Source of the DNA: Kiritimatiellia bacterium | Lineage (GTDB): Bacteria > Verrucomicrobiota > Kiritimatiellia > RFP12 > UBA1067 | Assembly (NCBI GenBank): GCA_017962315.1 | Contig: JAGCVN010000096.1 | Coordinates: 199 to 64,198 of the forward strand | Direction: 5' to 3' | DNA: 64,000 nt | Shown here: one piece after another, positions 1 through 64,000 of the stretch | Position numbering within the stretch: position 1 is the stretch's first letter | How the letters are laid out: every line of letters begins with the position of its first letter | Translations under genes and position numbers: made by a program | The notes under the pieces: model-generated | Told to the model about the DNA's origin: nothing | Database searches by the model: none | What the model saw: the letters and a program-made list of their open reading frames with translations, nothing else

Positions 1-233
1 AAAAGCCGGTGGCGTTGTACAGATGGCTTCTGGACTGGTACGGTCCCGGAAACCGCGAGGACGAGCTGTTCCGCGCTACGGTGTTCGACCCGTTCGCCGG
101 GAGCGGATCGCTTGGTGTGGCGTGCAAGGAGAGAGGCTACGACTACGTAGGCTGCGAGGTGAGCAAGGTGTTCTTCGACGCGGCATGCGAGCGTCTTGGG
201 ATCGAAGACGGGGAAGGAGGCAATGATGCCTAG
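1..233 (+). CDS. DNA methyltransferase (N6-adenine/N4-cytosine class), C-terminal fragment; 5' end outside window
   Basis: The frame is open from nt 3. The translation KPVALYRWLL...FDPFAGSGSLGVACKERGYDYVGCE carries the FxGxG SAM-binding motif. It is a clear paralog of the C-terminus of the 7208-7876 MTase. Confidence 0.75.
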   Translation, partial: KPVALYRWLLDWYGPGNREDELFRATVFDPFAGSGSLGVACKERGYDYVGCEVSKVFFDAACERLGIEDGEGGNDA

Positions 234-480
234 GAAGACTGGTCACTGGTGCGTGATCGAGCGAGACTACATGACTTGCTCAGAGTGCGGAGGATTCGTA
301 TACACCGGCATAGAGACGACATCGAAGGCCTTGGAGAGGCTGAAGACGTTTCACATGGATTGGCGATACTGCCCGTTCTGCGGTGTTGGCATGAAAGAAA
401 AAGAGAAAGGGAAAGGCAATGGAAAAAGAAAAAAGGAAAGACGCGTCGCCTCAGCCAGGCAACACAAAGGCGTTGCGTGA
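223..480 (+). CDS. small zinc-ribbon protein, phage, function unknown
   Basis: ATG at 223 is preceded by GGAAGGAGG and overlaps the upstream stop. Two CxxC pairs are present (CSEC...CPFC), followed by a Lys-rich tail. Confidence 0.45.
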   Translation: MMPRKTGHWCVIERDYMTCSECGGFVYTGIETTSKALERLKTFHMDWRYCPFCGVGMKEKEKGKGNGKRKKERRVASARQHKGVA

Positions 481-727
481 CGCATTGTCGGCAGCCCGGC
501 ATAGGGTCGTGGAGACCAGGGGTTACTACGACGCCGAATGCGACAATGACGACTACGAGGCCCTCCTGAAGCAGATTGACGACGCGCTTGCGGCGCCGCA
601 GAGAAACTGCGACGTGGGGACGGTGGCCGTGTATGAGGTGCTGGTTGCTCCAGCCGCCAAGGTCCGTGGCGTGGCGGGAAAAACGAGGGCTGACAGGACG
701 CTACATCTGCGACAGGTGCGCGGATGA
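419..727 (+). CDS. hypothetical phage protein with RNCDVGT motif (possible frame problem, see findings)
   Basis: 102-aa ORF. The motif PQRNCDVGT is shared with the 3726-4247 ORF. The C-terminal third is low-complexity and overlaps another plausible frame. Confidence 0.3.
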   Translation: MEKEKRKDASPQPGNTKALRDALSAARHRVVETRGYYDAECDNDDYEALLKQIDDALAAPQRNCDVGTVAVYEVLVAPAAKVRGVAGKTRADRTLHLRQVRG

Positions 728-751
728 GCTAAGAAGGGTAGGAGACGTGGA

Positions 752-1477
752 ATGAGCGACCTAATCCAATGGCCGATGGCCAGGTACTGGGACAAGCCGT
801 GGAACCCGTGGCTGGGGTGCAGGCCCGTGTCCCCGGCATGCGACAACTGCTATGCACGGCGCGCAACCGTCGAAAGATTCGGGCAGTGCTTCGAGCCGCA
901 CAGGACGAAGCGGTACAACAATCCTCCGACGAAGGGGGTCGTGTTCTGCGGGAATATGACCGACCTGTTCGGGGAGTGGGTATCCAACAACGAGCTGTCC
1001 AACATCATCGGCGCGACAAGCCTCACGGCGGTCAACCTGTTCCTGACGAAGCGGACGGAGCGTCTTGAAATCGCGTCGCACTGGGACGACCGGTACGGCA
1101 GCAGGTGGTTCGGGATGACGGCCGAGAACCAGGAGTGGTACGACCGCCGCATAGATGGTTTCCGCGCATCCGCGTTTAGCCACGGCTGGCTGTCCGCCGA
1201 GCCGCTCCTAGGGCCGATAGACCTGGGACTTGGCTACATCGCGCCGGAGGATATTCCGTTCGGATGGGTCGCAGTTGGCTGCGAGAGCGGCCCCGAACGC
1301 CGCCCCTGCAAGCTGGAGTGGGTCGAGTCCATCGTTAGACAGTGCGGGGATGCTCGCATCCCCGTGTTCGTCAAGCAGCTCGACATCGGCGGCAAGTGCG
1401 AGCTCGACATAAAGAATTTCCCGAAGCACCTGCAAATCCGCCAGGTGCCGTGGGCGAAGAAAGGAGAGGTAAAGTGA
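752..1477 (+). CDS. phage Gp37/Gp68 family protein (DUF5131-like)
   Basis: The N-terminus IQWPMARYWDKPWNPWLGCRPVSPACDNCYA is the characteristic start of this family, including its three-Cys cluster. The ATGA/TGATG overlaps with neighbours indicate operon coupling. Confidence 0.7.
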   Translation: MSDLIQWPMARYWDKPWNPWLGCRPVSPACDNCYARRATVERFGQCFEPHRTKRYNNPPTKGVVFCGNMTDLFGEWVSNNELSNIIGATSLTAVNLFLTKRTERLEIASHWDDRYGSRWFGMTAENQEWYDRRIDGFRASAFSHGWLSAEPLLGPIDLGLGYIAPEDIPFGWVAVGCESGPERRPCKLEWVESIVRQCGDARIPVFVKQLDIGGKCELDIKNFPKHLQIRQVPWAKKGEVK

Positions 1478-2025
1478 TGGAACGGAAAGACATCGACGAA
1501 ACGACCCAACTGCTAAAGTTGTCCGGAATCAACGATCAGCAGCTAAATATGCTAAACGAGATTGGCTACTTTAGGCAACCCGCAAGTAAAAGATTCCACC
1601 TCAACGAGCGCGGCGGGCTTGCCGCCCACAGCGTGAACGTGACGCGTCGCCTCGTCGGGCTGACGGACAGCCTCGGCGTAACGTGGCCGCGTTCCGAATC
1701 GCCGTACCTCGTCGGGATGCTGCACGACCTGGTGAAGTGCCGGTGCTACAAGTTCGTCAAGGAGGTCGACGGACGCCCGACATGGAGCTACATCCAGCCG
1801 ATCTATCCCGGACACGGCGCGTGTTCCGCCGCAATCGCCGCAGAAATCGGAATCCAGCTCTTGCGTGACGAGATCGTTGCTATCACGTTCCACATGGGAA
1901 TGTTCGGCGTCGATCGGAAAGAGTATTCGATGGAAGAGTTTAGTGCCGCGCTTCAATATCACGGTGCGCAGGTAATCGCCACGCACACGGCAGACTGGTA
2001 CGCCGCCCGTGTCGATGAAGTCTAA
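1477..2025 (+). CDS. HD-domain phosphohydrolase-like phage protein
   Basis: ATG at 1477 overlaps the upstream TGA. The sequence has the H...HD pattern (AAHSVNV ... GMLHDLVK) and a later FHMG. Confidence 0.5.
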   Translation: MERKDIDETTQLLKLSGINDQQLNMLNEIGYFRQPASKRFHLNERGGLAAHSVNVTRRLVGLTDSLGVTWPRSESPYLVGMLHDLVKCRCYKFVKEVDGRPTWSYIQPIYPGHGACSAAIAAEIGIQLLRDEIVAITFHMGMFGVDRKEYSMEEFSAALQYHGAQVIATHTADWYAARVDEV

Positions 2026-2070
2026 TGTTTTCTCCGGCATGGTGCCGGAGGACAAACAAGGAGTAAATCA

Positions 2071-2550
2071 ATGAAGAAGTACATTCGATGCCACCTCGTC
2101 GAGGCGATGCCGATGACGCGAGGCGCGTACAACAAGAAGCGCGGCTGGGAGGTTCCGGCCGACGAGAACCCGAAGGACAAGGGCTATCTGGTGAAGTATC
2201 CGGACGGCTACGTTTCGTGGTGCCCCAAGGCGCAGTTCGAGAAGCAGGGATTCCAGCTTGAGGACGGCACGAGGATCACGGAGGGCGACGTGGAGCGTTT
2301 TTGCGCCATGGGCCGCCACGGAGTCAAGACGATTGAATCTATCAGCGGCAAGCCCGTCACCGTCCTGGAGCGCGACTACCCGACCGGATTCACGGCGATC
2401 GACACGTCTACATGCGTTGACGCGAAGAACTACTCTCCGGCTATCGGTGCCGAGACGTGCGCCAAGCGGCTCAACGTCACGCTGTGGCAGAACCTCGGCT
2501 TCATGCTCCAGTGGGCAATCAACGGCCTCACGAAGAAAGGCGGCAAGTGA
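2071..2550 (+). CDS. phage protein resembling N4 Gp49 / Sf6 gp66 family
   Basis: GYLVKYPDGYVSWCPKAQFE and TCVDAKNYSPAIGAETCAKRLNVTLWQNLGFMLQWA resemble the conserved blocks of that family. This call is from memory of the family pattern only. Confidence 0.4.
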   Translation: MKKYIRCHLVEAMPMTRGAYNKKRGWEVPADENPKDKGYLVKYPDGYVSWCPKAQFEKQGFQLEDGTRITEGDVERFCAMGRHGVKTIESISGKPVTVLERDYPTGFTAIDTSTCVDAKNYSPAIGAETCAKRLNVTLWQNLGFMLQWAINGLTKKGGK

Positions 2551-2837
2551 TGGGCGACACTCTCACATTCGGACAGGCGATTGACGCGTGCCGCTACAGG
2601 GGCGCGAAGATTCAGCGCAAGAACTGGAACGGACAAGGCCAGTATGTCGAGTTCCGTCATGTTGCCACGCTTTTGGAAGACGAGAGCGATGCCATAATCG
2701 AAGATGGCAACGAGCGCGATTGCTTCGCGTTTGTTGCCATCTTCGTGAACCGTAAGACTGGCGAGACCGGCATTCAGGTCGGCTGGCTTGCGTCACAGGC
2801 GGACATGGCCGCGAACGACTGGGTAATCGTCGAGTAA
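2550..2837 (+). CDS. DUF2829-family protein (Tad2-like fold)
   Basis: 95 aa, with the ATG overlapping the upstream TGA. It starts LTFGQAIDACRYRGAKIQRKNWNGQGQYV and ends VGWLASQADMAANDWVIVE. Both match the DUF2829 hallmark blocks (FGeAl..G.k..R.gWNG.g.y and W.pSQ.DllA.DW.i). Confidence 0.65.
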   Translation: MGDTLTFGQAIDACRYRGAKIQRKNWNGQGQYVEFRHVATLLEDESDAIIEDGNERDCFAFVAIFVNRKTGETGIQVGWLASQADMAANDWVIVE

Positions 2838-2845
2838 TCACCCCC

Positions 2846-2879
2846 GCCCTGCCGTCGTGTCCTAGCGCGGCGGCAGGGC
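2846..2879 (+). terminator. GC-rich hairpin after the DUF2829 gene (no U-tract)
   Basis: GCCCTGCCG (2846-2854) pairs perfectly with CGGCAGGGC (2871-2879) around a 16-nt loop (2855-2870). It lies in the only sizeable gap of this phage gene block. Confidence 0.25.
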
Positions 2880-2895
2880 ATTACGGAGCAGAAAA

Positions 2896-3153
2896 ATGAA
2901 AATGAACATCTTGGCTCTTTTCGTGAGTCTGACGGCTTCGGTCATTGGCTTCATCGTAGGAAACACCTCCGCTGGGTTTGCGTGGGCGGCATGCTGTTGT
3001 TGGATTATCGCATTGATGTCCTGTGAGTACAGACACAAGAAGGACGAAGAGGCGCAGATCGAGTTGCTTCGTGACAAAGCGTTCATTATCAACCTTGCGC
3101 TTGTCATGGAAGAAAAGCAGAAAGAATCAACGCAAGATGACAATCACGACTAA
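2896..3153 (+). CDS. small membrane protein (two predicted TM segments)
   Basis: 85 aa. Hydrophobic stretches ILALFVSLTASVIGFIV and WAACCCWIIALM are followed by a charged tail. Confidence 0.4.
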   Translation: MKMNILALFVSLTASVIGFIVGNTSAGFAWAACCCWIIALMSCEYRHKKDEEAQIELLRDKAFIINLALVMEEKQKESTQDDNHD

Positions 3154-3742
3154 AATCTCCATCGGCGACATCGTTCTGCTCTTCTCCGACCCCAAGTGGA
3201 AGACGGTATGCACCGCCATCACAATCCGCGCGTCTGGGCAGATTGAATATCTGCTTGAATGGGTGACGGAGGGTAAGTTGAAGGAGGAATGGATTACGGC
3301 CGAACGCCTGGAATGTCTTTCAAAAATCTTTTCCCCCGGAAACCCAACAGGGATTCCAACAAGGACTAAACCTATGAACATCGAGAAAATCCAAGAACAC
3401 TACGACCACGCGAGAGAGAAGCATCCTTCTTTCTGTGACAGGCTTCTTCCGGAGGAAGATCCCGCCGTCACCCTCTCGTTGAAGGACACAATCAAGTTGC
3501 TCCTTGACACCTATCGTCGCCATGTTGAAGTTGGCACACATAACGGCAGTCTCTTGTGGAACGACATTTTGGACTGCGAGAAGTTTGAAGTGATCGAAGC
3601 CATTGCGAACGGCGACACGGAAGCCGCCGTTGAGGAATGCTACGATTCCATCGCCGTCCTCCTGCGCGTGATCGACGTGCTGGAGGGCCGTCAGCCGCTC
3701 GGCAAGCCAAAGGAAGGAGCAAGCAATGGAAAGTCTGAGTGA
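3137..3742 (+). CDS. hypothetical phage protein (C-terminal all-alpha domain, weak MazG-like flavour)
   Basis: ATG at 3137 overlaps the previous ORF. The C-terminal half (EKHPSF...FEVIEAIANGDTEAAVEECYDSIAVLLRVID) has acidic helix motifs. The functional call is weak. Confidence 0.4.
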   Translation: MTITTKISIGDIVLLFSDPKWKTVCTAITIRASGQIEYLLEWVTEGKLKEEWITAERLECLSKIFSPGNPTGIPTRTKPMNIEKIQEHYDHAREKHPSFCDRLLPEEDPAVTLSLKDTIKLLLDTYRRHVEVGTHNGSLLWNDILDCEKFEVIEAIANGDTEAAVEECYDSIAVLLRVIDVLEGRQPLGKPKEGASNGKSE

Positions 3743-4247
3743 CATCGAGACGGAGCTTCGCACCCTGTCGCAAAGCTCGAAGTATTGCGAATTGCAACCA
3801 ACTGTATCCGGGAAGCCGATCAGCTTTTACTTCGCCGAGATTGCTGACCGAATAAAAGCGGCGGCGCCAACTACTGAAAAATCGTCGGCAGTTGGCAACG
3901 CTGTGGCGACGCGCGAGGCGTTGGTGCAATGCGAACTGTTCCTCGGCAATGTGTCAAGGCATGGGCATCCGACGTTATGCCACGGCGACCAAAGCACGGC
4001 TTGCAACGGCGTAGATGAATTGAGGGGAGTGGTCGTCCGCGCTCTCTCTGAACCGCCGCGCAACTGCGACGTGGGAACGGCGGAGGAGCAGGCGGAACGG
4101 TTCTATAAGTTCTGCACTGAACACTTCAGTGCAATAAGTAATATGTGTAGCCCTAGATGCCCGTGCTTCGACAGCGACGACCAATGCCATTGCCTGTGCA
4201 AGTGGGAGCAGATGCCCTACGAGGCGGAGGAAGGAGGCGCGCAATGA
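3726..4247 (+). CDS. hypothetical Cys-rich phage protein with RNCDVGT motif
   Basis: 173 aa. PPRNCDVGTAEEQAERFYKFC is followed by CSPRCPCFDSDDQCHCLC. Starts and stops overlap on both sides. Confidence 0.45.
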   Translation: MESLSDIETELRTLSQSSKYCELQPTVSGKPISFYFAEIADRIKAAAPTTEKSSAVGNAVATREALVQCELFLGNVSRHGHPTLCHGDQSTACNGVDELRGVVVRALSEPPRNCDVGTAEEQAERFYKFCTEHFSAISNMCSPRCPCFDSDDQCHCLCKWEQMPYEAEEGGAQ

Positions 4248-4435
4248 TTTCGGCAATTGGCTTCTCTGAAGTAATGGCGTCGTTAGGCAGTATGGCGATT
4301 ATCTTTTTGTGTGCCTGTGTGGTCGCTTGGTTTGGCTACTGCATTTCGTCTATTGCACGGACGGCTGACGCACTTGAACGGATTGCCGATAAACTCGAAG
4401 ATGAAGACGCCGAAGAGGAAGGTGGCGCGAAGTGA
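4244..4435 (+). CDS. small single-TM protein with acidic tail
   Basis: ATG at 4244 overlaps the upstream TGA. A TM stretch LGSMAIIFLCACVVAWFGYCI is followed by the EDEDAEEE tail. Confidence 0.4.
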   Translation: MISAIGFSEVMASLGSMAIIFLCACVVAWFGYCISSIARTADALERIADKLEDEDAEEEGGAK

Positions 4436-4560
4436 TGAACTTGGAACTCTACGAATTGACATGGGTTACCATGTCCGTCGGGCTGTCGCTTATTATCGGT
4501 TTCGTGGCGTTTGTCGTAATGATGAACGGCAAAAACAAGGATGACAAAAACAATGAATAG
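4435..4560 (+). CDS. 41-aa single-TM peptide (below ORF-track cutoff)
   Basis: Own translation: MNLELYELTWVTMSVGLSLIIGFVAFVVMMNGKNKDDKNNE. Its ATG overlaps the upstream TGA (TGATG). Confidence 0.25.
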   Translation: MNLELYELTWVTMSVGLSLIIGFVAFVVMMNGKNKDDKNNE

Positions 4561-4870
4561 AAAGACAATCTACATCGCCGGCCCCATGGCCGGACTGCCT
4601 TACAACAACTATAATGCGTTCTACGCCGCAGAAAAGAAACTTAGTCAAGAGGGGTGGTTTGTCATCAATCCGTCAGACTTCGACTTTGTGTTTGGCGGCG
4701 ACATCGAAGGAAAACTTCTCGATGCCTGCTGCGAAGCCGAACGTGCCGTCATCCCTCACCTCGACGCGATCTATCTTCTCAAAGGCTGGGAGAAGTCGAA
4801 CGGCGCGAAGCGCGAGCTTGAGGTCGCCCTGAAGCACAACCTGATGGTAATTGTGGAGAAACAGGCATGA
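4553..4870 (+). CDS. DUF4406 / nucleoside 2-deoxyribosyltransferase-like protein
   Basis: MNRKTIYIAGPMAGLPYNNYNAFYAAEKKL...DAIYLLKGWEKSNGAKRELEVA is the typical DUF4406 pattern. An alternative start lies at 4541. Confidence 0.65.
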   Translation: MNRKTIYIAGPMAGLPYNNYNAFYAAEKKLSQEGWFVINPSDFDFVFGGDIEGKLLDACCEAERAVIPHLDAIYLLKGWEKSNGAKRELEVALKHNLMVIVEKQA

Positions 4871-6531
4871 TCGTCTTTGTCGATCTCTACTGCGGATGCG
4901 GCGGATTCACGACCGGAGCACACGAAGCGTTCCACGAACTCGGCTTGCCGTATCGTGAAATCGCGATCAACCATTGGCTGCGGGCAATCGAGACCATGCG
5001 AGCAAACCACCCGGATGTGCTGGCCCTGAAGATGGACATTGAAGCCGCAACGTCCAAGGACATAGGCGTGAAGGTAATCGACCTTCTCCACGCCTCGCCG
5101 TCCTGTACGCACTTTTCCCGCGCCAAGGGCGATAAGCCGCGTGACGACCAGCTCCGCTCGCAGCCGAACGAGATATGGAAGTTCGTTGACAACATCCATG
5201 TCCGCCGCATTACGATTGAGAACGTGCCGGAGTTTGTCAACTGGGGTCCGCTCACCACAGACGGACGGCCGATCAAGCGGAAGATGGGAGACTGCTTCCG
5301 CGCGTGGCTCCAGCAGTTCACCGCGCGCGGCTACACCTACGAATGGCGAATCCTAAACTGCGCTGACTACGGCGACGCCACTTCACGCAAGCGCTTCTTC
5401 CTTCAGGCAGTCAAGCACGGATGCGGGAAAATCAAGTGGCCGGAGCCTACGCACGAAGAAAACCCGCAGCCCGACCTTTTCGGGCGTAACCTGAGGCCGT
5501 GGCGCGGCGTCTGCGAATGCCTCGACTATTCAGACACTGGCCGTTCCATCTTCGGACGGAAGAACCCGCTCGCCAAGAACACCCTGTGCCGCATAGCCGT
5601 TGGATTGCGGAAGTATTGCGGCATCGACTTTCAGGTCGATATGCTCGGCGCGGGAGGGGACGACGAGTCGCGCGTTCTTCCGCTTTCGGCCCCGCTCCGG
5701 ACGCAGCACACGTCCAACCGCACGATGGTGGTGCGCCCGTTCCTCGTGAAGCTCAACAACCACGCCACGGTCGAGGACACCAAAGACCCGCTCACGACCG
5801 TCACAACGTCCGGCAACCACCACGCGCTCTGCCAGCCGTTCATTGTCCGCCTGCGCAACAACCAGGATTGCGCCGACATCGGCAAGCCCCTGTCCGCGAT
5901 CTCCTGTTCCGGTGCGCACCATGAACTTTGCACGCCCATCATCATCGAACACATGAACAACGGACGCGCTCGATCCGTAAAGGAACCTATCGGCGTTCAG
6001 ACCACGCACGACCGTTTCAGTATGGTGACGCCGTATCTCATAACGGAGCAAACGAACAACGCGCCGCGAGGGATAGACAAGCCGCTCCGGGCGCAGACGA
6101 CGGTGCGCAAAGACTACCTCTGCACCCCGCTCGTTTTGTGGCAACAGGGCGGCGCGGCTTGCCGACCGATTGACAAGCCATGCCCTACCATAGCGACGAA
6201 GGGAGCAATATGCATCGCGACTCCCATGATCATAGACATGTCCAGGCCGGGAGGCAGGGACAGCGGACATGTGAGGAGCGCTGACGAGCCGATCCAGACC
6301 ATAACGTCGTGCGACGCGATACAGCTGGGCTTGCCCATGCTGGAGGACGGGCGGCTGCTCGACATCCGCATCCGCATGCTGAAGCCGTCGGAGCTTGCCG
6401 CCGCGCACTCCTTCCCAAGGGGCTACAAGCTCTCCGGCTCCCGCGCCGACCAGGTGAAGCAGATCGGCAACTCAATCCCCGTCCAGACGGCAAAGGCCAT
6501 CGTCAAGGCGATATTCGGCAAGGAGCAGTGA
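4867..6531 (+). CDS. DNA (cytosine-5)-methyltransferase with an expanded tandem-repeat region
   Basis: Motif I is VDLYCGCGGFTTG, motif IV is ASPSCTHFS, motif VI is ENVPEF, motif VIII is SRKRFFL and motif X is QIGNSIPV. About 210 aa of ~33-aa tandem repeats lie between motifs VIII and X. Confidence 0.85.
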   Translation: MIVFVDLYCGCGGFTTGAHEAFHELGLPYREIAINHWLRAIETMRANHPDVLALKMDIEAATSKDIGVKVIDLLHASPSCTHFSRAKGDKPRDDQLRSQPNEIWKFVDNIHVRRITIENVPEFVNWGPLTTDGRPIKRKMGDCFRAWLQQFTARGYTYEWRILNCADYGDATSRKRFFLQAVKHGCGKIKWPEPTHEENPQPDLFGRNLRPWRGVCECLDYSDTGRSIFGRKNPLAKNTLCRIAVGLRKYCGIDFQVDMLGAGGDDESRVLPLSAPLRTQHTSNRTMVVRPFLVKLNNHATVEDTKDPLTTVTTSGNHHALCQPFIVRLRNNQDCADIGKPLSAISCSGAHHELCTPIIIEHMNNGRARSVKEPIGVQTTHDRFSMVTPYLITEQTNNAPRGIDKPLRAQTTVRKDYLCTPLVLWQQGGAACRPIDKPCPTIATKGAICIATPMIIDMSRPGGRDSGHVRSADEPIQTITSCDAIQLGLPMLEDGRLLDIRIRMLKPSELAAAHSFPRGYKLSGSRADQVKQIGNSIPVQTAKAIVKAIFGKEQ

Positions 6532-6543
6532 TGTACGCAGACG

Positions 6544-6768
6544 ATGAAGAGTATTATCGAAAGGAATAGCGGTATGAGCAAGTTCCGCAAACTTGCCGTC
6601 GAGAACGCCCGACTAAAGAAGGAAATGGACGAGGCGGCAAGATTCGTCAACGACTTTCTTCAAGAAACTTCAACCAACTACAAAGCCCACAACTGGCTGA
6701 TAAGGAACGGCTACAAGGACGAATCTTATCAAGAGTCGGTTTACGGACAGGAGATTTACGAACCATGA
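6544..6768 (+). CDS. hypothetical phage protein (coiled-coil-like)
   Basis: 74-aa ORF in the co-oriented block. No recognisable motif. The start could be at 6574. Confidence 0.35.
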   Translation: MKSIIERNSGMSKFRKLAVENARLKKEMDEAARFVNDFLQETSTNYKAHNWLIRNGYKDESYQESVYGQEIYEP

Positions 6769-7211
6769 ACATCGCACCATACGAAAACCTCACACCGGAA
6801 GAGCGCGAACAGAAAGTCACGCTCCGCTGCATCCCCAGGAGCGTCCACCGAATCGGAATGCACATGAAGGTGTTTCACGACAATTACGGCGGACTGTTCC
6901 CGAACCGCATACTCATGTCGGAATCGTTCGCGCGGGAGCTTGCATACGATCTCGTTCAGAGCATCGACGGCAATATCCGCTTCAACGGCCAGCCCATCGT
7001 GAGGCCCGACACCTACATCTTCAACATGCGCGTCCACATCGTGCCGGACGAATATCTGCCTATCCCGTTCGAGGTGTCATGCGGCATGGAAATGATCTTG
7101 CCAACAGACATGGCCTACATCGAGCGCCGCCGGAGGCGTCTTGCGGAATACTACTCCAGCAAGTACGCCTCAATCGACTTCGCAAACCACATCGCGCTGC
7201 CAACGTTATGA
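6765..7211 (+). CDS. hypothetical phage protein
   Basis: 148-aa ORF with ATGA-type overlaps to both neighbours. No recognisable motif. Confidence 0.4.
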   Translation: MNIAPYENLTPEEREQKVTLRCIPRSVHRIGMHMKVFHDNYGGLFPNRILMSESFARELAYDLVQSIDGNIRFNGQPIVRPDTYIFNMRVHIVPDEYLPIPFEVSCGMEMILPTDMAYIERRRRRLAEYYSSKYASIDFANHIALPTL

Positions 7212-7876
7212 CGATAGACCTGCACAACACCGATTGCGAGAAATTCATGGCGACGCTTCCGATGGGTCACTTCGACCTGACGATCGCCGATCCGCCTTAC
7301 GGCATAGGCCGCGACTGGGAGCGGCGCAACAAGGCGAGCCGGCGTTTCTCGGAAACCTACGACAACACGGAACGCCCGTCTCCTGAAGTGTTCGACGAGA
7401 TCATCCGCGTGTCGAAGCATTGGATCGTCTGGGGCTGGAACTACTTCACCGACATCCTCCCGCCCACAAACTACCTCGTCGTCTGGGACAAGATGAGCAA
7501 CTGCAACCAGACGTTCCGCTACTCGAAGGCCGAAATCGCGGGGACGGACATAAAGATCCCGTGCAACCTCGTCTCCATCCCGTGGGACGGCTACCGCATG
7601 GGCGAAGAGACCGGCAAGAAAAAGATACACCCCCACCAGAAGCCCGTCGCGCTCTACCGCTGGCTTCTCGAGACATACGGGCGGCGGGCGCGGCGCATCT
7701 TCGACCCGTTCGCCGGTTCCGGAAGCCTCGCCGTCGCGTGCAGGCAGACGGGCAAGGACTATGTAGGCTGCGAGATCGACCCGGCTTTCTACAAGGCGGC
7801 CCACTCCCGCATATTCGACACCCCTCCGCCGCAGCCGCTTGAAGAGTTCCTGCCGCTCATGCCGAAAGGGGACTGA
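7208..7876 (+). CDS. DNA methyltransferase, DPPY class (N6-adenine or N4-cytosine)
   Basis: ATG at 7208 overlaps the upstream TGA. Motifs are DLTIADPPYGIG, HPHQKPVALYRWLL and FDPFAGSGSLAVAC. Confidence 0.85.
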   Translation: MTIDLHNTDCEKFMATLPMGHFDLTIADPPYGIGRDWERRNKASRRFSETYDNTERPSPEVFDEIIRVSKHWIVWGWNYFTDILPPTNYLVVWDKMSNCNQTFRYSKAEIAGTDIKIPCNLVSIPWDGYRMGEETGKKKIHPHQKPVALYRWLLETYGRRARRIFDPFAGSGSLAVACRQTGKDYVGCEIDPAFYKAAHSRIFDTPPPQPLEEFLPLMPKGD

Positions 7877-8773
7877 ATGCGCGTGGCCATCCACAGCGTC
7901 GACGGACGCAACTACCCGAATCTCGCCCTCATGCGGATCTCCGCGTGGCACAAGGCGCGCGGAGACGAGGTGGAATGGTTCTCGCCCCTCATGCCGTACG
8001 ACCGCGTGTACGCCTCCAAGGTGTTCACCTTCACACCCGACGACCCCTACCTCCCGCCGGACGCCATACGCGGCGGCACCGGCTACGACCCCGCCTCCCG
8101 CCTCCCCCCTGAAATCGACGCCATGCCGCCGGATTACACCGTCTACCCTCAGTTCTCCGCCGCATACGGCTTCCTCACGCGCGGCTGCCCCAACAGATGC
8201 CCCTGGTGCGTCGTCCCCGCAAAGGAGGGCGGCATCCGCCTCGTCGCGGACATCGAGCGGATATGCCGAACCAACACCGGCTTCCGCCGCGACGCCATCC
8301 TCATGGACAACAACTTCCTCGCCGCCCCGCTCGACTTCATCCGTGAACAGTCCGACAAGATGCGGCGGCTCAAAATCCGCGTGGATTTCAACCAGGCAAC
8401 GGACGCGAGGCTATACAACGAGCAGACCGCGCCAATCATGGCAGGCATCAAGTGGCTCAAGTACATCCGCATCTCCTGCGACACCGACGCCATGCTCCCG
8501 CACTGCGTCCGCGCGATGCGCCTCCTGCGGAGCTTCGGCTACAGGAAAGACTTCTTCGTCTACGTCCTCGCGAGGGACGGCGGCATGGAATCCGCGCTCC
8601 ACAGAATCTACGGGCTCACGTCCGCCGACCCCCGCGCCGTACCCTTCGTCATGCCCTACCGTTCGCTGACGGACAACCCCGCCGAGCCGTCCGCCGGGCT
8701 TCGCCGCCTCGCCCGCTGGTGCAACCGCGCGTGGATCCGCAACTCGTGCCGCTTCGAGGACTACCGGGGCTAA
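7877..8773 (+). CDS. radical SAM domain protein (phage-borne)
   Basis: The CxxxCxxC cluster is in FLTRGCPNRCPWCVVP. The N-terminal region (VAIHSVDGRNYPNLALMRISAWHK) resembles the B12-binding-like domain of class B-like radical SAM enzymes. Confidence 0.6.
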   Translation: MRVAIHSVDGRNYPNLALMRISAWHKARGDEVEWFSPLMPYDRVYASKVFTFTPDDPYLPPDAIRGGTGYDPASRLPPEIDAMPPDYTVYPQFSAAYGFLTRGCPNRCPWCVVPAKEGGIRLVADIERICRTNTGFRRDAILMDNNFLAAPLDFIREQSDKMRRLKIRVDFNQATDARLYNEQTAPIMAGIKWLKYIRISCDTDAMLPHCVRAMRLLRSFGYRKDFFVYVLARDGGMESALHRIYGLTSADPRAVPFVMPYRSLTDNPAEPSAGLRRLARWCNRAWIRNSCRFEDYRG

Positions 8774-8775
8774 GG

Positions 8776-8856
8776 CACGCGTCACGGGGGCAATGCCTGT
8801 CCGTGGCGCGTGGTGTTCTCCCCGCCCTGTCCCGTGCCGCGCCGGCCACGGCGCGG
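8776..8856. terminator. two GC hairpins in the convergent gap between the radical SAM gene and the integrase gene
   Basis: CACGCGTCACGG (8776-8787) pairs with CCGTGGCGCGTG (8801-8812) with one mismatch. CCGCGCCG (8837-8844) pairs perfectly with CGGCGCGG (8849-8856). U-tracts are weak. Confidence 0.3.
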
Positions 8857-8861
8857 TTCCC

Positions 8862-10148
8862 TCACGCCGTCTCCCTCCCCTCCGTCCCCGAGACGGCGGA
8901 CGGCATGATCCTGAAATACGCCTCCCCGTCCGCCCTGCTCGCAAGCCCGCAGTAGTTCTCCGCCCGCATCTTCGCGCTCGTCCCGACGATCGCCTGCGTC
9001 TTCGCGGGGTCCCCGTAGGCCGCCACGTGGTACGTGATGAACGAATGCCTGCCGCAGTTCTGGAACACGGGCACCCCGTTCCTCCGCGCCAGCCTGTAGA
9101 TGTCCCCCTGCGTCCCCGGCGTGACCATCCTCACCGCGCGCATGAAATCGAACGAGCGCATCCACGCCATCGCCGTCGGCTCGATGTGGAACGCCCTCGG
9201 CCTCCTGCCCCTCTGGTAGCCCTTGCCCTTCGCGATGCGGACCGTCTCGTCGTCGAGGTTTATCCTCACCGCGTCCTCGCCGAGCGACGCGATGCGCTGT
9301 ATCTCGACCGCCCTGCTCCCGCAGAAGAAGCTGACCACCGCGTATGCGAGAAGCTCCGGCCTCCGCCCCCTCTCCCCCTCCAGGAGCCTGAACAGGCGCT
9401 CCACGTCCCCCGGCTTCATGTACTCCGGCTCCTCCCACGGCTCGTCCCGCTGCTTCAGGTTCCGTATCGGGTTCTCCGCAAGGTACTTCCGTTCGTCCCT
9501 GCAGCACCAGTTCAGGAACGTGCGGATGTACTGGAGGTGCGAATTGTACGTCTTGGGCTTCCTCGCCCCGTAATGCTCCCGCAGGTACTCGTCGACGCCC
9601 CTCGCCGTCACGGCGGCGAGCGGCGTGTCCGCGCCCGCGCAGCCGACCCACTTCCCGACGGTCCTCGCCGTCTTCTCCTTGTCCGCCCCGTCAAGCTTCG
9701 CGTCGAAATACGTCCTGTAGGCGTCCCCGACGGTGACGCCGTGGACGTCCGCCGCCCTCCCCGCGCCTCCGTCCAGGTAGCCGCGCACCGCGTCCGCCAG
9801 GCTCACCTTCGCGCCGGCCTCGCGCAGGAGATCAAGGGCGTTCCTCGCGTCTATCGCCTCGACGGGCGAAAGCCTCACGGCGGCCTCTCCGCCAGACTGG
9901 AGTCGCTGGTAGAAATCCTTTATGTCCTTCTTCAACTCATCCTCGCTCGCCCTCGTCATCCGGACGGCAGACTTCGTGAAAGGATCGGTTCCGAAATACG
10001 CCTCATAACCGACCCGTTCGCGCCCCGCGCCGTCCGTCCTGACGCGGCGTTTGACGTTCCGTTCGACAATCGACTTCGGTAGGTAACTCATAGACACCTC
10101 ATTTCCTGCAAAGTTTTTGCTATGTGATTTCAATGTGACAAACAGCAT
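8862..10148 (-). CDS. int: tyrosine-type site-specific recombinase / phage integrase
   Basis: 428 aa. The C-terminal catalytic region is GRHSFITYHVAAYGD...MRAENY (H-x-x-R ... Y). It is divergent from the phage gene block and sits at the element edge. Confidence 0.85.
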   Translation of the reverse strand: MLFVTLKSHSKNFAGNEVSMSYLPKSIVERNVKRRVRTDGAGRERVGYEAYFGTDPFTKSAVRMTRASEDELKKDIKDFYQRLQSGGEAAVRLSPVEAIDARNALDLLREAGAKVSLADAVRGYLDGGAGRAADVHGVTVGDAYRTYFDAKLDGADKEKTARTVGKWVGCAGADTPLAAVTARGVDEYLREHYGARKPKTYNSHLQYIRTFLNWCCRDERKYLAENPIRNLKQRDEPWEEPEYMKPGDVERLFRLLEGERGRRPELLAYAVVSFFCGSRAVEIQRIASLGEDAVRINLDDETVRIAKGKGYQRGRRPRAFHIEPTAMAWMRSFDFMRAVRMVTPGTQGDIYRLARRNGVPVFQNCGRHSFITYHVAAYGDPAKTQAIVGTSAKMRAENYCGLASRADGEAYFRIMPSAVSGTEGRETA

Positions 10149-10237
10149 TTATTGCGAAACACTATTCTCTCAAAATCACAACGAAGTCATTGTATAACGG
10201 CACTTTACATCTGTCAACAGTAAATCTTATGAAGTTG

Positions 10238-10408
10238 GACGTTGCCCCTCCCGGAAACATTGCCGACGACAGCCTGTCCCCCTTTGGGTTCCCCTGCGCG
10301 TCTGCGTCTCTGCGTCTCAATCAACGGAAAGACGGTAGAGGAGAATCCATGTTTCGGCAAAATGCCCGGACGTCGGCATAAAATACCCACACGTATGCCT
10401 GGAGAACC
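10238..10408. repeat. mosaic intergenic repeat, locus 1 (modules E-linker-A, reverse orientation; E truncated on its left)
   Basis: GGACGTTGCCCCTCCCGGAAACA...CAATCAACGGAAAGACGGTAGAGGAGAATCCATGTTTCGGCA...CACGTATGCCTGGAGAACC aligns with the reverse complement of 33561-33740. Confidence 0.8.
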
Positions 10409-10422
10409 ACGAAAAACGCCAG

Positions 10423-11043
10423 CTATCGCCAGCTGTCGAATTCGGTCTCTGTCTGTTCGTTGGAACGGAATTGAATGGCCCTCCAACCCAGGGACCGCGC
10501 CGCTTCGCAGTTTTCGGCGGCATCGTCCACGAAAAGGATGTCGCGGTCCTCGACGTGCAGCTTGTCGCGGATGAGCCGGAAAATACACGGCTGCGGCTTG
10601 AACATTTTGACTTCGCCGGAAACCACCATCGCGTCCGCACATTCGACAAACCCGGCGAAAATTCGCCGGAACAGTGACGCCATTTGCGTCGGCATATTCG
10701 TCAGGATGCCGATTTTGAATCCTTCCCCGCGGAGTTTGGCCATCCACGCCCGTGTCCGTTCGTTCGGGGTGCAGAAACTCTTCAGGTCGGCGTACGCGAG
10801 AGCTTGGAGGAGATCCGGCGCGACGTCGATACCGGCATCCGCCAGCAAGACGCCGTACAACTCGGCAGGCGTGATGAATCCGCCGTCCATCAGTTTCCGG
10901 TAGCGGGAGAACCCTTCGGTGAGGATGGATTCGGCGATGTTGTGTTCGCGGGCAAGGGCATACGCCTCATGCGGCCGGTCGGAGAGGGTCATCACGCCGC
11001 CGAAATCGAACACGACGGCTTTCGGAAGTGGAAGTGTATTCAT
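10423..11043 (-). CDS. HAD-superfamily hydrolase
   Basis: The start at 11043 gives MNTLPLPKAVVFDFGGVM (DxG motif I). ILFVDDAAENCEAARSLGW is motif IV. Confidence 0.75.
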   Translation of the reverse strand: MNTLPLPKAVVFDFGGVMTLSDRPHEAYALAREHNIAESILTEGFSRYRKLMDGGFITPAELYGVLLADAGIDVAPDLLQALAYADLKSFCTPNERTRAWMAKLRGEGFKIGILTNMPTQMASLFRRIFAGFVECADAMVVSGEVKMFKPQPCIFRLIRDKLHVEDRDILFVDDAAENCEAARSLGWRAIQFRSNEQTETEFDSWR

Positions 11044-11057
11044 AGTGGCCAAGTAGG

Positions 11058-11080
11058 GGAGGGGCAACGTCCCAGTTGCC
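11058..11080. repeat. isolated E-core hairpin copy
   Basis: GGAGGGGCAACGTCCCAGTTGCC differs by one base from 21887-21909. GGCAAC/GTTGCC forms a 6-bp stem. Confidence 0.5.
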
Positions 11081-11095
11081 CGAATCATCCGTCGA

Positions 11096-12526
11096 TTAAA
11101 AGACGAAATTGATTTCCCAGCGGAAGAAATAGGCGGTCTTGTCGGTCACGTAGTAGTCGCCGGGCTGGAGACATTCGCCCATAATGTGGCCGAAGATGTC
11201 GCCGCGTCCGTTTCCGCGCGGGTTTTTCCAGATCGGAAAGTCGTAACGGAGGCAGGTGAGCCAACCTTCGTAGTTGCTGTCGCCGCCGCCCAGTCCGTCC
11301 TGGACGCTTGCGAACATCGGTCCGGAGTAGGCGTCGATCTTGTGGTGCAGCCCGATGTTCGCGCCGGCCCCGAGGTGCGGGTAGGTCAGGTTGCTCCAGT
11401 ATCCGAGGCCGTAGAGCGGCCCGTAGCAGTGCATCTCGCTCAACTGGGGCCAACGTCCCCAGACGGGGTTCCATGCCGTGTCGTTCCCGTCCACGCTGCG
11501 GTCGGCATCGCCGGAAAGGTAGTAACACGCGGCACGGAAGAAGGGCTTTGCGGGCTTGACCAGTTCCCAGTCCGGCTTGTACTTCAGTCCGGCGAAGGCC
11601 ATGTATCCGCGCGTGGCGGCGTTGTTCCCCTTCTTGCCGGCCTGTGCCGCGCCTTCGAATTCGCCTTCCAGCTCCTCGGTGAACTGCGGAAGGAGGCGGA
11701 TGCCGAAGGTGTTGTCAGAACGCGACGGCATGTGCCGTCCGGCAGTGTTGTAGTCCTGGCTGTGCTGGTAGACGTAGTATGCTTCAAAGGGCAACGCCTG
11801 GAATTCTGCGTTCTTGTAGTAGAGGACGCCGCCCATCTGATCCATGTCGGGCTGGTCGCGTGGATCGATGGCGTTGGTGGGACGCGGATCGGGCGTCGGG
11901 CGGCCCCAGTGCAGTTCGTTGCGGCTGTTGTCGTAGATGGCGATGGCGTCGAGCGAACTTTTCGCTGTCGGGTGCAGCGTGAAACGCGCGGCGTCGAAGA
12001 ACAAGGTGCGCGAACCGTCGTAGGGCGTTCCGTCCATCAACACGCGCCCCGCGCCGAAGGCGGGTCGCCCGTTGTCGAAGAAGTCCTGGCGACCGATCCG
12101 GAAATCGAGGAATCCGTCAAAGAGTCCCATCCCCTCGAAGTAGAAGTTATCGACGATCAGTTCGTCGGGGAAGTTGTACGAACGGTCGTCGCGGCGCTTC
12201 CCGTTTTTCACGACATACTCGCGCATTTCATCGGTGAGCCGCGTGTAGAGCTTGAACGTCTCGTTGCCCAGACCGCCCCAGATACGCGGACGGTAACGGA
12301 AGTAATTCGCGTTCTTTCCCGAAGGCGCCTGGTAGAGACCGAACGGGTCGGCGGGATCGCCGGGGATGTTGTCGTAGAGTTCCTGGCGGAGGCGCAGGTC
12401 CGCACCGTAAAGGAACGTGAGGCCGGAAGAGGCTTCCTCCTTGACGGTTTCGGGCGGCGTGTTCGTCTGCGCGGAGGCGACCGCCGCGCAGAAACAGAGG
12501 GAAAGCAGGACGGGTGTTTTCATCAC
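11096..12526 (-). CDS. outer-membrane beta-barrel porin (alginate-export-like)
   Basis: Signal peptide MMKTPVLLSLCFCAAVASA. The sequence is aromatic-rich with alternating strands. The C-terminal FRWEINFVF ends in Phe, as in OMPs. Confidence 0.55.
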   Translation of the reverse strand: MMKTPVLLSLCFCAAVASAQTNTPPETVKEEASSGLTFLYGADLRLRQELYDNIPGDPADPFGLYQAPSGKNANYFRYRPRIWGGLGNETFKLYTRLTDEMREYVVKNGKRRDDRSYNFPDELIVDNFYFEGMGLFDGFLDFRIGRQDFFDNGRPAFGAGRVLMDGTPYDGSRTLFFDAARFTLHPTAKSSLDAIAIYDNSRNELHWGRPTPDPRPTNAIDPRDQPDMDQMGGVLYYKNAEFQALPFEAYYVYQHSQDYNTAGRHMPSRSDNTFGIRLLPQFTEELEGEFEGAAQAGKKGNNAATRGYMAFAGLKYKPDWELVKPAKPFFRAACYYLSGDADRSVDGNDTAWNPVWGRWPQLSEMHCYGPLYGLGYWSNLTYPHLGAGANIGLHHKIDAYSGPMFASVQDGLGGGDSNYEGWLTCLRYDFPIWKNPRGNGRGDIFGHIMGECLQPGDYYVTDKTAYFFRWEINFVF

Positions 12527-12653
12527 GGTTTCCTAGTTCGTACGTGTCCGGTTGAACCCAAGACCCCGTGTCCCGTTCACCAGACGAAAGAAATAATCTT
12601 ACCGTTTTCGAAAGGGGTAGTCAAGCCGCCGAACGAAGTCATGTCGACGTCCG

Positions 12654-13727
12654 TTACTTTGCGCCGCGTTGGACACGTTGGATCGTCGCCTTGTACAAAT
12701 CGATCTCTACGGGATCGTAGGGCGTGAAGTCGCCGCGGTAGAAGTCGTGCTGCCAAGGACCCGTATATGGCAGGTTCTCCGGACGGTGCCCCCAGCGGAG
12801 GTGCGTCTGCGTTTTGCCGTTCACAAGCCCCCACGCGAGACAGCCGACGCCGGCGTCCGCGAAAAGCTTCAAGCAGCCCGCGACCGTCGATTTGCGCGTG
12901 CGGTTCATCCACTCCGTGCAGATGACGGGGCGGCCGCCGGCGCGCGCGACCAGCTCCTTGATCTGTGCCGCCGTCTTCTTTTCGTCCGCGTAACAGTGGA
13001 ATGTCACGATGTCGCTGTTGTCAAGCAGGATCGCATCCAGTTCCTTGTTCCCGTTCCAGATGCCGGAGGAGAGGGGTTGCGACGGATCGACCTCCCGCGC
13101 CCAGGCGAACGTTTTGCGGAGGAGCGGAAACGCCCGCCTACCGAGTCTCCCGTTCGCCGGTTCGTTGTAAAGATCCCAGAGGAAGATGCGTTTGTCATCC
13201 TTGAAGCGCATGATGACCTCTTTCACGTACTTCTCCAGTTTCGGGTGTTCACGCTCGTCGATGACCATCGTATGCCCCGGCGACGGACTCCATGCCCAGG
13301 CGTACCAGCCTTCGAGCGGTTCCGGCTGGCGTCCGATCACAGGATCGGTATTCGCGCCGAACGCGCAGTCGTCAAAGAAGATCGGCATTGCCTTCACCTT
13401 CGCCTCGTCGCAAAGCGCAAGGAACGTGTCGAGCGTCTTGATAAAGTACGCCGGATCGTCCTCGTAAACTTTGTACTGCATGACGAAACGGACGCAGTTC
13501 ATACCGATGCCCGTCATTAATTTCAGTTCCTTGCGGATGACGTCGGGCGAGAAACTGGTCTTATCCCACATCGCCGTATAGTTGATGGCGTTGGCGGGAA
13601 TGTAATTCACGCCGCACCACCAGGGATTCGCCGCGCCCCACGCTTTCGCCTTCTCCACGCTCCAACGCGGCGCCGCGGCGCACGTCAACGCCAGCGAGGC
13701 CGCGAGTCCGAAAATCAGGTTTTTCAT
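12654..13727 (-). CDS. secreted glycoside hydrolase, clan GH-A (GH5-like)
   Basis: A signal peptide is present. FLWDLYNEPAN carries the NEP acid/base motif and VICTEWMN is a candidate nucleophile Glu. Confidence 0.6.
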   Translation of the reverse strand: MKNLIFGLAASLALTCAAAPRWSVEKAKAWGAANPWWCGVNYIPANAINYTAMWDKTSFSPDVIRKELKLMTGIGMNCVRFVMQYKVYEDDPAYFIKTLDTFLALCDEAKVKAMPIFFDDCAFGANTDPVIGRQPEPLEGWYAWAWSPSPGHTMVIDEREHPKLEKYVKEVIMRFKDDKRIFLWDLYNEPANGRLGRRAFPLLRKTFAWAREVDPSQPLSSGIWNGNKELDAILLDNSDIVTFHCYADEKKTAAQIKELVARAGGRPVICTEWMNRTRKSTVAGCLKLFADAGVGCLAWGLVNGKTQTHLRWGHRPENLPYTGPWQHDFYRGDFTPYDPVEIDLYKATIQRVQRGAK

Positions 13728-15019
13728 TTCGTCGTATTCCTTTCTTCAAGAGAGGGTGCCTCCGCATCCCCGTTCGGTTGTTCTTTCAGGATCGCCCTGA
13801 CGGCGGCCATCTCCTCCGGGGTGACGCCGCAGTCCAGCAGATAGAGGCGGATTCGCTCGGAGAGGGAATCGTCCTTCTTGCCGTATGCGGCGAAACCTGC
13901 ATCGAAGAACGCGCATGACCGCCAGTCGTCCGGCGTATCCACGCCGCGCACCCGTGGGTAACACGTCGATTCCCAATCTCGCTCCAGGTCTTCCCGCGTC
14001 ACGCCGAGGAATCCGTTGAGCAGGTAGGCGAGGCTTCCCGTCCGGTCCGCTCCGTGGGTGCAGTGGAAGTAAACCGGGTAATTCTTCCTGTCGGCGAAGA
14101 AGCGGAAGAGCCGTGCCGAAATCCGGCGGCCTTCCGGCGTAAACAGTTCCTTGTACGACTTGGCGTCGATGTTCACGAACGCGACCCTTGTTCCGAGCGG
14201 CGACCCGTCCATCCCGGCGATTTCGCGCGGGCAGCGCAGGTCGAGGTCGGTCTTGATTCCGAGGACTTCGGTCATGTACCGGACGTCTTCGACCGTCAGC
14301 CGGTTGCGCCCCCTGGTGACTCCGGCGAAACTACTTTCGTTCAAACCGTTTCCGCGATAGACAAGCCCCGTGCGGATGCGTCCTCCGTCTTCCGTCGCCC
14401 AGCCGCCGATGTCGCGGATGTTGTGGACGTTTCCCTCCAGGGCGATCCAGCGCGGCGGTTGCTTCGACGTGCGGAACGTGGAAACGGGCGAGACGTGTCC
14501 CGCTTTGCTTTTCCCGCAGGCGCAGGTTTCGGGGTAGGTAAACCCGCAGCGGAACTCGCCGCATTTGACATTGCTCCATACCTGCCAATGGTAGACGGCG
14601 CCGAGTTCGAGGTTGGCGCGCGGCACGGTGTATGTCCACACCTTTGAACCGTCCTGCTGTTCCTGGCCCTTCGCGTCGCGCTCCGTCAGCCACAGGTCGC
14701 CGCCGTTCGAGAAGTCGGCCTTGCGGGAGAGTCGCACGCGCCAGGGAGCGGATTCGCCCCCGGTGGTTTTCCATTTTAGGACGAGCGGCCGCTGCCGCCG
14801 CCATGCGTCGCGGGTCTGTTTGTCGTCCAGAAACTTCTTGGCGATTTCACACCGATTGGTGCGCGTTGTGCCGTCGAGGACGGCGAGCTGGGCGTCCGGC
14901 AGGGTCTCGAAGGTCGAACCGTCCTTCGGCGAGAGAAGCGAAACGGCTGCTTCCGCGCAAGGCAGGAAGGCCAGCGACAACGCGGAACCTATGATGAAGG
15001 ATAACTTTGCGGGTTTCAT
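13724..15019 (-). CDS. secreted tyrosine-phosphatase-family protein (CX5R)
   Basis: The start at 15019 has an AAGGAGGGGG RBS and gives MKPAKLSFIIGSALSLAFLPCAEA. The active site is HCTHGADRTG. Confidence 0.7.
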   Translation of the reverse strand: MKPAKLSFIIGSALSLAFLPCAEAAVSLLSPKDGSTFETLPDAQLAVLDGTTRTNRCEIAKKFLDDKQTRDAWRRQRPLVLKWKTTGGESAPWRVRLSRKADFSNGGDLWLTERDAKGQEQQDGSKVWTYTVPRANLELGAVYHWQVWSNVKCGEFRCGFTYPETCACGKSKAGHVSPVSTFRTSKQPPRWIALEGNVHNIRDIGGWATEDGGRIRTGLVYRGNGLNESSFAGVTRGRNRLTVEDVRYMTEVLGIKTDLDLRCPREIAGMDGSPLGTRVAFVNIDAKSYKELFTPEGRRISARLFRFFADRKNYPVYFHCTHGADRTGSLAYLLNGFLGVTREDLERDWESTCYPRVRGVDTPDDWRSCAFFDAGFAAYGKKDDSLSERIRLYLLDCGVTPEEMAAVRAILKEQPNGDAEAPSLEERNTTK

Positions 15020-16425
15020 TCCCCCTCCTTCGCATAAGCCAGCGACTTCCCGAATGTTCCGAGGGAAGAAGCCGGACGTACGGAGACCGTCCATTTTTCA
15101 CTTGGCGGCAAGTCCGTCTTCGGGATGGTGAACTCCGTCACGCCCCCGTTTTGTTCGCGTCCGGTTCCGAGGTTGCACCCTGCGGCGTAGATGAATTGAC
15201 GGAGACTGTTGCCCTCTGCCGCCACGGTCACTTCATAGGCGAACACCCGCGAATCCGGATTCCCGTCCGCCAACGGGATTTGGATACGGAGTGATTGCGG
15301 ATCCGGCGTCTCCACGCATAATTTCGCACCGGGGCGGAACTGCGGTTCGCCGATGACCTTTTTCAGTTCCAGAGGCGCGAACGGGTGCGGGGCGTATTGC
15401 CCAAGCGGCATCATCCAGTCCGCGCCAAGGCTTCCGCCCTGCCCGAACTCGCGCCGGTTGATGACCATCATTTCGTCGTATAGGCGGACGATGTACCCCT
15501 GCCTGTTTTTCCCGGCGGTATCCGCGCCTATGAAAGGAGCCGTTGCCCATCTGCACGAATTCGGCGACAAGCTGTTTGTTCCCATCGGTGCGCATGAAGG
15601 GCACTGTATCGACGGAGAAGAACCCCACGTATGGATGACGTTCCAGTTCGCCGCACTTGCATGCCAGTGCCCGAAGAAACTCACCGCGTTGGGATAGTCG
15701 CGCATCGCTTTGTTGAAGATCGCGTGAGACCGGATGTGCGAGAGGATGAAAAACGGATTCTTGTTTTTGGCGAGCGCGGATGCCGCGTCAATCGTCTTGA
15801 CCAGGGCCGTGACCTTCGCCTCGTCTTCCCTGAAGTTCTTCCCTGCGTAATGGCGACCGAAGAAATGATACCCCTTCAACACCCTGTGCCAGACAGGTTC
15901 GTACTTCTCGCCCCAGATGCGTTCCCAATGGCTCGCGATGTCGGTGCAAAGCAGATGCTGTCTCCGGATTTCGGGGTCGGGGTGGATCTTTTTCACCAGT
16001 TCTCCGATTCCGTAGGTGCTGCCGTCGATGTCGTGGTTGCCCGCGACGAACAGGCGTTCTACTTTTCGCCCGCCGGGGGCAAGGTCGCCCGGGAACACCT
16101 TGTCCCAGGCGGTTCGGTGGAATTCCATTTCTTCGACCTGCCCGGTGTGCGCCATGTCGCCGAGGTGGACGACGGCATCGACGTTCTGCTCGCGGAAATC
16201 CTTCAACGCCGCGACAAACCACCTGTCCGCCCAGTAGCCGGTGCTGTAGGTGCCTTTGACCGTCGTCCGCAGATGCGTGTCGCTGACGACGCCGAATACC
16301 AGGTTTGCCGTCTTCGTCGGCCGCCAGCCGGACGGAACTGCGAAAAGACGTCCGCCGAAAAGCGACCAAAACGCGGTCGCGCACTTCAGAAACCCGCGTC
16401 TGCTGATCCGTTCCTCCATACGCAT
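15016..16425 (-). CDS. Tat-signal metallophosphoesterase (calcineurin-like)
   Basis: The twin-arginine leader is RISRRGFLKCATAF. Motifs are GVVSDTHL, GDMAHTG, GNHD and GHWH. The stop overlaps the next start (ATGA). Confidence 0.75.
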   Translation of the reverse strand: MRMEERISRRGFLKCATAFWSLFGGRLFAVPSGWRPTKTANLVFGVVSDTHLRTTVKGTYSTGYWADRWFVAALKDFREQNVDAVVHLGDMAHTGQVEEMEFHRTAWDKVFPGDLAPGGRKVERLFVAGNHDIDGSTYGIGELVKKIHPDPEIRRQHLLCTDIASHWERIWGEKYEPVWHRVLKGYHFFGRHYAGKNFREDEAKVTALVKTIDAASALAKNKNPFFILSHIRSHAIFNKAMRDYPNAVSFFGHWHASAANWNVIHTWGSSPSIQCPSCAPMGTNSLSPNSCRWATAPFIGADTAGKNRQGYIVRLYDEMMVINRREFGQGGSLGADWMMPLGQYAPHPFAPLELKKVIGEPQFRPGAKLCVETPDPQSLRIQIPLADGNPDSRVFAYEVTVAAEGNSLRQFIYAAGCNLGTGREQNGGVTEFTIPKTDLPPSEKWTVSVRPASSLGTFGKSLAYAKEGE

Positions 16426-16611
16426 ATCCCCCCTCTGAAATGTTGAAGCCACGGCGCTCATTCTACACCAGAACGGAGTTCCGGTTCAATGGGAAAGTGA
16501 ATACGGCTCAAACCGGGAAGTGCGCCACGCGCATTTGATACTTGCAACCCGGGGCGGGGAGGTGTAGGCTTCTCGTATCCGGCGGAGTCGATGCCGGAGA
16601 AGGGAGTTTCT

Positions 16612-17931
16612 ATGACACAAGAAAAGTATGTGGCGGGATACCGGGCGTTTTTAACCCAGGGGAAGACGGAACGCAAGGCGTATGAGGCGGCGGTGCGTCT
16701 CCTCGAAAAGGCAGGGTTTAAGCCCCTTTCCGGCAAGAAGAAACTGAAGGCGGGCGACCGCGTCTATCGCGGCTATCACGGGAAGACCCTGTTCGCCGCC
16801 GTGATCGGGAAAGCCCCCACCGCACAGGGGTTGCGTGTCGTCGGCGGACACACGGACGCGCCCCGGCTCGACTTGAAACCGAATCCGCTTTACACGAAGG
16901 GGGATGTCACCTTCTTCGACACGCATATGTATGGTGGCATCAAGAAGGTCCAGTGGCTCGTCCTTCCCCTCGCCCTTTACGGCACGGTGGTGAAGAAGGA
17001 CGGCACGAAGGTTGACATCGCCGTCGGCGATAATCCGGACGACCCGGTTTTCCTGATTTCCGACATCCTCCCGCATTTCGGGAAGGAACAGCAGGAGAAA
17101 CCGCTAAAGGACGCCGTCGCCGCCGAAGACCTTGATGTGATCGCCGGGCTGGGTGACATCGAGGCGCTTCTCAAAGAGCAGTACGGCGTGGAAAAAGACG
17201 ACCTCCTCAGCGCGGAACTTGAAATCGTCCCCGCCGGGGCGCCCCGTGAGACGGGGCTGGACCGCGCGTTGCTCGCCGCCTACGGACATGACGACCGCGT
17301 CTGCGCCTATGCCGGGCTTTCGGCCCTGCTGGAGACGGCCGCCGGGAAGCCCCCCGCGAAGACCTGCGCGGTGGTGCTGTGCGACAAGGAGGAAATCGGC
17401 AGTGTCGGCGCGAGCGGGATGGACAGCACGTTCTTCGAGAACACCGTCGCCGAACTGATCGAGCGGGAGACGACGTGCGGTGCGCGCGACATCGACGTTC
17501 GCCGCGCCCTTGAAGCCTCGCAGATGTTGAGCGCGGACGTCTGCGCCGCCAGCGATCCGCATTTCCCGAACGCCGATTCAATCGGCAACGCGGCGCGTCT
17601 CGGCCACGGACCTTGCGCGATCAAATACACGGGGGCGGCATCCAAGTCCGGCGCGAACGACGCGCGGGCGGAGTTCGTCGCCGCCATGCGCCGCGTGCTC
17701 GACGATGCCGGCATCCCCTGGCAGATGGGCGAACTCGGCCGTGCCGAAAAGGGCGGCGGCGGGACGATCGCGAAGTTCATGGCGCGGTTCGGCATGGACG
17801 TCCTGGATTTCGGAACGCCGTTACTGAACATGCACGCGCCTTGGGAACTCGCCGCGAAGGAAGACTGTTACAACACCCAGCGGGCCTACCGGGCCTTCTT
17901 CGCGGCCTCGGAAGCGGCACTCCGCCTTTGA
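16612..17931 (+). CDS. M18-family aminopeptidase
   Basis: VVGGHTDAPRLDLKPNP and the overall length fit M18 aspartyl/aminopeptidase 1. An RBS precedes the ATG at 16612. Confidence 0.75.
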   Translation: MTQEKYVAGYRAFLTQGKTERKAYEAAVRLLEKAGFKPLSGKKKLKAGDRVYRGYHGKTLFAAVIGKAPTAQGLRVVGGHTDAPRLDLKPNPLYTKGDVTFFDTHMYGGIKKVQWLVLPLALYGTVVKKDGTKVDIAVGDNPDDPVFLISDILPHFGKEQQEKPLKDAVAAEDLDVIAGLGDIEALLKEQYGVEKDDLLSAELEIVPAGAPRETGLDRALLAAYGHDDRVCAYAGLSALLETAAGKPPAKTCAVVLCDKEEIGSVGASGMDSTFFENTVAELIERETTCGARDIDVRRALEASQMLSADVCAASDPHFPNADSIGNAARLGHGPCAIKYTGAASKSGANDARAEFVAAMRRVLDDAGIPWQMGELGRAEKGGGGTIAKFMARFGMDVLDFGTPLLNMHAPWELAAKEDCYNTQRAYRAFFAASEAALRL

Positions 17932-17942
17932 AAGGGAAAACG

Positions 17943-19262
17943 GTGAAAACACATGTGACCAAACGCGAATTCCTCGGATTTGCCGTCAGCGCGGCGGTTG
18001 CCCCCCTTGCCGGGTTCCCGGCGGTTCTGAAACGGCGGCATCCGAACGAACTGCTTTCCCATGCCGCGATCGGTTGCGGTAACCAGGCGCGGTACGACCT
18101 CGGACAGCTGGCAAACCACCGCGACATCCACATCACGGCGCTCTGCGATGTCGATTCGCGGTATCTCGACGCGGTGCGGAAACAGTTCCCCGACGCCCGC
18201 GTCTACCGTGACGCCTTTGAAATGTTTGCGAAGGAAGGCGACCGTATCGACTCCGTGAACGTCTCGACGCCCGACCACACGCACGCGCAGTACATCCTCG
18301 AGGCGTTGAAACGGGGACTGAACGTCTACGCGCAGAAACCGCTCTGCCACGACCTCGCCGACTGCCGCCGCATCGCGGAACTCGCCGCCGGAAAAAAGGC
18401 GGTCACGCAGATGGGCACGCAGATTGCCGCATGGGAATGCGACCGCCAGACGGTTGCCGCGCTCGCGTCGGGCAAGATCGGCGAGATACGTCGCGTGTGG
18501 CTCTTCTCCACGCGGCGCACTGAGCCGCGAGCGGACTACTTCAAATGGCCGTTGCCCGAACTGCCCGTTCCGAAGACGCTCGATTGGAAGCTCTGGCTCG
18601 GCCCCGTGAAAGAACGTCCGTACGGCGAGGGCTACCACCCCCGCGCATGGCGCAAATGGCGTGCGTTCGGGACGTCGTGGCTCGGCGATCTGGGGCTTCA
18701 CCTGATGAGTCCGGTCTGGCTCGGCATGAACCTCGGCGCGACGCGCCCGCTGGACGTGACGGCGGAGGTGGCGGCGGACGATTGGACGGACGCGCAACGT
18801 GAACAGTTCTGGCCGTCGATGTCGCACGTCACGTGGACGATGCCCGGCGTCAAGGCGAGTGGCATGAAACCCTTCACCGTGGAATGGTGCGACGGCTTCG
18901 GCCACGTCGCGTTCCGCCTGCCGCCAAAGTTTCTGCCGCCCGCGTTCCTTCAGGATGTCGCCGCACGCACGCCGATGAAACGCCTACCCGCGCAGGGGCG
19001 CGTGGTCGAAGGCACGGAAGGGTGGCTGTTCTCCACGCACTACGGCGTCGCGCCGTGCTATGCGATGAAGGATGGTTCCGCGCCTAACGTTCCGAGTGTC
19101 GATCCCGCCCCTTCGCACTATCACCAGTACATCGACTGCTGCCTTGGCGGTGGGACGACACGCAGCGCCTTTTCGATGGCGGCCCCCATGACCGCATGGG
19201 GGTTCATGGGCAACCTCGCCCAGTTGCGGCCGGGTGAACGGCTCGACTGTTCGAAACTGTAA
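17943..19262 (+). CDS. Gfo/Idh/MocA-family oxidoreductase with Tat-like leader
   Basis: A GTG start at 17943 gives VKTHVTKREFLGFAVSAAV. GCGNQARYD...STPDHTHAQYILEALKRGLNVYAQKPL is the family signature. Confidence 0.8.
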   Translation: MKTHVTKREFLGFAVSAAVAPLAGFPAVLKRRHPNELLSHAAIGCGNQARYDLGQLANHRDIHITALCDVDSRYLDAVRKQFPDARVYRDAFEMFAKEGDRIDSVNVSTPDHTHAQYILEALKRGLNVYAQKPLCHDLADCRRIAELAAGKKAVTQMGTQIAAWECDRQTVAALASGKIGEIRRVWLFSTRRTEPRADYFKWPLPELPVPKTLDWKLWLGPVKERPYGEGYHPRAWRKWRAFGTSWLGDLGLHLMSPVWLGMNLGATRPLDVTAEVAADDWTDAQREQFWPSMSHVTWTMPGVKASGMKPFTVEWCDGFGHVAFRLPPKFLPPAFLQDVAARTPMKRLPAQGRVVEGTEGWLFSTHYGVAPCYAMKDGSAPNVPSVDPAPSHYHQYIDCCLGGGTTRSAFSMAAPMTAWGFMGNLAQLRPGERLDCSKL

Positions 19263-19274
19263 GGAGTGACCGCC

Positions 19275-20441
19275 ATGAAACGGAAAACTTGTCTTCTGGC
19301 GTTCGCCGGGTTCGCTGCGTTCGCCGTTTGCGCCGAACCTTCGGGCGACCGTCCGGACGAGACCCACGCCTGGGCCGTACACGATGTGAACCGCCCCGAT
19401 CCCGTGAAAGTCGACGCCCCCGCCGGCAAGCCGCCGAGCGACGCGCTCGTCCTCTTCGACGGTACGCTTGAAAGCGTCCGGAAGAACTGGACGGCAGGCG
19501 ACGGGAAGCCGACGAAGTGGACTGTCAAGGACGGGGAATTCATCTGCACGCCCGGTTCCGGCGGCGTCGCCACGAAAGAGTCCTTTGCCGACTGCCAGCT
19601 CCATATCGAATGGAAGACGCCCGTTGACGACCGCTACGGCTGGGGCAACTCCGGTGTCTTCCTCATGGGCAAGTACGAAATCCAGATCCTCGATTCCTCT
19701 GCGGTGCAGCTTTCGAGCTCGCCGTGGAAGCCGGCGAACTACGCCGACGGCCAGGCGGGCGCGGTGTACGGCGAGAACCCGCCCCTTGTGCAACCGTGCC
19801 GTAAGCCGGGCGAATGGCAGAGTTACGACATCGTCTTCCACCCGCCAGTCTGGGAAGGGAAACGTCTGGTCGATTCCGGATCCGTGACGGTGTTTTTCAA
19901 CGGTGTCCTCGTACAGGATGATTTCCCGTTCCAGGGGCATACCGGCTGGTGTCGGCGCTGCCCGCATCCGAAAGCGACGAAAGGCCCGCTCGCGTTGCAG
20001 GACCACGGCCATCCCGTCCCGTTCCGCAACATCTGGATCCGCCGGATTCCGTCGCGTTGCGCGGACACCGTGAACGGCGGTCCGTGGGTCAAACGCGGTG
20101 ACGTCGCCGCGCTACGCCACAAACTTGCTAAGGAATCGCTCGCCTTTGCGGACGAAACGAAAGACCCCGCCGAACGTTTCATCCGCCTGTGGGAGTCGTT
20201 CTGTTACGAACCGGACGAGGCGTTGCGGAAACGCCTTGACGAGTCCGGGGCGGCCTGCGTGGAGGCGGTCAAGGCGGCGAAGGGATCGTTCGCCGACCCC
20301 GTGCGTTTCCGGGCTTTCAAGCGGTTCGTGGATATGCTGGTTGCAAGCGGCTGGCTGCCGAAGGACGCGCCGGTGAAAAAGGCGGTCGATGCGCAGAAGA
20401 CCCCGCCCAAGCCGACGGCACCGCACCTCCGCGACCTGTAG
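19275..20441 (+). CDS. DUF1080 (3-keto-disaccharide hydrolase-like) domain protein
   Basis: AAGGAG lies 8 nt upstream of the ATG at 19275, and a signal peptide is present. Motifs: WTVKDGEFICTPG, GNSGVFLMGKYEIQILDS, LALQDHGHPVPFRNIWIRRI. Confidence 0.75.
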   Translation: MKRKTCLLAFAGFAAFAVCAEPSGDRPDETHAWAVHDVNRPDPVKVDAPAGKPPSDALVLFDGTLESVRKNWTAGDGKPTKWTVKDGEFICTPGSGGVATKESFADCQLHIEWKTPVDDRYGWGNSGVFLMGKYEIQILDSSAVQLSSSPWKPANYADGQAGAVYGENPPLVQPCRKPGEWQSYDIVFHPPVWEGKRLVDSGSVTVFFNGVLVQDDFPFQGHTGWCRRCPHPKATKGPLALQDHGHPVPFRNIWIRRIPSRCADTVNGGPWVKRGDVAALRHKLAKESLAFADETKDPAERFIRLWESFCYEPDEALRKRLDESGAACVEAVKAAKGSFADPVRFRAFKRFVDMLVASGWLPKDAPVKKAVDAQKTPPKPTAPHLRDL

Positions 20442-20609
20442 GACGGGGAGAAAAAACAAAAGAATCGATGATTGTTCACAAACCGCCGATGGCAAATGTC
20501 CCGCGTTTGTATCTGCGGTGTCCTTTGCCATGGGTAAATTTCCTTGGGAGGGGACGGTGGTTTGTGGTAGACTGTGGACATCACGTTCGATCTAGGAGAA
20601 ACACAACCG

Positions 20610-21539
20610 ATGAAATCTTTTTGCCCGGTTCTTTTGTCGGCGGTCTGCGCCATGTTCGCAGCCGTCTCCACCGCCGCCTCCGAAATCAAAGGCGAATTGC
20701 CCTCGCCGCTGCTTGTGGCCGCCACCGCGCGCGCCATGCTCGTGGGGACTGACGGGAAGATTCTCTGGGAACTGCGAAAGTGCGGCAACATTCACCGCGT
20801 CTGGCTCAAGGACGAGTGGGTGTATTTCTCGAACAATAACCTTTGGCGCGTCAACGTCCTCTCCGGCAAAAAGGAATTCCTCTACAGCCCCTGCCCGAAA
20901 GACGGACTTTTCGGGTTCGAGATCCTGCCGGACGGGAACATCGTGATTGCCGAAAACGGGACGGGGTACATCACGGAATTCGCAGCGGGCACGACGAACG
21001 CCGTTGTCCGGTTCAAGGGCGATCCCCGTACCGCCCAAGGAAAAATTCCGGGGCTTCATAACCGCTACCGTATGATCCGCAAAACCCCTGCGGGGACGTA
21101 CCTGGTCTGTTGTTCGGGCGCGAACGCGGTGCGCGAGTACGACGCAAAGGGAAAACTCCTGTGGGAACAGTACGCACCCCGCCTCAAGAGCGGACATTCC
21201 CCGTTGACCTTCGAGGCGTTGCGCCGGAAGAACGGCAACACGATCATTTCCCATCTTGGCGGTATCACCGAGTATACGCCTGACCACCGCGCGGTCTGGT
21301 CGTTCACCATCGGGGACTTCCCCGAATTGAAGCTCGACAACCTCTGCGGCATCCAGGAACTTCCGAACGGGAATCTGGTGGTTGGGACGTATGCGAACGG
21401 CCGTCCTGACGGTTCGCGGGTCACCGCGTTTGAGATCACCCGCGATAAGAAGATCGTCTGGAGTTACGCGCCGACGCACGACCGGAACATGATGACCGCG
21501 TTCAGGATCGAGGCCGCAGAGTGGCCCGCGAAAAAATGA
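20610..21539 (+). CDS. secreted protein, probable beta-propeller repeat fold
   Basis: The signal peptide is MKSFCPVLLSAVCAMFAAVSTAAS. Strand-rich segments of ~45 aa repeat. No catalytic motif was recognised. Confidence 0.4.
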   Translation: MKSFCPVLLSAVCAMFAAVSTAASEIKGELPSPLLVAATARAMLVGTDGKILWELRKCGNIHRVWLKDEWVYFSNNNLWRVNVLSGKKEFLYSPCPKDGLFGFEILPDGNIVIAENGTGYITEFAAGTTNAVVRFKGDPRTAQGKIPGLHNRYRMIRKTPAGTYLVCCSGANAVREYDAKGKLLWEQYAPRLKSGHSPLTFEALRRKNGNTIISHLGGITEYTPDHRAVWSFTIGDFPELKLDNLCGIQELPNGNLVVGTYANGRPDGSRVTAFEITRDKKIVWSYAPTHDRNMMTAFRIEAAEWPAKK

Positions 21540-22150
21540 GGTTCTCCAAGCATACGTGCGGGTGTTTTATGCCGACTTTCGGCATCTCGCCGGAACATGG
21601 ATTTTTCTTTGCCGCCTTCCCGTTTGATTGAAACGAAGCCCGCCGCCCGCGTTCCGCACGGGAATGTACATGAGGGTAAGTTTCTGAAAACAACATGAAC
21701 AACTTGAAAACAACGTTTGCTTCTTCCGCGCACAACCATGCGCGGTTATGAAAACGCCGCGTTGTTGCGCGGCGAGGGAAGGATGTTGTCTTTACAAGTT
21801 GTTTCGGTTGTCACCAATCGAACTTACAGGTAAGACGCGAAGACGCAAGGAACGCAAAGGACAGGCTGTCGCCGGCGCTGTTTCCGGGAGGGGCAACGTC
21901 CCTGTTGCCTTCGTTCCGGCGGGACGGTCGCTTTCTCTCTGTGTCTCTCGTCTATAACTTCACCCCACGGCTTACCGGGGACAGTATAGCAAGTTATCCG
22001 AATCGACTCACTCGCGCCGAGGCGCGAGGAGGGGCGTTCAAAAAACGCGAGAGGTCTCCCGCCCGTTGCATTCCCGGAGAAATCGTCGTTTCACACCTCG
22101 AAAATGCCCTTTGCCGGTTGAATCAGATTCACATTCATGCACAAAGTCCC
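21540..22150. repeat. mosaic intergenic repeat, locus 2 (modules A, B-rev, E, G, C, D) = left inverted arm
   Basis: It starts one base after the stop codon at 21537-21539. The module order matches the reverse complement of 25385-26156. Confidence 0.8.
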
Positions 22151-22219
22151 AAAAATGAACGCGACAGCATCCGATGGCCGAAAGAATTTCCATCAAACGA
22201 AAAAAGTCCCCAATTTTGT

Positions 22220-22248
22220 TTGACAGAATTCGTTAACTCTCTGAAAAT
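22220..22248 (+). promoter_or_regulatory. candidate sigma70-type promoter of the 998-aa gene
   Basis: TTGACA (22220-22225), a 17-nt spacer, then GAAAAT (22243-22248). It sits about 80 nt upstream of the start codon. Confidence 0.3.
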
Positions 22249-22326
22249 GGTCGTGTTTGTTTGACTGTCGGAAACGGACGCGCCGCGCCTAATGCAGGGG
22301 CGGCCGTCTAAGAAAGGATGAGCCGT

Positions 22327-25314
22327 ATGAGGAATCGTATTTTTGTAGGCGTCGCCAGTCTCCTGGTGGCATTTTCGTCGTTGGGCGCGAAGTACCCCGC
22401 CGTCAGTAATTCTGGCGCGGTGTACGTAAACCAGTGGACCAGCCAAGTCCCGAAGGCGGTGGCCGCCGCCCGGGAGAACAACGTCCCGATGCTGATCACC
22501 TTTGTAAACCACGGACCGAAAGGAAACTGCGGGCATTGCGCCACATGGGCGGAACGGTGCGTCTCCTCGTCGAGCCACTTTGCAAGCTTCATTGCCGACC
22601 ACCCCATGATCCTGGTCATGGTGAACAAGGCGGATGACGAAAAACTTTTCAACAAATACTACTGGCAATACCTGGGCAACAAAGCGAATAACAAGTACCC
22701 CGGCATGGCCATTTGGAGTGCCACGGGAAAGCTTCTCAGTTCATTGAACGCCCGAAGCGATTGGAGCAAGGTCTACCCGAACGAGGCGAAGTGGCAGGAA
22801 TGGCTCTCCAAATATGTTCCGGCGAAACCCCGGATTTCGACCGTCAACCTCTCCCAGGGGACGACGCTCACAGCGGGAGGAACCTACTCCGGCTCGATCT
22901 CGTATACGGAGGGCGCGGGAAACGTTGTTGTCCGCTTGAGTTCAAGTGATGCGCGGGGCACGTTCAGCCAGACCGAGTTTACGCTGGCAGCCGGCAACGG
23001 TGGCGGCAGTGCCTCCTTTACCTTTAGGCCTTCACTGATGCCGGACATCATCGCGAATGCGACAATCAGCCTCTCGAAGGTTTCCGGTGAGGCCAATCTG
23101 GGTACGCAGTCCATCAACCTCACCATTAAAAATGCGAATGTGAAGCAGACGCTCGCCGAGTACGCCGCGTCCAAGGGGATGCCCACGCTCCTCGCCCCCG
23201 CGAACGATTGGTATCTCGATCAGAACGACGTCCTGCGTAGCGGACCGATTGCGTCCGAAGCTTCCACCGAGCTGGCTTTTACGGCCACGGAATCCGGAGT
23301 GTTGACCATCGGCGACGTCGCTGTTGATGGAATCGGCATCCTTACCGTCCAGATCGATGGTACGGAATCGGCGATTGACGCCGCCAACGTCACGACGATC
23401 GGCCTGACGAAAGGTCAGAGAGTCGTTTTCACCGGTGCGGCCGTGCAACCGCCGGAACCGGATAACCCCGACAACCCGGACAACCCGGACAACCCGGACA
23501 ACCCGGACAACCCCGACAACCCGGACAACCCCGACAACCCGGACAACCCCGACAACCCGGACAACCCGGACAACCCGGACAACCCGGACAACCCGGACAA
23601 CCCCGACAACCCGGACAACCCCGACAACCCGGACAACCCGGACAACCCGGACAACCCGGACAACCCCGACAACCCGGACAACCCGGACAATCCCGACAAT
23701 CCCGACAACCCCGACAACCCCGACAACCCGAACAATCTGATTGTGATCTCCGTTCCCGTTAACGACGATGGTCCCGCAGAGACCGTGTTCAAATTCGGAA
23801 GTCTTTCGTTCGCCCCTTACAGACCTGTCACGCTTACGAAACCTGCCAATGGTGCCGTCATCCAGCTCCGCGACCTCCAGTCGAATCACTCACTGGTCGA
23901 TCTTGCCTGGAATCCGCTAGGCGGTGCTTCCTCCTACACCCTTAACATGGGGGCGGCGGCGAACGGTTTGAGAAACGTCTATGAGGGAGATTGTGTCCCG
24001 CTCAATGCAATCGACCTCGGCGTCGTTGTGACGGACACCGCACAAGGTACGGTCTACGCGGCTGTCGATGCCGTCATTCCCGCCGACACGTTCGACTATG
24101 CCGCCGGCGATGTGACCGTCTACGGGACTATCAACACCTTCAGCATCGTCGCGAAGCCGGTCTTTCCGGCGGATTCGGTGACGTATACCACCGCCTATCA
24201 GAAGCTTCCCGTCTCGATCACCTTTAGGGCGGAGAGCCTGACCCCCGTAAGCTATTCCGCCTCCGGCCTTCCTTCCGGTCTGAAAATGGATGCCGCGTCC
24301 GGCACGATTTCCGGTTCGACCATCCGCACGGGTACGTTTTCGGTCGCGATTAACGCAACCAATCCCAGCGGCACGACGACGCATTGGATGACGCTTGTGG
24401 TCAAAGCTGCCAAGAGTCTGAAGACGAAATGCACGGGGTTGGTCTACTACGGGGACGGACGGACGCTCGCCGGGACGATCGCCCTTAGCGTCTCCGCCAA
24501 CGGAAAAGCAACGGCGAAACTCCTCACCCCCGGAAGGACCAACGTCAAAGGCACGGTCTCGACCAGAGGAGATGCCCTTGTGTTCAACCAAGGCAATCTC
24601 GCCCTCATGCGTCGCGGCGACGGCGTTTGGATCGGAACGTACAAGGGCTACCGCGTTGTGGCCCGGGCGGCGGGTTCCGGAAATACGGGGACGTACACGG
24701 CCACGCTCGTCAACAACGGTATCGCCCGTGGATACGCGACGGTGACGGTCAAGGCCAAAGGCAAGGTTAAGGTGGTGTGCAAGCTGCCCGACACGAAGCA
24801 GGCCTCCATTTCCACGACGGGAATCAATCTGACCCCTGACCAGGCGGCGGCCGCAGGGATTTATTTCCCGGCGGGTGTCGGGGGGACTGCGCTGTACTTC
24901 CCCGTGTTCAAGAGTTCGAGCAGTGTGAAGTTGGCGGGTATCGGCGTTGTCTGCAGCGGCACGTTCTCCATTCCGTCCGCCTCTTGGAAGGGTGCGTACT
25001 CCGTGCCGCTCTCCGCTGCCGGGCGAAAATACACCGCCTCCCTCGGCGGATACGCGGGCAGAACCTTCCTCGTTACCGGGCGGTCGGGAAATATTGTCGC
25101 CTCCTTCACACTTAGCGCGTCCAAGTCGAACGTCTCGGCGGGGGCAAGCAAGACCGCTAAGTTCACGACCAAGAGCAAGACGGGGCTGTTCTCCGCCAGT
25201 GTACGCATCGGGAAGAAAAAGGTGAACCTGAAAGGTGCGCTGGTTCCCGCTGAGACGAGTGCCGGTGCCGTCGGGAAAATCGGCAAAACCTTCTACTACG
25301 GCGGGATTCAGTAA
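22327..25314 (+). CDS. secreted giant protein: thioredoxin-like CGHC domain + (DNP)n spacer + Ig-like domains
   Basis: ATG at 22327 has an AAAGGA RBS (alternative start 22318) and gives the signal peptide MRNRIFVGVASLLVAFSSLGA. VPMLITFVNHGPKGNCGHCATW is thioredoxin_7-like. A DNP tripeptide array follows. SGLPSGLKMDAASGTISG is a putative Ig-domain motif. Confidence 0.7.
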   Translation: MRNRIFVGVASLLVAFSSLGAKYPAVSNSGAVYVNQWTSQVPKAVAAARENNVPMLITFVNHGPKGNCGHCATWAERCVSSSSHFASFIADHPMILVMVNKADDEKLFNKYYWQYLGNKANNKYPGMAIWSATGKLLSSLNARSDWSKVYPNEAKWQEWLSKYVPAKPRISTVNLSQGTTLTAGGTYSGSISYTEGAGNVVVRLSSSDARGTFSQTEFTLAAGNGGGSASFTFRPSLMPDIIANATISLSKVSGEANLGTQSINLTIKNANVKQTLAEYAASKGMPTLLAPANDWYLDQNDVLRSGPIASEASTELAFTATESGVLTIGDVAVDGIGILTVQIDGTESAIDAANVTTIGLTKGQRVVFTGAAVQPPEPDNPDNPDNPDNPDNPDNPDNPDNPDNPDNPDNPDNPDNPDNPDNPDNPDNPDNPDNPDNPDNPDNPDNPDNPDNPDNPDNPDNPDNPDNPNNLIVISVPVNDDGPAETVFKFGSLSFAPYRPVTLTKPANGAVIQLRDLQSNHSLVDLAWNPLGGASSYTLNMGAAANGLRNVYEGDCVPLNAIDLGVVVTDTAQGTVYAAVDAVIPADTFDYAAGDVTVYGTINTFSIVAKPVFPADSVTYTTAYQKLPVSITFRAESLTPVSYSASGLPSGLKMDAASGTISGSTIRTGTFSVAINATNPSGTTTHWMTLVVKAAKSLKTKCTGLVYYGDGRTLAGTIALSVSANGKATAKLLTPGRTNVKGTVSTRGDALVFNQGNLALMRRGDGVWIGTYKGYRVVARAAGSGNTGTYTATLVNNGIARGYATVTVKAKGKVKVVCKLPDTKQASISTTGINLTPDQAAAAGIYFPAGVGGTALYFPVFKSSSSVKLAGIGVVCSGTFSIPSASWKGAYSVPLSAAGRKYTASLGGYAGRTFLVTGRSGNIVASFTLSASKSNVSAGASKTAKFTTKSKTGLFSASVRIGKKKVNLKGALVPAETSAGAVGKIGKTFYYGGIQ
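23461..23730 (+). repeat. 30 tandem copies of a 9-bp unit GACAACCC(G/C), in frame (Asp-Asn-Pro)n
   Basis: Counted unit by unit. Variation is confined to the third base of the Pro codon, plus GAT in unit 1 and AAT in units 26-27. Confidence 0.95.
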
Positions 25315-25343
25315 CCCGTCGCGAAACATCTGGTGTTCCCATT

Positions 25344-25384
25344 TCGATAGCTATCGATTTTACTCGGTAGCTATCGATTTTTTT
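25344..25384 (+). terminator. tandem AT-rich palindromes with T-runs downstream of the 998-aa gene
   Basis: TCGATAGCTATCGA (25344-25357) is followed by TTTT. TCGGTAGCTATCGA (25364-25377) is followed by TTTTTTT. It could alternatively be an operator. Confidence 0.35.
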
Positions 25385-26156
25385 GGACTTCGTGCATGTG
25401 TGTGAATCTGATTTAACCGGAAGAAGGCATTTTTGAGGCATGAAACGACGATTTCTCCGGGAAAGCGACGGGAGGGAGACCTCGCACGTTTTATGGACGC
25501 AGCCCCCGCTCGCGCCTCGGCACGAGTGATTCGATTCGGATAACTTGCTATACTGTGCCCGGTAAGTCGTGGGGTGAATTATAGACGAGAGACACAGAGA
25601 GAAAGCGAGCGCCCCGCCGGAACGCAGGCAACAGGGACGTTGCCCCTCCCACAACGGACGCCAAGCCACCTCTCCCTCCTGTGATTTTTACCGCGGAGAC
25701 GCAGAGGCGCAGAGAAGGGAAAGGGCGACAGGGACGTTGCCCCTACCGGAAACAGTGCCGGTGATACTGTCCCCCTTTGCGTTCCCTGCGCCTTCGCGTC
25801 TTACCTGTAAGTTCGATTGGTGACAACCGAAACAACTCGTAAAGACAACATCCTTCTTCCGCCACGCAAAGGCGCGGCGTTTTCATAACCGCGCATGGTT
25901 GTGCGCGGAAGAACCAAACGTTGTTTTTAAGTTGTCCATGTTGTTTTCAGAAACTTACCCTCGTGTACATTCCCGTGCGAAGCGCGGGCGGGGTGCTTGC
26001 CTATAAAATGCCTTTTATCCCCATGAATGCTCCCGCGCCGAAGCGCGGGCGGAGGACTGCGTTTCAATCAATCGGCAAGACGGTAAAGGAGAATCCATGT
26101 TCCGGCGAAATACCCGAAAGTCGGCACAAAACACCCGCACGTATGCCTGAAGAACC
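25385..26156. repeat. mosaic intergenic repeat, locus 3 (D-rev, C-rev, G, E, extra E, B, F, A-rev) = right inverted arm
   Basis: The reverse complement aligns module by module with 21540-22150. It ends 13 nt from the stop codon (26170-26172) of the minus-strand membrane protein gene. Confidence 0.8.
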
Positions 26157-26169
26157 GATTTTTATCGCT

Positions 26170-28275
26170 TCATTTCGTCGCCTTCTGGTAGAACCAGTAA
26201 CCGAATACGGCGCGGTCGCCGTAGATTTCCAGGCGCGGGTCGGAACGGCGGATCAACGCGCCGGGGATGGTGAACGCGACTTCCGAGAAGGTGTTGCTGC
26301 TACTTTCAATCGGGCAGGTGAAGACACCCACTTCGACATCATCGACTTTCACGCGCAACTTCAGCGGCGAATCGAACGTGACTTTCTGTTCGCGGATACC
26401 TGCTGTCCGCACCTCCGTCTTCACCCGCGATGCCGTACGCATCACGACTTCCGTGTCGCCCCCCGGAGTTGCATGGAAAGTCATCGCGTCCCAGCCGATA
26501 ACCGCACGTCCACCGTCGAGTATCCATTTGCCGTCGTGCACGCCTTCCATCATGAACGGCGGATAATACAATCGATAATGACGGCTTTCGGCTACGTAGC
26601 CGGCGCGTTTCTCATCTTCTGAATACCCCACGTCAATCGCGTCGACGAGAACAGGAGCGGACGCTTCGGATTGATTCTCGGCGATCAGTCCTTTCACTCG
26701 GTCGATTATCCGATCCAGGGGGCGTTTTTCTTTTTGTTCCCGCGAGAAGGGGAAAAGGGCTTTATCCAGCACGTTCCAGTCGGTTTCCTGGAAGGTTCCG
26801 CCGTTTTGGGCTATCAACAGTGTCTTGCCGCAGAGTGAACGCAACGGCACCCCGCAATAGTCAGGTGGCTCGCTTCCCGGAAAACACCAGACATCGAACC
26901 GGAGATCGGGTCGGTGTTTCAGTAGTTCCAGGCTCATCCAGTAATCAGGACGGAAGAAATCGGGCGAATAAATCCCTATGAGGTTAACCATCCGGTGTCC
27001 CTGCAAGGCATAGGAGAGTCCGCATCCTTTGATCGTTCCGATCTTCGCTTCCTTTGAAAGCAGAGCGTTCGCCTCTTTCGCGAACTCGTAGTCGTACCCG
27101 TTTTCCTGCGAGGTACCGTAGAAAATCGCAATCAAGACCACCGCAAAGAAAGCTTGAGGGGCGAGGAGGAGAGACGCGGGGAGCGGCTTGAACACGGCGA
27201 ACCGCCCGGAAACCCACACCGCGCCTTCCGCCATCAGGAAGAACCAGAGGGGGAACAACCAGGCGAGATACCGGTCGAAGTTCGTGTCCTGCCACATACT
27301 CGATGCGACAATGGCGACGGAAGCACCCGCGGCGGCGAACAGCCACAGAAGCGGCCAAGGCTTCCGCCAATCGCGGCGGAAGATGCCCGTCCAGGCAAAC
27401 ACCGCGCTAAAGACGGGAAGATAGAAGAAGTCGCGAGGCGCTTTCTCCGGAATACCGAAGAACAACGTTTTCACCATCTTCAAGCAATCCTGCGCCGTCA
27501 GGCTTAACGCCACCGGCAACGGGACTTCTTTGAAATAACCTTTGTAGGCGACCGACTGGAACGAGAAAATCCCCGTCAACGCCCAGTTCAGCGCGAAGAC
27601 ACCCGCGCAGGAAAACATACACACCGTTGCGCACGCCCATTCGCCTTTCGATGGATGGTCGCCCGTGAACCGGCGCACGACCAGTGCGCCGGCGAAGAGT
27701 CCCCCCAGCAGCATCCCTTCCGGACGCGCCCAAGGCGCGAGGGCGAGCAGGATGCCGAAAGTCGCGAGATGCCCGTGGAAGAGGGCTGCTGCGAGCGAGG
27801 CGGATAACCCCATGAACAACCCGGTATCGCTTTGCGAAAACGCGCAGATTGCACTTTGCCCGCATAACACGCCGAGCACGGCGGCGAGTTTCGCGACTGC
27901 CTTGTCTTCACGTCCGTCCAGTTTCCAGAAGACCGTCGTCCAAGCCAATAGAAAGAGAAGATAGAACCCGGCGTTGAGGACGAACCCGGCTGTCAGCAGG
28001 GCGTCGCCTTTCACCCCCAACAGGTACGGAACTGCCAGCAGAAACGGGTAGAGATGCGATGTACACCCCGTGCTGGGAAGGTCTCCGGGTGTAAAGACGA
28101 ACGGCTGCCCCTCGGCGATCATCCTTGCCGATTGACAGTAGAGCAGCGTATCCGGTTGCGGGATGGAAACGAAATTTCCCGGCGAAGCCATCACCCCGGT
28201 GAAATAATAGGCGGCGGTCTGCAAGAGACCGCCTGCCAAAACCAACAAAAGAAGTTGTCTGCGATTCAGTTTCAT
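26170..28275 (-). CDS. polytopic membrane protein, GT-C-like (ArnT/PMT-like) N-terminal domain plus soluble C-terminal domain
   Basis: About 12-13 hydrophobic segments fall in the first ~400 aa. The first-loop motif PQPDTLLYCQSARMIAEGQPF resembles the Dxx(x)Y loop of GT-C transferases. The gene starts 70 nt downstream of the giant C10 gene on the same strand. Confidence 0.45.
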   Translation of the reverse strand: MKLNRRQLLLLVLAGGLLQTAAYYFTGVMASPGNFVSIPQPDTLLYCQSARMIAEGQPFVFTPGDLPSTGCTSHLYPFLLAVPYLLGVKGDALLTAGFVLNAGFYLLFLLAWTTVFWKLDGREDKAVAKLAAVLGVLCGQSAICAFSQSDTGLFMGLSASLAAALFHGHLATFGILLALAPWARPEGMLLGGLFAGALVVRRFTGDHPSKGEWACATVCMFSCAGVFALNWALTGIFSFQSVAYKGYFKEVPLPVALSLTAQDCLKMVKTLFFGIPEKAPRDFFYLPVFSAVFAWTGIFRRDWRKPWPLLWLFAAAGASVAIVASSMWQDTNFDRYLAWLFPLWFFLMAEGAVWVSGRFAVFKPLPASLLLAPQAFFAVVLIAIFYGTSQENGYDYEFAKEANALLSKEAKIGTIKGCGLSYALQGHRMVNLIGIYSPDFFRPDYWMSLELLKHRPDLRFDVWCFPGSEPPDYCGVPLRSLCGKTLLIAQNGGTFQETDWNVLDKALFPFSREQKEKRPLDRIIDRVKGLIAENQSEASAPVLVDAIDVGYSEDEKRAGYVAESRHYRLYYPPFMMEGVHDGKWILDGGRAVIGWDAMTFHATPGGDTEVVMRTASRVKTEVRTAGIREQKVTFDSPLKLRVKVDDVEVGVFTCPIESSSNTFSEVAFTIPGALIRRSDPRLEIYGDRAVFGYWFYQKATK

Positions 28276-28345
28276 AAGAGAATAAAACGCGCGACCACAA
28301 TCGGAGGGAACCGGATTGCGGTCGCGGTTTGTTTCTTTTTTGAGG

Positions 28346-31300
28346 TTATTCCGATTCCGGTTTGGAGATTACGGCCTTGAAGAACGTGTTCGTGCCGTCC
28401 TGCACGAACGTGGTCCGCGCCGTATCATTGCCGTCTTTAAACGTGGCGTTGTTGAACACTGCCTCTCTGAGGAAGTTGGTGATTCCTTCCGGTGTCTTGC
28501 CGCCGTAGAGTTTGAGTACACCGTTGATCGGCTTGTTCTCGCCCGCGCTTTGCAGGGCACCCGCGCGTTCAAGGGTCACGTCAACGGTCACGTTTGTGGC
28601 ATCGGAGAAGATCCCCGTAACCTTGAACTGATAGCCGAAACCGTCCTGCATCAGGTCGAGGTTGAGGAGGTAGGCGTCGGAGAATTGCGTTGTCGTGAGG
28701 CCGGCGAGCCTGCCTTTAACCATTCCATAGCCGTAGGGGAATGCATTCAGCCACATCGCCTGTTTGGCAGTGAGCGGTTCGTTGTTGTCGTCGCTCCCTG
28801 GCACGATTTCATCTGTCTTGAATTCAACGACTTCAACCGCCTTATTCGTGTAGCTCCCGTAAATCGACTCGACGAATCCCTCGCCGATGTAGCCGACCGT
28901 CTGTACAACCTCGCCGTCGTAGGCGAACGGGAAGCTCGTCACCGTTTCGTTCACCGTTCTGTCGTGCAGCGGCACGTAGTTCGCGCCGTTCTTCACCGCG
29001 ACGGTGTATGTTTTACTCGCGAGATCGAGTTCAATTCTGATGGTGTAGTCATTGTTGATCGCCACCGAGAAACCATCCGCCGTCGCGTCGCACCAGATTG
29101 TTTTTTGATTATCCTTCGTGTAGACCTGGAAGCAGTTGTTCGTGCCGATGCGCACCGCCGCTTTCACGCCGTCAAAGTCTTGATGCTCCTCCGCCGCGCT
29201 GTTGAACGAGGCCGTCGTCTCGATCGTCACGTTCGTCCCAGAGGACGGATTGTCGGCGGTGAACTCGTTGCGCTCGTCAATCTTCACCTTGTGGTTGACG
29301 TACTCCACTGCATTGGACCAGAGTCCTGTCGCCTCCTTGTAGTCCTCGTTTTCGAAAATCCAGTGGTCGGCGCGGTTCTGCGGTGTATCCTCGTATGCGG
29401 CGGGGTTCGCGCCTGTCGTCGGCCCGAAGAACTGCTTCACGTAGTAGTCGTAGGTGAACACCTCGCTCGGGCGGTACCCGTCGGCGAACACCACGGCTTT
29501 CACCGTCGTGGGGCCGGCCCCCGTGACGTTGATCACCGTGCCGGGCGTGTAGATCGGGCTTTCCGCCGTCGGCTCGGTGCCGTTCGTCGTGTAGTGGATT
29601 TCCGCGCCGGGAACCGTGGTCGCGAGATCGACGAGCGTGTTGCGGTAGCCGGCATCCGAGGTGGCGGTGGGCGCCGCCGCACGGGCGGCCTGGGTGTAGG
29701 TCGCGGACACCGTGGCGCTGTCGACGCAGTTCGCCTTGAACGCCTTTGCCTTGATCGTCGTCGTCGCGTTCAGCGTGATTGCGCCCGTGTACTGCGTGCT
29801 GCTCGCCGTCGGCTCGCTTCCGTTCGTCGTGTAGCGGATCGTCGCGCCCGCCGTCGCGCAGGAGAGCGTGACGGACATCGTATCCGTGTAGAATGTCGTC
29901 GCCGCGGGCAAGAACGTGGGCGCCTCCACTGTCGGGATCAGCGTGAACGTGCCGGTATAGACGGCGCTTTCGAGATAGGCCGGGGCGACGGCGATTGCCT
30001 TGATGGTCGTGGTGGCGGTGATCGTGATCGGCGCGGAATAGACCGAGCTCGACGTCGTGGGCTCGCTGCCGTCCGTCGTGTAGTAGATCGTCACGCCCGC
30101 CGTCGTGCACGCAAGCGTCACGGCGTGGCTGGCCGTGGTGAACGTCGTCGCCGTGGGCGAGGTGGGCGTCGCGGCGCGGGTGGTCGCCACCGTGACGTTC
30201 TCGACCGTCAGGTTCGCCGCGTTGACCGTGCCGTTGTAGATCGCGAGCTTCGCGCCGGAGGCGGAACTTGTCACCTTGGCGTTCAGGCTGTCGCCGGCGA
30301 TGGCGTTCACCTTCAACTCGTGTCCGTTGAGGTCGATCGTCGCGCCGCTGTCTACCACCACGTCGCCGAGCGCGCGCCAGTCGCAGTCGGAGGAAAGCTT
30401 CACGGACTGCGTGCCAGAGCCGAACGTGAAGTGTTCCGGCGAGAACGCATATTCGCCCGCGCCGTTGATCTTGATCGTGAGGGGCGTGACGAAATGGTGA
30501 TTACTTTCGAGAATGCGTCCGCCATAGCCGCCACCGGTGTCGCCAACGATGAGACGGAACCTGTGCCAACCTTCCTTGACATCAATGTTGGCGTATGCCT
30601 GCTGGCATGACAACCCGAAAATTGCCCATTCGTCGTCAACCATGAACGCCATGTAGTCATCCACGAATCCATGCAGGCCCCAGTTGCCGGCCTGGGCACG
30701 AGAGACATAGAACCAGCCGTCGTAGCGGAACTGCTTGTTCAAAAGGCCGCTCGGATAGTTCATACCAGGGTTGGGGATGATGCCGTTGTGGAGGTTGTCC
30801 ACGCTGCCCTCGCCCTGAAGGGTGTAGTCGCCCATCGCCGCATCCTTGAACGCCCTGTTTCCGCTGTTGCCGGCCCCCTTCGAGCCCCAGTATGTCGTCG
30901 TGCCGTCATTGCCGAACTGCACCTTGCGCCAGTTGGGCGTGTAGCCGGAGGGAATGGTGAACGCCGTGTTGCCGCCGGGGATGATGACGGTCGTGTTCGC
31001 GTCGGGAACCGCGCCGGAAATGGTGTTGCCGTTCTGGTCGAGGCAGGTCCAGTTCGCGGAGTTTGCAAGCGCGGCGGCGGTCGGCGCGGTGGTTCCGCCC
31101 TTCCAGGTCGCCTTCATGATGCGGGTGATCTCCGGTGGCGGCATGATTTCGTCCGGGCCCGCGTTCGCGTTCGCGGAGAGCTGCACGTCGCTCAGGATGC
31201 CGTTCCAGATGCGCACTTCGTCGTATTCCGCGCAGGCGTCGCTGTCGGCGGTATAGAAGGAGTGCCCGAGGTAGAGGACGGGATTGGAGATCGACTGGAT

Positions 31301-33466
31301 TCCGTTCGGGATGGTCATCGTCCCCGACTTCTGCAGCACACCCGTCGCAGCGTCACGGCGCATCCACCTGACGAACGTCGTGCCGTCGCGCTGGCGCTCG
31401 AACGTGGCGGAGATGTGGAACTGCCGTCCAAGTTTGTACGGCGCCATCGAGGTATCGACTGCGACCTCCGTCGTGTTCTTGCATCCGGCGCGGTCGTTCG
31501 TGGCGTCAGTGCCCTGCGACCACGTGAGGCAGAAATAATGGGTGTTGTCCGCGCCGTAGTCGAAGACGCGCCCCCAGTTGCGCGCGGCGGTCTGCGTCGC
31601 CCAGATTTCGATCGTGGCGGCGTCGGTGTTCAGGAGGTTCGTGCCAAGGTTGAGCGAGCCCGCGCCGTAACCGCTTCCGGTCAGTTTCGCCTTGCCATCC
31701 GCGATCGTGACGTTGGAACCGATCTTCGTCGCGGTGGAACCGCCCTGCGAGTCGTTGAGATTGCCGTTGAAGCTCCAGCGGTGGGCGAGGGAGGTGGAGA
31801 CGGAGTACGCGCCGCCGGCCGCGACATCGAGGTCGAGCCCGTAGATGTTCTCGACGCTGCCGGAGTACGAGATGCCTCCCGCGCCAGCGGCGATGGACGT
31901 CAGGCAGGACTTCACGCGCTGGATCACCCGCGTGGAACTGCTGCCGCTCGTCGCGGTGATGGTGTACAGCCCGGCGGGGAGCATAAGCGCGTACTTGCCC
32001 GTGGATGAGGCGGACGTTGCGGTGTACGACCTACCCGTCTCGCGGCATTCCGCCGTGACCGTCGCTCCGCCCACGCGACTGCTGCCGTTCTTGACGACGC
32101 CGCTCACGATGGTCAGGTCTGGGTCGCCCTTCGACGGGGGATACACATTGTACATGATGTCCTGAATAGATGTAAATCCGCTATTCGCCTCGGAGAGGTT
32201 GGGCGGCGCGTACCAGCCGTCGCTGGATCCGGTCCAGCCGAAGTTGAAGTGGACGTAGAGGGTGCCGCTCGAGTCGTAGCCGTAGCCGTCGGCGACGATG
32301 GCATGGGCTGGGACGAGCGTCGGACAGGGAAGCCCCGCGTCAAGGCTTCCGAGCATGGCCGCGCGGCTCGCGTCGCTCCACCCGCTCGTTATTTTCGCGT
32401 TGGCGTATGTGAACTGATCGACGATGCGGTGTCCGAAAACGGCGCCCGGAGCACCACTCTGGCCGCTGTTGCCTTGGTTGTAGTTCATGAAGCACGTCAT
32501 GCCAACGTCGCGGGTGAGCTTCCCGAGAGCGGCCTTGTAGGTGCCGCTGTCGCTAGACGACGGGTTGAGTTTTATGTATGACCAGTTGTACGTACCTCCG
32601 AAAGCGGGGTTCCATGGCGTTCGCGTCGTGGCGGATGCGCTTTCATCATAGCCGTTGACGTCCCAACCCTTCTGTGTGCCGCTGTAGTTGCAGGAACCGT
32701 ACCAGTTGGCGGTCTTGGTGATGGAAGCGGTCGGGTATTGCCAGAACCTCATCGTCTGTCCGCCCATCGTGGCGACGCAGCCACAAACGGCACCGCCGGG
32801 CGTGTAGTAGTTTTCGCCATGGCCCGACTGTCCCCATTTCGACTGCACGAGCTGATCGCAGCGCAGGTCGGCGGTGGGCGTCGAGCCCTTCGTGCTGAGC
32901 CTCAGCCCCCCCTTGCCGCTCGCCGCCGTGCGCAGGCGCGACCACTTCGTGTTATTGGCTGAAGAACGTCGTTCGGCAATCTTCTCAGCCTCGTCGTCTT
33001 CTTGCTGTTGTACGCTTGCTGTCGCCGCAAGCCGCCGACCGCCGACAGTTTCGGCCGCATTGGTCGAACACAGTTCGGCCATCGTTGCTGCCACGTCGAT
33101 GTTGAGCATCGCCATCAGTGGATTCTCGGCGGCGTTGGTGTTCCACGAACCTTCTTTTGAGTAGGCGAGGATCGGCTCCATCGCCGTGTCGCCGGAGGTC
33201 ACGACGAAACCACCGCCCTTCAGGCTCACAACGTAATACGTGCTAGTGCCGCCCTGTCCGTGACATTCCAGCGCGTTTTCCGGCTCGGCGGAAAACTCGT
33301 TGCCCAACGCCTCCTTCAGTGCCGTCCATCCTTTTACGGCTTCGACTGCTTCTTCGCCTGTCACCGAGGCCGCTCCGGCAGACAAAGACATCCCGCCTAG
33401 GAACAACGCGAACACAACCATTTTAACTGCGTTCGAACGCGACGCAAACTCGTTTATTGATTTCAT
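28346..33466 (-). CDS. giant secreted C10 (streptopain/SpeB-like) cysteine peptidase with CarboxypepD_reg, LamG, PA14-like and 3-4 CHB_HEX_C-type domains
   Basis: A signal peptide and a Spi/C10 propeptide (YYVVSLKGGGFVVTSGDTAMEPILAYS) are present. The catalytic Cys is in GGAVCGCVATMGGQTMRFWQYP and the catalytic His in HAIVADGYGYDSSGTLYVHFNFGWTGSSDGWY. LAHRWSFNG...VRIWNG is LamG. IYYTTDGSEPT repeats occur several times. Confidence 0.85.
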   Translation of the reverse strand: MKSINEFASRSNAVKMVVFALFLGGMSLSAGAASVTGEEAVEAVKGWTALKEALGNEFSAEPENALECHGQGGTSTYYVVSLKGGGFVVTSGDTAMEPILAYSKEGSWNTNAAENPLMAMLNIDVAATMAELCSTNAAETVGGRRLAATASVQQQEDDEAEKIAERRSSANNTKWSRLRTAASGKGGLRLSTKGSTPTADLRCDQLVQSKWGQSGHGENYYTPGGAVCGCVATMGGQTMRFWQYPTASITKTANWYGSCNYSGTQKGWDVNGYDESASATTRTPWNPAFGGTYNWSYIKLNPSSSDSGTYKAALGKLTRDVGMTCFMNYNQGNSGQSGAPGAVFGHRIVDQFTYANAKITSGWSDASRAAMLGSLDAGLPCPTLVPAHAIVADGYGYDSSGTLYVHFNFGWTGSSDGWYAPPNLSEANSGFTSIQDIMYNVYPPSKGDPDLTIVSGVVKNGSSRVGGATVTAECRETGRSYTATSASSTGKYALMLPAGLYTITATSGSSSTRVIQRVKSCLTSIAAGAGGISYSGSVENIYGLDLDVAAGGAYSVSTSLAHRWSFNGNLNDSQGGSTATKIGSNVTIADGKAKLTGSGYGAGSLNLGTNLLNTDAATIEIWATQTAARNWGRVFDYGADNTHYFCLTWSQGTDATNDRAGCKNTTEVAVDTSMAPYKLGRQFHISATFERQRDGTTFVRWMRRDAATGVLQKSGTMTIPNGIQSISNPVLYLGHSFYTADSDACAEYDEVRIWNGILSDVQLSANANAGPDEIMPPPEITRIMKATWKGGTTAPTAAALANSANWTCLDQNGNTISGAVPDANTTVIIPGGNTAFTIPSGYTPNWRKVQFGNDGTTTYWGSKGAGNSGNRAFKDAAMGDYTLQGEGSVDNLHNGIIPNPGMNYPSGLLNKQFRYDGWFYVSRAQAGNWGLHGFVDDYMAFMVDDEWAIFGLSCQQAYANIDVKEGWHRFRLIVGDTGGGYGGRILESNHHFVTPLTIKINGAGEYAFSPEHFTFGSGTQSVKLSSDCDWRALGDVVVDSGATIDLNGHELKVNAIAGDSLNAKVTSSASGAKLAIYNGTVNAANLTVENVTVATTRAATPTSPTATTFTTASHAVTLACTTAGVTIYYTTDGSEPTTSSSVYSAPITITATTTIKAIAVAPAYLESAVYTGTFTLIPTVEAPTFLPAATTFYTDTMSVTLSCATAGATIRYTTNGSEPTASSTQYTGAITLNATTTIKAKAFKANCVDSATVSATYTQAARAAAPTATSDAGYRNTLVDLATTVPGAEIHYTTNGTEPTAESPIYTPGTVINVTGAGPTTVKAVVFADGYRPSEVFTYDYYVKQFFGPTTGANPAAYEDTPQNRADHWIFENEDYKEATGLWSNAVEYVNHKVKIDERNEFTADNPSSGTNVTIETTASFNSAAEEHQDFDGVKAAVRIGTNNCFQVYTKDNQKTIWCDATADGFSVAINNDYTIRIELDLASKTYTVAVKNGANYVPLHDRTVNETVTSFPFAYDGEVVQTVGYIGEGFVESIYGSYTNKAVEVVEFKTDEIVPGSDDNNEPLTAKQAMWLNAFPYGYGMVKGRLAGLTTTQFSDAYLLNLDLMQDGFGYQFKVTGIFSDATNVTVDVTLERAGALQSAGENKPINGVLKLYGGKTPEGITNFLREAVFNNATFKDGNDTARTTFVQDGTNTFFKAVISKPESE

Positions 33467-33560
33467 AACGGGAGTAGTTTACCACCCTCCTTCCTGATGG
33501 TCAAATAAAAACGAAAATACAAATCGTTTCAAAGGCAATTGCGCAATTCACAGAATTAGG

Positions 33561-34099
33561 GGGGGCTTCAGGCATACGTGCGGGTGTTTTGTGTCGACTT
33601 TCGGGTATTTCGCCGAAACATGGATTCCCCTTTACCGTCTTTCCGTTTGATTGAAACGCAGAGATGCGGAGGCGCAAAGGGGGACGGCTGCCGTCGGCGA
33701 TGTTTCCGGGAGGGACAACGTCCCCATTGCCTTCGCTCCGACGGGACGGTCATTTTCTCTCTGCGCCTTGCCTGAAAGTTCGATTGGCGACAACCGAAAC
33801 AACTTGTAAAGACAACATCCTTCTTTCGCCGCGCAACGGCGCGGCGTTTTCATAACCGCACACGGCTGTGCACGGAAGAAGCAAACGTTGTTTTGAGTTG
33901 TTCATGTTGTTTCCAGAAACTTACCCTCATGTACATTCCCGTGCGAAGCGCGGGCGGCCCGCTGGCGCGAGCGGGGGGGGCTGCGTTCAGAAAACGCGCG
34001 AGGTTTCCCTTCCGTTGCTTTCCTGGAGAAACCGTCGTTGCACGCCTCGAAAATGCCCTTTGCCGATTGAATCAGATTCACATTCATGCACGAAGTCCC
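33561..34099. repeat. mosaic intergenic repeat, locus 4 (A, E, G, B, D, all forward)
   Basis: It lies in the divergent region between the giant C10 gene and tpiA. Modules align with loci 1, 2, 3 and 5. Confidence 0.8.
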
Positions 34100-34203
34100 G
34101 AATGTGGCCGAGCCTAGCGGCGTTCGCGGGGAAGGGCCGGTGTAACTGGATGGTCGAACGGTAGACATATCTTTGCCAGCGTGGCGGCGGGTTCATTTTT
34201 CGT

Positions 34204-34232
34204 TTGCTTTTCCGCTGGAGAGGGGGGATAAT
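34204..34232 (+). promoter_or_regulatory. candidate sigma70-type promoter of tpiA
   Basis: TTGCTT (34204-34209), a 17-nt spacer, then GATAAT (34227-34232). Confidence 0.3.
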
Positions 34233-34297
34233 ACGACCTTTCTTTGTTTCACCGAAGTGCAGAGGCCGGGACGGCCTCCGCGAAAAGGAGAGGTATC

Positions 34298-35053
<756 letters not shown>

Positions 35054-35095
35054 CGGCGTCCCGCACGGGGCGGGGCGTGTACGCGCCCCGCTGCC

Positions 35096-36295
35096 GTGCA
35101 TCCGTATCACCCGATGAAAAAAACAAGGGTCAGGCGGATCGAGCGGATCGAGCGTTATCTCGTCCGTATTATTCAGCAGCCCGGTGCGGACAAAGGGCAT
35201 CCCTTTCCCGTCCGGCTGCTGCTCGGTTTTCTGAGTTGCGTTTCCTGCCTGTTCAAAGGGATTGTCGCGACCCGTCTGTTTTTTTACCGGACGGGGATTC
35301 TGCGCCGTTTCCCGCTCGGGTGTCAGGTCATCAGCGTCGGGAACATTACGGCGGGCGGCACCGGCAAGACTCCGGTCGTGGAGATTTTCGCACGCGAACT
35401 CCAGAAGTCCGGCCGCAAGGTCGCCATCCTCAGCCGCGGTTACCGCAAGAAGGAGGCGCCCTGGTACCAGCGGCTTTTTAGCGAGAAGATCGAGCCGCCC
35501 CGCGTCGTCAGCGACGGACGGCGTATGTTGCTCGACAGCGAAATGGGCGGCGACGAGCCGTACATGCTCGCCAGCAACCTCCCCGGCGTGGTCGTGCTGG
35601 TTGACAAGAACCGTGTGAAGAGCGGCCGTTACGCCGTCAAGAAATTCGGGTGCGATACGTTGATCCTGGACGACGGTTTCCAGTACCTCAAGCTCCAGCA
35701 CATGCTGGAGATCACGCTTGTGGACAAGACCAACCCCTTCGGCAACGAACATATGTTGCCGCGTGGCGTGTTGCGTGAACCGGTGAAGAACATCGAGCGC
35801 GCCGACTACCTCTTTATCACCAAATCAGACGGTCATTCCGAAGAACTCCGCCGCCGGCTCTCCGAGTTGAACCCGGAGGCCGAAATCATCGAATGCCGCC
35901 ATGAGCCGCGTTACCTGAAGAACGTCTACACCGGCGAGAAAATCACGTTGGACTGGTTGAAGGGGCGTTCCATCGGCACGCTTTCGGGGATTGCCGTGCC
36001 GCAGAGTTTCGAGGATTCGCTCCGGCGCATGGGCGCCCGCGTGATCTACTGCGAACGGTACGCCGACCACCACCGGTACGCGGCCCAGGAGATTATCGAC
36101 GCGCTGAACAAGACCTCCGACATGCACGCGGAGGCGTTGCTCACCACGGAGAAGGATGCCGTGCGGTTCCCTCGACTGGAGACGACGCCGGTCCCCGTCT
36201 ACTACCTGCGCGTCGATATTGAAATCCTGAAAGGCGCCGAGAATTTCCACGAGGCGGTCCAGCACATCTGTTTCGGCAAACGCCACGCGAGGTAA
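35096..36295 (+). CDS. lpxK: tetraacyldisaccharide 4'-kinase
   Basis: The P-loop [18 protein letters not shown], the overall length, and the LDDGFQ motif fit LpxK. Confidence 0.85.
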
Positions 36296-36304
36296 ATAAA
36301 CACC

Positions 36305-37117
36305 ATGCATTCCACGCTTTTTTCCATCGGCCCGCTGACCATCCACGCCTACGGAGTGTGCATGGCGCTGGGTTTCCTGCTCGCTTGGCAGGCGATTTCC
36401 TGCCTCTGCAGAAAAACGGGACAACCTTCGGACTACCTTTCCTCCCTGCTGGTCTGGATCATGGTCTGGGCGGTTGCCGGTGCGCGGGTCGCCTACGTGT
36501 TGGAGCACTGGACGGTTGAGTTCCGCGATGCCCCGCTTGCCATTTTCCGGATTGACCAGGGCGGGTTGATGTTTTACGGCGGTTTCATCGGGGCGGCGGT
36601 CACGCTCCTCGTATATGCGCGCCTGCTCCGCAAACCGTTCCTGGAGATCACCGACCTGTTGTTGACGGGGTTGCCGCTCGGCCATGCGTTCGGGCGTGTG
36701 GGGTGTTTCTTCCATGGATGCTGCTACGGCGCCCTGACGGACGGACTGCTCGGCATCCGTTTCCCGAAAGGTTCGCCCGCGTGGTGGGAACAGACGGTGT
36801 CGGGGGCACTCCCGCAGACGGCAGAAGCTTCGCTACCGGTCTTGCCGACGCAATTTTTCGAGGCAGCGCTCAACGCGGCGTTATTTGCGCTACTCTTCGC
36901 CCTCTACCCGAAACGTTACCGGAAAGTCGGGTTCACCAGTGCGTTCTACTGCTGCGCCTACGGGGTCATCCGTTTCGCCATGGAATACCTGCGGGGCGAC
37001 CAGCGGATGGCTCTCTTCGGTCTTTCCATCGGGCAGTGCATCAGTCTCGGCGTGTTCGCGACGGGCGTCATCCTCTTTGCCCGGTGCGCCGCTGCCGGCG
37101 CCGCCGGGCGGCGGTGA
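36305..37117 (+). CDS. lgt: prolipoprotein diacylglyceryl transferase
   Basis: GPLTIHAYGVCMALGF, GGLMFYGG and GRVGCFFHGCCYG are Lgt signatures. Confidence 0.9.
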   Translation: MHSTLFSIGPLTIHAYGVCMALGFLLAWQAISCLCRKTGQPSDYLSSLLVWIMVWAVAGARVAYVLEHWTVEFRDAPLAIFRIDQGGLMFYGGFIGAAVTLLVYARLLRKPFLEITDLLLTGLPLGHAFGRVGCFFHGCCYGALTDGLLGIRFPKGSPAWWEQTVSGALPQTAEASLPVLPTQFFEAALNAALFALLFALYPKRYRKVGFTSAFYCCAYGVIRFAMEYLRGDQRMALFGLSIGQCISLGVFATGVILFARCAAAGAAGRR

Positions 37118-37179
37118 CCCGCACGCGACGATCGCGTTCGGGGAAATGACAGCCCCGTCCCCGGTTTGCGCCGCTTGGT

Positions 37180-38538
37180 CTAGGGGGCGAGGAGTTCGCC
37201 GTAGAGCGTCTGAGGCGCGGCGCGGGTGATGCGAACCGGTACGACCGTCCCTTCCCGGACACCGGGGCGAGGCTCAAAGACCACAATCTTGTTTCCGTCG
37301 CTCCGTCCCGACCAGCGCGAGGCGTTACGTAGGCTGCGCCCTTCCGCCAACACCTGCTGAACGGTTCCGACAAGCCGTTCGTTCTGCGCCTGTCCGCGCC
37401 TGTCCTGGTCGGCGAGCAACACTTGGTCGCGACGGCATTTCTCTGCGTCGTCCACGTCGTCCTCCCAGGCTGCGGAGGGGGTCCCCGGGCGCGGCGAGTA
37501 TTTGAAAATAAAGGCGTTTCCGAAGTCCGCCGCGTCCATCAGCGTCCGCGTCTCTTCGAAGTCTGCCTCTGTTTCGCCGGGAAATCCGACAATCACGTCG
37601 GTTGTCAACACGAAGTCCGGCATGGCGGCTCGGAGTTTCGCGCACGCCTCTAGGTAGCCTTCCCGCGTGTACCCGCGCCGCATCCGCTTCAAGACGGGAT
37701 CGGCCCCGGACTGTACCGGAAGGTGGAGGTGGTGGCAGAGGTGCGGAAGCGAGGACATGGCGCGGACGAGTTCGTCCGTGACGCCCGACGGATGGCCGGA
37801 TGTGAACCGCACCCGCAGGATGCCGGGAATCGCGTCCACCGCCTCCAGCAGCCGAGCGAACGGTTCCGTGAAGCCACGTTCGCTTGGCGGGTCGTCATCG
37901 AACCAGACGGGGTTCATACGCCCGTAGTTCATCACGCTCTGACCGAGGAGGGTCACTTCCCGGACACCGCGCTTGGCGAGCGCGGCGATTTCGGCGACGA
38001 TCTCCCGCGCCGGACGGCTGTACTCGCGGCCGCGCACATCCGGTACGATACAGTAGGCGCAACGCCGGTTGCAGCCCAGCAGAATCGTCACGAATGCCGA
38101 AAAACCGAGGTCGGCGTGGGCTTCCGGCGCATCGGGGATTTCGTCGGGCGAGGAAAGCTCCGTGATGCCGCGCTCACCCGCCTGCACACGCGCGACGAGC
38201 GAGGGGATGGCCCCGTTGCGCCGCGTTCCGACAGAGAAATCCAGCTTCGGGACTTTTGCAAAGATTTCGCGTCCGAGCCGTTGCGCCATGCATCCCATCA
38301 ACCCGATGACGCGGCCGGGGCGTTCGCGTTTCGTGGCACACAACAGTCCGAGTTTACCGATGGCTTTGTCCTCCGCTTTCTCGCGGACGCTGCAGGAATT
38401 GACGATGACCAGATCGGCGTCGTCTTCCTTTCCCGCCTGTTCGTAACCGGCCGCGGCGAGCAGTGCGGAGACCGCTTCGGAATCGCGCACGTTCATCTGA
38501 CAGCCGTAGGTATGGATAAAAAACGTCACCTTCGCCAT
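37180..38538 (-). CDS. miaB: tRNA-i6A37 methylthiotransferase
   Basis: FFIHTYGCQMNVRDSE (UPF0004 domain), GCNRRCAYCIVP (radical SAM) and a C-terminal TRAM domain. Confidence 0.9.
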   Translation of the reverse strand: MAKVTFFIHTYGCQMNVRDSEAVSALLAAAGYEQAGKEDDADLVIVNSCSVREKAEDKAIGKLGLLCATKRERPGRVIGLMGCMAQRLGREIFAKVPKLDFSVGTRRNGAIPSLVARVQAGERGITELSSPDEIPDAPEAHADLGFSAFVTILLGCNRRCAYCIVPDVRGREYSRPAREIVAEIAALAKRGVREVTLLGQSVMNYGRMNPVWFDDDPPSERGFTEPFARLLEAVDAIPGILRVRFTSGHPSGVTDELVRAMSSLPHLCHHLHLPVQSGADPVLKRMRRGYTREGYLEACAKLRAAMPDFVLTTDVIVGFPGETEADFEETRTLMDAADFGNAFIFKYSPRPGTPSAAWEDDVDDAEKCRRDQVLLADQDRRGQAQNERLVGTVQQVLAEGRSLRNASRWSGRSDGNKIVVFEPRPGVREGTVVPVRITRAAPQTLYGELLAP

Positions 38539-38544
38539 CCTGTC

Positions 38545-40785
38545 TTATTTCGTGATGAGCCGGCTGCGGAACGCGCAGTCCGGATGGAACCTAGGGAGTG
38601 AGAACGTGAGCTTGCCGTCCGCGCCCACGCGCAGATCGAGTTTCCGGAGGATGCCTCCCCGCGCCGTCTCGAAGAATTCGACGCGGTGGATGCCGGGCGT
38701 CATCGCGGAAAGGGTCACCTCCACCTTTTTCGCCTGGACGGGCGGTTGTGCGGCGCGCGCGTTCGGCGGGTAGACATAACCGCGCGCGGCGTCCGGCGCG
38801 GCGGTTCCGACGGCGAGGAACCCTTTCGCGTCCTCTCCCGTCAACGAGGGGGCGACGCGCTTGGCGGCGGGATTCTGGAAATCGATCCCGTCGGTGAACT
38901 GTTTCAGCGCGGCGTAACGGGGGTAGAGGTTGTTTTCGTCGATAACCTGCCACCACCAGAACATCGGTGTCCCCGCGAGCGGGAGGCAGACGCCCGCCCA
39001 GAGGCCGATGTGCTGCTCGGAAAGGATGTGTTGGAGACTGGCGGCCATCGGGCTGCCGCCAAACTCCGTCACGAGGATCGGCCGCTGGAAACCGTTCCCC
39101 TTGTCCGCCGTTTCGGCGAGCAGGGTTGCGATCCGTTCCGGGGGATCGAAATGGTAGGCGTCGACGGCGTTGAAGTCCATGTTGGAATAGGTGCAGATCA
39201 CGGGGTTGAGCGTGCGGTGGTCGATGGAGACGTGCGTGGTGACCAGGTGGCGGTTTGGGTCGATGCCGTGGAGGTAGTCCGTCATCGAGCAGCACCATTC
39301 GACGACGTTCGTCTCGAAATTGGTCCGCTGGGTGTGTTTGTCTCCGGCGAGGTTGATCTCGCTGCACAACTCGTAGCTGAAGATTGTCGGATCCCACCCC
39401 CAGCGAGCCTGGGTGTACCGCATGAACCGTTTCTGCATTTCGATCGCGCGTGGATCGTCGAAGAACTCGATGGCGTTGGTCAGCCAGCCTCCCGTCGCCT
39501 TGTTGTAGGGGTGCAGTCGCCACTGCGGGTCGCACCATGAGCTGACGCGTCCGTGGTAGTTCAACACGAGGTTGACGCGGATGCCGTTCGCGGCCGCCAG
39601 CCCCAGTACCTGGTCCAGCTCCCAGGCGTTGCGCAGATGGTAGTCGCCCGCGCCGTGGTATCCGCCGATGCCCTCCGCCCATTCGATGCCGAGCGACCAG
39701 TCGCTCATCCAGACCTCGGCCCAATTCTCTCCGTTTTCGCGCATCCGGGCGAAGTAGCGTTCGTAGACGACGGTGCCTTCGTTGAACCGGAACCGCCAGG
39801 GGTACTTGTCGTCCATGCGGGAATCGGTGGGGGAACGCACATTGTGCCCGATCGGGTAGTAGGGGGTGCCGTCATCGAACGCGAAGTAGCGGGCGTCCTT
39901 CTTTGAGACGCGGACGAATCCGTGCGCGTCTTCCGGCCTGGCTTCGGCCGCCGTGAAGCGCAGGGCGTTGGTCCAGACGGTTTCCCCAAAACGGTCTTTC
40001 GCGTAGAGTGTGACCGCGTAACCGCCGGGAAGGAGGGGACAGTACCGGAGGCGCCACTCCGGCGCGCCGTTCGGTTCGACAGGCGCGGCAAGCTCGTCGC
40101 GCAGGCGGTAGCAGGGCTGGTAGTAAAACGCCGTCACATGGTCGATGCGGCCTGTCGGGCCGGTGATTCGCGCCCCCGCGTCGATACAGGCCGGGTCGAA
40201 CGGATTGGCGTAACGGTCGGGCAGGGCGAACGCCGCCTCGTAACAGGCGAACGCGCGCGGTTCGCGGGTCAGGCTACGGAGTCCGGTGAAGCGCGGCGCA
40301 CCCGACGGCTTGCGCAGGGCGAGAGAGGCGGAGACGACGTCGCAACGCCCGGTCGCCGCCGCGCTTCCGAAGACGCGCAGCCCGATGGACTGCGGGTTGA
40401 GGCGCGTCCGGTAATGCCACGCGGGCGGCCGTCCGGGTACGCGCCACCCGGCGGCATTGGCGGCGAAGGGAATGGCGAGCACGTTCGTCACGCCCGGTAC
40501 AAGGGGGGGCTCCAGGATATGCTGGAACCAGTTGTCGTCTCGGTCTTTCAGCCAGGCCAGCGCGCGGAAGGCTCCGGCTGGCGCGTCCGCCCGGAGGAAG
40601 ACGTCGGCGTAGAGGATGTCCGCCTCCAGCCAGACGGCGGCGTTCGTGTGGGAGAAGGCAAAATTGACCTCCTGTGTCACGGCGGAAGGCGCGGGGACGA
40701 CGGTCAGCGCGACCTGTTCCGCGTGCACGGCGGAAAGGACGGCGAGCAGGAAGGCGGGAACGGGGAAGATGCGGCGCAGGGTCAT
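38545..40785 (-). CDS. secreted DUF5060-like N-terminal domain + GH-A (GH5-like) TIM-barrel protein
   Basis: A signal peptide is present. YEAAFALPDRYANPFDP...ITGPTGRIDHVTAFYY resembles DUF5060. ILVTEFGG is a candidate nucleophile. Substrate unknown. Confidence 0.45.
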   Translation of the reverse strand: MTLRRIFPVPAFLLAVLSAVHAEQVALTVVPAPSAVTQEVNFAFSHTNAAVWLEADILYADVFLRADAPAGAFRALAWLKDRDDNWFQHILEPPLVPGVTNVLAIPFAANAAGWRVPGRPPAWHYRTRLNPQSIGLRVFGSAAATGRCDVVSASLALRKPSGAPRFTGLRSLTREPRAFACYEAAFALPDRYANPFDPACIDAGARITGPTGRIDHVTAFYYQPCYRLRDELAAPVEPNGAPEWRLRYCPLLPGGYAVTLYAKDRFGETVWTNALRFTAAEARPEDAHGFVRVSKKDARYFAFDDGTPYYPIGHNVRSPTDSRMDDKYPWRFRFNEGTVVYERYFARMRENGENWAEVWMSDWSLGIEWAEGIGGYHGAGDYHLRNAWELDQVLGLAAANGIRVNLVLNYHGRVSSWCDPQWRLHPYNKATGGWLTNAIEFFDDPRAIEMQKRFMRYTQARWGWDPTIFSYELCSEINLAGDKHTQRTNFETNVVEWCCSMTDYLHGIDPNRHLVTTHVSIDHRTLNPVICTYSNMDFNAVDAYHFDPPERIATLLAETADKGNGFQRPILVTEFGGSPMAASLQHILSEQHIGLWAGVCLPLAGTPMFWWWQVIDENNLYPRYAALKQFTDGIDFQNPAAKRVAPSLTGEDAKGFLAVGTAAPDAARGYVYPPNARAAQPPVQAKKVEVTLSAMTPGIHRVEFFETARGGILRKLDLRVGADGKLTFSLPRFHPDCAFRSRLITK

Positions 40786-40794
40786 AACGGCGGT

Positions 40795-41325
40795 TTAGCG
40801 GAGTTTCCGTTTACGGGAAGGGGAGGGGTGGTAGAACATCAGGACGATGTTCTTCAGGTGTTCGGCGAGGTCCGGATCGGTCGTCCAGATGTCGTCCTGG
40901 TTCCCCGTCGTCTTGTTGTTGATGTTGGCGAACGCGAAGATCGCCTCGTTGGAATGGACGTTGCTGCTCCACTTGTACCGCTTCTTGAAAAGGCCCGCAT
41001 CGACGAGCTGCTGGAAGTAGAGATGGACTTCGGCGGGGTCGAGGGTCAGTCGGTTCTGTCGGATGTCCGCCCATCCCACGTCCTTCGTGTTCGCCGCGAA
41101 CTCGTTGGAGACAAGCGCGCTCGTGCCTTCGCGGACATCAATGAGCCCTGATCCGTTAATGTGGAGCTTGACACGTGTGATCGGCTTGCGGCGGTAATTG
41201 AAGTAATGGATCTCCAGCCAGTTCAGACCGGACTCCTTGACCTCGAAGATCGGGTCCTCGTTTACGAAACGGCAACCGCAGACGGCGGCGGCGAGGATGC
41301 AAAAAAAGGCAATAAACGTTTTCAC
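40795..41325 (-). CDS. lipoprotein of unknown function
   Basis: MKTFIAFFCILAAAVCGC looks like a lipobox-type signal. No recognisable domain. Confidence 0.5.
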   Translation of the reverse strand: MKTFIAFFCILAAAVCGCRFVNEDPIFEVKESGLNWLEIHYFNYRRKPITRVKLHINGSGLIDVREGTSALVSNEFAANTKDVGWADIRQNRLTLDPAEVHLYFQQLVDAGLFKKRYKWSSNVHSNEAIFAFANINNKTTGNQDDIWTTDPDLAEHLKNIVLMFYHPSPSRKRKLR

Positions 41326-41473
41326 GGTTTCCCCCCTTGAAAAACAACGGGGAAAGTGTAGCAGACATCTCTGGAATGCGCATTAAATTTTTCCTCTTCT
41401 TTTTCGCGCTTTTCACGCTTGTCAAAGCCTGCTTTGACGGGTATACTGTTCCCCGTTTTTTACAGGGAGGGGT

Positions 41474-42691
41474 ATGCGCACGTTCCGTTTTTTCCTACAT
41501 CGTCTGTCCGTCACCTTGCTCGCCGCAACCGTCGCGGCGGGCGCGGCGGTCTGCTTTGCCGCCGACGCCCCGTTGATCCAGGTCGTGAAAAAGGGGTCCG
41601 GCAAGAACGTCGTTTCCGTTTCAGGGATCCGGACGAACGGGCGTAACGGAAAGCTTTTCGTCCAGGCGCTCACGCGCGACCTCGACCTGTCGGGGTGGCT
41701 CAAGACTGGCGACGGCGGTTCGGTCACGGTCCGCGGCGAGGTCGCCGACACCGGCGCGGGCATTTCGTCGCAGCTGATGGTGCAGTGGCCGGGCAAGCGG
41801 TTCGCGTGGAACCGCGTCTCGATGGGCAATGCGGAAATCCGCAACCAGGCGCACAGGCTTTCCGATGAGATCGTCAAGCAGATCGCGGGCGAGACGGGGA
41901 ACGCGCAGTCGAAAATCGTCTTCGTCAACCGCAAGGGCCCGAACAAGGGCGATGTCTACATCTGCGACGCGAACGGCATGGGCGTTTCGCAGGTCACGCA
42001 CGACAACATTGCCTGCGTCGGCCCCCGCTGGTCGCCGGACGCCTCCTCCATCTATTACACGAGCTTCCTGCGCGGCTACCCCGAAGTCTACCGCCTTTCG
42101 TTGAACCCACTCGGACGCAAGCCGCTCGCCTCGTTCAAAGGACTGAACACCGGCGCGGCCATCGCGCCGGACGGCCGCCGCGCCGCGATAGTCCTTTCCT
42201 ACCAGGGAAACCCGGAGCTCTACGTCCTCGACCTCGCCAGCGGTTACCTGCAGCGCATGACGAAGACGCCGCGCGGTTCCGAGGCAAGTCCGGCCTGGTC
42301 GCCTGACGGCGCTTCCATCGCCTATGTCACCGACATCACCGGCAAGCCGCAGATCTACCTGCTGAACGTCGCAACGCGCCGGTCTGTACGCCTGACCTAC
42401 ACCGGTACCGAGAACGTGAACCCCGACTGGAACAAGAAGGGGCAGATCGTCTATGCCAGCAAGCGCGGCGGCGGGTTCCGCATCTACACGATGACGGCGC
42501 GGGGGGACGGTGGTTCGCAGTCCGTCGATTCGCCCTACGACGCCGAACACCCCTCTTGGGCCCCGGACGGCCGCCACGTCGTCTGCAACGCGCGCGGGGC
42601 GCTATACATTCTCGACACGCAGGGCGACGCCCCTGTCCGCCTGTTCAACATTCCGGGAAACTGGATGTCCCCGGATTGGTCGGGCCGGTGA
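41474..42691 (+). CDS. tolB: Tol-Pal system beta-propeller protein TolB
   Basis: A signal peptide is present. WSPDG/APDG blade motifs repeat (PRWSPDASSIYY, APDGRRAAIV, AWSPDGASIAY, SWAPDGRHVV). pal is immediately downstream. Confidence 0.85.
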   Translation: MRTFRFFLHRLSVTLLAATVAAGAAVCFAADAPLIQVVKKGSGKNVVSVSGIRTNGRNGKLFVQALTRDLDLSGWLKTGDGGSVTVRGEVADTGAGISSQLMVQWPGKRFAWNRVSMGNAEIRNQAHRLSDEIVKQIAGETGNAQSKIVFVNRKGPNKGDVYICDANGMGVSQVTHDNIACVGPRWSPDASSIYYTSFLRGYPEVYRLSLNPLGRKPLASFKGLNTGAAIAPDGRRAAIVLSYQGNPELYVLDLASGYLQRMTKTPRGSEASPAWSPDGASIAYVTDITGKPQIYLLNVATRRSVRLTYTGTENVNPDWNKKGQIVYASKRGGGFRIYTMTARGDGGSQSVDSPYDAEHPSWAPDGRHVVCNARGALYILDTQGDAPVRLFNIPGNWMSPDWSGR

Positions 42692-42725
42692 CGAGAACCC
42701 ACAAACGAAACGAGGAGAGTAAGTC

Positions 42726-43304
42726 ATGAAAATGCGTTCATTGATGATGGTTACCGCCCTGTTGGGCACGATGGTTCTCACGGATACCGGCTGCCGCACG
42801 AAAGCCGGCGGATGGCGCTGGCCCTGGCAGAAGGACACCACCGCCCTGTCAAACGGTGTCGAACTGGAGAACTCCGACATCGACACCGATCTCCCGACGG
42901 TCACGGACGAGGCTGGAACGCCGGTTTCGGGCGCCCGCTTCGAAGATTCCCTGCAGAAGGTCCAGGGTCTGCATCTCGAACCCGTCTACTTCGGTTTCGA
43001 CAGCTACTCGGTCCCGCCCTCCGAACTGCCGAAGATCCAGGCGGTCGCCACCTACCTCCAGGAGAACGCCCAGCACGTCCTGGTCGTCGAAGGGCACTGC
43101 GACGAACGCGGCAGCAACGAGTACAACCTTTCCCTCGGTGAGAACCGCGCCCAGACCGTCCGCACCGCGCTGGTGAACCTCGGCATTGCCGCCGACCGTA
43201 TCCAGACCCGTAGCTTCGGCGAGGAGAAGCCCGCCGTCCAGGGCAGCGGCGAAGAAGTCTGGCGCCTGAACCGCCGCGGCGAGTTCTCCGTCTACCAACA
43301 GTAG
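42726..43304 (+). CDS. pal: peptidoglycan-associated lipoprotein (OmpA-family)
   Basis: The lipobox is LTDTGC. The OmpA-like block is VYFGFDSYSV...VEGHCDERGSNEYNLSLGENRAQTV. Confidence 0.85.
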   Translation: MKMRSLMMVTALLGTMVLTDTGCRTKAGGWRWPWQKDTTALSNGVELENSDIDTDLPTVTDEAGTPVSGARFEDSLQKVQGLHLEPVYFGFDSYSVPPSELPKIQAVATYLQENAQHVLVVEGHCDERGSNEYNLSLGENRAQTVRTALVNLGIAADRIQTRSFGEEKPAVQGSGEEVWRLNRRGEFSVYQQ

Positions 43305-43319
43305 TCGGATATCCGGCGA

Positions 43320-43814
43320 ATGTCGCACGTATCCATAGATCCGGCGTTTATCTTCGGTTCCGCCGGGGCGGGCGAGTGGATTATCCTGTTCATCGTAATC
43401 CTGATCGTCGTAGGGCCGAAACGGCTTCCCGACGTCGCGCGCAAGATCGGCCGCATGATGGAGATGTTCCGTCGTGCGGCGGATGAGTTCAAGCGCCAGA
43501 TTATGACGATGGACCAGCCGCCCCCGCCACCCTACGATCCGCCGCCGACGCAGACGGATTACGACACCGACGGTTCTTCCGACCCCTACGGTAATGCCGG
43601 TCAGGAGGATTATGCGGAGGAGGATCGGTTCGACGAGGCGGAGCGTTACGGCGAGAACGGCGAATTGCTGGATCCTTCGGAACTGGGGGATGCGTCGGAG
43701 GCAGGCGAACCGGACACCTCCGACGCGCCTCCCCCGGAGTCTGGTGCGTCCGCCGGGAATGTGGACGCGCCGGAGGCCGCCCCTTCCGGTGGGGAGGAGG
43801 AGCGTAAGGCATGA
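43320..43814 (+). CDS. tatA: TatA/TatB-family twin-arginine translocase subunit with long acidic Pro-rich tail
   Basis: GEWIILFIVILIVVGPKRLPDVARKIG is the TatA/B TM plus hinge motif. About 100 aa of D/E/P-rich tail follow. The exact start is uncertain. Confidence 0.75.
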   Translation: MSHVSIDPAFIFGSAGAGEWIILFIVILIVVGPKRLPDVARKIGRMMEMFRRAADEFKRQIMTMDQPPPPPYDPPPTQTDYDTDGSSDPYGNAGQEDYAEEDRFDEAERYGENGELLDPSELGDASEAGEPDTSDAPPPESGASAGNVDAPEAAPSGGEEERKA

Positions 43815-44785
43815 AGCTGGGGCGTTTCAACCTGAAATGGTTTCCGAGGGTTTCGGGAGGAGAAGACGAGTACAACGACCCGCCTAAGCCTTTCATGGAA
43901 CATCTGTACGAGCTGCGCGACTGTCTGGTGAAATGTGTGATCGCCTGGGTCGTGTGCGTGATCGTCGTCATCCCTTTCGCCCCGAAGATCAACGAATGGA
44001 TCATGGCGCCGGCGCAGGACGCGAAAACCATGATCCAGGGATTGACGTGGACGGTCGGCTTCTCCGTCATCATGAAGATTATGATGTGGGGCGGCACCGC
44101 GATCGCCATGCCGTTCCTGCTCGCGTTTATCATGCAGTTCGTCTTCCCTGGACTCAAGCGCAGCGAACGGAACATCATCGTTTTCGTCCTTGTCACGTCC
44201 ACCGTGTTTTTCCTAGGCGGCGTCTGGATGGCGTATTCGACCACGCTCCAGGTCGCGCTCCGCCTTTTTCAGGACGTCAATCGCTGGATGGGCATCAATA
44301 TGACGATCATCACGATGGAGGAACATATTTCCATCGTGATCAAGACGATCGTCGCGTTCGGTCTCGCGTTCCAGCTCCCGCTGTTGTTGTTGGCGCTCGG
44401 ATGGATTGGTATGATTTCCTCCGACACGCTGGCGGGTAAACGCCGGATCGCGATCGTCACGATTTTCATTCTCGCGATGGTTCTGACGCCGCCAGACCCG
44501 CTTTCGCAGATGGTAATGGCGCTCCCCATGTGCCTTCTCTACGAAGTCTGCATCTGGGTGATCCGCCTCCGCGAGGTGGCGACGGGACGCCGTTCCACCG
44601 ATGCGGAGAAGAAAGACGGACCGAAACTGCTGATTTTGTTTATCCTGTTGGCGTTGTTGATCGCGGGCGGCATCCTTCTTTTCCGCCGGGCCTCGCTTGC
44701 GCGGCAAAGTCCCGCCCCTGCGTCTGTAGCCGTGCCCGCAGACAATACGAATGAAGTGGTTAACCCGCCCTCCGCTGTGGAATAA
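43811..44785 (+). CDS. tatC: twin-arginine translocase subunit TatC
   Basis: FMEHLYELRDCL is followed by six TM segments and LTPPDPLSQ. The start overlaps the tatA stop. Confidence 0.85.
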   Translation: MKLGRFNLKWFPRVSGGEDEYNDPPKPFMEHLYELRDCLVKCVIAWVVCVIVVIPFAPKINEWIMAPAQDAKTMIQGLTWTVGFSVIMKIMMWGGTAIAMPFLLAFIMQFVFPGLKRSERNIIVFVLVTSTVFFLGGVWMAYSTTLQVALRLFQDVNRWMGINMTIITMEEHISIVIKTIVAFGLAFQLPLLLLALGWIGMISSDTLAGKRRIAIVTIFILAMVLTPPDPLSQMVMALPMCLLYEVCIWVIRLREVATGRRSTDAEKKDGPKLLILFILLALLIAGGILLFRRASLARQSPAPASVAVPADNTNEVVNPPSAVE

Positions 44786-44793
44786 AAATTGTC

Positions 44794-44822
44794 TTGCGAT
44801 TTACAAAAAAATCGAACATAAT
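44794..44822 (+). promoter_or_regulatory. candidate sigma70-type promoter of the giant-protein operon
   Basis: TTGCGA (44794-44799), a 17-nt A/T-rich spacer, then CATAAT (44817-44822). It sits about 100 nt upstream of the ATG at 44925. Confidence 0.35.
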
Positions 44823-44924
44823 TTTCACGCTTCATTTCTCTGGTTCTGGAGAAACATTGACGGGGAATGGCAGATTAAGTGATTTGCCCCGTTGGTTCTT
44901 CGGAGGTTTTGTAAGGAAAAGACG

Positions 44925-47900
44925 ATGAAACGAACGGTTCTACAGGCATGGCGGAAGATTATTCGTGCGGTGGCTCTAGTGGTTTCGGCCGGCACCGCCC
45001 TCGTATCGTTGGCGGTTGCGGCGCCGTCGTTCGTCAACGACGAGGCCGTGTTCTGGCTCGACGCCTCCACGCTCTCGCTTGGCGAGATAAACTCATGGGC
45101 GGACGTGCGCGGCGGCAGCTATCCCGTCGCGAGCAACTGCCGCACCGTGAATCCGAGAGTCATCCAGATATCCAGCGGAGACCTCAGCGGCAAGAAGACC
45201 GTGGATTTCGGCACATACGGCACGGACTGCGACATGAAGTTCCCCGACTACTACACCGTCAAGACGGTGTTCTTCGTGGTTGACGTGGAGGCGACACAGG
45301 GGGCGTTCCTTCTGGGCGGTCCGACGATCAACATGGGGTTCAATCCCTCGTATGCTTTTCATCGCGGCAGCAACGGTCAATACAAGTACAGCAATGCCCC
45401 GGCCTGCTCTTATTGGACTGACGGCGTGAAGGTTGCCAATCCCGGCGGGACGGTGATCCCGACAGGCTACCACCTGATCACCTACAGATTCGATGCCGCC
45501 GACGGCACGTACAAACACAACAACGAGGCCGTGAACGGCGCATGGGTGCAGTTCCTCGCGAGCGACCGCGACAAGTGCAACAACCGCATCGCGGGCAAGC
45601 GTCTGTGCGAGGTGATTGCGTTTACCCGTGCCCTTGACGATTGGGAGCGCTGCCAAGTCGAGGGGTACCTCCGGCAGAAATGGTACGGCGGTTCGGCGGC
45701 GACGCTGGAGGCGGCCGCGTTTGAAATGCTCTGGAAGAAAGCTCAGGTTCGCTTTGACGCGTCCGTTGCGTCCAGCTTCCACTACGACACCGAAGACCCC
45801 ACGAAGGTCGTGCAGTGGGACGACATCTCCGGCAACAACAACAACTTCACCCAGAACACGCTCGCGAAGAACGCGCGGCTCGGCGGACTTTCCGAAATTC
45901 GCGGTAAGCCCGTGTATGACACCGAGGGGTATTCAAGCGGCATCGACCTCGTGCTGAACACGCGCCTCACGACGACGCGCACGGTGTTCATGGTCTGCGA
46001 TGTCATCGCGAACAACAACGTCATGTGGCTCGGCGACCACCAAATGTTGCGCTTCATCCGCGGGTATGACAATTCATATTTCTACCAATATGCGGGCGAA
46101 CAGGTGTACGGCTGGTCCAAGGCCACGATCTGGTGCAACGGCGTGCAGGTGCCAACGAGCAACCAGCCTGAACGAGCGGGCGAGCTATCCGTCTATGTGT
46201 TCCGCGTCCCGGCGAACTGCGAATGGGAATATCTCGGCCTCGACCGCGACTGCGACGGCTATGCCCGTAACGGCGGCAAGCGCGTGGCGGAACTGATCAC
46301 GTTCGACTTCGAGATGCCGGATGCAGCGCTGAATAAAATCACGAACCTCCTCATCGACAAGTGGACGCCGACGGAGGAATACATCAATTCCATCGCACCC
46401 GTTCACGTCGATGCATCGTCTGCCGCCAACTTCAACTACACGGACGCGAACATCACTGGATGGCAGAACGTCGGTCTCGGAGCGGATCTCTACTATTATC
46501 CGCAAGGCTACCTTGAAAACACGCCTTACAACATGAACTACGGCGCATACGGCATGACGAACGGCGTCCCCGCGTTCCTCATGGGTGCGGGCGGGTCGGA
46601 CATCGACCTCGCCTTCGAGCGTCTCACGAACATCCGCACCGTCTTCTGGGCGATGGACATCGACCGTGTGCAGAGGGCGTTCTTCCTCGGCGATCCGCGT
46701 ATGACGGCCGGCCAGGGCGGCGAGTACCATTTCCACCGCGGCGGCAACGGACAGTATGCGGCTGGATATGACAATGGTTTCAGGTACGGCAACCTTGCCT
46801 GTGACGGAACGGTCGTGAACACCACGGGCGACAAGCCCCCGTACGGCATGCATGTGTTCGACCTTTCGGCGTCCAAGAACTGCACGGCCGCCGCAATTTC
46901 CGGCGACAGGTGGTGCGACCACCGCAACGGCGGGCGCGCGATCTCCGAGCTGCTGATCCTCACGAACGAGGTGTGGGGCCTGTCGCGTGTCGGCGTACGT
47001 AAGCGTATTGCGGACAAGTGGACGAAGCGTTGCGGCTGGGCTGGCGCGGGCGACGCGGAATGGGGTGCGGACAAGTACCGCGTGTTTGGCGCGGATGCGA
47101 CAGTTCCCGAGGGCGGCACTGCCGCGAAGGGCATTGGCTTTACGGCGGACATGACGCTTGACGGCGACGCCCTCGCGATCGGGACGGGCGGCTTCTTCGC
47201 GAACGAGGGCGTGACGGCGACCGTCGAGGCGCCCGTGACGGGCGACGTGGGCGTGTTCGGCGCGGGCACGGTGCTGTTTGCGTCGGCGCAGACGCTGCAG
47301 TCGCTCCACGTGGGGTGCAACGCAACCGCCGAGCTGAAGCCCGGCAGCATGATCACCGGCAACCTCACGATGCTCAGGGGGGCCAAAGTCGAGATTGACG
47401 TCTCCGGCCTCGGCGTGAAGGAGTATGCCGAAATCTCCATCGGCGGTACGGTGTCGCTGCCGGAGGGCGGCACGTTCCTCGACTACGTCGCGCTTTCGGA
47501 CGACAGCCACGTTCTCTCGCTCTCCGAGGACGGCAAGAAGATACTGGTGAACGACAGCGTGCCGGTGCGCGCGATCTGGAAGGGCGGCGTGGATTCCACC
47601 GACACCGCAAACTGGACCTGCTACGACGACGCGGGCGACGTGTTGAACAACAAGCTCCCCGGACGCTACGTCACGAACATGGTGCTTCAGGCAAACCTCG
47701 ATTTGCGCGCCTGGCTTGGGGCGTTCATCGCGGCGAATGGGACGATCGACCTTCAAGGCAACAACCTTTTCATCGACAACCTTGACGGCGCGACGTTCTC
47801 CGGCGTGCTGATCACCAACTCCGTTGCCGCCACGACGGCGACGCTGGACGTGACGGTGGCGAACGGCGCGACGGTGAGCGACACCACGGCGAACATCGGC

Positions 47901-48941
47901 GGCAACGTCAAGTTCGTGAAATCCGGCGCGGGCACGTTCGTCGCCTCGCGCACGCAGGGCTACACCGGCGGCACCGAGATCTCGGGCGGCATGCTCAAGG
48001 CCGGCGTCGCCGGAACGAGCAATCCGCTTGGCGCTCATGGCACGGGACTGCTCGTTGGCGCAGGTGCGATCTTCGAAGTAAACGCCAAGGGCGGCTGGGG
48101 CGGCTACGACCTTACGCTCGCGGGCGGCAAGTTGCAGAACACCGGCGGCGGCATGAACGCAAATGCCGGGCTCTTCACCAACATCACGTTCACGGCGAAC
48201 TCGGAAATCTCGATGCCGAACTACAGCCAGTGGGCGCTTGCAGGCGCGAACTACGATCCGGTCACGATTTACCTGGATGGGAACACGCTTAAGTCCGACA
48301 TCTATCCGGTGGACATAAACCTCATCTTCTGCAATGTGAGCTTCGTCGGAGGCGGATACTTCAACGTCAACAGCGGCGGCAACTTCCAGACCGGCGTGAA
48401 GGGGACGGCTGCGGCGAACAACGAGATTGTCGCCACGGATGTCGATCTGCGCATGAACGCGGCGATGAGGCTGTATGCGCCGATCAGCGTCCGCAACTAC
48501 GAGGCGGCTTATGGCAGTCTCGACTGGGTTGGCTGCGACAGCACCGAGAACGCGGAGCTGAAGGTCCATGGCGCGTTCAAGCCGTCGAGCCACGACTGCT
48601 TCTACGGCTGCACGATGATGGACGGATCGTCGTTCGATCTCTCGAACAGGACTGGGGAGGGCAAGTTGCCGTTCTACCTGACGGCAGACATGAAAACTGA
48701 AAGCGCAAGCTGTGCGCACAAGTCGGTGACGTTCGCTCCGGGTGCGACGGTGACGGTGGACCTCACGCCGTTCGACGTGAAGGCGCTCGTCAACACCTAC
48801 GTGCTCACGTGGGACGCAAAGCCGGCGGACAGCGTCAAGTTCGTGCCGGACGCGCCGACGATGCGCCGTGGTTATGGGTTTGCGAAGGACAGCGGCGGCT
48901 TGCGGCTCATCACAAGCGGTTTCTCGGTATTCGTGAAATAA
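44925..48941 (+). CDS. giant secreted protein: three LamG-like modules + autotransporter-associated beta-strand (PATR) repeats
   Basis: ATG at 44925 has an AAGGAA RBS. Three ~250-aa paralogous modules end in ...VIAFTRAL..YLRQKWYG, ...LITFDFEM..LLIDKWT and ...LLILTNEV..RIADKWTK. KSGAGTFVASRTQGYTGGTEISGGMLKAG is a PATR unit. Confidence 0.75.
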   Translation: MKRTVLQAWRKIIRAVALVVSAGTALVSLAVAAPSFVNDEAVFWLDASTLSLGEINSWADVRGGSYPVASNCRTVNPRVIQISSGDLSGKKTVDFGTYGTDCDMKFPDYYTVKTVFFVVDVEATQGAFLLGGPTINMGFNPSYAFHRGSNGQYKYSNAPACSYWTDGVKVANPGGTVIPTGYHLITYRFDAADGTYKHNNEAVNGAWVQFLASDRDKCNNRIAGKRLCEVIAFTRALDDWERCQVEGYLRQKWYGGSAATLEAAAFEMLWKKAQVRFDASVASSFHYDTEDPTKVVQWDDISGNNNNFTQNTLAKNARLGGLSEIRGKPVYDTEGYSSGIDLVLNTRLTTTRTVFMVCDVIANNNVMWLGDHQMLRFIRGYDNSYFYQYAGEQVYGWSKATIWCNGVQVPTSNQPERAGELSVYVFRVPANCEWEYLGLDRDCDGYARNGGKRVAELITFDFEMPDAALNKITNLLIDKWTPTEEYINSIAPVHVDASSAANFNYTDANITGWQNVGLGADLYYYPQGYLENTPYNMNYGAYGMTNGVPAFLMGAGGSDIDLAFERLTNIRTVFWAMDIDRVQRAFFLGDPRMTAGQGGEYHFHRGGNGQYAAGYDNGFRYGNLACDGTVVNTTGDKPPYGMHVFDLSASKNCTAAAISGDRWCDHRNGGRAISELLILTNEVWGLSRVGVRKRIADKWTKRCGWAGAGDAEWGADKYRVFGADATVPEGGTAAKGIGFTADMTLDGDALAIGTGGFFANEGVTATVEAPVTGDVGVFGAGTVLFASAQTLQSLHVGCNATAELKPGSMITGNLTMLRGAKVEIDVSGLGVKEYAEISIGGTVSLPEGGTFLDYVALSDDSHVLSLSEDGKKILVNDSVPVRAIWKGGVDSTDTANWTCYDDAGDVLNNKLPGRYVTNMVLQANLDLRAWLGAFIAANGTIDLQGNNLFIDNLDGATFSGVLITNSVAATTATLDVTVANGATVSDTTANIGGNVKFVKSGAGTFVASRTQGYTGGTEISGGMLKAGVAGTSNPLGAHGTGLLVGAGAIFEVNAKGGWGGYDLTLAGGKLQNTGGGMNANAGLFTNITFTANSEISMPNYSQWALAGANYDPVTIYLDGNTLKSDIYPVDINLIFCNVSFVGGGYFNVNSGGNFQTGVKGTAAANNEIVATDVDLRMNAAMRLYAPISVRNYEAAYGSLDWVGCDSTENAELKVHGAFKPSSHDCFYGCTMMDGSSFDLSNRTGEGKLPFYLTADMKTESASCAHKSVTFAPGATVTVDLTPFDVKALVNTYVLTWDAKPADSVKFVPDAPTMRRGYGFAKDSGGLRLITSGFSVFVK

Positions 48942-48994
48942 GGTTTTGGAAATGGTCACAAATCGCAATTGTGAACAATTACGATTTGTGGCCA

Positions 48995-51493
48995 ATGAAT
49001 ACGGAGATGAAAATGGGCTTGGAAAGAGTAGCGATAATTGCGGCGGTTGCGGCGGGATTGGCGTTCCCGCTGTGCGCCGAGGAGGTGACGGGCGACGATG
49101 CGTTGGCTGCCGTCGCCGGATGGGTGAACGTGAAGGCAGCCTTGGGCGAAGATTTCACGGCGCAGCCCGCGAGCGTGCGGGAATACCCGGCGAAGGATGG
49201 CGTCGGCAAGTTCTACGTGGTGAGCCTCGAAGGTGGCGGTTTCGTGGTCACGTCGGGCGATACGGAGCTTGAGCCGGTGATCGCTTACTCGAAGGACGGC
49301 ACGTGGGTGGATGATGCGGCGAAGAACCCGCTGTTGGTGATGCTCCCGATCGATGTGGAAGCGGCAATGATGGCCGAACTGAGTTCGGCCACCCCTTTGT
49401 CAAGCACCGGCGGTCGGCGGCTCGCGGCGGCCGCTCCCAATACCAAGGCGGTGAAGTGGGCCGAGCTCATGGCGGCCGCTGCGCCGCAAAAGGGCGGCGC
49501 GCGCCTTCAGGCGGGCCGTACAACCTCCAACCCCAATGACCTGCGCGTGGGCAAGCTGCTCGCCACCACATGGGGACAGGGCGATCCAAGTCGAGCACGT
49601 GTGGCGTACAACTACTACACGCCCACGAAGGCCGCCAACTCCAACTACCGCTTCTACAGCGGCTGCGTGGCGACGGCGGGCGGGCAGATCATGTACTACC
49701 ACAAGTGGCCGCAGTCCAGCGTCACCCTGCTCAAGAACTACACGAAGACGTTCGAGAACAACCGTATCTACACCGCAACGGACGGCTACCAGACCGCGAA
49801 GGGCAGCGCCTACGTCAATTGGGATGATGTGCCGTTCGGCGGAACATACAATTGGAACAAGATGGCCGGTACCACGACCACCACATACTGGGGTACGACT
49901 ACAACGTATTCAGACGAAGAGAAGCAGGCCATCGGCAAGCTGTTACGCGACATCGGCATTTCGGTGTACATGAACTACGCTTCGGACGGCAGCGGTGCGC
50001 AGTACAGTTGCCTGTATCTGCGTCTCCTGGACCAGTTCGGCTACGCCAACGCCGCCTACAAGTACGGCCTGACAGAAGACGAATGGAAGCGAGGCATCCT
50101 CTCGAACCTCGACGCGAAGCTCCCAGTCGCCGTGGGCGTGCCGGGGCACGCCATCGTCGCGGACGGCTACGGCTACCAGAACGGTACGCTGTACATCCAC
50201 TTCAACATGGGCTGGGAAGGGTCGAGCGACGCCTGGTACAATCCTCCAGACCTCACACAGGCGGGATCGGCGTACAGTTCGTTCGACACCCTCGTTTACA
50301 ACATCTACTCCGAGGGGACTCCCGACTGCACGATCGTGAGCGGGCGCATCAAGAACACGTCCGGCACGGTGATGTCCGGCGTTACCGTGACGGCGGTGAA
50401 CCGCACGAGCGGCGCGCGTATCACCGCGACGACCGATGACAAGGGAATCTACGCGCTCTTTCTTCCGGCGGGGTCGTACTCCGTCGGTACGAGCGACGGG
50501 GCGGGAAGCGCGGTCGCGACGAACGTGACCGTGGAGGCGTGCGAATCGACGCGACTTGCGCGTGAGACGATGGAGCAGGAGGCTTCCGGGGCCTTATATG
50601 GCGGCACGGGCAAGATACGTAACATCCATGGCGTCGAGATGCAGCTTGCGGCAGTCGCGGTACCCGTGATCTCGCCCGTGGACGGTACGACGTTCTACGG
50701 CTCCTCGCGCACGGTGAAGATCACATGCGCCGACGCGGCGGCGGAGATCCGCTACACGCTTGACGGCAGCGAGCCGACGGCGTCCAGCGCACTCTACGAA
50801 GGACAGTTCGCCGTTTCCGCCACGACCACGGTCAAGGCCAAGGCGTTCCTGTGCGGCGAGTGGAGCGGCGCGACGACGTCCGCCACGCTCACGAAGGACG
50901 CGTACTACGGCGCGGGCGGACTCTATCCTGATACGAAGGAGAACCACGCGGCGCACTGGCTTGACGAACGTGCGGCGATGCAGGAGGCGACGGGTACGTG
51001 GTCCAACGCCGTCGATTACGTGAACAGCAAGGTCACCTTCACCGAGGGCAACGAATTCACGATGACGGAACCGTCGAAGGGCGCGACGACGACGATTTTC
51101 ATGAAGCTTTCCTTCGACACCTGGGGCGCGGACACGGACACCGACTTCGGCGACGTCAAGGCGGGCGTGCGCGTGAGCACGAACGGCTGCTTCCAGGCGT
51201 ATGCGTTCGCGGACGGCGCGAAGCGATGGATCAACCTGACGGGGGTGACGCCTCAGGCGAACACCGACTACACCGTGAAGCTTGTGCTGAACAACAACCG
51301 TATGACCTACTCAGTGGCGATCGTCAACGGCAACGTTGAAACGCCGCTCACGAGCAACGGCCTTGCGGATTTCGCCTTCGCGAACCAGAAACGCACGCGG
51401 GTGGAGAAGGTGCTGTTCAATGGTGAAGGCAAGGTTGAGTCGCTTGAAGGCAGCTACAAGCCGTACAATGGCGTCTACATCAGCGTGAAGTAA
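48995..51493 (+). CDS. secreted C10 (SpeB-like) cysteine peptidase, paralog 2
   Basis: The start at 48995 avoids overlap with the upstream gene. The Spi propeptide is FYVVSLEGGGFVVTSGDTELEPVIAYS. The catalytic Cys is in YSGCVATAGGQIMYYHKWP and the catalytic His in HAIVADGYGYQNGTLYIHFNMGWEGSSDAWY. CarboxypepD_reg and CHB_HEX_C domains follow. The C-terminal domain is paralogous to that of the 1706-aa protein. Confidence 0.85.
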   Translation: MNTEMKMGLERVAIIAAVAAGLAFPLCAEEVTGDDALAAVAGWVNVKAALGEDFTAQPASVREYPAKDGVGKFYVVSLEGGGFVVTSGDTELEPVIAYSKDGTWVDDAAKNPLLVMLPIDVEAAMMAELSSATPLSSTGGRRLAAAAPNTKAVKWAELMAAAAPQKGGARLQAGRTTSNPNDLRVGKLLATTWGQGDPSRARVAYNYYTPTKAANSNYRFYSGCVATAGGQIMYYHKWPQSSVTLLKNYTKTFENNRIYTATDGYQTAKGSAYVNWDDVPFGGTYNWNKMAGTTTTTYWGTTTTYSDEEKQAIGKLLRDIGISVYMNYASDGSGAQYSCLYLRLLDQFGYANAAYKYGLTEDEWKRGILSNLDAKLPVAVGVPGHAIVADGYGYQNGTLYIHFNMGWEGSSDAWYNPPDLTQAGSAYSSFDTLVYNIYSEGTPDCTIVSGRIKNTSGTVMSGVTVTAVNRTSGARITATTDDKGIYALFLPAGSYSVGTSDGAGSAVATNVTVEACESTRLARETMEQEASGALYGGTGKIRNIHGVEMQLAAVAVPVISPVDGTTFYGSSRTVKITCADAAAEIRYTLDGSEPTASSALYEGQFAVSATTTVKAKAFLCGEWSGATTSATLTKDAYYGAGGLYPDTKENHAAHWLDERAAMQEATGTWSNAVDYVNSKVTFTEGNEFTMTEPSKGATTTIFMKLSFDTWGADTDTDFGDVKAGVRVSTNGCFQAYAFADGAKRWINLTGVTPQANTDYTVKLVLNNNRMTYSVAIVNGNVETPLTSNGLADFAFANQKRTRVEKVLFNGEGKVESLEGSYKPYNGVYISVK

Positions 51494-51649
51494 ACTCGGA
51501 TGCCTCTCCGTTTTCATTTATGCGGACTGCGATTTGAAAACAGTCAAGACGACCCTTGAAAAAACTTGTCCGACGGGGTCACCTTGAACGTTCCACCTCG
51601 CCCTTGTAGCAAGGCCGGGGCGGCTTTGTCGGTTGGTTAAAAATTGAAG

Positions 51650-52015
51650 GATGATGTACATTTCCGCACGAGGCGCGGGCGGCGGGCTTGCCGATAAGTT
51701 CGATTGGTGACAACCGAAACAACGTGTAAAGACAACATCCTTCTTTCGCCGCGCAACGGTGCGGCGTTTTCAAAACCGCGCATGGTTGTGCGCGGAAGAA
51801 CCAAACGTTGTTTTCAAGTTGTTCAAGTTGTTTTCAGAAACTTCCCGTGCGAGCGCGGACGGGGGCTTGCCTATAAAATGTCATTTATCCCCATGAATGC
51901 TCCCACGCGCGGCGCGGTCGCTCCGCTCTCGTCTCTAACTTCACCCCACGGCTTACCGGGGACAGTATAGCAAGTTATCCGAATCGAATCACTCGCGCCA
52001 AGGCACGAGCGGGGG
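51650..52015. repeat. mosaic intergenic repeat, locus 5 (B-tail, B, F, C, forward)
   Basis: GTTCGATTGGTGACAACCGAAACAAC...CTTCACCCCACGGCTTACCGGGGACAGTATAGCAAGTTATCCGAATCGA aligns with loci 2, 3 and 4. Confidence 0.75.
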
Positions 52016-52187
52016 CAGCCGCAAAAGCTTTGACGAACCACAAAGTTATCCACGCTACTCGAAAGAAGAAATGAAAGTTGCGACAATACGGACAGCGGTG
52101 GCATTGTCCCTCCCGTTCTTTGCGATCAATCTGGTCGACAATGCGTGGGGGTATAGTGCCGGAGCTGAAAAAAGTTCAATTTTCGGC

Positions 52188-52216
52188 TTGCATTGTGCCT
52201 TGGAATTGGCTAAGAT
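52188..52216 (+). promoter_or_regulatory. candidate sigma70-type promoter of the fusA-S10 operon
   Basis: TTGCAT (52188-52193), a 17-nt spacer, then TAAGAT (52211-52216). Confidence 0.35.
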
Positions 52217-52276
52217 AGCCGGACTTTGCCTATGGAAGGCAGGGGAACGTGTTCTTTGAGAGCAGGAAGTGATTCA

Positions 52277-54412
52277 GTGAGCGTCTTGGAAAGCAAAGCG
52301 AAACATGCGGAAAACGTCTCCGCGGGCGGAAGCCCGGCGGGGGACGTCCGGCTTTGCGATATCCGGAACATCGGCATCGTGGCCCACATCGACGCGGGCA
52401 AGACGACGACGACCGAGCGTATCCTTTTCTATGCAGGGCGCACGCACCGTCTCGGAAACGTGGACGAGGGCAACACGGTCACGGACTGGATGATCCAGGA
52501 GCGCGAGCGCGGGATAACCATCACCAGCGCCGCGATCACCTGTTTCTGGCTCGGGAAGTGCATCAACCTCATCGACACCCCGGGACACGTTGATTTTACG
52601 ATTGAGGTCGAACGCTCATTGCGCGTATTGGACGGCGCGGTGGGCGTTTTCTGTGCCGTCGGCGGCGTACAGCCGCAGTCGGAGACCGTCTGGCGTCAGG
52701 CGGACCGGTACAACGTGCCGCGCCTTGCCTTCGTCAATAAGATGGATCGCATGGGGGCGGATTTCGACCGTTGCGTGTCGGAAATCCGGACGAAGCTCCA
52801 CGCGAACGCCGTGCGGGTCGAGATCCCGATCGGGAAAGAAGACGGTTTCAAGGGCACGATCGACCTTTTGGAGCGCAAGGCCCATTTCTACGACGAGGCG
52901 AGTTCGGGGCGCGAGGTGGAAGTCACCGAGATCCCGGAGGAGCTGAAGGTGGAGGCCGAGTCGGCGCGCGAGGAGCTGTGCGAGAAGTGCGCGGACGCGG
53001 ACGACGAGACAGCGGAAAAGTATTTGGAGAATCCGGACTTGTCGGCGGAAGAGCTGCGCGCGTCGCTGCGGCGCAGCGTGGTCGCCGGCAAGCTGGTTCC
53101 GGTACTCTGCGGCTCCTCCCTGCGCGACAAGGGCGTCCAGCAGCTGTTGGACGCCGTCGTGTGGTACCTGCCTTCGCCCGAAGACCGGCCGCCGGTCGAG
53201 GCGACCGACCTCAAGACGGAGGCGAAGGTGACGCGGGACTGCGACGCGGGGGCGCCGTTGACGTCGCTGGTCTTCAAGATCGCGACGGACCCCTACGTGG
53301 GACGCCTTTTCTTCGTGCGCGTCTACGGCGGCATCCTGAAGAAAGGGCAGAACGTCTTCAATCCGCGGACGCGGAAACGCGAGCGTGTGATGAAGCTGGT
53401 GAAGCTCTCGGCGGACGAGCAGACGGAGGTCGAAGCCCTCCGGACAGGTGAGATCGGGGCGATTGTCGGGCTAAAGCAGACGACGACGGGCGACACGCTG
53501 TGCGCGGAGTTCCAGCCTTGCTACCTGGAGCGGATCACGGTGCCGGAACCCGTTATGAGCATCGCGATCGAACCGAAGAGCAGCGCGGACAAAGGGAAGC
53601 TGCAGGATTCCCTGGAGCAGCTGGCGGCGGAAGACCCTACCTGCCAGGTGCGCGTGGACGAAGAGACGGGGCAGATGATCTTGAGCGGCATGGGCGAGCT
53701 CCACCTGGAGATCCTGGTGGATCGGCTGCGCCGCGAATTCAAGTGCGGGGCGAACACGGGCAAGCCGATGGTGTCGTACTACGAGACCGTTTCGGGGACG
53801 GGGAAGAGCGACTTCCTCTTCGACCAGACGGTGGGCGGGAAGCGGCTCTGTGCGGGCGTCACCGTGGAGGTTTCGCCGCGGAAACGCGGAAGCGGGTACG
53901 CGGTGGAAGTCGCGCCGGCCGCGAAGCGCGGTTTGCCGGACGAGCGATTGGCCGGCAACATCGAGCAGGGATTGACGAACGGCATCCTGACCGGGGTGCT
54001 GGCGCGGTATCCGATGACGGACGTGCTGGCCAAGGTCACGGCCGTTTCGGTGACGGATGAAGAGGCGGCGACAGACGTGGCCTTCGTGACCGCGGCCGTG
54101 ATGGGGTTCCGCGAGGCGGCGAAGGCCGCCGGACCGGAGCTGCTGGAGCCGATCATGTCCCTCGACATCGTGACGCCGCCCGAGTATGTGGGCGACATCA
54201 TGGGGGACATCAACGGGCGCCGGGGCGCGGTGCGCGACATGACGATGCGTGGGGACATGCAGATCGTGCGTGCGGACGTGCCGCTGGCGGAACTTTTCGG
54301 GTACGCGACCGCAATCCGCTCGCTTTCGCGCGGGCGCGCCGGCTACACGATGGAGCCTGGCGCTTTTGCGGAGGTGCCCCGGACAGTGCGAGAACAACTA
54401 CTGAACAGGTAA
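52277..54412 (+). CDS. fusA: translation elongation factor G
   Basis: A GTG at 52277 lies 7 nt after AGGAAG. The ORF-track ATG at 52226 would fall almost at the predicted TSS. Motifs include [24 protein letters not shown] and DTPGHVDF. Confidence 0.9.
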
Positions 54413-54418
54413 GAGAGA

Positions 54419-54727
54419 ATGCAAAGCCAAAGGATACGCATTCGTTTGCAGGCGTACGATCACAGAATGCTGGACCAGGCCGTGACGAACATCATCGACA
54501 CGGCCCGTGGGACGGGCGCGCAGGTCGTGGGGCCGATTCCGCTGCCAACGCGGATCGAGCGCTTCACGGTGAACCGCAGCCCGAACGTCGACAAGAAGTC
54601 GATGGACCAGTTCGAGATGCGTACGCACAAGCGTCTGCTCGACATTGTGGGACCGACCGCGAAGACGGTCGACGAGCTGAAGAAACTGAATCTGCCTGCT
54701 GGCGTGGACATCACCATCCGGGTGTAA
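54419..54727 (+). CDS. rpsJ: 30S ribosomal protein S10
   Basis: [19 protein letters not shown]...GPIPLPT is canonical S10. Confidence 0.95.
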
Positions 54728-54737
54728 GGAGAAGACC

Positions 54738-55364
54738 ATGAAAGGCTTAATCGGCAGGAAAATCGGGATGACCCAGGTCTATGACGACCAGGGTGTGCGC
54801 GTCCCTGTCACGGTCATCGAGGCCGGCCCGTGCCCTGTGGTGCAGGTCAAGACCCTCGATCGCGACGGGTATGTCGCGGCGCAGCTTGCGTTCGGGAAGC
54901 AGAAGGCCAGCCGCCTCACGAAGGCGGAGAGGACCCGCTTCGAGAAGGCGGGGCTTGAGACCATGCGCGAGCTGAAGGAGTTCGACCTCGACGAGGGCGA
55001 CGCCCCCAAGACGGGCGACGTCGTCACGGTCGACATCTTCAAGGACATCAAGTACGTGAACGTGCGCGGCGTGACCAAGGGCAAGGGGTTCCAGGGCGTC
55101 ATGCACAGGTGGGGGATGCACGGCGGCCCGATGGGTCACGGCAGCCACACCAAGCGCCGCCCCGGCTCCATCGGTGCGCGCGACCTCCCCGGCTGGGTCC
55201 ACAAGGGCAAGAAGATGCCTGGCGACACGGGCGCGGAGAACCGCAAGGCGTTGAACCTGCGCGTGGTGCAGGTCCGCCCGGAAGACAACCTGATCCTCGT
55301 CGTCGGCTCCGTCCCGGGGCCCCGCAACGGCGTGGTCTACGTCACGAAAGCGTTGAGGAAGTAG
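54738..55364 (+). CDS. rplC: 50S ribosomal protein L3
   Basis: GLIGRKIGMTQVY...GKGFQGVMHRWGM. Position in the operon agrees. Confidence 0.95.
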   Translation: MKGLIGRKIGMTQVYDDQGVRVPVTVIEAGPCPVVQVKTLDRDGYVAAQLAFGKQKASRLTKAERTRFEKAGLETMRELKEFDLDEGDAPKTGDVVTVDIFKDIKYVNVRGVTKGKGFQGVMHRWGMHGGPMGHGSHTKRRPGSIGARDLPGWVHKGKKMPGDTGAENRKALNLRVVQVRPEDNLILVVGSVPGPRNGVVYVTKALRK

Positions 55365-55365
55365 C

Positions 55366-56040
55366 ATGAGCACGATTAAAGTTTACACTCCGGCCGGAGA
55401 GGCCGTGCGGGAAGAGACCGTCGATGACGCGGTCCTGACGCTCGACCGCGGCGAGCAGGCGGTACACGACACGATCGTCGCCATCCTCGCCGGCCGTCGC
55501 GCCGGAACGGCCTGCACCCTCAGCAAGGGCGAGGTCGCCGGTTCCAACAAGAAGCCCTGGAAGCAGAAGGGTACGGGTAACGCCCGCGCCGGTTTACGCC
55601 AGAGCCCGGTGTGGCGCGGCGGCGGCGTCGCGTTCGGCCCCAAGCCCCGCGACTACTCGCAAAAGATCAACCGGAAGGTCAAGCGCCTGGCGTTCAACCG
55701 CGTCGCCAGCGACATGATCAAGGAAGGGCGCGTCCAGATCATCGAGAAGATCGAACTCGCCGAACCCAAGACCAAGTTGCTGATCGCCCTGTTGAAGAAG
55801 CTGGGAATCGACGCCGGCAAGGGCGGCAAGGGCGCGTTGATCCTGGTAGACAAGGACCCCGAGGCGAACCTGGTCCTCGCGGCGAACAACCTGCCGCGCG
55901 TGGACATCGTCTGCGCGGAGGACGCCGACCTCTACACCCTGATGCTCTACCGCAACTGGGTCGCGACGGCGGCGGGCTATGAAGCGCTCAAGGCGCGTAT
56001 GGCGCGTCTCGAGCCCAAGAAGAACGAGGTGAAGGCATGA
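55366..56040 (+). CDS. rplD: 50S ribosomal protein L4
   Basis: KPWKQKGTGNARAG..SPVWRGGGVAFGPKPRDY. Confidence 0.95.
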   Translation: MSTIKVYTPAGEAVREETVDDAVLTLDRGEQAVHDTIVAILAGRRAGTACTLSKGEVAGSNKKPWKQKGTGNARAGLRQSPVWRGGGVAFGPKPRDYSQKINRKVKRLAFNRVASDMIKEGRVQIIEKIELAEPKTKLLIALLKKLGIDAGKGGKGALILVDKDPEANLVLAANNLPRVDIVCAEDADLYTLMLYRNWVATAAGYEALKARMARLEPKKNEVKA

Positions 56041-56315
56041 AGCACGAAGGTGTCATCCGCCGGGTGCTGGTCACCGAGAAGGGGACGCGTCTCGCCGTCG
56101 AAAACCGCTATATGCTCGAAGTCGCCGTGGCGGCGAACAAGTTTGAAATCCGCCAGGCCGTCGAGAAGCAGTTCGGCGTACACGTCCTGAAGGTGAACAC
56201 GCAGAAGTACAAGGGCGCGATGCGGACGCTCCGCAACCGCCGTGTGGTCCGGGAATCCGACTGGAAGCGGGCGATCGTCACCGTCAAGGCCGGCGAACGT
56301 ATCGAGATTGTCTAA
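56037..56315 (+). CDS. rplW: 50S ribosomal protein L23
   Basis: 92 aa. Carries VLVTEKG...F.V...ANK.EI..AVEK.F.V.V..VNT. Confidence 0.9.
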   Translation: MKHEGVIRRVLVTEKGTRLAVENRYMLEVAVAANKFEIRQAVEKQFGVHVLKVNTQKYKGAMRTLRNRRVVRESDWKRAIVTVKAGERIEIV

Positions 56316-56327
56316 AGGGTAAAAGAC

Positions 56328-57152
56328 ATGGGTCTCAGAACATTCAAACCTAGGTCTCCGGGGTTGCGCCACCGCGTGGCGCTCACCTTCGAGGAAATCA
56401 CGGAGAAGAAGCCGGTCCGCCGCCTCACCGAGGCGCTGCGGAAGACCGGCGGCCGCAACAACCACGGGCACATCACCTCCCGCCACCGCGGCGGCGGGGC
56501 GAAGCGCCGTTACCGTATCGTGGACTTCCGCCGCGACAAGGCGGGAATCCCCGCCCGCGTCGAGGCGATCGCCTACGATCCGAACCGCAGCGCGAACCTC
56601 GCCCTGCTGAAGTACGTGGACGGCGAGAAGCGTTACATCCTCTGCCCGAAGGGGTTGAAGGTGGACGATGCGGTCATGTCCGGTCCCGAGGCCGAGCCGA
56701 ACGTGGGCAACGCCCTCCCGCTCGGACAGATTCCGCTGGGCATGTACGTGCATAACATCGAGCTTGTTCCGGGGAAGGGCGGCATCATCGCCCGTTCCGC
56801 CGGGATCGGCTGCCAGGTGATGGCGCGTGAAGGCAAAACGGTCACGCTGAAGATGCCCTCCGGCGAGATCCGCCTCTTCGACGCGCGCTGCATGGCGACG
56901 ATCGGGCAGGTCGGAAACGAGGAGTGGGGCAGCGTGAAGCTCGGCAAGGCCGGGCGCGCGCGCTGGCTGGGCCGGCGCCCGCACGTCCGCGGTGTCGCGA
57001 TGAACCCGGTCGACCACCCGATGGGCGGCGGCGAAGGCCGCACGTCCGGCGGTTCGCACCCGCGTTCCCCGTGGGGCAAGCTGGCGAAGGGCGGCAAGAC
57101 GCGCAACCGCCGCAAGACGAGCAGCAGAGTCATTCTCAAGCGGAGGAAGTAA
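56328..57152 (+). CDS. rplB: 50S ribosomal protein L2
   Basis: [16 protein letters not shown]...[18 protein letters not shown]. Confidence 0.95.
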
Positions 57153-57155
57153 TCA

Positions 57156-57437
57156 ATGTCGAGGTCACTTAAGAAAGGGCCCTACGTCGAACAGAGCCTG
57201 CTCGACAAGGTCCAGAAGGTACTGGCCGGGGGAAACAAGAAGCAGCCGATCAAGACCTGGTCCCGCCGCTCCATGATCCTGCCGGATTTCGTCGGCCTGA
57301 CGTTCGCCATCCATAACGGGCGCCAGCACATGCCGATCTTCATCACCGAGAACATGGTGGGCCACCGCCTGGGCGAATTCGCGCCGACGCGCACGTTCAA
57401 AGGCCACGGCGCACACACCGACAAGGCGGTCAAGTAA
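57156..57437 (+). CDS. rpsS: 30S ribosomal protein S19
   Basis: [11 protein letters not shown]...[14 protein letters not shown]...[17 protein letters not shown]. Confidence 0.95.
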
Positions 57438-57448
57438 GGAGGGGAGAC

Positions 57449-57790
57449 ATGGCTGAAGTAACTGCGATCACGCGGAATTTCCGCATGTCGGCCTTCAAGG
57501 GCCGCGCCCTGGCGCGCGAACTCCGGGGCAAGAGCGTCGCCCAGGCGATAAGCATGGTGGCGTTCCATCCGAGCAAGGCGGCGGGCGTTCTGCTCAAGAC
57601 GCTGAAGAGCGCCGCCGCGAATGCGAAGAACAACAACAACCTGGACGTGGACACCCTGCTCGTGAAGAGCGCCGTCTTCGACGAAGGTACGCGCATGCGC
57701 AGGTATTGGCCGACGGCGCGCGGCAGCGCGCACCCGATCGCCAAGCGGCTCTGCCACTGCAAGGTGATCCTCACGGACGAGGCCTTCTAA
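57449..57790 (+). CDS. rplV: 50S ribosomal protein L22
   Basis: 113 aa. Operon position agrees, and the sequence has LLKTLKSAAANAKNN and the GPRMRR-type block (EGTRMRRYWPTARG). Confidence 0.9.
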   Translation: MAEVTAITRNFRMSAFKGRALARELRGKSVAQAISMVAFHPSKAAGVLLKTLKSAAANAKNNNNLDVDTLLVKSAVFDEGTRMRRYWPTARGSAHPIAKRLCHCKVILTDEAF

Positions 57791-57814
57791 CGCGAACTGC
57801 TAAGGAGTAAGACT

Positions 57815-58495
57815 TTGGGACAGAAAGTAAACCCGATCGGATTCCGGATTGCCGTTGACAAGCAGTGGCGCAGCCGCTGGTTCGCCAACAAGAAAAACTT
57901 CGGCACCCTGCTCGCCGAAGACCAGATGATCCGCGAACTCGTCAAGAAACGCCTTGAGCAGGCGGCGATCACCCGTATCATCATCGAACGCTACGCCAAC
58001 CGCGTGCGCGTCAACCTCTACACCGCCCGCCCGGGCATCGTCATCGGGCGCAACGGGCAGGACGTGGAGAAGATCCGCGCCGACCTGGCGAAGAAGACGG
58101 GCAAGGAGATCTACATCGAGATCCACGAGGTCCGCGATGCGGATTGCGACGCCCAGCTGGTCGCCGAGAACATCGCCCAGCAGGTCGAGCGCCGCGTGGC
58201 CCTCAAGCGTGCGATGAAGCGCGCCGAGAAGGTCGCCATGGACATGGGCGTGGACGGGATCAAGATCCGTGCCGCGGGACGTATCAACGGCGCGGAAATC
58301 TCCCGCGCCGAGTGGAGCATGCAGGGGAGCGTCCCGCTGCACACGCTCCGTGCGAACATCGACTACGGCTTCGCAGAGGCCCACACCACCGCCGGACTGA
58401 TCGGCGTCAAGGTCTGGATCTGCAAGAAGCCTGATTTCCGGCCGGCCCGCCAGGGCGGCCAGGGAAGGAGGAAGAATTATGCCCATGATGCCTAA
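57815..58495 (+). CDS. rpsC: 30S ribosomal protein S3
   Basis: [11 protein letters not shown]...KH domain...[11 protein letters not shown]...[13 protein letters not shown]. Confidence 0.95.
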
Positions 58496-58901
58496 GCGGG
58501 TAAAATACCGCAAGCAATCGAAGGGTAACCGTGCCGGGTACGCCACGTCGGGAGACCGTCTCGCGTTCGGCGAGTTCGGCCTGAAGGCGATGACCCGCGG
58601 CTGGGTCACCAACACGCAGCTCGAAGCCTGCCGCGTCGCGATCAACCGCGAAATGAAGCGCAAGGGCAAGCTCTGGATCCGCGTGTTCCCCGACAAACCC
58701 GTCACCCGCAAGCCCATCGAAGTCCGTATGGGCGGAGGCAAGGGCAACCCGGAACTCTGGGTCGCCGTGATCCTCCCCGGGAAGATCCTGTTCGAGGTAG
58801 GCGGCGTGCCCGATTCCGTGGCGCGCGAATGTCTGCGCCTCGCTGACACCAAGCTGGGCATCCGTACCCAGTTCATCACGCGCGCCGTCGCAGGAGTCTA
58901 G
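58479..58901 (+). CDS. rplP: 50S ribosomal protein L16
   Basis: [12 protein letters not shown]...[14 protein letters not shown]. Overlaps the rpsC end. Confidence 0.95.
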
Positions 58902-58906
58902 TCCGA

Positions 58907-59107
58907 ATGAAAGCGAAAGAACTGAGAAACCTGAGCGACTCCGAGCTCGCGACCAAGCTGGCCGAGACGAAGAAGGAGTTGACGACGTTGCAAATCAAGC
59001 ACAACTCCTCTGCTACCGGAGTCGAGAAGCCCGTGCGCCTGCGCCTTCTGCGCAAAGAGGTCGCACGGATGTTGACCATCCAGACTGAGCGGGAGGCGAA
59101 GAAGTAG
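58907..59107 (+). CDS. rpmC: 50S ribosomal protein L29
   Basis: 66 aa. MKAKELRNLSDSELATKLAETKKEL. Confidence 0.9.
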   Translation: MKAKELRNLSDSELATKLAETKKELTTLQIKHNSSATGVEKPVRLRLLRKEVARMLTIQTEREAKK

Positions 59108-59109
59108 TT

Positions 59110-59385
59110 ATGGCCGAGACAACCGAGAAACCCGCCGCGAAACCCCGCGGCATCCGCAAGAGCCTGAAGGGCGTGGTCGTCAGCAAGATGGGCATCAAGT
59201 CCGTCGTCGTCCAGGCCGAGTGGCGCGAGCGCCACCCGATCTATGGCAAGGTGATCCGCCGTTCCAAGAAATTCCACGCACATGACGAAGCCGACACCGC
59301 GAAGGTAGGCGACAAAGTCACGATCATGGAGACGCGCCCGCTCAGCGCCACCAAGCGCTGGCGTATCGTCCCGGAGGAGAAGTAA
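59110..59385 (+). CDS. rpsQ: 30S ribosomal protein S17
   Basis: GVVVSKMGIKSVVV...KFHAHDE...GD.V.I.ETRPLS..KRW. Confidence 0.9.
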   Translation: MAETTEKPAAKPRGIRKSLKGVVVSKMGIKSVVVQAEWRERHPIYGKVIRRSKKFHAHDEADTAKVGDKVTIMETRPLSATKRWRIVPEEK

Positions 59386-59388
59386 CCC

Positions 59389-59754
59389 ATGGTACAGGAA
59401 GGCACACGTTTGGTGGTGGCGGATAACACGGGCGCGAAGAGCGCGATGTGTTTCCGCATCATCGGCCAGCGGAAGAAGAGCGCCCACATCGGCGACGTCA
59501 TCCGCGTGGCGATCAAGGAGGCGTCTCCCACCGGGTCTGTGAAGAAGAGCCAGGTCTGCTCGGCGATCATCGTGCGGGTGGCCTATCCGATCGCCCGCCC
59601 GGACGGTTCGTTCGTCAAGTTTGACGACAACGCCTGCATTATCGTCGACAGCAAGCTCAACCCCGTCGGGTCCCGCATCTTCGGGCCGGTGGCTCGCGAG
59701 CTGCGCGACATGAACTACATGAAGATCATTTCCCTCGCGCCGGAGGTCCTCTAA
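59389..59754 (+). CDS. rplN: 50S ribosomal protein L14
   Basis: MVQEGTRLVVADNTGAK...IFGPVARELR. Confidence 0.95.
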   Translation: MVQEGTRLVVADNTGAKSAMCFRIIGQRKKSAHIGDVIRVAIKEASPTGSVKKSQVCSAIIVRVAYPIARPDGSFVKFDDNACIIVDSKLNPVGSRIFGPVARELRDMNYMKIISLAPEVL

Positions 59755-60071
59755 TGAGTATCGCAAGAATCCGTAAGGGCGACACGGTCATCGCCATCTC
59801 CGGCGATTTCGCCGGCAAGACGGGCGAGGTCCTCGCCGTCATGCCCTCCAAGGGTATGGCCATCGTCAAGGGCTTGAACCTGATCAAGAAGTCGATCCGC
59901 CGTTCCCAGCAGCACCCGGAAGGCGGCTTTGTCGAGAAAGAGGCGCCGATCCGCCTCTGCAAGCTGATGCCGTACGACCCCGACGCGAAGAAGGGCGTCC
60001 GCATCCGCCGCGTGAAAGAAGGCGACAAGTGGGTCCGCCAGTCCAAGGCGACCGGGAAGGTGTTGGAGTAG
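59754..60071 (+). CDS. rplX: 50S ribosomal protein L24
   Basis: IRKGDTVIAISGDFAGKTGEVL is the KOW motif. Operon position agrees. Confidence 0.9.
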   Translation: MSIARIRKGDTVIAISGDFAGKTGEVLAVMPSKGMAIVKGLNLIKKSIRRSQQHPEGGFVEKEAPIRLCKLMPYDPDAKKGVRIRRVKEGDKWVRQSKATGKVLE

Positions 60072-60074
60072 AGT

Positions 60075-60632
60075 ATGGCTAACCTCAGAGAAAAGTTCAT
60101 GAAGGAGCTCGCCCCCGAGCTCCAGAAGAAACTCGGCCTGACGAACAAGATGCTCGTCCCCCGGCTTGAGAAGGTCGTGCTGAACATGGGCTTCGGCATC
60201 GTCGAGAAGGATCTCCAGAAGCAGATCCTGGACGACCTGGCGAAGATCACCGGGCAGCGCCCCGTGACCTGTAAGGCGCGGAAGAGCATTTCGAACTTCA
60301 AACTGCGCCAGGGCATGGTCATCGGCGCGAAGGTCACGCTCCGCCGCGACAAGATGTACGATTTCGTCGAGCGCCTGTGCAACAGCACGCTCGCCCGTAT
60401 CCGCGACTTCCACGGCGTCCCGAACCGGGGCTTCGACGGCCGCGGCAACTACACGCTCGGGCTCAAGGAGCATTCGATCTTCCCTGAGATGATCGATACG
60501 GGCGTCACGGGCGAGGCCGACGTCGGACTCGACATCACGTTCGTCACCACCGCGCGGGACGACAAGGGCGCCAAGGAGCTTCTGATCGCCCTGGGCATGC
60601 CCTTCGCGGGCCGCAACGCGCAGAAGGCATAA
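60075..60632 (+). CDS. rplE: 50S ribosomal protein L5
   Basis: [10 protein letters not shown]....I.GQ.P.....RKSI..FKLR.G...G.KVTLR...MY.F..RL. Confidence 0.95.
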
Positions 60633-60648
60633 CCGGAAGGAACTTTAC

Positions 60649-60834
60649 ATGGCTAAGTTAAGTCTGATGATCAAGGCGAAGCGCACGCCGAAGTTCAAAG
60701 TGCGCGCGTACCACCGCTGCTCCCGCTGCGGCCGCCGTCACGGGTACATCGGCAAGTTCCAGCTCTGCCGTCTGTGCTTCCGCGAGCTCGCCCTATCCGG
60801 GATGATTCCCGGTGTCACCAAGTCCAGCTGGTAG
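60649..60834 (+). CDS. rpsN: 30S ribosomal protein S14, short zinc-binding type
   Basis: 61 aa, with [25 protein letters not shown] (two CxxC pairs). Confidence 0.9.
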
Positions 60835-60844
60835 GAGGAAGAAA

Positions 60845-61234
60845 ATGACCGATCCGATTTCCGATATGCTGTTGCGCATCCGCAACGCGATCAAGGCCGG
60901 GCACGCCTCCGTCGAGATGCCGGCGTCGAAAATGAAGGGCGAGATCGCCCGCGTGATGAAGTCCGAGGGCTACATCACCGACTACTCCATCGACAGCACG
61001 TTCCCCGCGACGCTGACGGTGGAGTTGAAATACAACGACAAGGCCGAATCGGCCATTTGCGGCCTCCGCCGCGAAAGCCGCCCCGGTCTGCGCAAATACT
61101 GCGGCGTGGACGACATCCCCAACGTCCTCGACGGACTTGGCACGGCCGTCATTTCCACGTCCAAGGGTATCATGAGCGGCAAGGACGCCCGTCGGCAGAA
61201 GGTTGGCGGCGAGCTGATCTGCACAATCTGGTAA
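60845..61234 (+). CDS. rpsH: 30S ribosomal protein S8
   Basis: ATG at 60845 gives MTDPISDMLLRIRNA, the canonical S8 start. Confidence 0.95.
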   Translation: MTDPISDMLLRIRNAIKAGHASVEMPASKMKGEIARVMKSEGYITDYSIDSTFPATLTVELKYNDKAESAICGLRRESRPGLRKYCGVDDIPNVLDGLGTAVISTSKGIMSGKDARRQKVGGELICTIW

Positions 61235-61247
61235 AGGGGTTTGAACA

Positions 61248-61784
61248 ATGTCACGAATCGGTAAACAGCCTGTCGCCATCCCCGCCGGTGTCACCGTCAC
61301 GGCAAACGGCCTCGAGGTCTCCGTCAAGGGCAAGCTCGGCGAGCTGAAGCGCACGTTCCACGACGGGATTACTGTGGAAGTCAAAGACGGGAATGTCGTC
61401 GTCACCCGCCGGGATGACACCCGCGAGATGAAGAGCCTGCACGGCCTCACCCGCGCGCTCATCCAGAACATGGTCATCGGGGTCTCCTCCGGGTATCACA
61501 AGGAGTTGATCATCGAAGGGACCGGTTTCAAGGCCGCCCTCAGCGGGAAGGTCCTGAGCCTCACCCTCGGTTTCGCCTCCCCGAAGACCTACAAGATCCC
61601 CGACGGGATCACCATCACGGTCGAGAAGGACGTCACCATCAAGGTTGACGGCATCGACAAGGAGCTTGTCGGCGAGGCGGCCGCACGCATCCGCGACTAC
61701 TACCCGGCCGAACCCTACAAGGGCAAGGGCATCCGCTACTCGGACGAGAAGATCCGCCGCAAGGTCGGCAAGAAAGTGGCGTAA
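61248..61784 (+). CDS. rplF: 50S ribosomal protein L6
   Basis: MSRIGKQPVAIPAGV...EPYKGKGIRY. Confidence 0.95.
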   Translation: MSRIGKQPVAIPAGVTVTANGLEVSVKGKLGELKRTFHDGITVEVKDGNVVVTRRDDTREMKSLHGLTRALIQNMVIGVSSGYHKELIIEGTGFKAALSGKVLSLTLGFASPKTYKIPDGITITVEKDVTIKVDGIDKELVGEAAARIRDYYPAEPYKGKGIRYSDEKIRRKVGKKVA

Positions 61785-61805
61785 CGCCTGAACGGAGCAG
61801 AACAG

Positions 61806-62246
61806 ATGAGTTTTAACCGCAAAGCACAACGCAAGATCCGCCACATGCGCCTCCGCCAGAAGGTGAAGGGCACGGCGGACCGTCCCCGTATGGCCATCTG
61901 CGTCACGAACCAGCACATGTATGTGCAGTTCATTGACGACGACGCCATGACGACCCTCGCTTCCGCCTCCTCCCTCAAGGACAACGCGAACGCGAACAAG
62001 GCCGAGGCCAAGGTCGTCGGCGAGCGCGCCGCAGAGGCGGCCAAGGCGAAGGGGATCTCCCTCGTCGTCGTCGACCGTGGCGGCTTCAAGTTCCACGGGC
62101 GCGTCAAAGAGATCGTCGATTCCGCCGTCGCGGCGGGGCTCAAGATCTCCGAGAAGCCCCCGAAGCCTCCGAAGGAGAAGAAGGCGGAGCCCAAGAAGGA
62201 TGAACCTGCCAAGAAGGCGAAGAAACCTGCCAAGGAGACGAAGTAA
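61806..62246 (+). CDS. rplR: 50S ribosomal protein L18 with Lys/Pro-rich C-terminal extension
   Basis: RHMRLRQKV.GT..RPR..V..TNQH.YVQ.IDD...DRGG.K.HGRVK is the L18 core. About 30 extra residues KPPKPPKEKKAEPKKDEPAKKAKKPAKETK follow. Confidence 0.9.
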   Translation: MSFNRKAQRKIRHMRLRQKVKGTADRPRMAICVTNQHMYVQFIDDDAMTTLASASSLKDNANANKAEAKVVGERAAEAAKAKGISLVVVDRGGFKFHGRVKEIVDSAVAAGLKISEKPPKPPKEKKAEPKKDEPAKKAKKPAKETK

Positions 62247-62762
62247 ATGAGCGCTGATTCCAAGTTTCCCCGCGGAGACCGCGATCGTGACCGTGAGCGC
62301 GACGAACAGAACGAATTTGACGAGCGTGTCGTGTTCGTCAACCGTTGCGCGAAGGTCGTCAAGGGCGGCCGCCGCATGAGCTTCTCCGCCGTGGTGGTCG
62401 TCGGCGACCGCCAGGGCAAGGTCGGGTTCGGGTTCGGTAAGGCCAACGAGGTTGCCGATGCCATCCGCAAAGGCGGCGAGGCGGCCAAGAAGTCTCTCTT
62501 CTCCGTGAAGATGGACGGCCGTACCATCCCTCACCAGGTTGTCGGCGTCTGCGATGGCGGCCGTGTCTTGATTAAGCCCGCGCCCGCCGGCTCCGGCTTG
62601 ATCGTCGGCGGCGGCATGCGCCCGGTCCTCGAGGCCGCAGGCGTCCGCGACGCGGTCGGCAAGTCGCTTGGCAGCAAGAACCGCCTGAACGTGGTCAAGG
62701 CCACGATCGACGCCCTCAACCAGCTCCGCTCGGCTGAGGAGATCGCGGCGGCCCGCGCGTAA
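62247..62762 (+). CDS. rpsE: 30S ribosomal protein S5
   Basis: [37 protein letters not shown]. Confidence 0.95.
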
Positions 62763-62824
62763 TATCCGTGGTTCGGTTGCCGACGGCCCGGCCGCCGGCA
62801 ACCGGCGAAGAAAGGAACGTTGAA

Positions 62825-63265
62825 ATGGATCTCTCGAATTTAAAGAACACCCCCGGTGCGCGGAAGACCTACCGCCGCGTAGGCCGAGGCGGCGGGTCGG
62901 GCATGGGCAAGACCTCCACCAAGGGCCAGAAGGGCCAGATGTCCCGCAAGGGCCACAAGCACAAGCTCGGTTTCGAAGGCGGCCAGATGCCTCTCATCCG
63001 CCGTCTCCCGAAGCGCGGCTTCAAGAATGTCAACCGCGTCAACTACCTCGCGCTCAACGTCGGGCGTCTGGAGCAGTTCGATGACGGCACGGTCGTTACC
63101 CTCGACCTCCTCCACGAGAAGGGCATCTTCGCGTACAAGTACGACGGCGTCAAAGTCCTTGGCGTCGGCGAACTGACCAAGAAGCTGACCATCAAGGTGA
63201 ATGCGGTCTCCGCCACGGCGCGCCAGAAGATCGAGGCCGCCGGCGGAACGATCGAACTCGTATAA
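62825..63265 (+). CDS. rplO: 50S ribosomal protein L15
   Basis: ATG at 62825 gives MDLSNLKNTPGARK..RRVGRGGGSGMGKTS.KG.KGQ. Confidence 0.9.
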   Translation: MDLSNLKNTPGARKTYRRVGRGGGSGMGKTSTKGQKGQMSRKGHKHKLGFEGGQMPLIRRLPKRGFKNVNRVNYLALNVGRLEQFDDGTVVTLDLLHEKGIFAYKYDGVKVLGVGELTKKLTIKVNAVSATARQKIEAAGGTIELV

Positions 63266-63277
63266 GGTGAAACCGCC

Positions 63278-64000
63278 ATGCCTATGCTCTCCACCTTCGC
63301 GAATACCTTCAAGATCCCCGAGCTCCGGAAGCGCATTCTGATCACCATCGGCCTCGTGTTCATCTGCCGGTTGATCTCCTTGATTCCGACTCCGGGAGTT
63401 GACTGGCAGACGCTCCAGACTACTTTGGAGGAAATCCGTAAGCAGTCTGCTGTCGGCGGCGGGCTGATGGACTGGTTCAACGTGTTCAGCGGCGGTGCGC
63501 TCAGCCAGTGCGCCGTCGGTTTCCTGAGCATCTGGCCTTACATCAGTGCGCAGATCATTATCCAGCTGCTCACTGCCGTCGTCCCCACGCTTGAACGTGC
63601 CTCCCGTGAGGGAGAGACCGGCCGTCAGAAACTGGCCCAGTGGACCCGTTACCTGACGATCGCCATCTGCGCGTTCCAGGCCTGGGGACTCGCCACCGTG
63701 CTGCAGCACCCCTCGTCCATCGGGCTTGGCGATGTCCACATCGTGACCACCCCCGGCATCGGGTTCAACATCGTGACGGTGATCTGCATGACGTCGGCTT
63801 CGCTTTTCGTCATGTGGTTGGCCGACCAGATCACGCAGTTCGGGATCGGCAACGGCACTTCGCTCATCATCATGATCAACATCACCTCGCGCCTGCCCGT
63901 GGCGTGCGTCGAGGCGTGGACCCGTTACTTCGGTCTGGGCGGCATCCAGGCGACCAAGAACCCCGTCGAGCTGATTCTTCTGCTCCTCTTCGGTTTCATG
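63278..64000 (+). CDS. secY: preprotein translocase subunit SecY (3' end outside window)
   Basis: This ORF is not in the ORF track because it has no stop in the window. Own translation from the ATG at 63278: MPMLSTFANTFKIPELRKRILITIGLVFICRLISLIPTPGVD. It follows rplO as expected. Confidence 0.9.
   Translation, partial: MPMLSTFANTFKIPELRKRILITIGLVFICRLISLIPTPGVDWQTLQTTLEEIRKQSAVGGGLMDWFNVFSGGALSQCAVGFLSIWPYISAQIIIQLLTAVVPTLERASREGETGRQKLAQWTRYLTIAICAFQAWGLATVLQHPSSIGLGDVHIVTTPGIGFNIVTVICMTSASLFVMWLADQITQFGIGNGTSLIIMINITSRLPVACVEAWTRYFGLGGIQATKNPVELILLLLFGFM

Follow-up and report, generated by a model that had tools for sequence, protein, structure and literature searches.

Prokaryotic MITEs are typically shorter than 500 bp and are characterised as non-coding, multi-copy, intergenic and hairpin-forming sequences that end in short inverted repeats, that in some copies are flanked by target duplications and whose sites are empty in relatives (PMC10969869). 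The composite element described here forms two inverted arms around a surface-protein gene within a 64-kb stretch of DNA, the whole of which was analysed and is referred to as the window. It resembles MITEs in being non-coding, multi-copy, hairpin-forming and located between genes next to terminators, and in having target duplications at some copies, empty sites in relatives and putative short terminal inverted repeats. Unlike a typical MITE, it measures 0.54-0.77 kb, above the usual <500 bp, its terminal repeats are weak, and its interior is a mosaic of repeat units that are also found separately. We regard the repeat family as new and the kind of element as known.

Pairs of MITEs flank class 1 integrons in Acinetobacter (Gillings 2009; Domingues 2011, cited in PMC10969869). 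As far as that citing source summarises them, those pairs resemble the present arrangement in that two non-autonomous copies bracket a gene-bearing segment with no transposase nearby. In the same summary, however, the cargo is foreign and the MITEs on either side are said to mobilise the unit as a whole, whereas the gene studied here is resident without arms in a sister species and each element has its own duplication. Short hairpin modules of variable order, number and orientation between genes also make up the BIMEs (REP clusters) of E. coli and the BOX elements of pneumococci, and the hairpin modules of the present element vary between genes in the same three respects. Yet their sequences differ, they are larger (60-200 nt), they lack the conserved GTAG head typical of REPs, and there is evidence that they inserted as a whole composite with an 8-bp duplication, a feature absent from REP/BIME systems. 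A GC-rich hairpin unit of 26 nt, CCGCCCGCGCnnCGCnCGGGAATGTA, occurs four times in the window. Invertible switches (fim, hin, shufflons, invertible promoters) likewise place inverted repeats around a segment linked to a surface protein, but those systems have short repeats (tens of bp) with a dedicated recombinase next to them, and inversion rewires the connectivity of promoter and gene or of exons, none of which applies here.

The left arm (21540-22150, + strand, 611 nt), as delimited by block matches to the right arm and three other loci and by global alignment, and the right arm (25385-26156, - strand, 772 nt) are two copies of the composite element in opposite orientation. They form collinear inverted repeats with 89.5% identity over 609 aligned nt, i.e., a divergence of 10.5%. 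In a MAFFT global alignment of the left arm with the reverse complement of the right arm, 545 positions match, 64 mismatch and 165 columns hold gaps; the longest perfect runs measure 46, 41 and 30 nt. A repeat search recovered seven collinear inverted blocks between 21528-22155 and 25379-26168, which are 55-225 nt in length and 83-96% complementary. At the outer termini, 37 of 40 positions are identical. The left arm consists of module A (21540-21638, + strand), a GC-hairpin head with the long-hairpin unit B (21639-21848), E/G (21849-21944), C (21945-22035) and D (22036-22150). The right arm comprises, in order of coordinates, D (25385-25498), C (25499-25591), G/E2 (25595-25650), an extra 97 nt (25651-25747), E1 (to 25801), B (25796-25998), F (25999-26059) and A (26060-26156). 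Five to six modules have the same order and orientation in both arms, and the nucleotide at which B is inserted is identical. Two large indels, of 61 and 97 nt, both with the additional sequence in the right arm, account for what the first-pass annotation had called 'F' (25999-26059) and an 'extra segment plus a second E' (25651-25747). The arms have no coding capacity, as the ORFs in them are all short and lack conservation from copy to copy. At the D-end of either arm there is a hybrid promoter-like site (22128-22156, and 25406-25377 on the minus strand). The left arm begins 0 nt past the TGA of the ORF at 20574-21539 and the right arm stops 13 nt short of the stop codon of the ORF at 26170-28275 (- strand). 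In its description of the locus the first-pass annotation was borne out, namely in the inverted arms and their coordinates, the near-identical outer termini, the distances to the stop codons of the two convergent host genes, the single enclosed gene with a candidate promoter and terminator of its own, the recurrence of modules at other loci, and the absence of a recombinase or transposase gene inside or adjoining.

The single long ORF between the arms (22318-25314, + strand) encodes a surface-type protein of 998 aa, as assessed from its translation, Pfam and orthologues. The protein has a signal-peptide-like N-terminus, a CGHC motif, a He_PIG Ig-like domain and a (DNP)n linker, the last encoded at about 23386-23790 in a tandem array with a 9-nt unit. 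The native upstream region of the gene (22199-22317, + strand) lies outside the repeat arm, and a sigma-70-like promoter, TTGACA-17-GAAAAT, was predicted by promoter scan in the segment between the arms (22220-22248, + strand). Also outside the arms, a terminator scan predicted a native hairpin with T-run (25344-25377, + strand), which was probably common to both convergent genes before the right arm inserted. Because the gene's own promoter and terminator are intact and lie between the arms and the coding sequence, the effects of the arms on the gene are probably minor. A foreign origin by composition was considered and ruled out, as the GC content of 56-62% resembles that of the neighbours. 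The enclosed gene is a clade-specific surface-protein gene and, on comparative sequence grounds, a resident and not cargo. It is flanked by a beta-propeller gene (Mala_s_1-like according to Pfam; 20574-21539, + strand), the true start of which is probably the ATG at 20610, and by a 701-aa gene without a Pfam domain (26170-28275, - strand). Among the about 50 ORFs of the 64-kb window, none had a transposase or recombinase Pfam domain, and Pfam domains likewise revealed no Y1 (HUH) transposase or RAYT gene.

The same locus was present in a sister species that is represented by two independent short-read assemblies (ENA contig L005 and contig L011 of the GenBank MAG RGIG8368). On both contigs the enclosed gene stands between the beta-propeller and 701-aa genes, with order and orientation as in the window. 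The intergenic gaps measure 124 and 200 bp and contain zero arm modules, and conservation in them is limited to the promoter and terminator segments of the enclosed gene. The upstream region 22199-22317 is 77% identical at the nucleotide level to L005 15163-15279 and L011 2107-2223, and the terminator at 25344-25377 is 81% identical to L005 12204-12246. At the protein level, the orthologue of the enclosed gene at this position is 77-78% identical (N-terminal 400 aa), the beta-propeller orthologues in both contigs are 94% identical, and the 701-aa gene is 77% identical to its L005 orthologue. In a second relative (contig L014), the enclosed gene resides at a different locus, where modules are absent too; the first 60 nt of the upstream region 22199-22317 are 80% identical to L014 4966-5025. 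The sister-species contigs establish an arm-less allele in that species and do not in themselves prove it ancestral. Within the source species, the outer 199-233 nt of the right arm are 100% identical in two other assemblies (L007 and L008), and these short-read contigs terminate inside the right arm, as is expected of a high-copy repeat. Exact look-ups of the window proteins returned no same-species contig spanning the left arm and no empty-site allele.

Modules of the arms also occur at three further intergenic loci, and the five module-bearing loci in the 64 kb occupy 3.8% of the window. The first, at 10237-10408 (- strand), is a truncated copy (L10k) in which A is joined straight to E and which begins just past the terminator T-run of a HAD-hydrolase gene. 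The second, at 33562-34099 (+ strand), is a third copy (L33k) with the A-start and D-end termini and a different interior (A, E, inverted B, the tail of C, D). The third, at 51654-52019, is a mosaic (L51k) without A or D that is composed of a GC-hairpin head, B(-), F(-) and C(+). Further modules were found on two unlinked contigs, L009 and L010. Identity matrices for the individual modules showed that in every module the nearest relative of each arm is a copy elsewhere and never the other arm. In module A, the right arm is 92.8% identical to L33k vs 87.6% to the left arm, and in module D, the left arm is 89.6% identical to L33k vs 85.1% between arms. Module C of the left arm shares 93.4% identity with L51k vs 92.3% between arms, and module B of both arms is closest to L009 (94.4% and 95.0%) vs 93.1% between arms. 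Neither these matrices nor the alignment gave a sign of homogenisation between the arms.

Either arm is bounded, precisely where homology ends, by an 8-bp direct repeat of its own. The left arm is flanked by an exact 8-mer, AAAAATGA, at 21532-21539 (+ strand), a copy that includes the beta-propeller gene's stop codon TGA, and at 22151-22158 (+ strand). The right arm is flanked by CGATTTTT, with an inner copy at 25375-25382 (+ strand), which measures 7-8 bp with a boundary ambiguous by 1-2 nt, and an outer copy at 26156-26163 (+ strand). Repeats of at least 8 bp occurred in 0.17% of 20,000 random position pairs (P about 0.0017 per arm), a null that may understate chance because both duplications are A/T runs, and such runs abound near gene ends. 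No direct repeat of at least 4 bp is present at the outer ends of the 4.6-kb unit (21540/26156), including a slack of +/-6 nt, and the third two-terminus copy at 33562-34099 has no convincing flanking duplication (GAAT only). Flanking duplications of this kind indicate transposition.

The putative terminal inverted repeats of the element are short and imperfect (GGnnCTTCnnGCAT...GTGAAT). Anchored matches are weak, with 12-15 of 24 positions, and have P values of 0.0014 for L33k, 0.0046 for the right arm and 0.059 for the left arm, the last not significant by itself. Members of the ISL3 family, such as ISArsp7 and ISPst2, produce target duplications of 8 bp that are often A/T-rich (e.g., TTTTTAAA and CAAAAAAG) and have terminal repeats of about 24 bp that start with GG and end with (G)TGAAT or TTGAT (PMC6305408, Table 3). 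The terminal repeats of the present element read GGTTCTTCAGGCATACGTG and, for the D-end as reverse complement, GGGACTTCGTGCATGAATGTGAAT; the latter matches the published ISArsp7 terminal repeat GGCTCTTCGCGGTTGGTGGTGAAT at 15 of 24 positions, and the match of the A-end is poorer (12/24). Termini and 8-bp A/T-rich duplications together suggest a resemblance to the ISL3 family, but the element has no transposase gene and the similarity is confined to the termini, which makes the family assignment a putative one.

We propose, with a probability of roughly three in four, that the inverted arms arose when a composite, MITE-like element of 0.6-0.8 kb, itself non-autonomous, inserted twice and independently beside a resident gene. 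The 4.6-kb structure is then neither a functional nor a mobile unit, and each arm looks like one inserted composite unit and not like many small repeats accreted in place. Briefly, the intergenic regions on both sides of the gene have received one copy each, in the source species alone. Each copy is shown to have inserted separately into an A/T run by a stop codon or terminator, with duplication of 8 bp of target. That the two copies came to lie in opposite orientation by chance accounts for the inverted arms. The element behaves as a large MITE, given that it is non-coding and has putative short imperfect terminal repeats, 8-bp duplications, dispersed intergenic copies and empty sites in relatives. 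It presumably moves in trans with the help of a DDE transposase whose gene lies elsewhere in the genome, ISL3 being the most plausible family. The first-pass annotation had regarded the missing recombinase as unusual, but it poses no puzzle if the arms are two non-autonomous elements mobilised in trans. Smaller units that form hairpins (B, F, E and C) make up the mosaic interior of the element. At least one of them, B, disperses independently and was nested between A and E already in the progenitor of both arms: in L10k and L33k, A directly adjoins E, whereas B splits the two at one common point in both arms. Such nesting explains the shuffling of modules at the other loci.

Three readings had been offered in the first-pass annotation, and the one that comes closest to ours is a coincidental accretion of small repeats. 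In one form of it, separate insertions of the small modules (A, B, E, C, D and F) would have built each arm in situ, and the common order would stem from strong insertion-site preferences for module ends and not from transposition of a composite. Several observations are in line with this. Module B is solitary in L009, where its boundaries were set by nucleotide homology, and module order and orientation differ at 33.5 kb and 51.6 kb. In the right arm, L51k and L010, B-type units abut head-to-tail (…GGCAAG joined to CCCGCC…), and the 9-mer AACGCAGAG is found at two independent sites, namely on the left side of B in L009 and at the A-E junction where B does not interrupt it. For the solitary B of L009, excision in silico left the Pfam matches unchanged, and the L014 paralogue was too distant for comparison. 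Against piecemeal assembly, however, five to six modules lie in identical order and orientation in both arms, with B at the same nucleotide, the 8-bp duplications lie exactly at the outer ends of the whole arm on both sides, and the locus at 33562-34099 carries the same two termini. We consider accretion in place improbable; what stands of the earlier reading is that the two arms came together by coincidence, and what does not is the small size of the pieces, as each arm looks like a single inserted unit with a duplication of its own.

It is tempting, although somewhat more doubtful still, to propose a two-tier system in which a DDE-type (ISL3-like) MITE would be both landing pad and vehicle for site-specific hairpin units of the B and F types, and in which the inverted pair around the surface-protein gene would occasionally be used as a composite or invertible unit. 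The B and F units would then have conserved ends, interchangeable cores and a strand-asymmetric conservation of pairing, as expected of HUH/Y1-type single-strand transposition or of a functional RNA. A two-tier repeat system of this kind would be undescribed for Kiritimatiellia, and the nesting of units, if true, would add modestly to the known repertoire of bacterial non-autonomous elements.

That the modules are primarily functional structured RNAs (3'-UTR or sRNA elements) and the arms regulatory appendages of the flanking genes is very unlikely. Module B does fold into a long three-way-junction hairpin (z = -3.4 and -4.2), one-sided substitutions preferentially retain G.U pairs on one strand (11 cells vs 3), and in four of five copies module A follows a stop codon or terminator and shares one orientation. 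Yet the analysis of substitutions yielded no double compensatory changes, and the orientation bias of module A is not significant, so that we dropped it as a meaningful feature of gene ends. Rfam returned nothing at gathering thresholds, and the one match of a permissive scan, to a plant miRNA hairpin (E = 0.18), is explained by the palindromic E unit. The modules are missing from relatives with the same flanking genes, and the flanking duplications point to transposition.

We give equally little credence to a segment that is inverted by homologous or site-specific recombination between the arms, which would flip 22151-25384 and modulate the surface protein. The perfect runs of 46, 41 and 30 nt would in principle suffice for RecA-dependent exchange, and surface-type products are a common target of variation; a rare RecA-dependent inversion between arms of 89.5% identity is physically possible. 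It would not act as a switch, however, because the promoter at 22220-22248 travels inside the segment, and with it the terminator and the whole gene, leaving no on/off logic. In addition, no recombinase domain was found in about 50 ORFs of the window, the arms have diverged by 10.5% without evident homogenisation, and the gene has the same orientation as in the arm-less sister species.

Least probable is a foldback or composite mobile cassette in which two inverted elements carried the gene as cargo between the beta-propeller and 701-aa genes: the outer termini are indeed near-perfect inverted copies of one end (37/40) and surpass the A-start/D-end pair of a single element, class 1 integrons are mobilised by MITE pairs (PMC10969869) and the gene is at a different locus in one relative, but the boundaries at 21539/21540 and 26156/26157 share no duplication while the two arms are flanked by duplications of their own, this very position in the sister species is not an empty site but holds the gene without arms, the alternative locus in L014 has no modules, and the composition of the gene is not anomalous. 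The invertible segment and the cassette, as put forward in the first-pass annotation, are thus unsupported. Two of the refuting tests set out there were run and spoke against a cassette, as relatives (L005 and L011) carry the gene here without arms and the arms are no closer to each other than to copies at other loci; in addition, the unit as a whole has no duplication.

The architecture of a gene within inverted repeats should therefore not be taken here for a phase-variation switch or a mobile cassette. Its repeats belong to a lineage-restricted family of mosaic MITE-like elements, unrecorded until now, in an uncultured Kiritimatiellia lineage associated with the rumen. Repeats of this family break short-read assemblies and occupy 3.8% of the window, which bears on the quality of MAGs for this group, and MITE-like repeats are potential substrates for genome rearrangement.

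Exact and degenerate patterns of module B had no match in GTDB species genomes or JGI metagenomes, and A-terminus patterns had none in viral contigs or JGI metagenomes. Plasmid and phage records gave no BLASTN match to the right arm, and a bait search with repeat-derived pseudo-ORFs yielded two extra loci only. An autonomous partner of the element was not found in the 64-kb window and the pattern-scanned collections. A further repeat in the window, a 75-nt pair at 84-158 and 7700-7774, was considered as prophage attachment sites and is actually the conserved FDPFAGSGS motif region of two DNA-methylase paralogues.

The first-pass annotation described a single gene between two inverted repeat arms, hereafter armL (21540-22150) and armR (25385-26156), and this structural observation is correct; its reading as a cassette is not. 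Our repeat search recovered seven collinear inverted blocks of 55-225 nt that are 83-96% complementary (21528-22155 against 25379-26168). In a global alignment of armL with the reverse complement of armR, 545 positions match, 64 mismatch, and 165 columns contain gaps. Aligned pairs are thus 89.5% identical, the longest uninterrupted stretches of identity span 46, 41, and 30 nt, and the outer termini are identical at 37 of 40 positions. ArmL comprises module A (21540-21638), a GC-rich hairpin head with the long-hairpin unit B (21639-21848), module E/G (21849-21944), module C (21945-22035), and module D (22036-22150). Two large indels add sequence to armR, namely unit F with 61 nt (25999-26059) and a further 97 nt (25651-25747), in agreement with the modules previously listed for each arm. 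ArmL starts directly after the TGA of a beta-propeller gene (20574-21539), and armR ends 13 nt short of the stop codon of a 701-aa gene on the minus strand (26170-28275). The only gene between the arms (22318-25314) encodes a 998-aa protein with a signal-peptide-like N-terminus, a CGHC motif, a long (DNP)n linker, and a He_PIG Ig-like domain, and has its own promoter-like site (22220-22248) and terminator (hairpin and T-run, 25344-25377). This structure is best explained by two independent insertions, beside a resident gene, of a new, lineage-restricted, mosaic MITE-like element.

Modules of the arms recur at three further intergenic loci in the window (10237-10408, 33562-34099, and 51654-52019), and all five repeat loci add up to 2.46 kb (3.8% of the window). 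The termini at 33.5 kb are those of the arms, A at the start and D at the end, and the module order is A, E, inverted B, tail of C, and D. At 10.2 kb, A is fused directly to E, and the 51.6-kb locus contains B, F, and C and lacks A and D. Per-module identity matrices show that the arms are no closer to each other than to copies elsewhere, an outcome that the first-pass annotation had itself named as refuting the cassette. ArmL and armR are 87.6% identical in module A (armR and the 33.5-kb copy, 92.8%), 93.1% in the B core (94.4% and 95.0%, respectively, to a copy on the unlinked contig L009), 84.4% in the 5' part of E (armL and the 10.2-kb copy, 87.5%), 92.3% in module C (armL and the 51.6-kb copy, 93.4%), and 85.1% in module D (armL and the 33.5-kb copy, 89.6%). 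These identities form the star-like pattern of a repeat family and not that of two sister arms.

Both arms are bordered by an 8-bp target-site duplication of their own. The 8-mer AAAAATGA borders armL exactly on the homology boundaries (21532-21539 and 22151-22158), and CGATTTTT borders armR (25375-25382 and 26156-26163) with a boundary ambiguity of 1-2 nt. Repeats of at least 8 bp occurred at just 0.17% of 20,000 random position pairs (±3 nt slack), a null that may be optimistic because A/T runs are common at gene ends. The outer cassette ends, 21540 and 26156 taken as a pair, have no flanking direct repeat, and the third full copy, at 33.5 kb, is flanked by GAAT only. When armL is removed in silico with one copy of its repeat, the beta-propeller gene keeps its stop codon; removal of armR leaves the two convergent genes ~74 nt apart with one hairpin terminator common to both. 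Each insertion therefore hit an A/T run beside a stop codon or terminator.

Three copies (armL, armR, and the 33.5-kb locus) have the same pair of ends. With both anchored at position 1, the A-start and the reverse-complemented D-end agree at 12-15 of 24 positions (consensus GGnnCTTCnnGCAT...TG.G..T; P = 0.059, 0.0046, and 0.0014 for armL, armR, and the 33.5-kb copy, respectively, against random 24-mers of the window). The element has no coding capacity, and no transposase was found among ~50 ORFs of the 64-kb window. Its 8-bp A/T-rich duplications, non-coding nature, multiple intergenic copies, and empty orthologous sites are shared with MITE-like elements, and the arms fit a large non-autonomous element of this kind mobilised in trans (features as in PMC10969869). 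Published members of the ISL3 family carry terminal repeats of 24 bp (e.g., GGCTCTTCGCGGTTGGTGGTGAAT) and are flanked by 8-bp duplications (e.g., TTTTTAAA or CAAAAAAG; PMC6305408, Table 3). The D-end GGGACTTCGTGCATGAATGTGAAT matches GGCTCTTCGCGGTTGGTGGTGAAT at 15 of 24 positions, a similarity that may serve as a lead to ISL3 and not as proof of membership.

Empty sites were found in a related species. Homologues of the 701-aa flanking protein occur in two uncultured relatives within the Kiritimatiellia (77% and 79% identity). In the 77% relative, a sister species represented by ENA contig L005 and a contig of GenBank MAG RGIG8368 (L011, water-buffalo rumen), a 687-aa gene is followed by a convergent 962-aa gene and a 310-aa gene, with intergenic gaps of just 200 and 124 bp. 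The 962-aa gene is the orthologue of the enclosed gene (77-78% amino acid identity over the N-terminal 400 residues), and the 310-aa gene that of the beta-propeller gene (94%). BLASTN detected no repeat modules anywhere on these two contigs. The only conserved intergenic parts correspond to window positions 22199-22317 (native promoter and 5' region) and 25342-25384 (native terminator). The enclosed gene thus resides here, together with its own control elements, in a species without the arms. In the 79% relative (contigs L001 and L002), a nitroreductase gene comes after the 717-aa gene. Besides the orthologues, the enclosed protein has a single true homologue (P0123, 955 aa; contig L014, 5014-7881), which comes from a second relative in the same sample and is encoded between a Y-phosphatase gene and an HI0933-like gene; its conserved upstream 60 nt are kept, and its locus has no repeat modules. 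In the window, homologues of the Y-phosphatase and a metallophosphatase lie at 13724-16461, 6-8 kb away. The order of genes here has thus been rearranged from species to species, without involvement of the repeats.

RecA-mediated inversion of the segment between the 89.5%-identical arms is possible but should be rare. It would leave expression unswitched, because promoter and terminator lie inside the segment. The present orientation is that of the arm-less sister species. In situ accretion of modules is a minor alternative to two insertions. At 10.2 kb and 33.5 kb, A runs directly into E, while in both arms the GC-hairpin head and B separate the two at one and the same nucleotide; B was therefore already part of the progenitor of both arms, which favours composite transposition over module-by-module accretion. 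The 9-mer AACGCAGAG (expected 0.6 times per 64 kb) forms the uninterrupted A-E junction at 33655-33663 and recurs on the left side of the solitary L009 copy of B, and B-type units often abut as ...GGCAAG/CCCGCC.... In these features the units recall REPIN or IS200/IS605-type hairpin elements, which insert site-specifically and without duplication, although two sites are too few to claim this.

A purely RNA-based function of the modules is at best a weak contender. Either strand of B folds into a long hairpin that ends in a three-way tip (z = -3.4 and -4.2), and across five copies (21672-21840, 25794-25962, 33761-33928, 51681-51849, and L009 2330-2497) the stems of B show no double compensatory changes. 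On the strand reading GAGGGTAAGTTTCTG, one-sided stem changes comprise 11 G.U and 3 C.A cells, a hint, from a small sample of non-independent cells, at single-strand constraint (RNA or ssDNA). A composite-transposon origin of the cassette, as the first-pass annotation had considered, is contradicted by the missing outer duplication and the arm-less orthologous locus.

Pseudo-ORFs translated from the repeats, when used as bait, retrieved two unlinked contigs. L009 has a solitary B of ~192 nt within a called AAA-ATPase-like ORF. L010, from a same-project metagenome, contains a mosaic (2761-3720) with a divergent A directly after the terminator of an OmpA gene, a partial B, and B-like units with shared ends and other cores. 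These units have common ends (…GATGAGGGTAAnTT … AAnTTACAGGCAAG), the GC-hairpin head found elsewhere in the family, and unrelated internal hairpins, which suggests a superfamily in which the termini are conserved and the cores can be exchanged. Nothing similar was found in Rfam, in GTDB species genomes (module B pattern scan), in JGI metagenomes (module B and A-terminus pattern scans), in viral contigs (A-terminus pattern scan), or, for armR, in plasmid and phage records (BLASTN). The contigs of two other assemblies of this species (L007 and L008; 99.96% identity to the window) break off inside armR after 199-233 nt, the usual behaviour of short-read assemblers at high-copy repeats. The new repeat element thus has some practical relevance to genome assembly in this group and is of low general interest.

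The D-end carries a -35-like TTCACA, 17-18 nt from the target-duplication A-run AAAAAT. As a sequence feature, this forms an outward-facing promoter-like site at 22128-22156 (plus strand) and 25406-25377 (minus strand); the predicted armL copy is sense to the enclosed gene and the armR copy antisense into its 3' end. The (DNP)n linker is encoded by a 9-nt tandem array of ~45 units (23386-23790). Its length differs between species, the units being far fewer in the orthologue of the sister species (L005 12265-15153), and may be unstable. The 20-nt hairpin motif of module E/G, GGGGCAACGTCCCTGTTGCC, also occurs as an isolated copy with one mismatch at 11061-11080, at the 5' end of a HAD-hydrolase ORF (10423-11088, minus strand) and apart from all other modules. 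A prophage remnant or restriction-modification island may lie at 752-8773, where phage/mobile-element-type genes cluster: DUF5131 (752-1477), Phage_gp49_66 (2071-2550), a C5 cytosine methylase (4867-6531), and an N6/N4 methylase (7079-7876). A 75-nt similarity between 84-158 and 7700-7774 was rejected as an attachment-site repeat, as both encode the methylase motif FDPFAGSGS. Two large secreted C10-peptidase paralogues (28346-33466, minus strand; 48809-51493, plus strand; Inhibitor_I69, Peptidase_C10, and CHB_HEX_C_1 repeats) have coding repeats in common, and each adjoins a repeat locus (33.5 kb and 51.6 kb).
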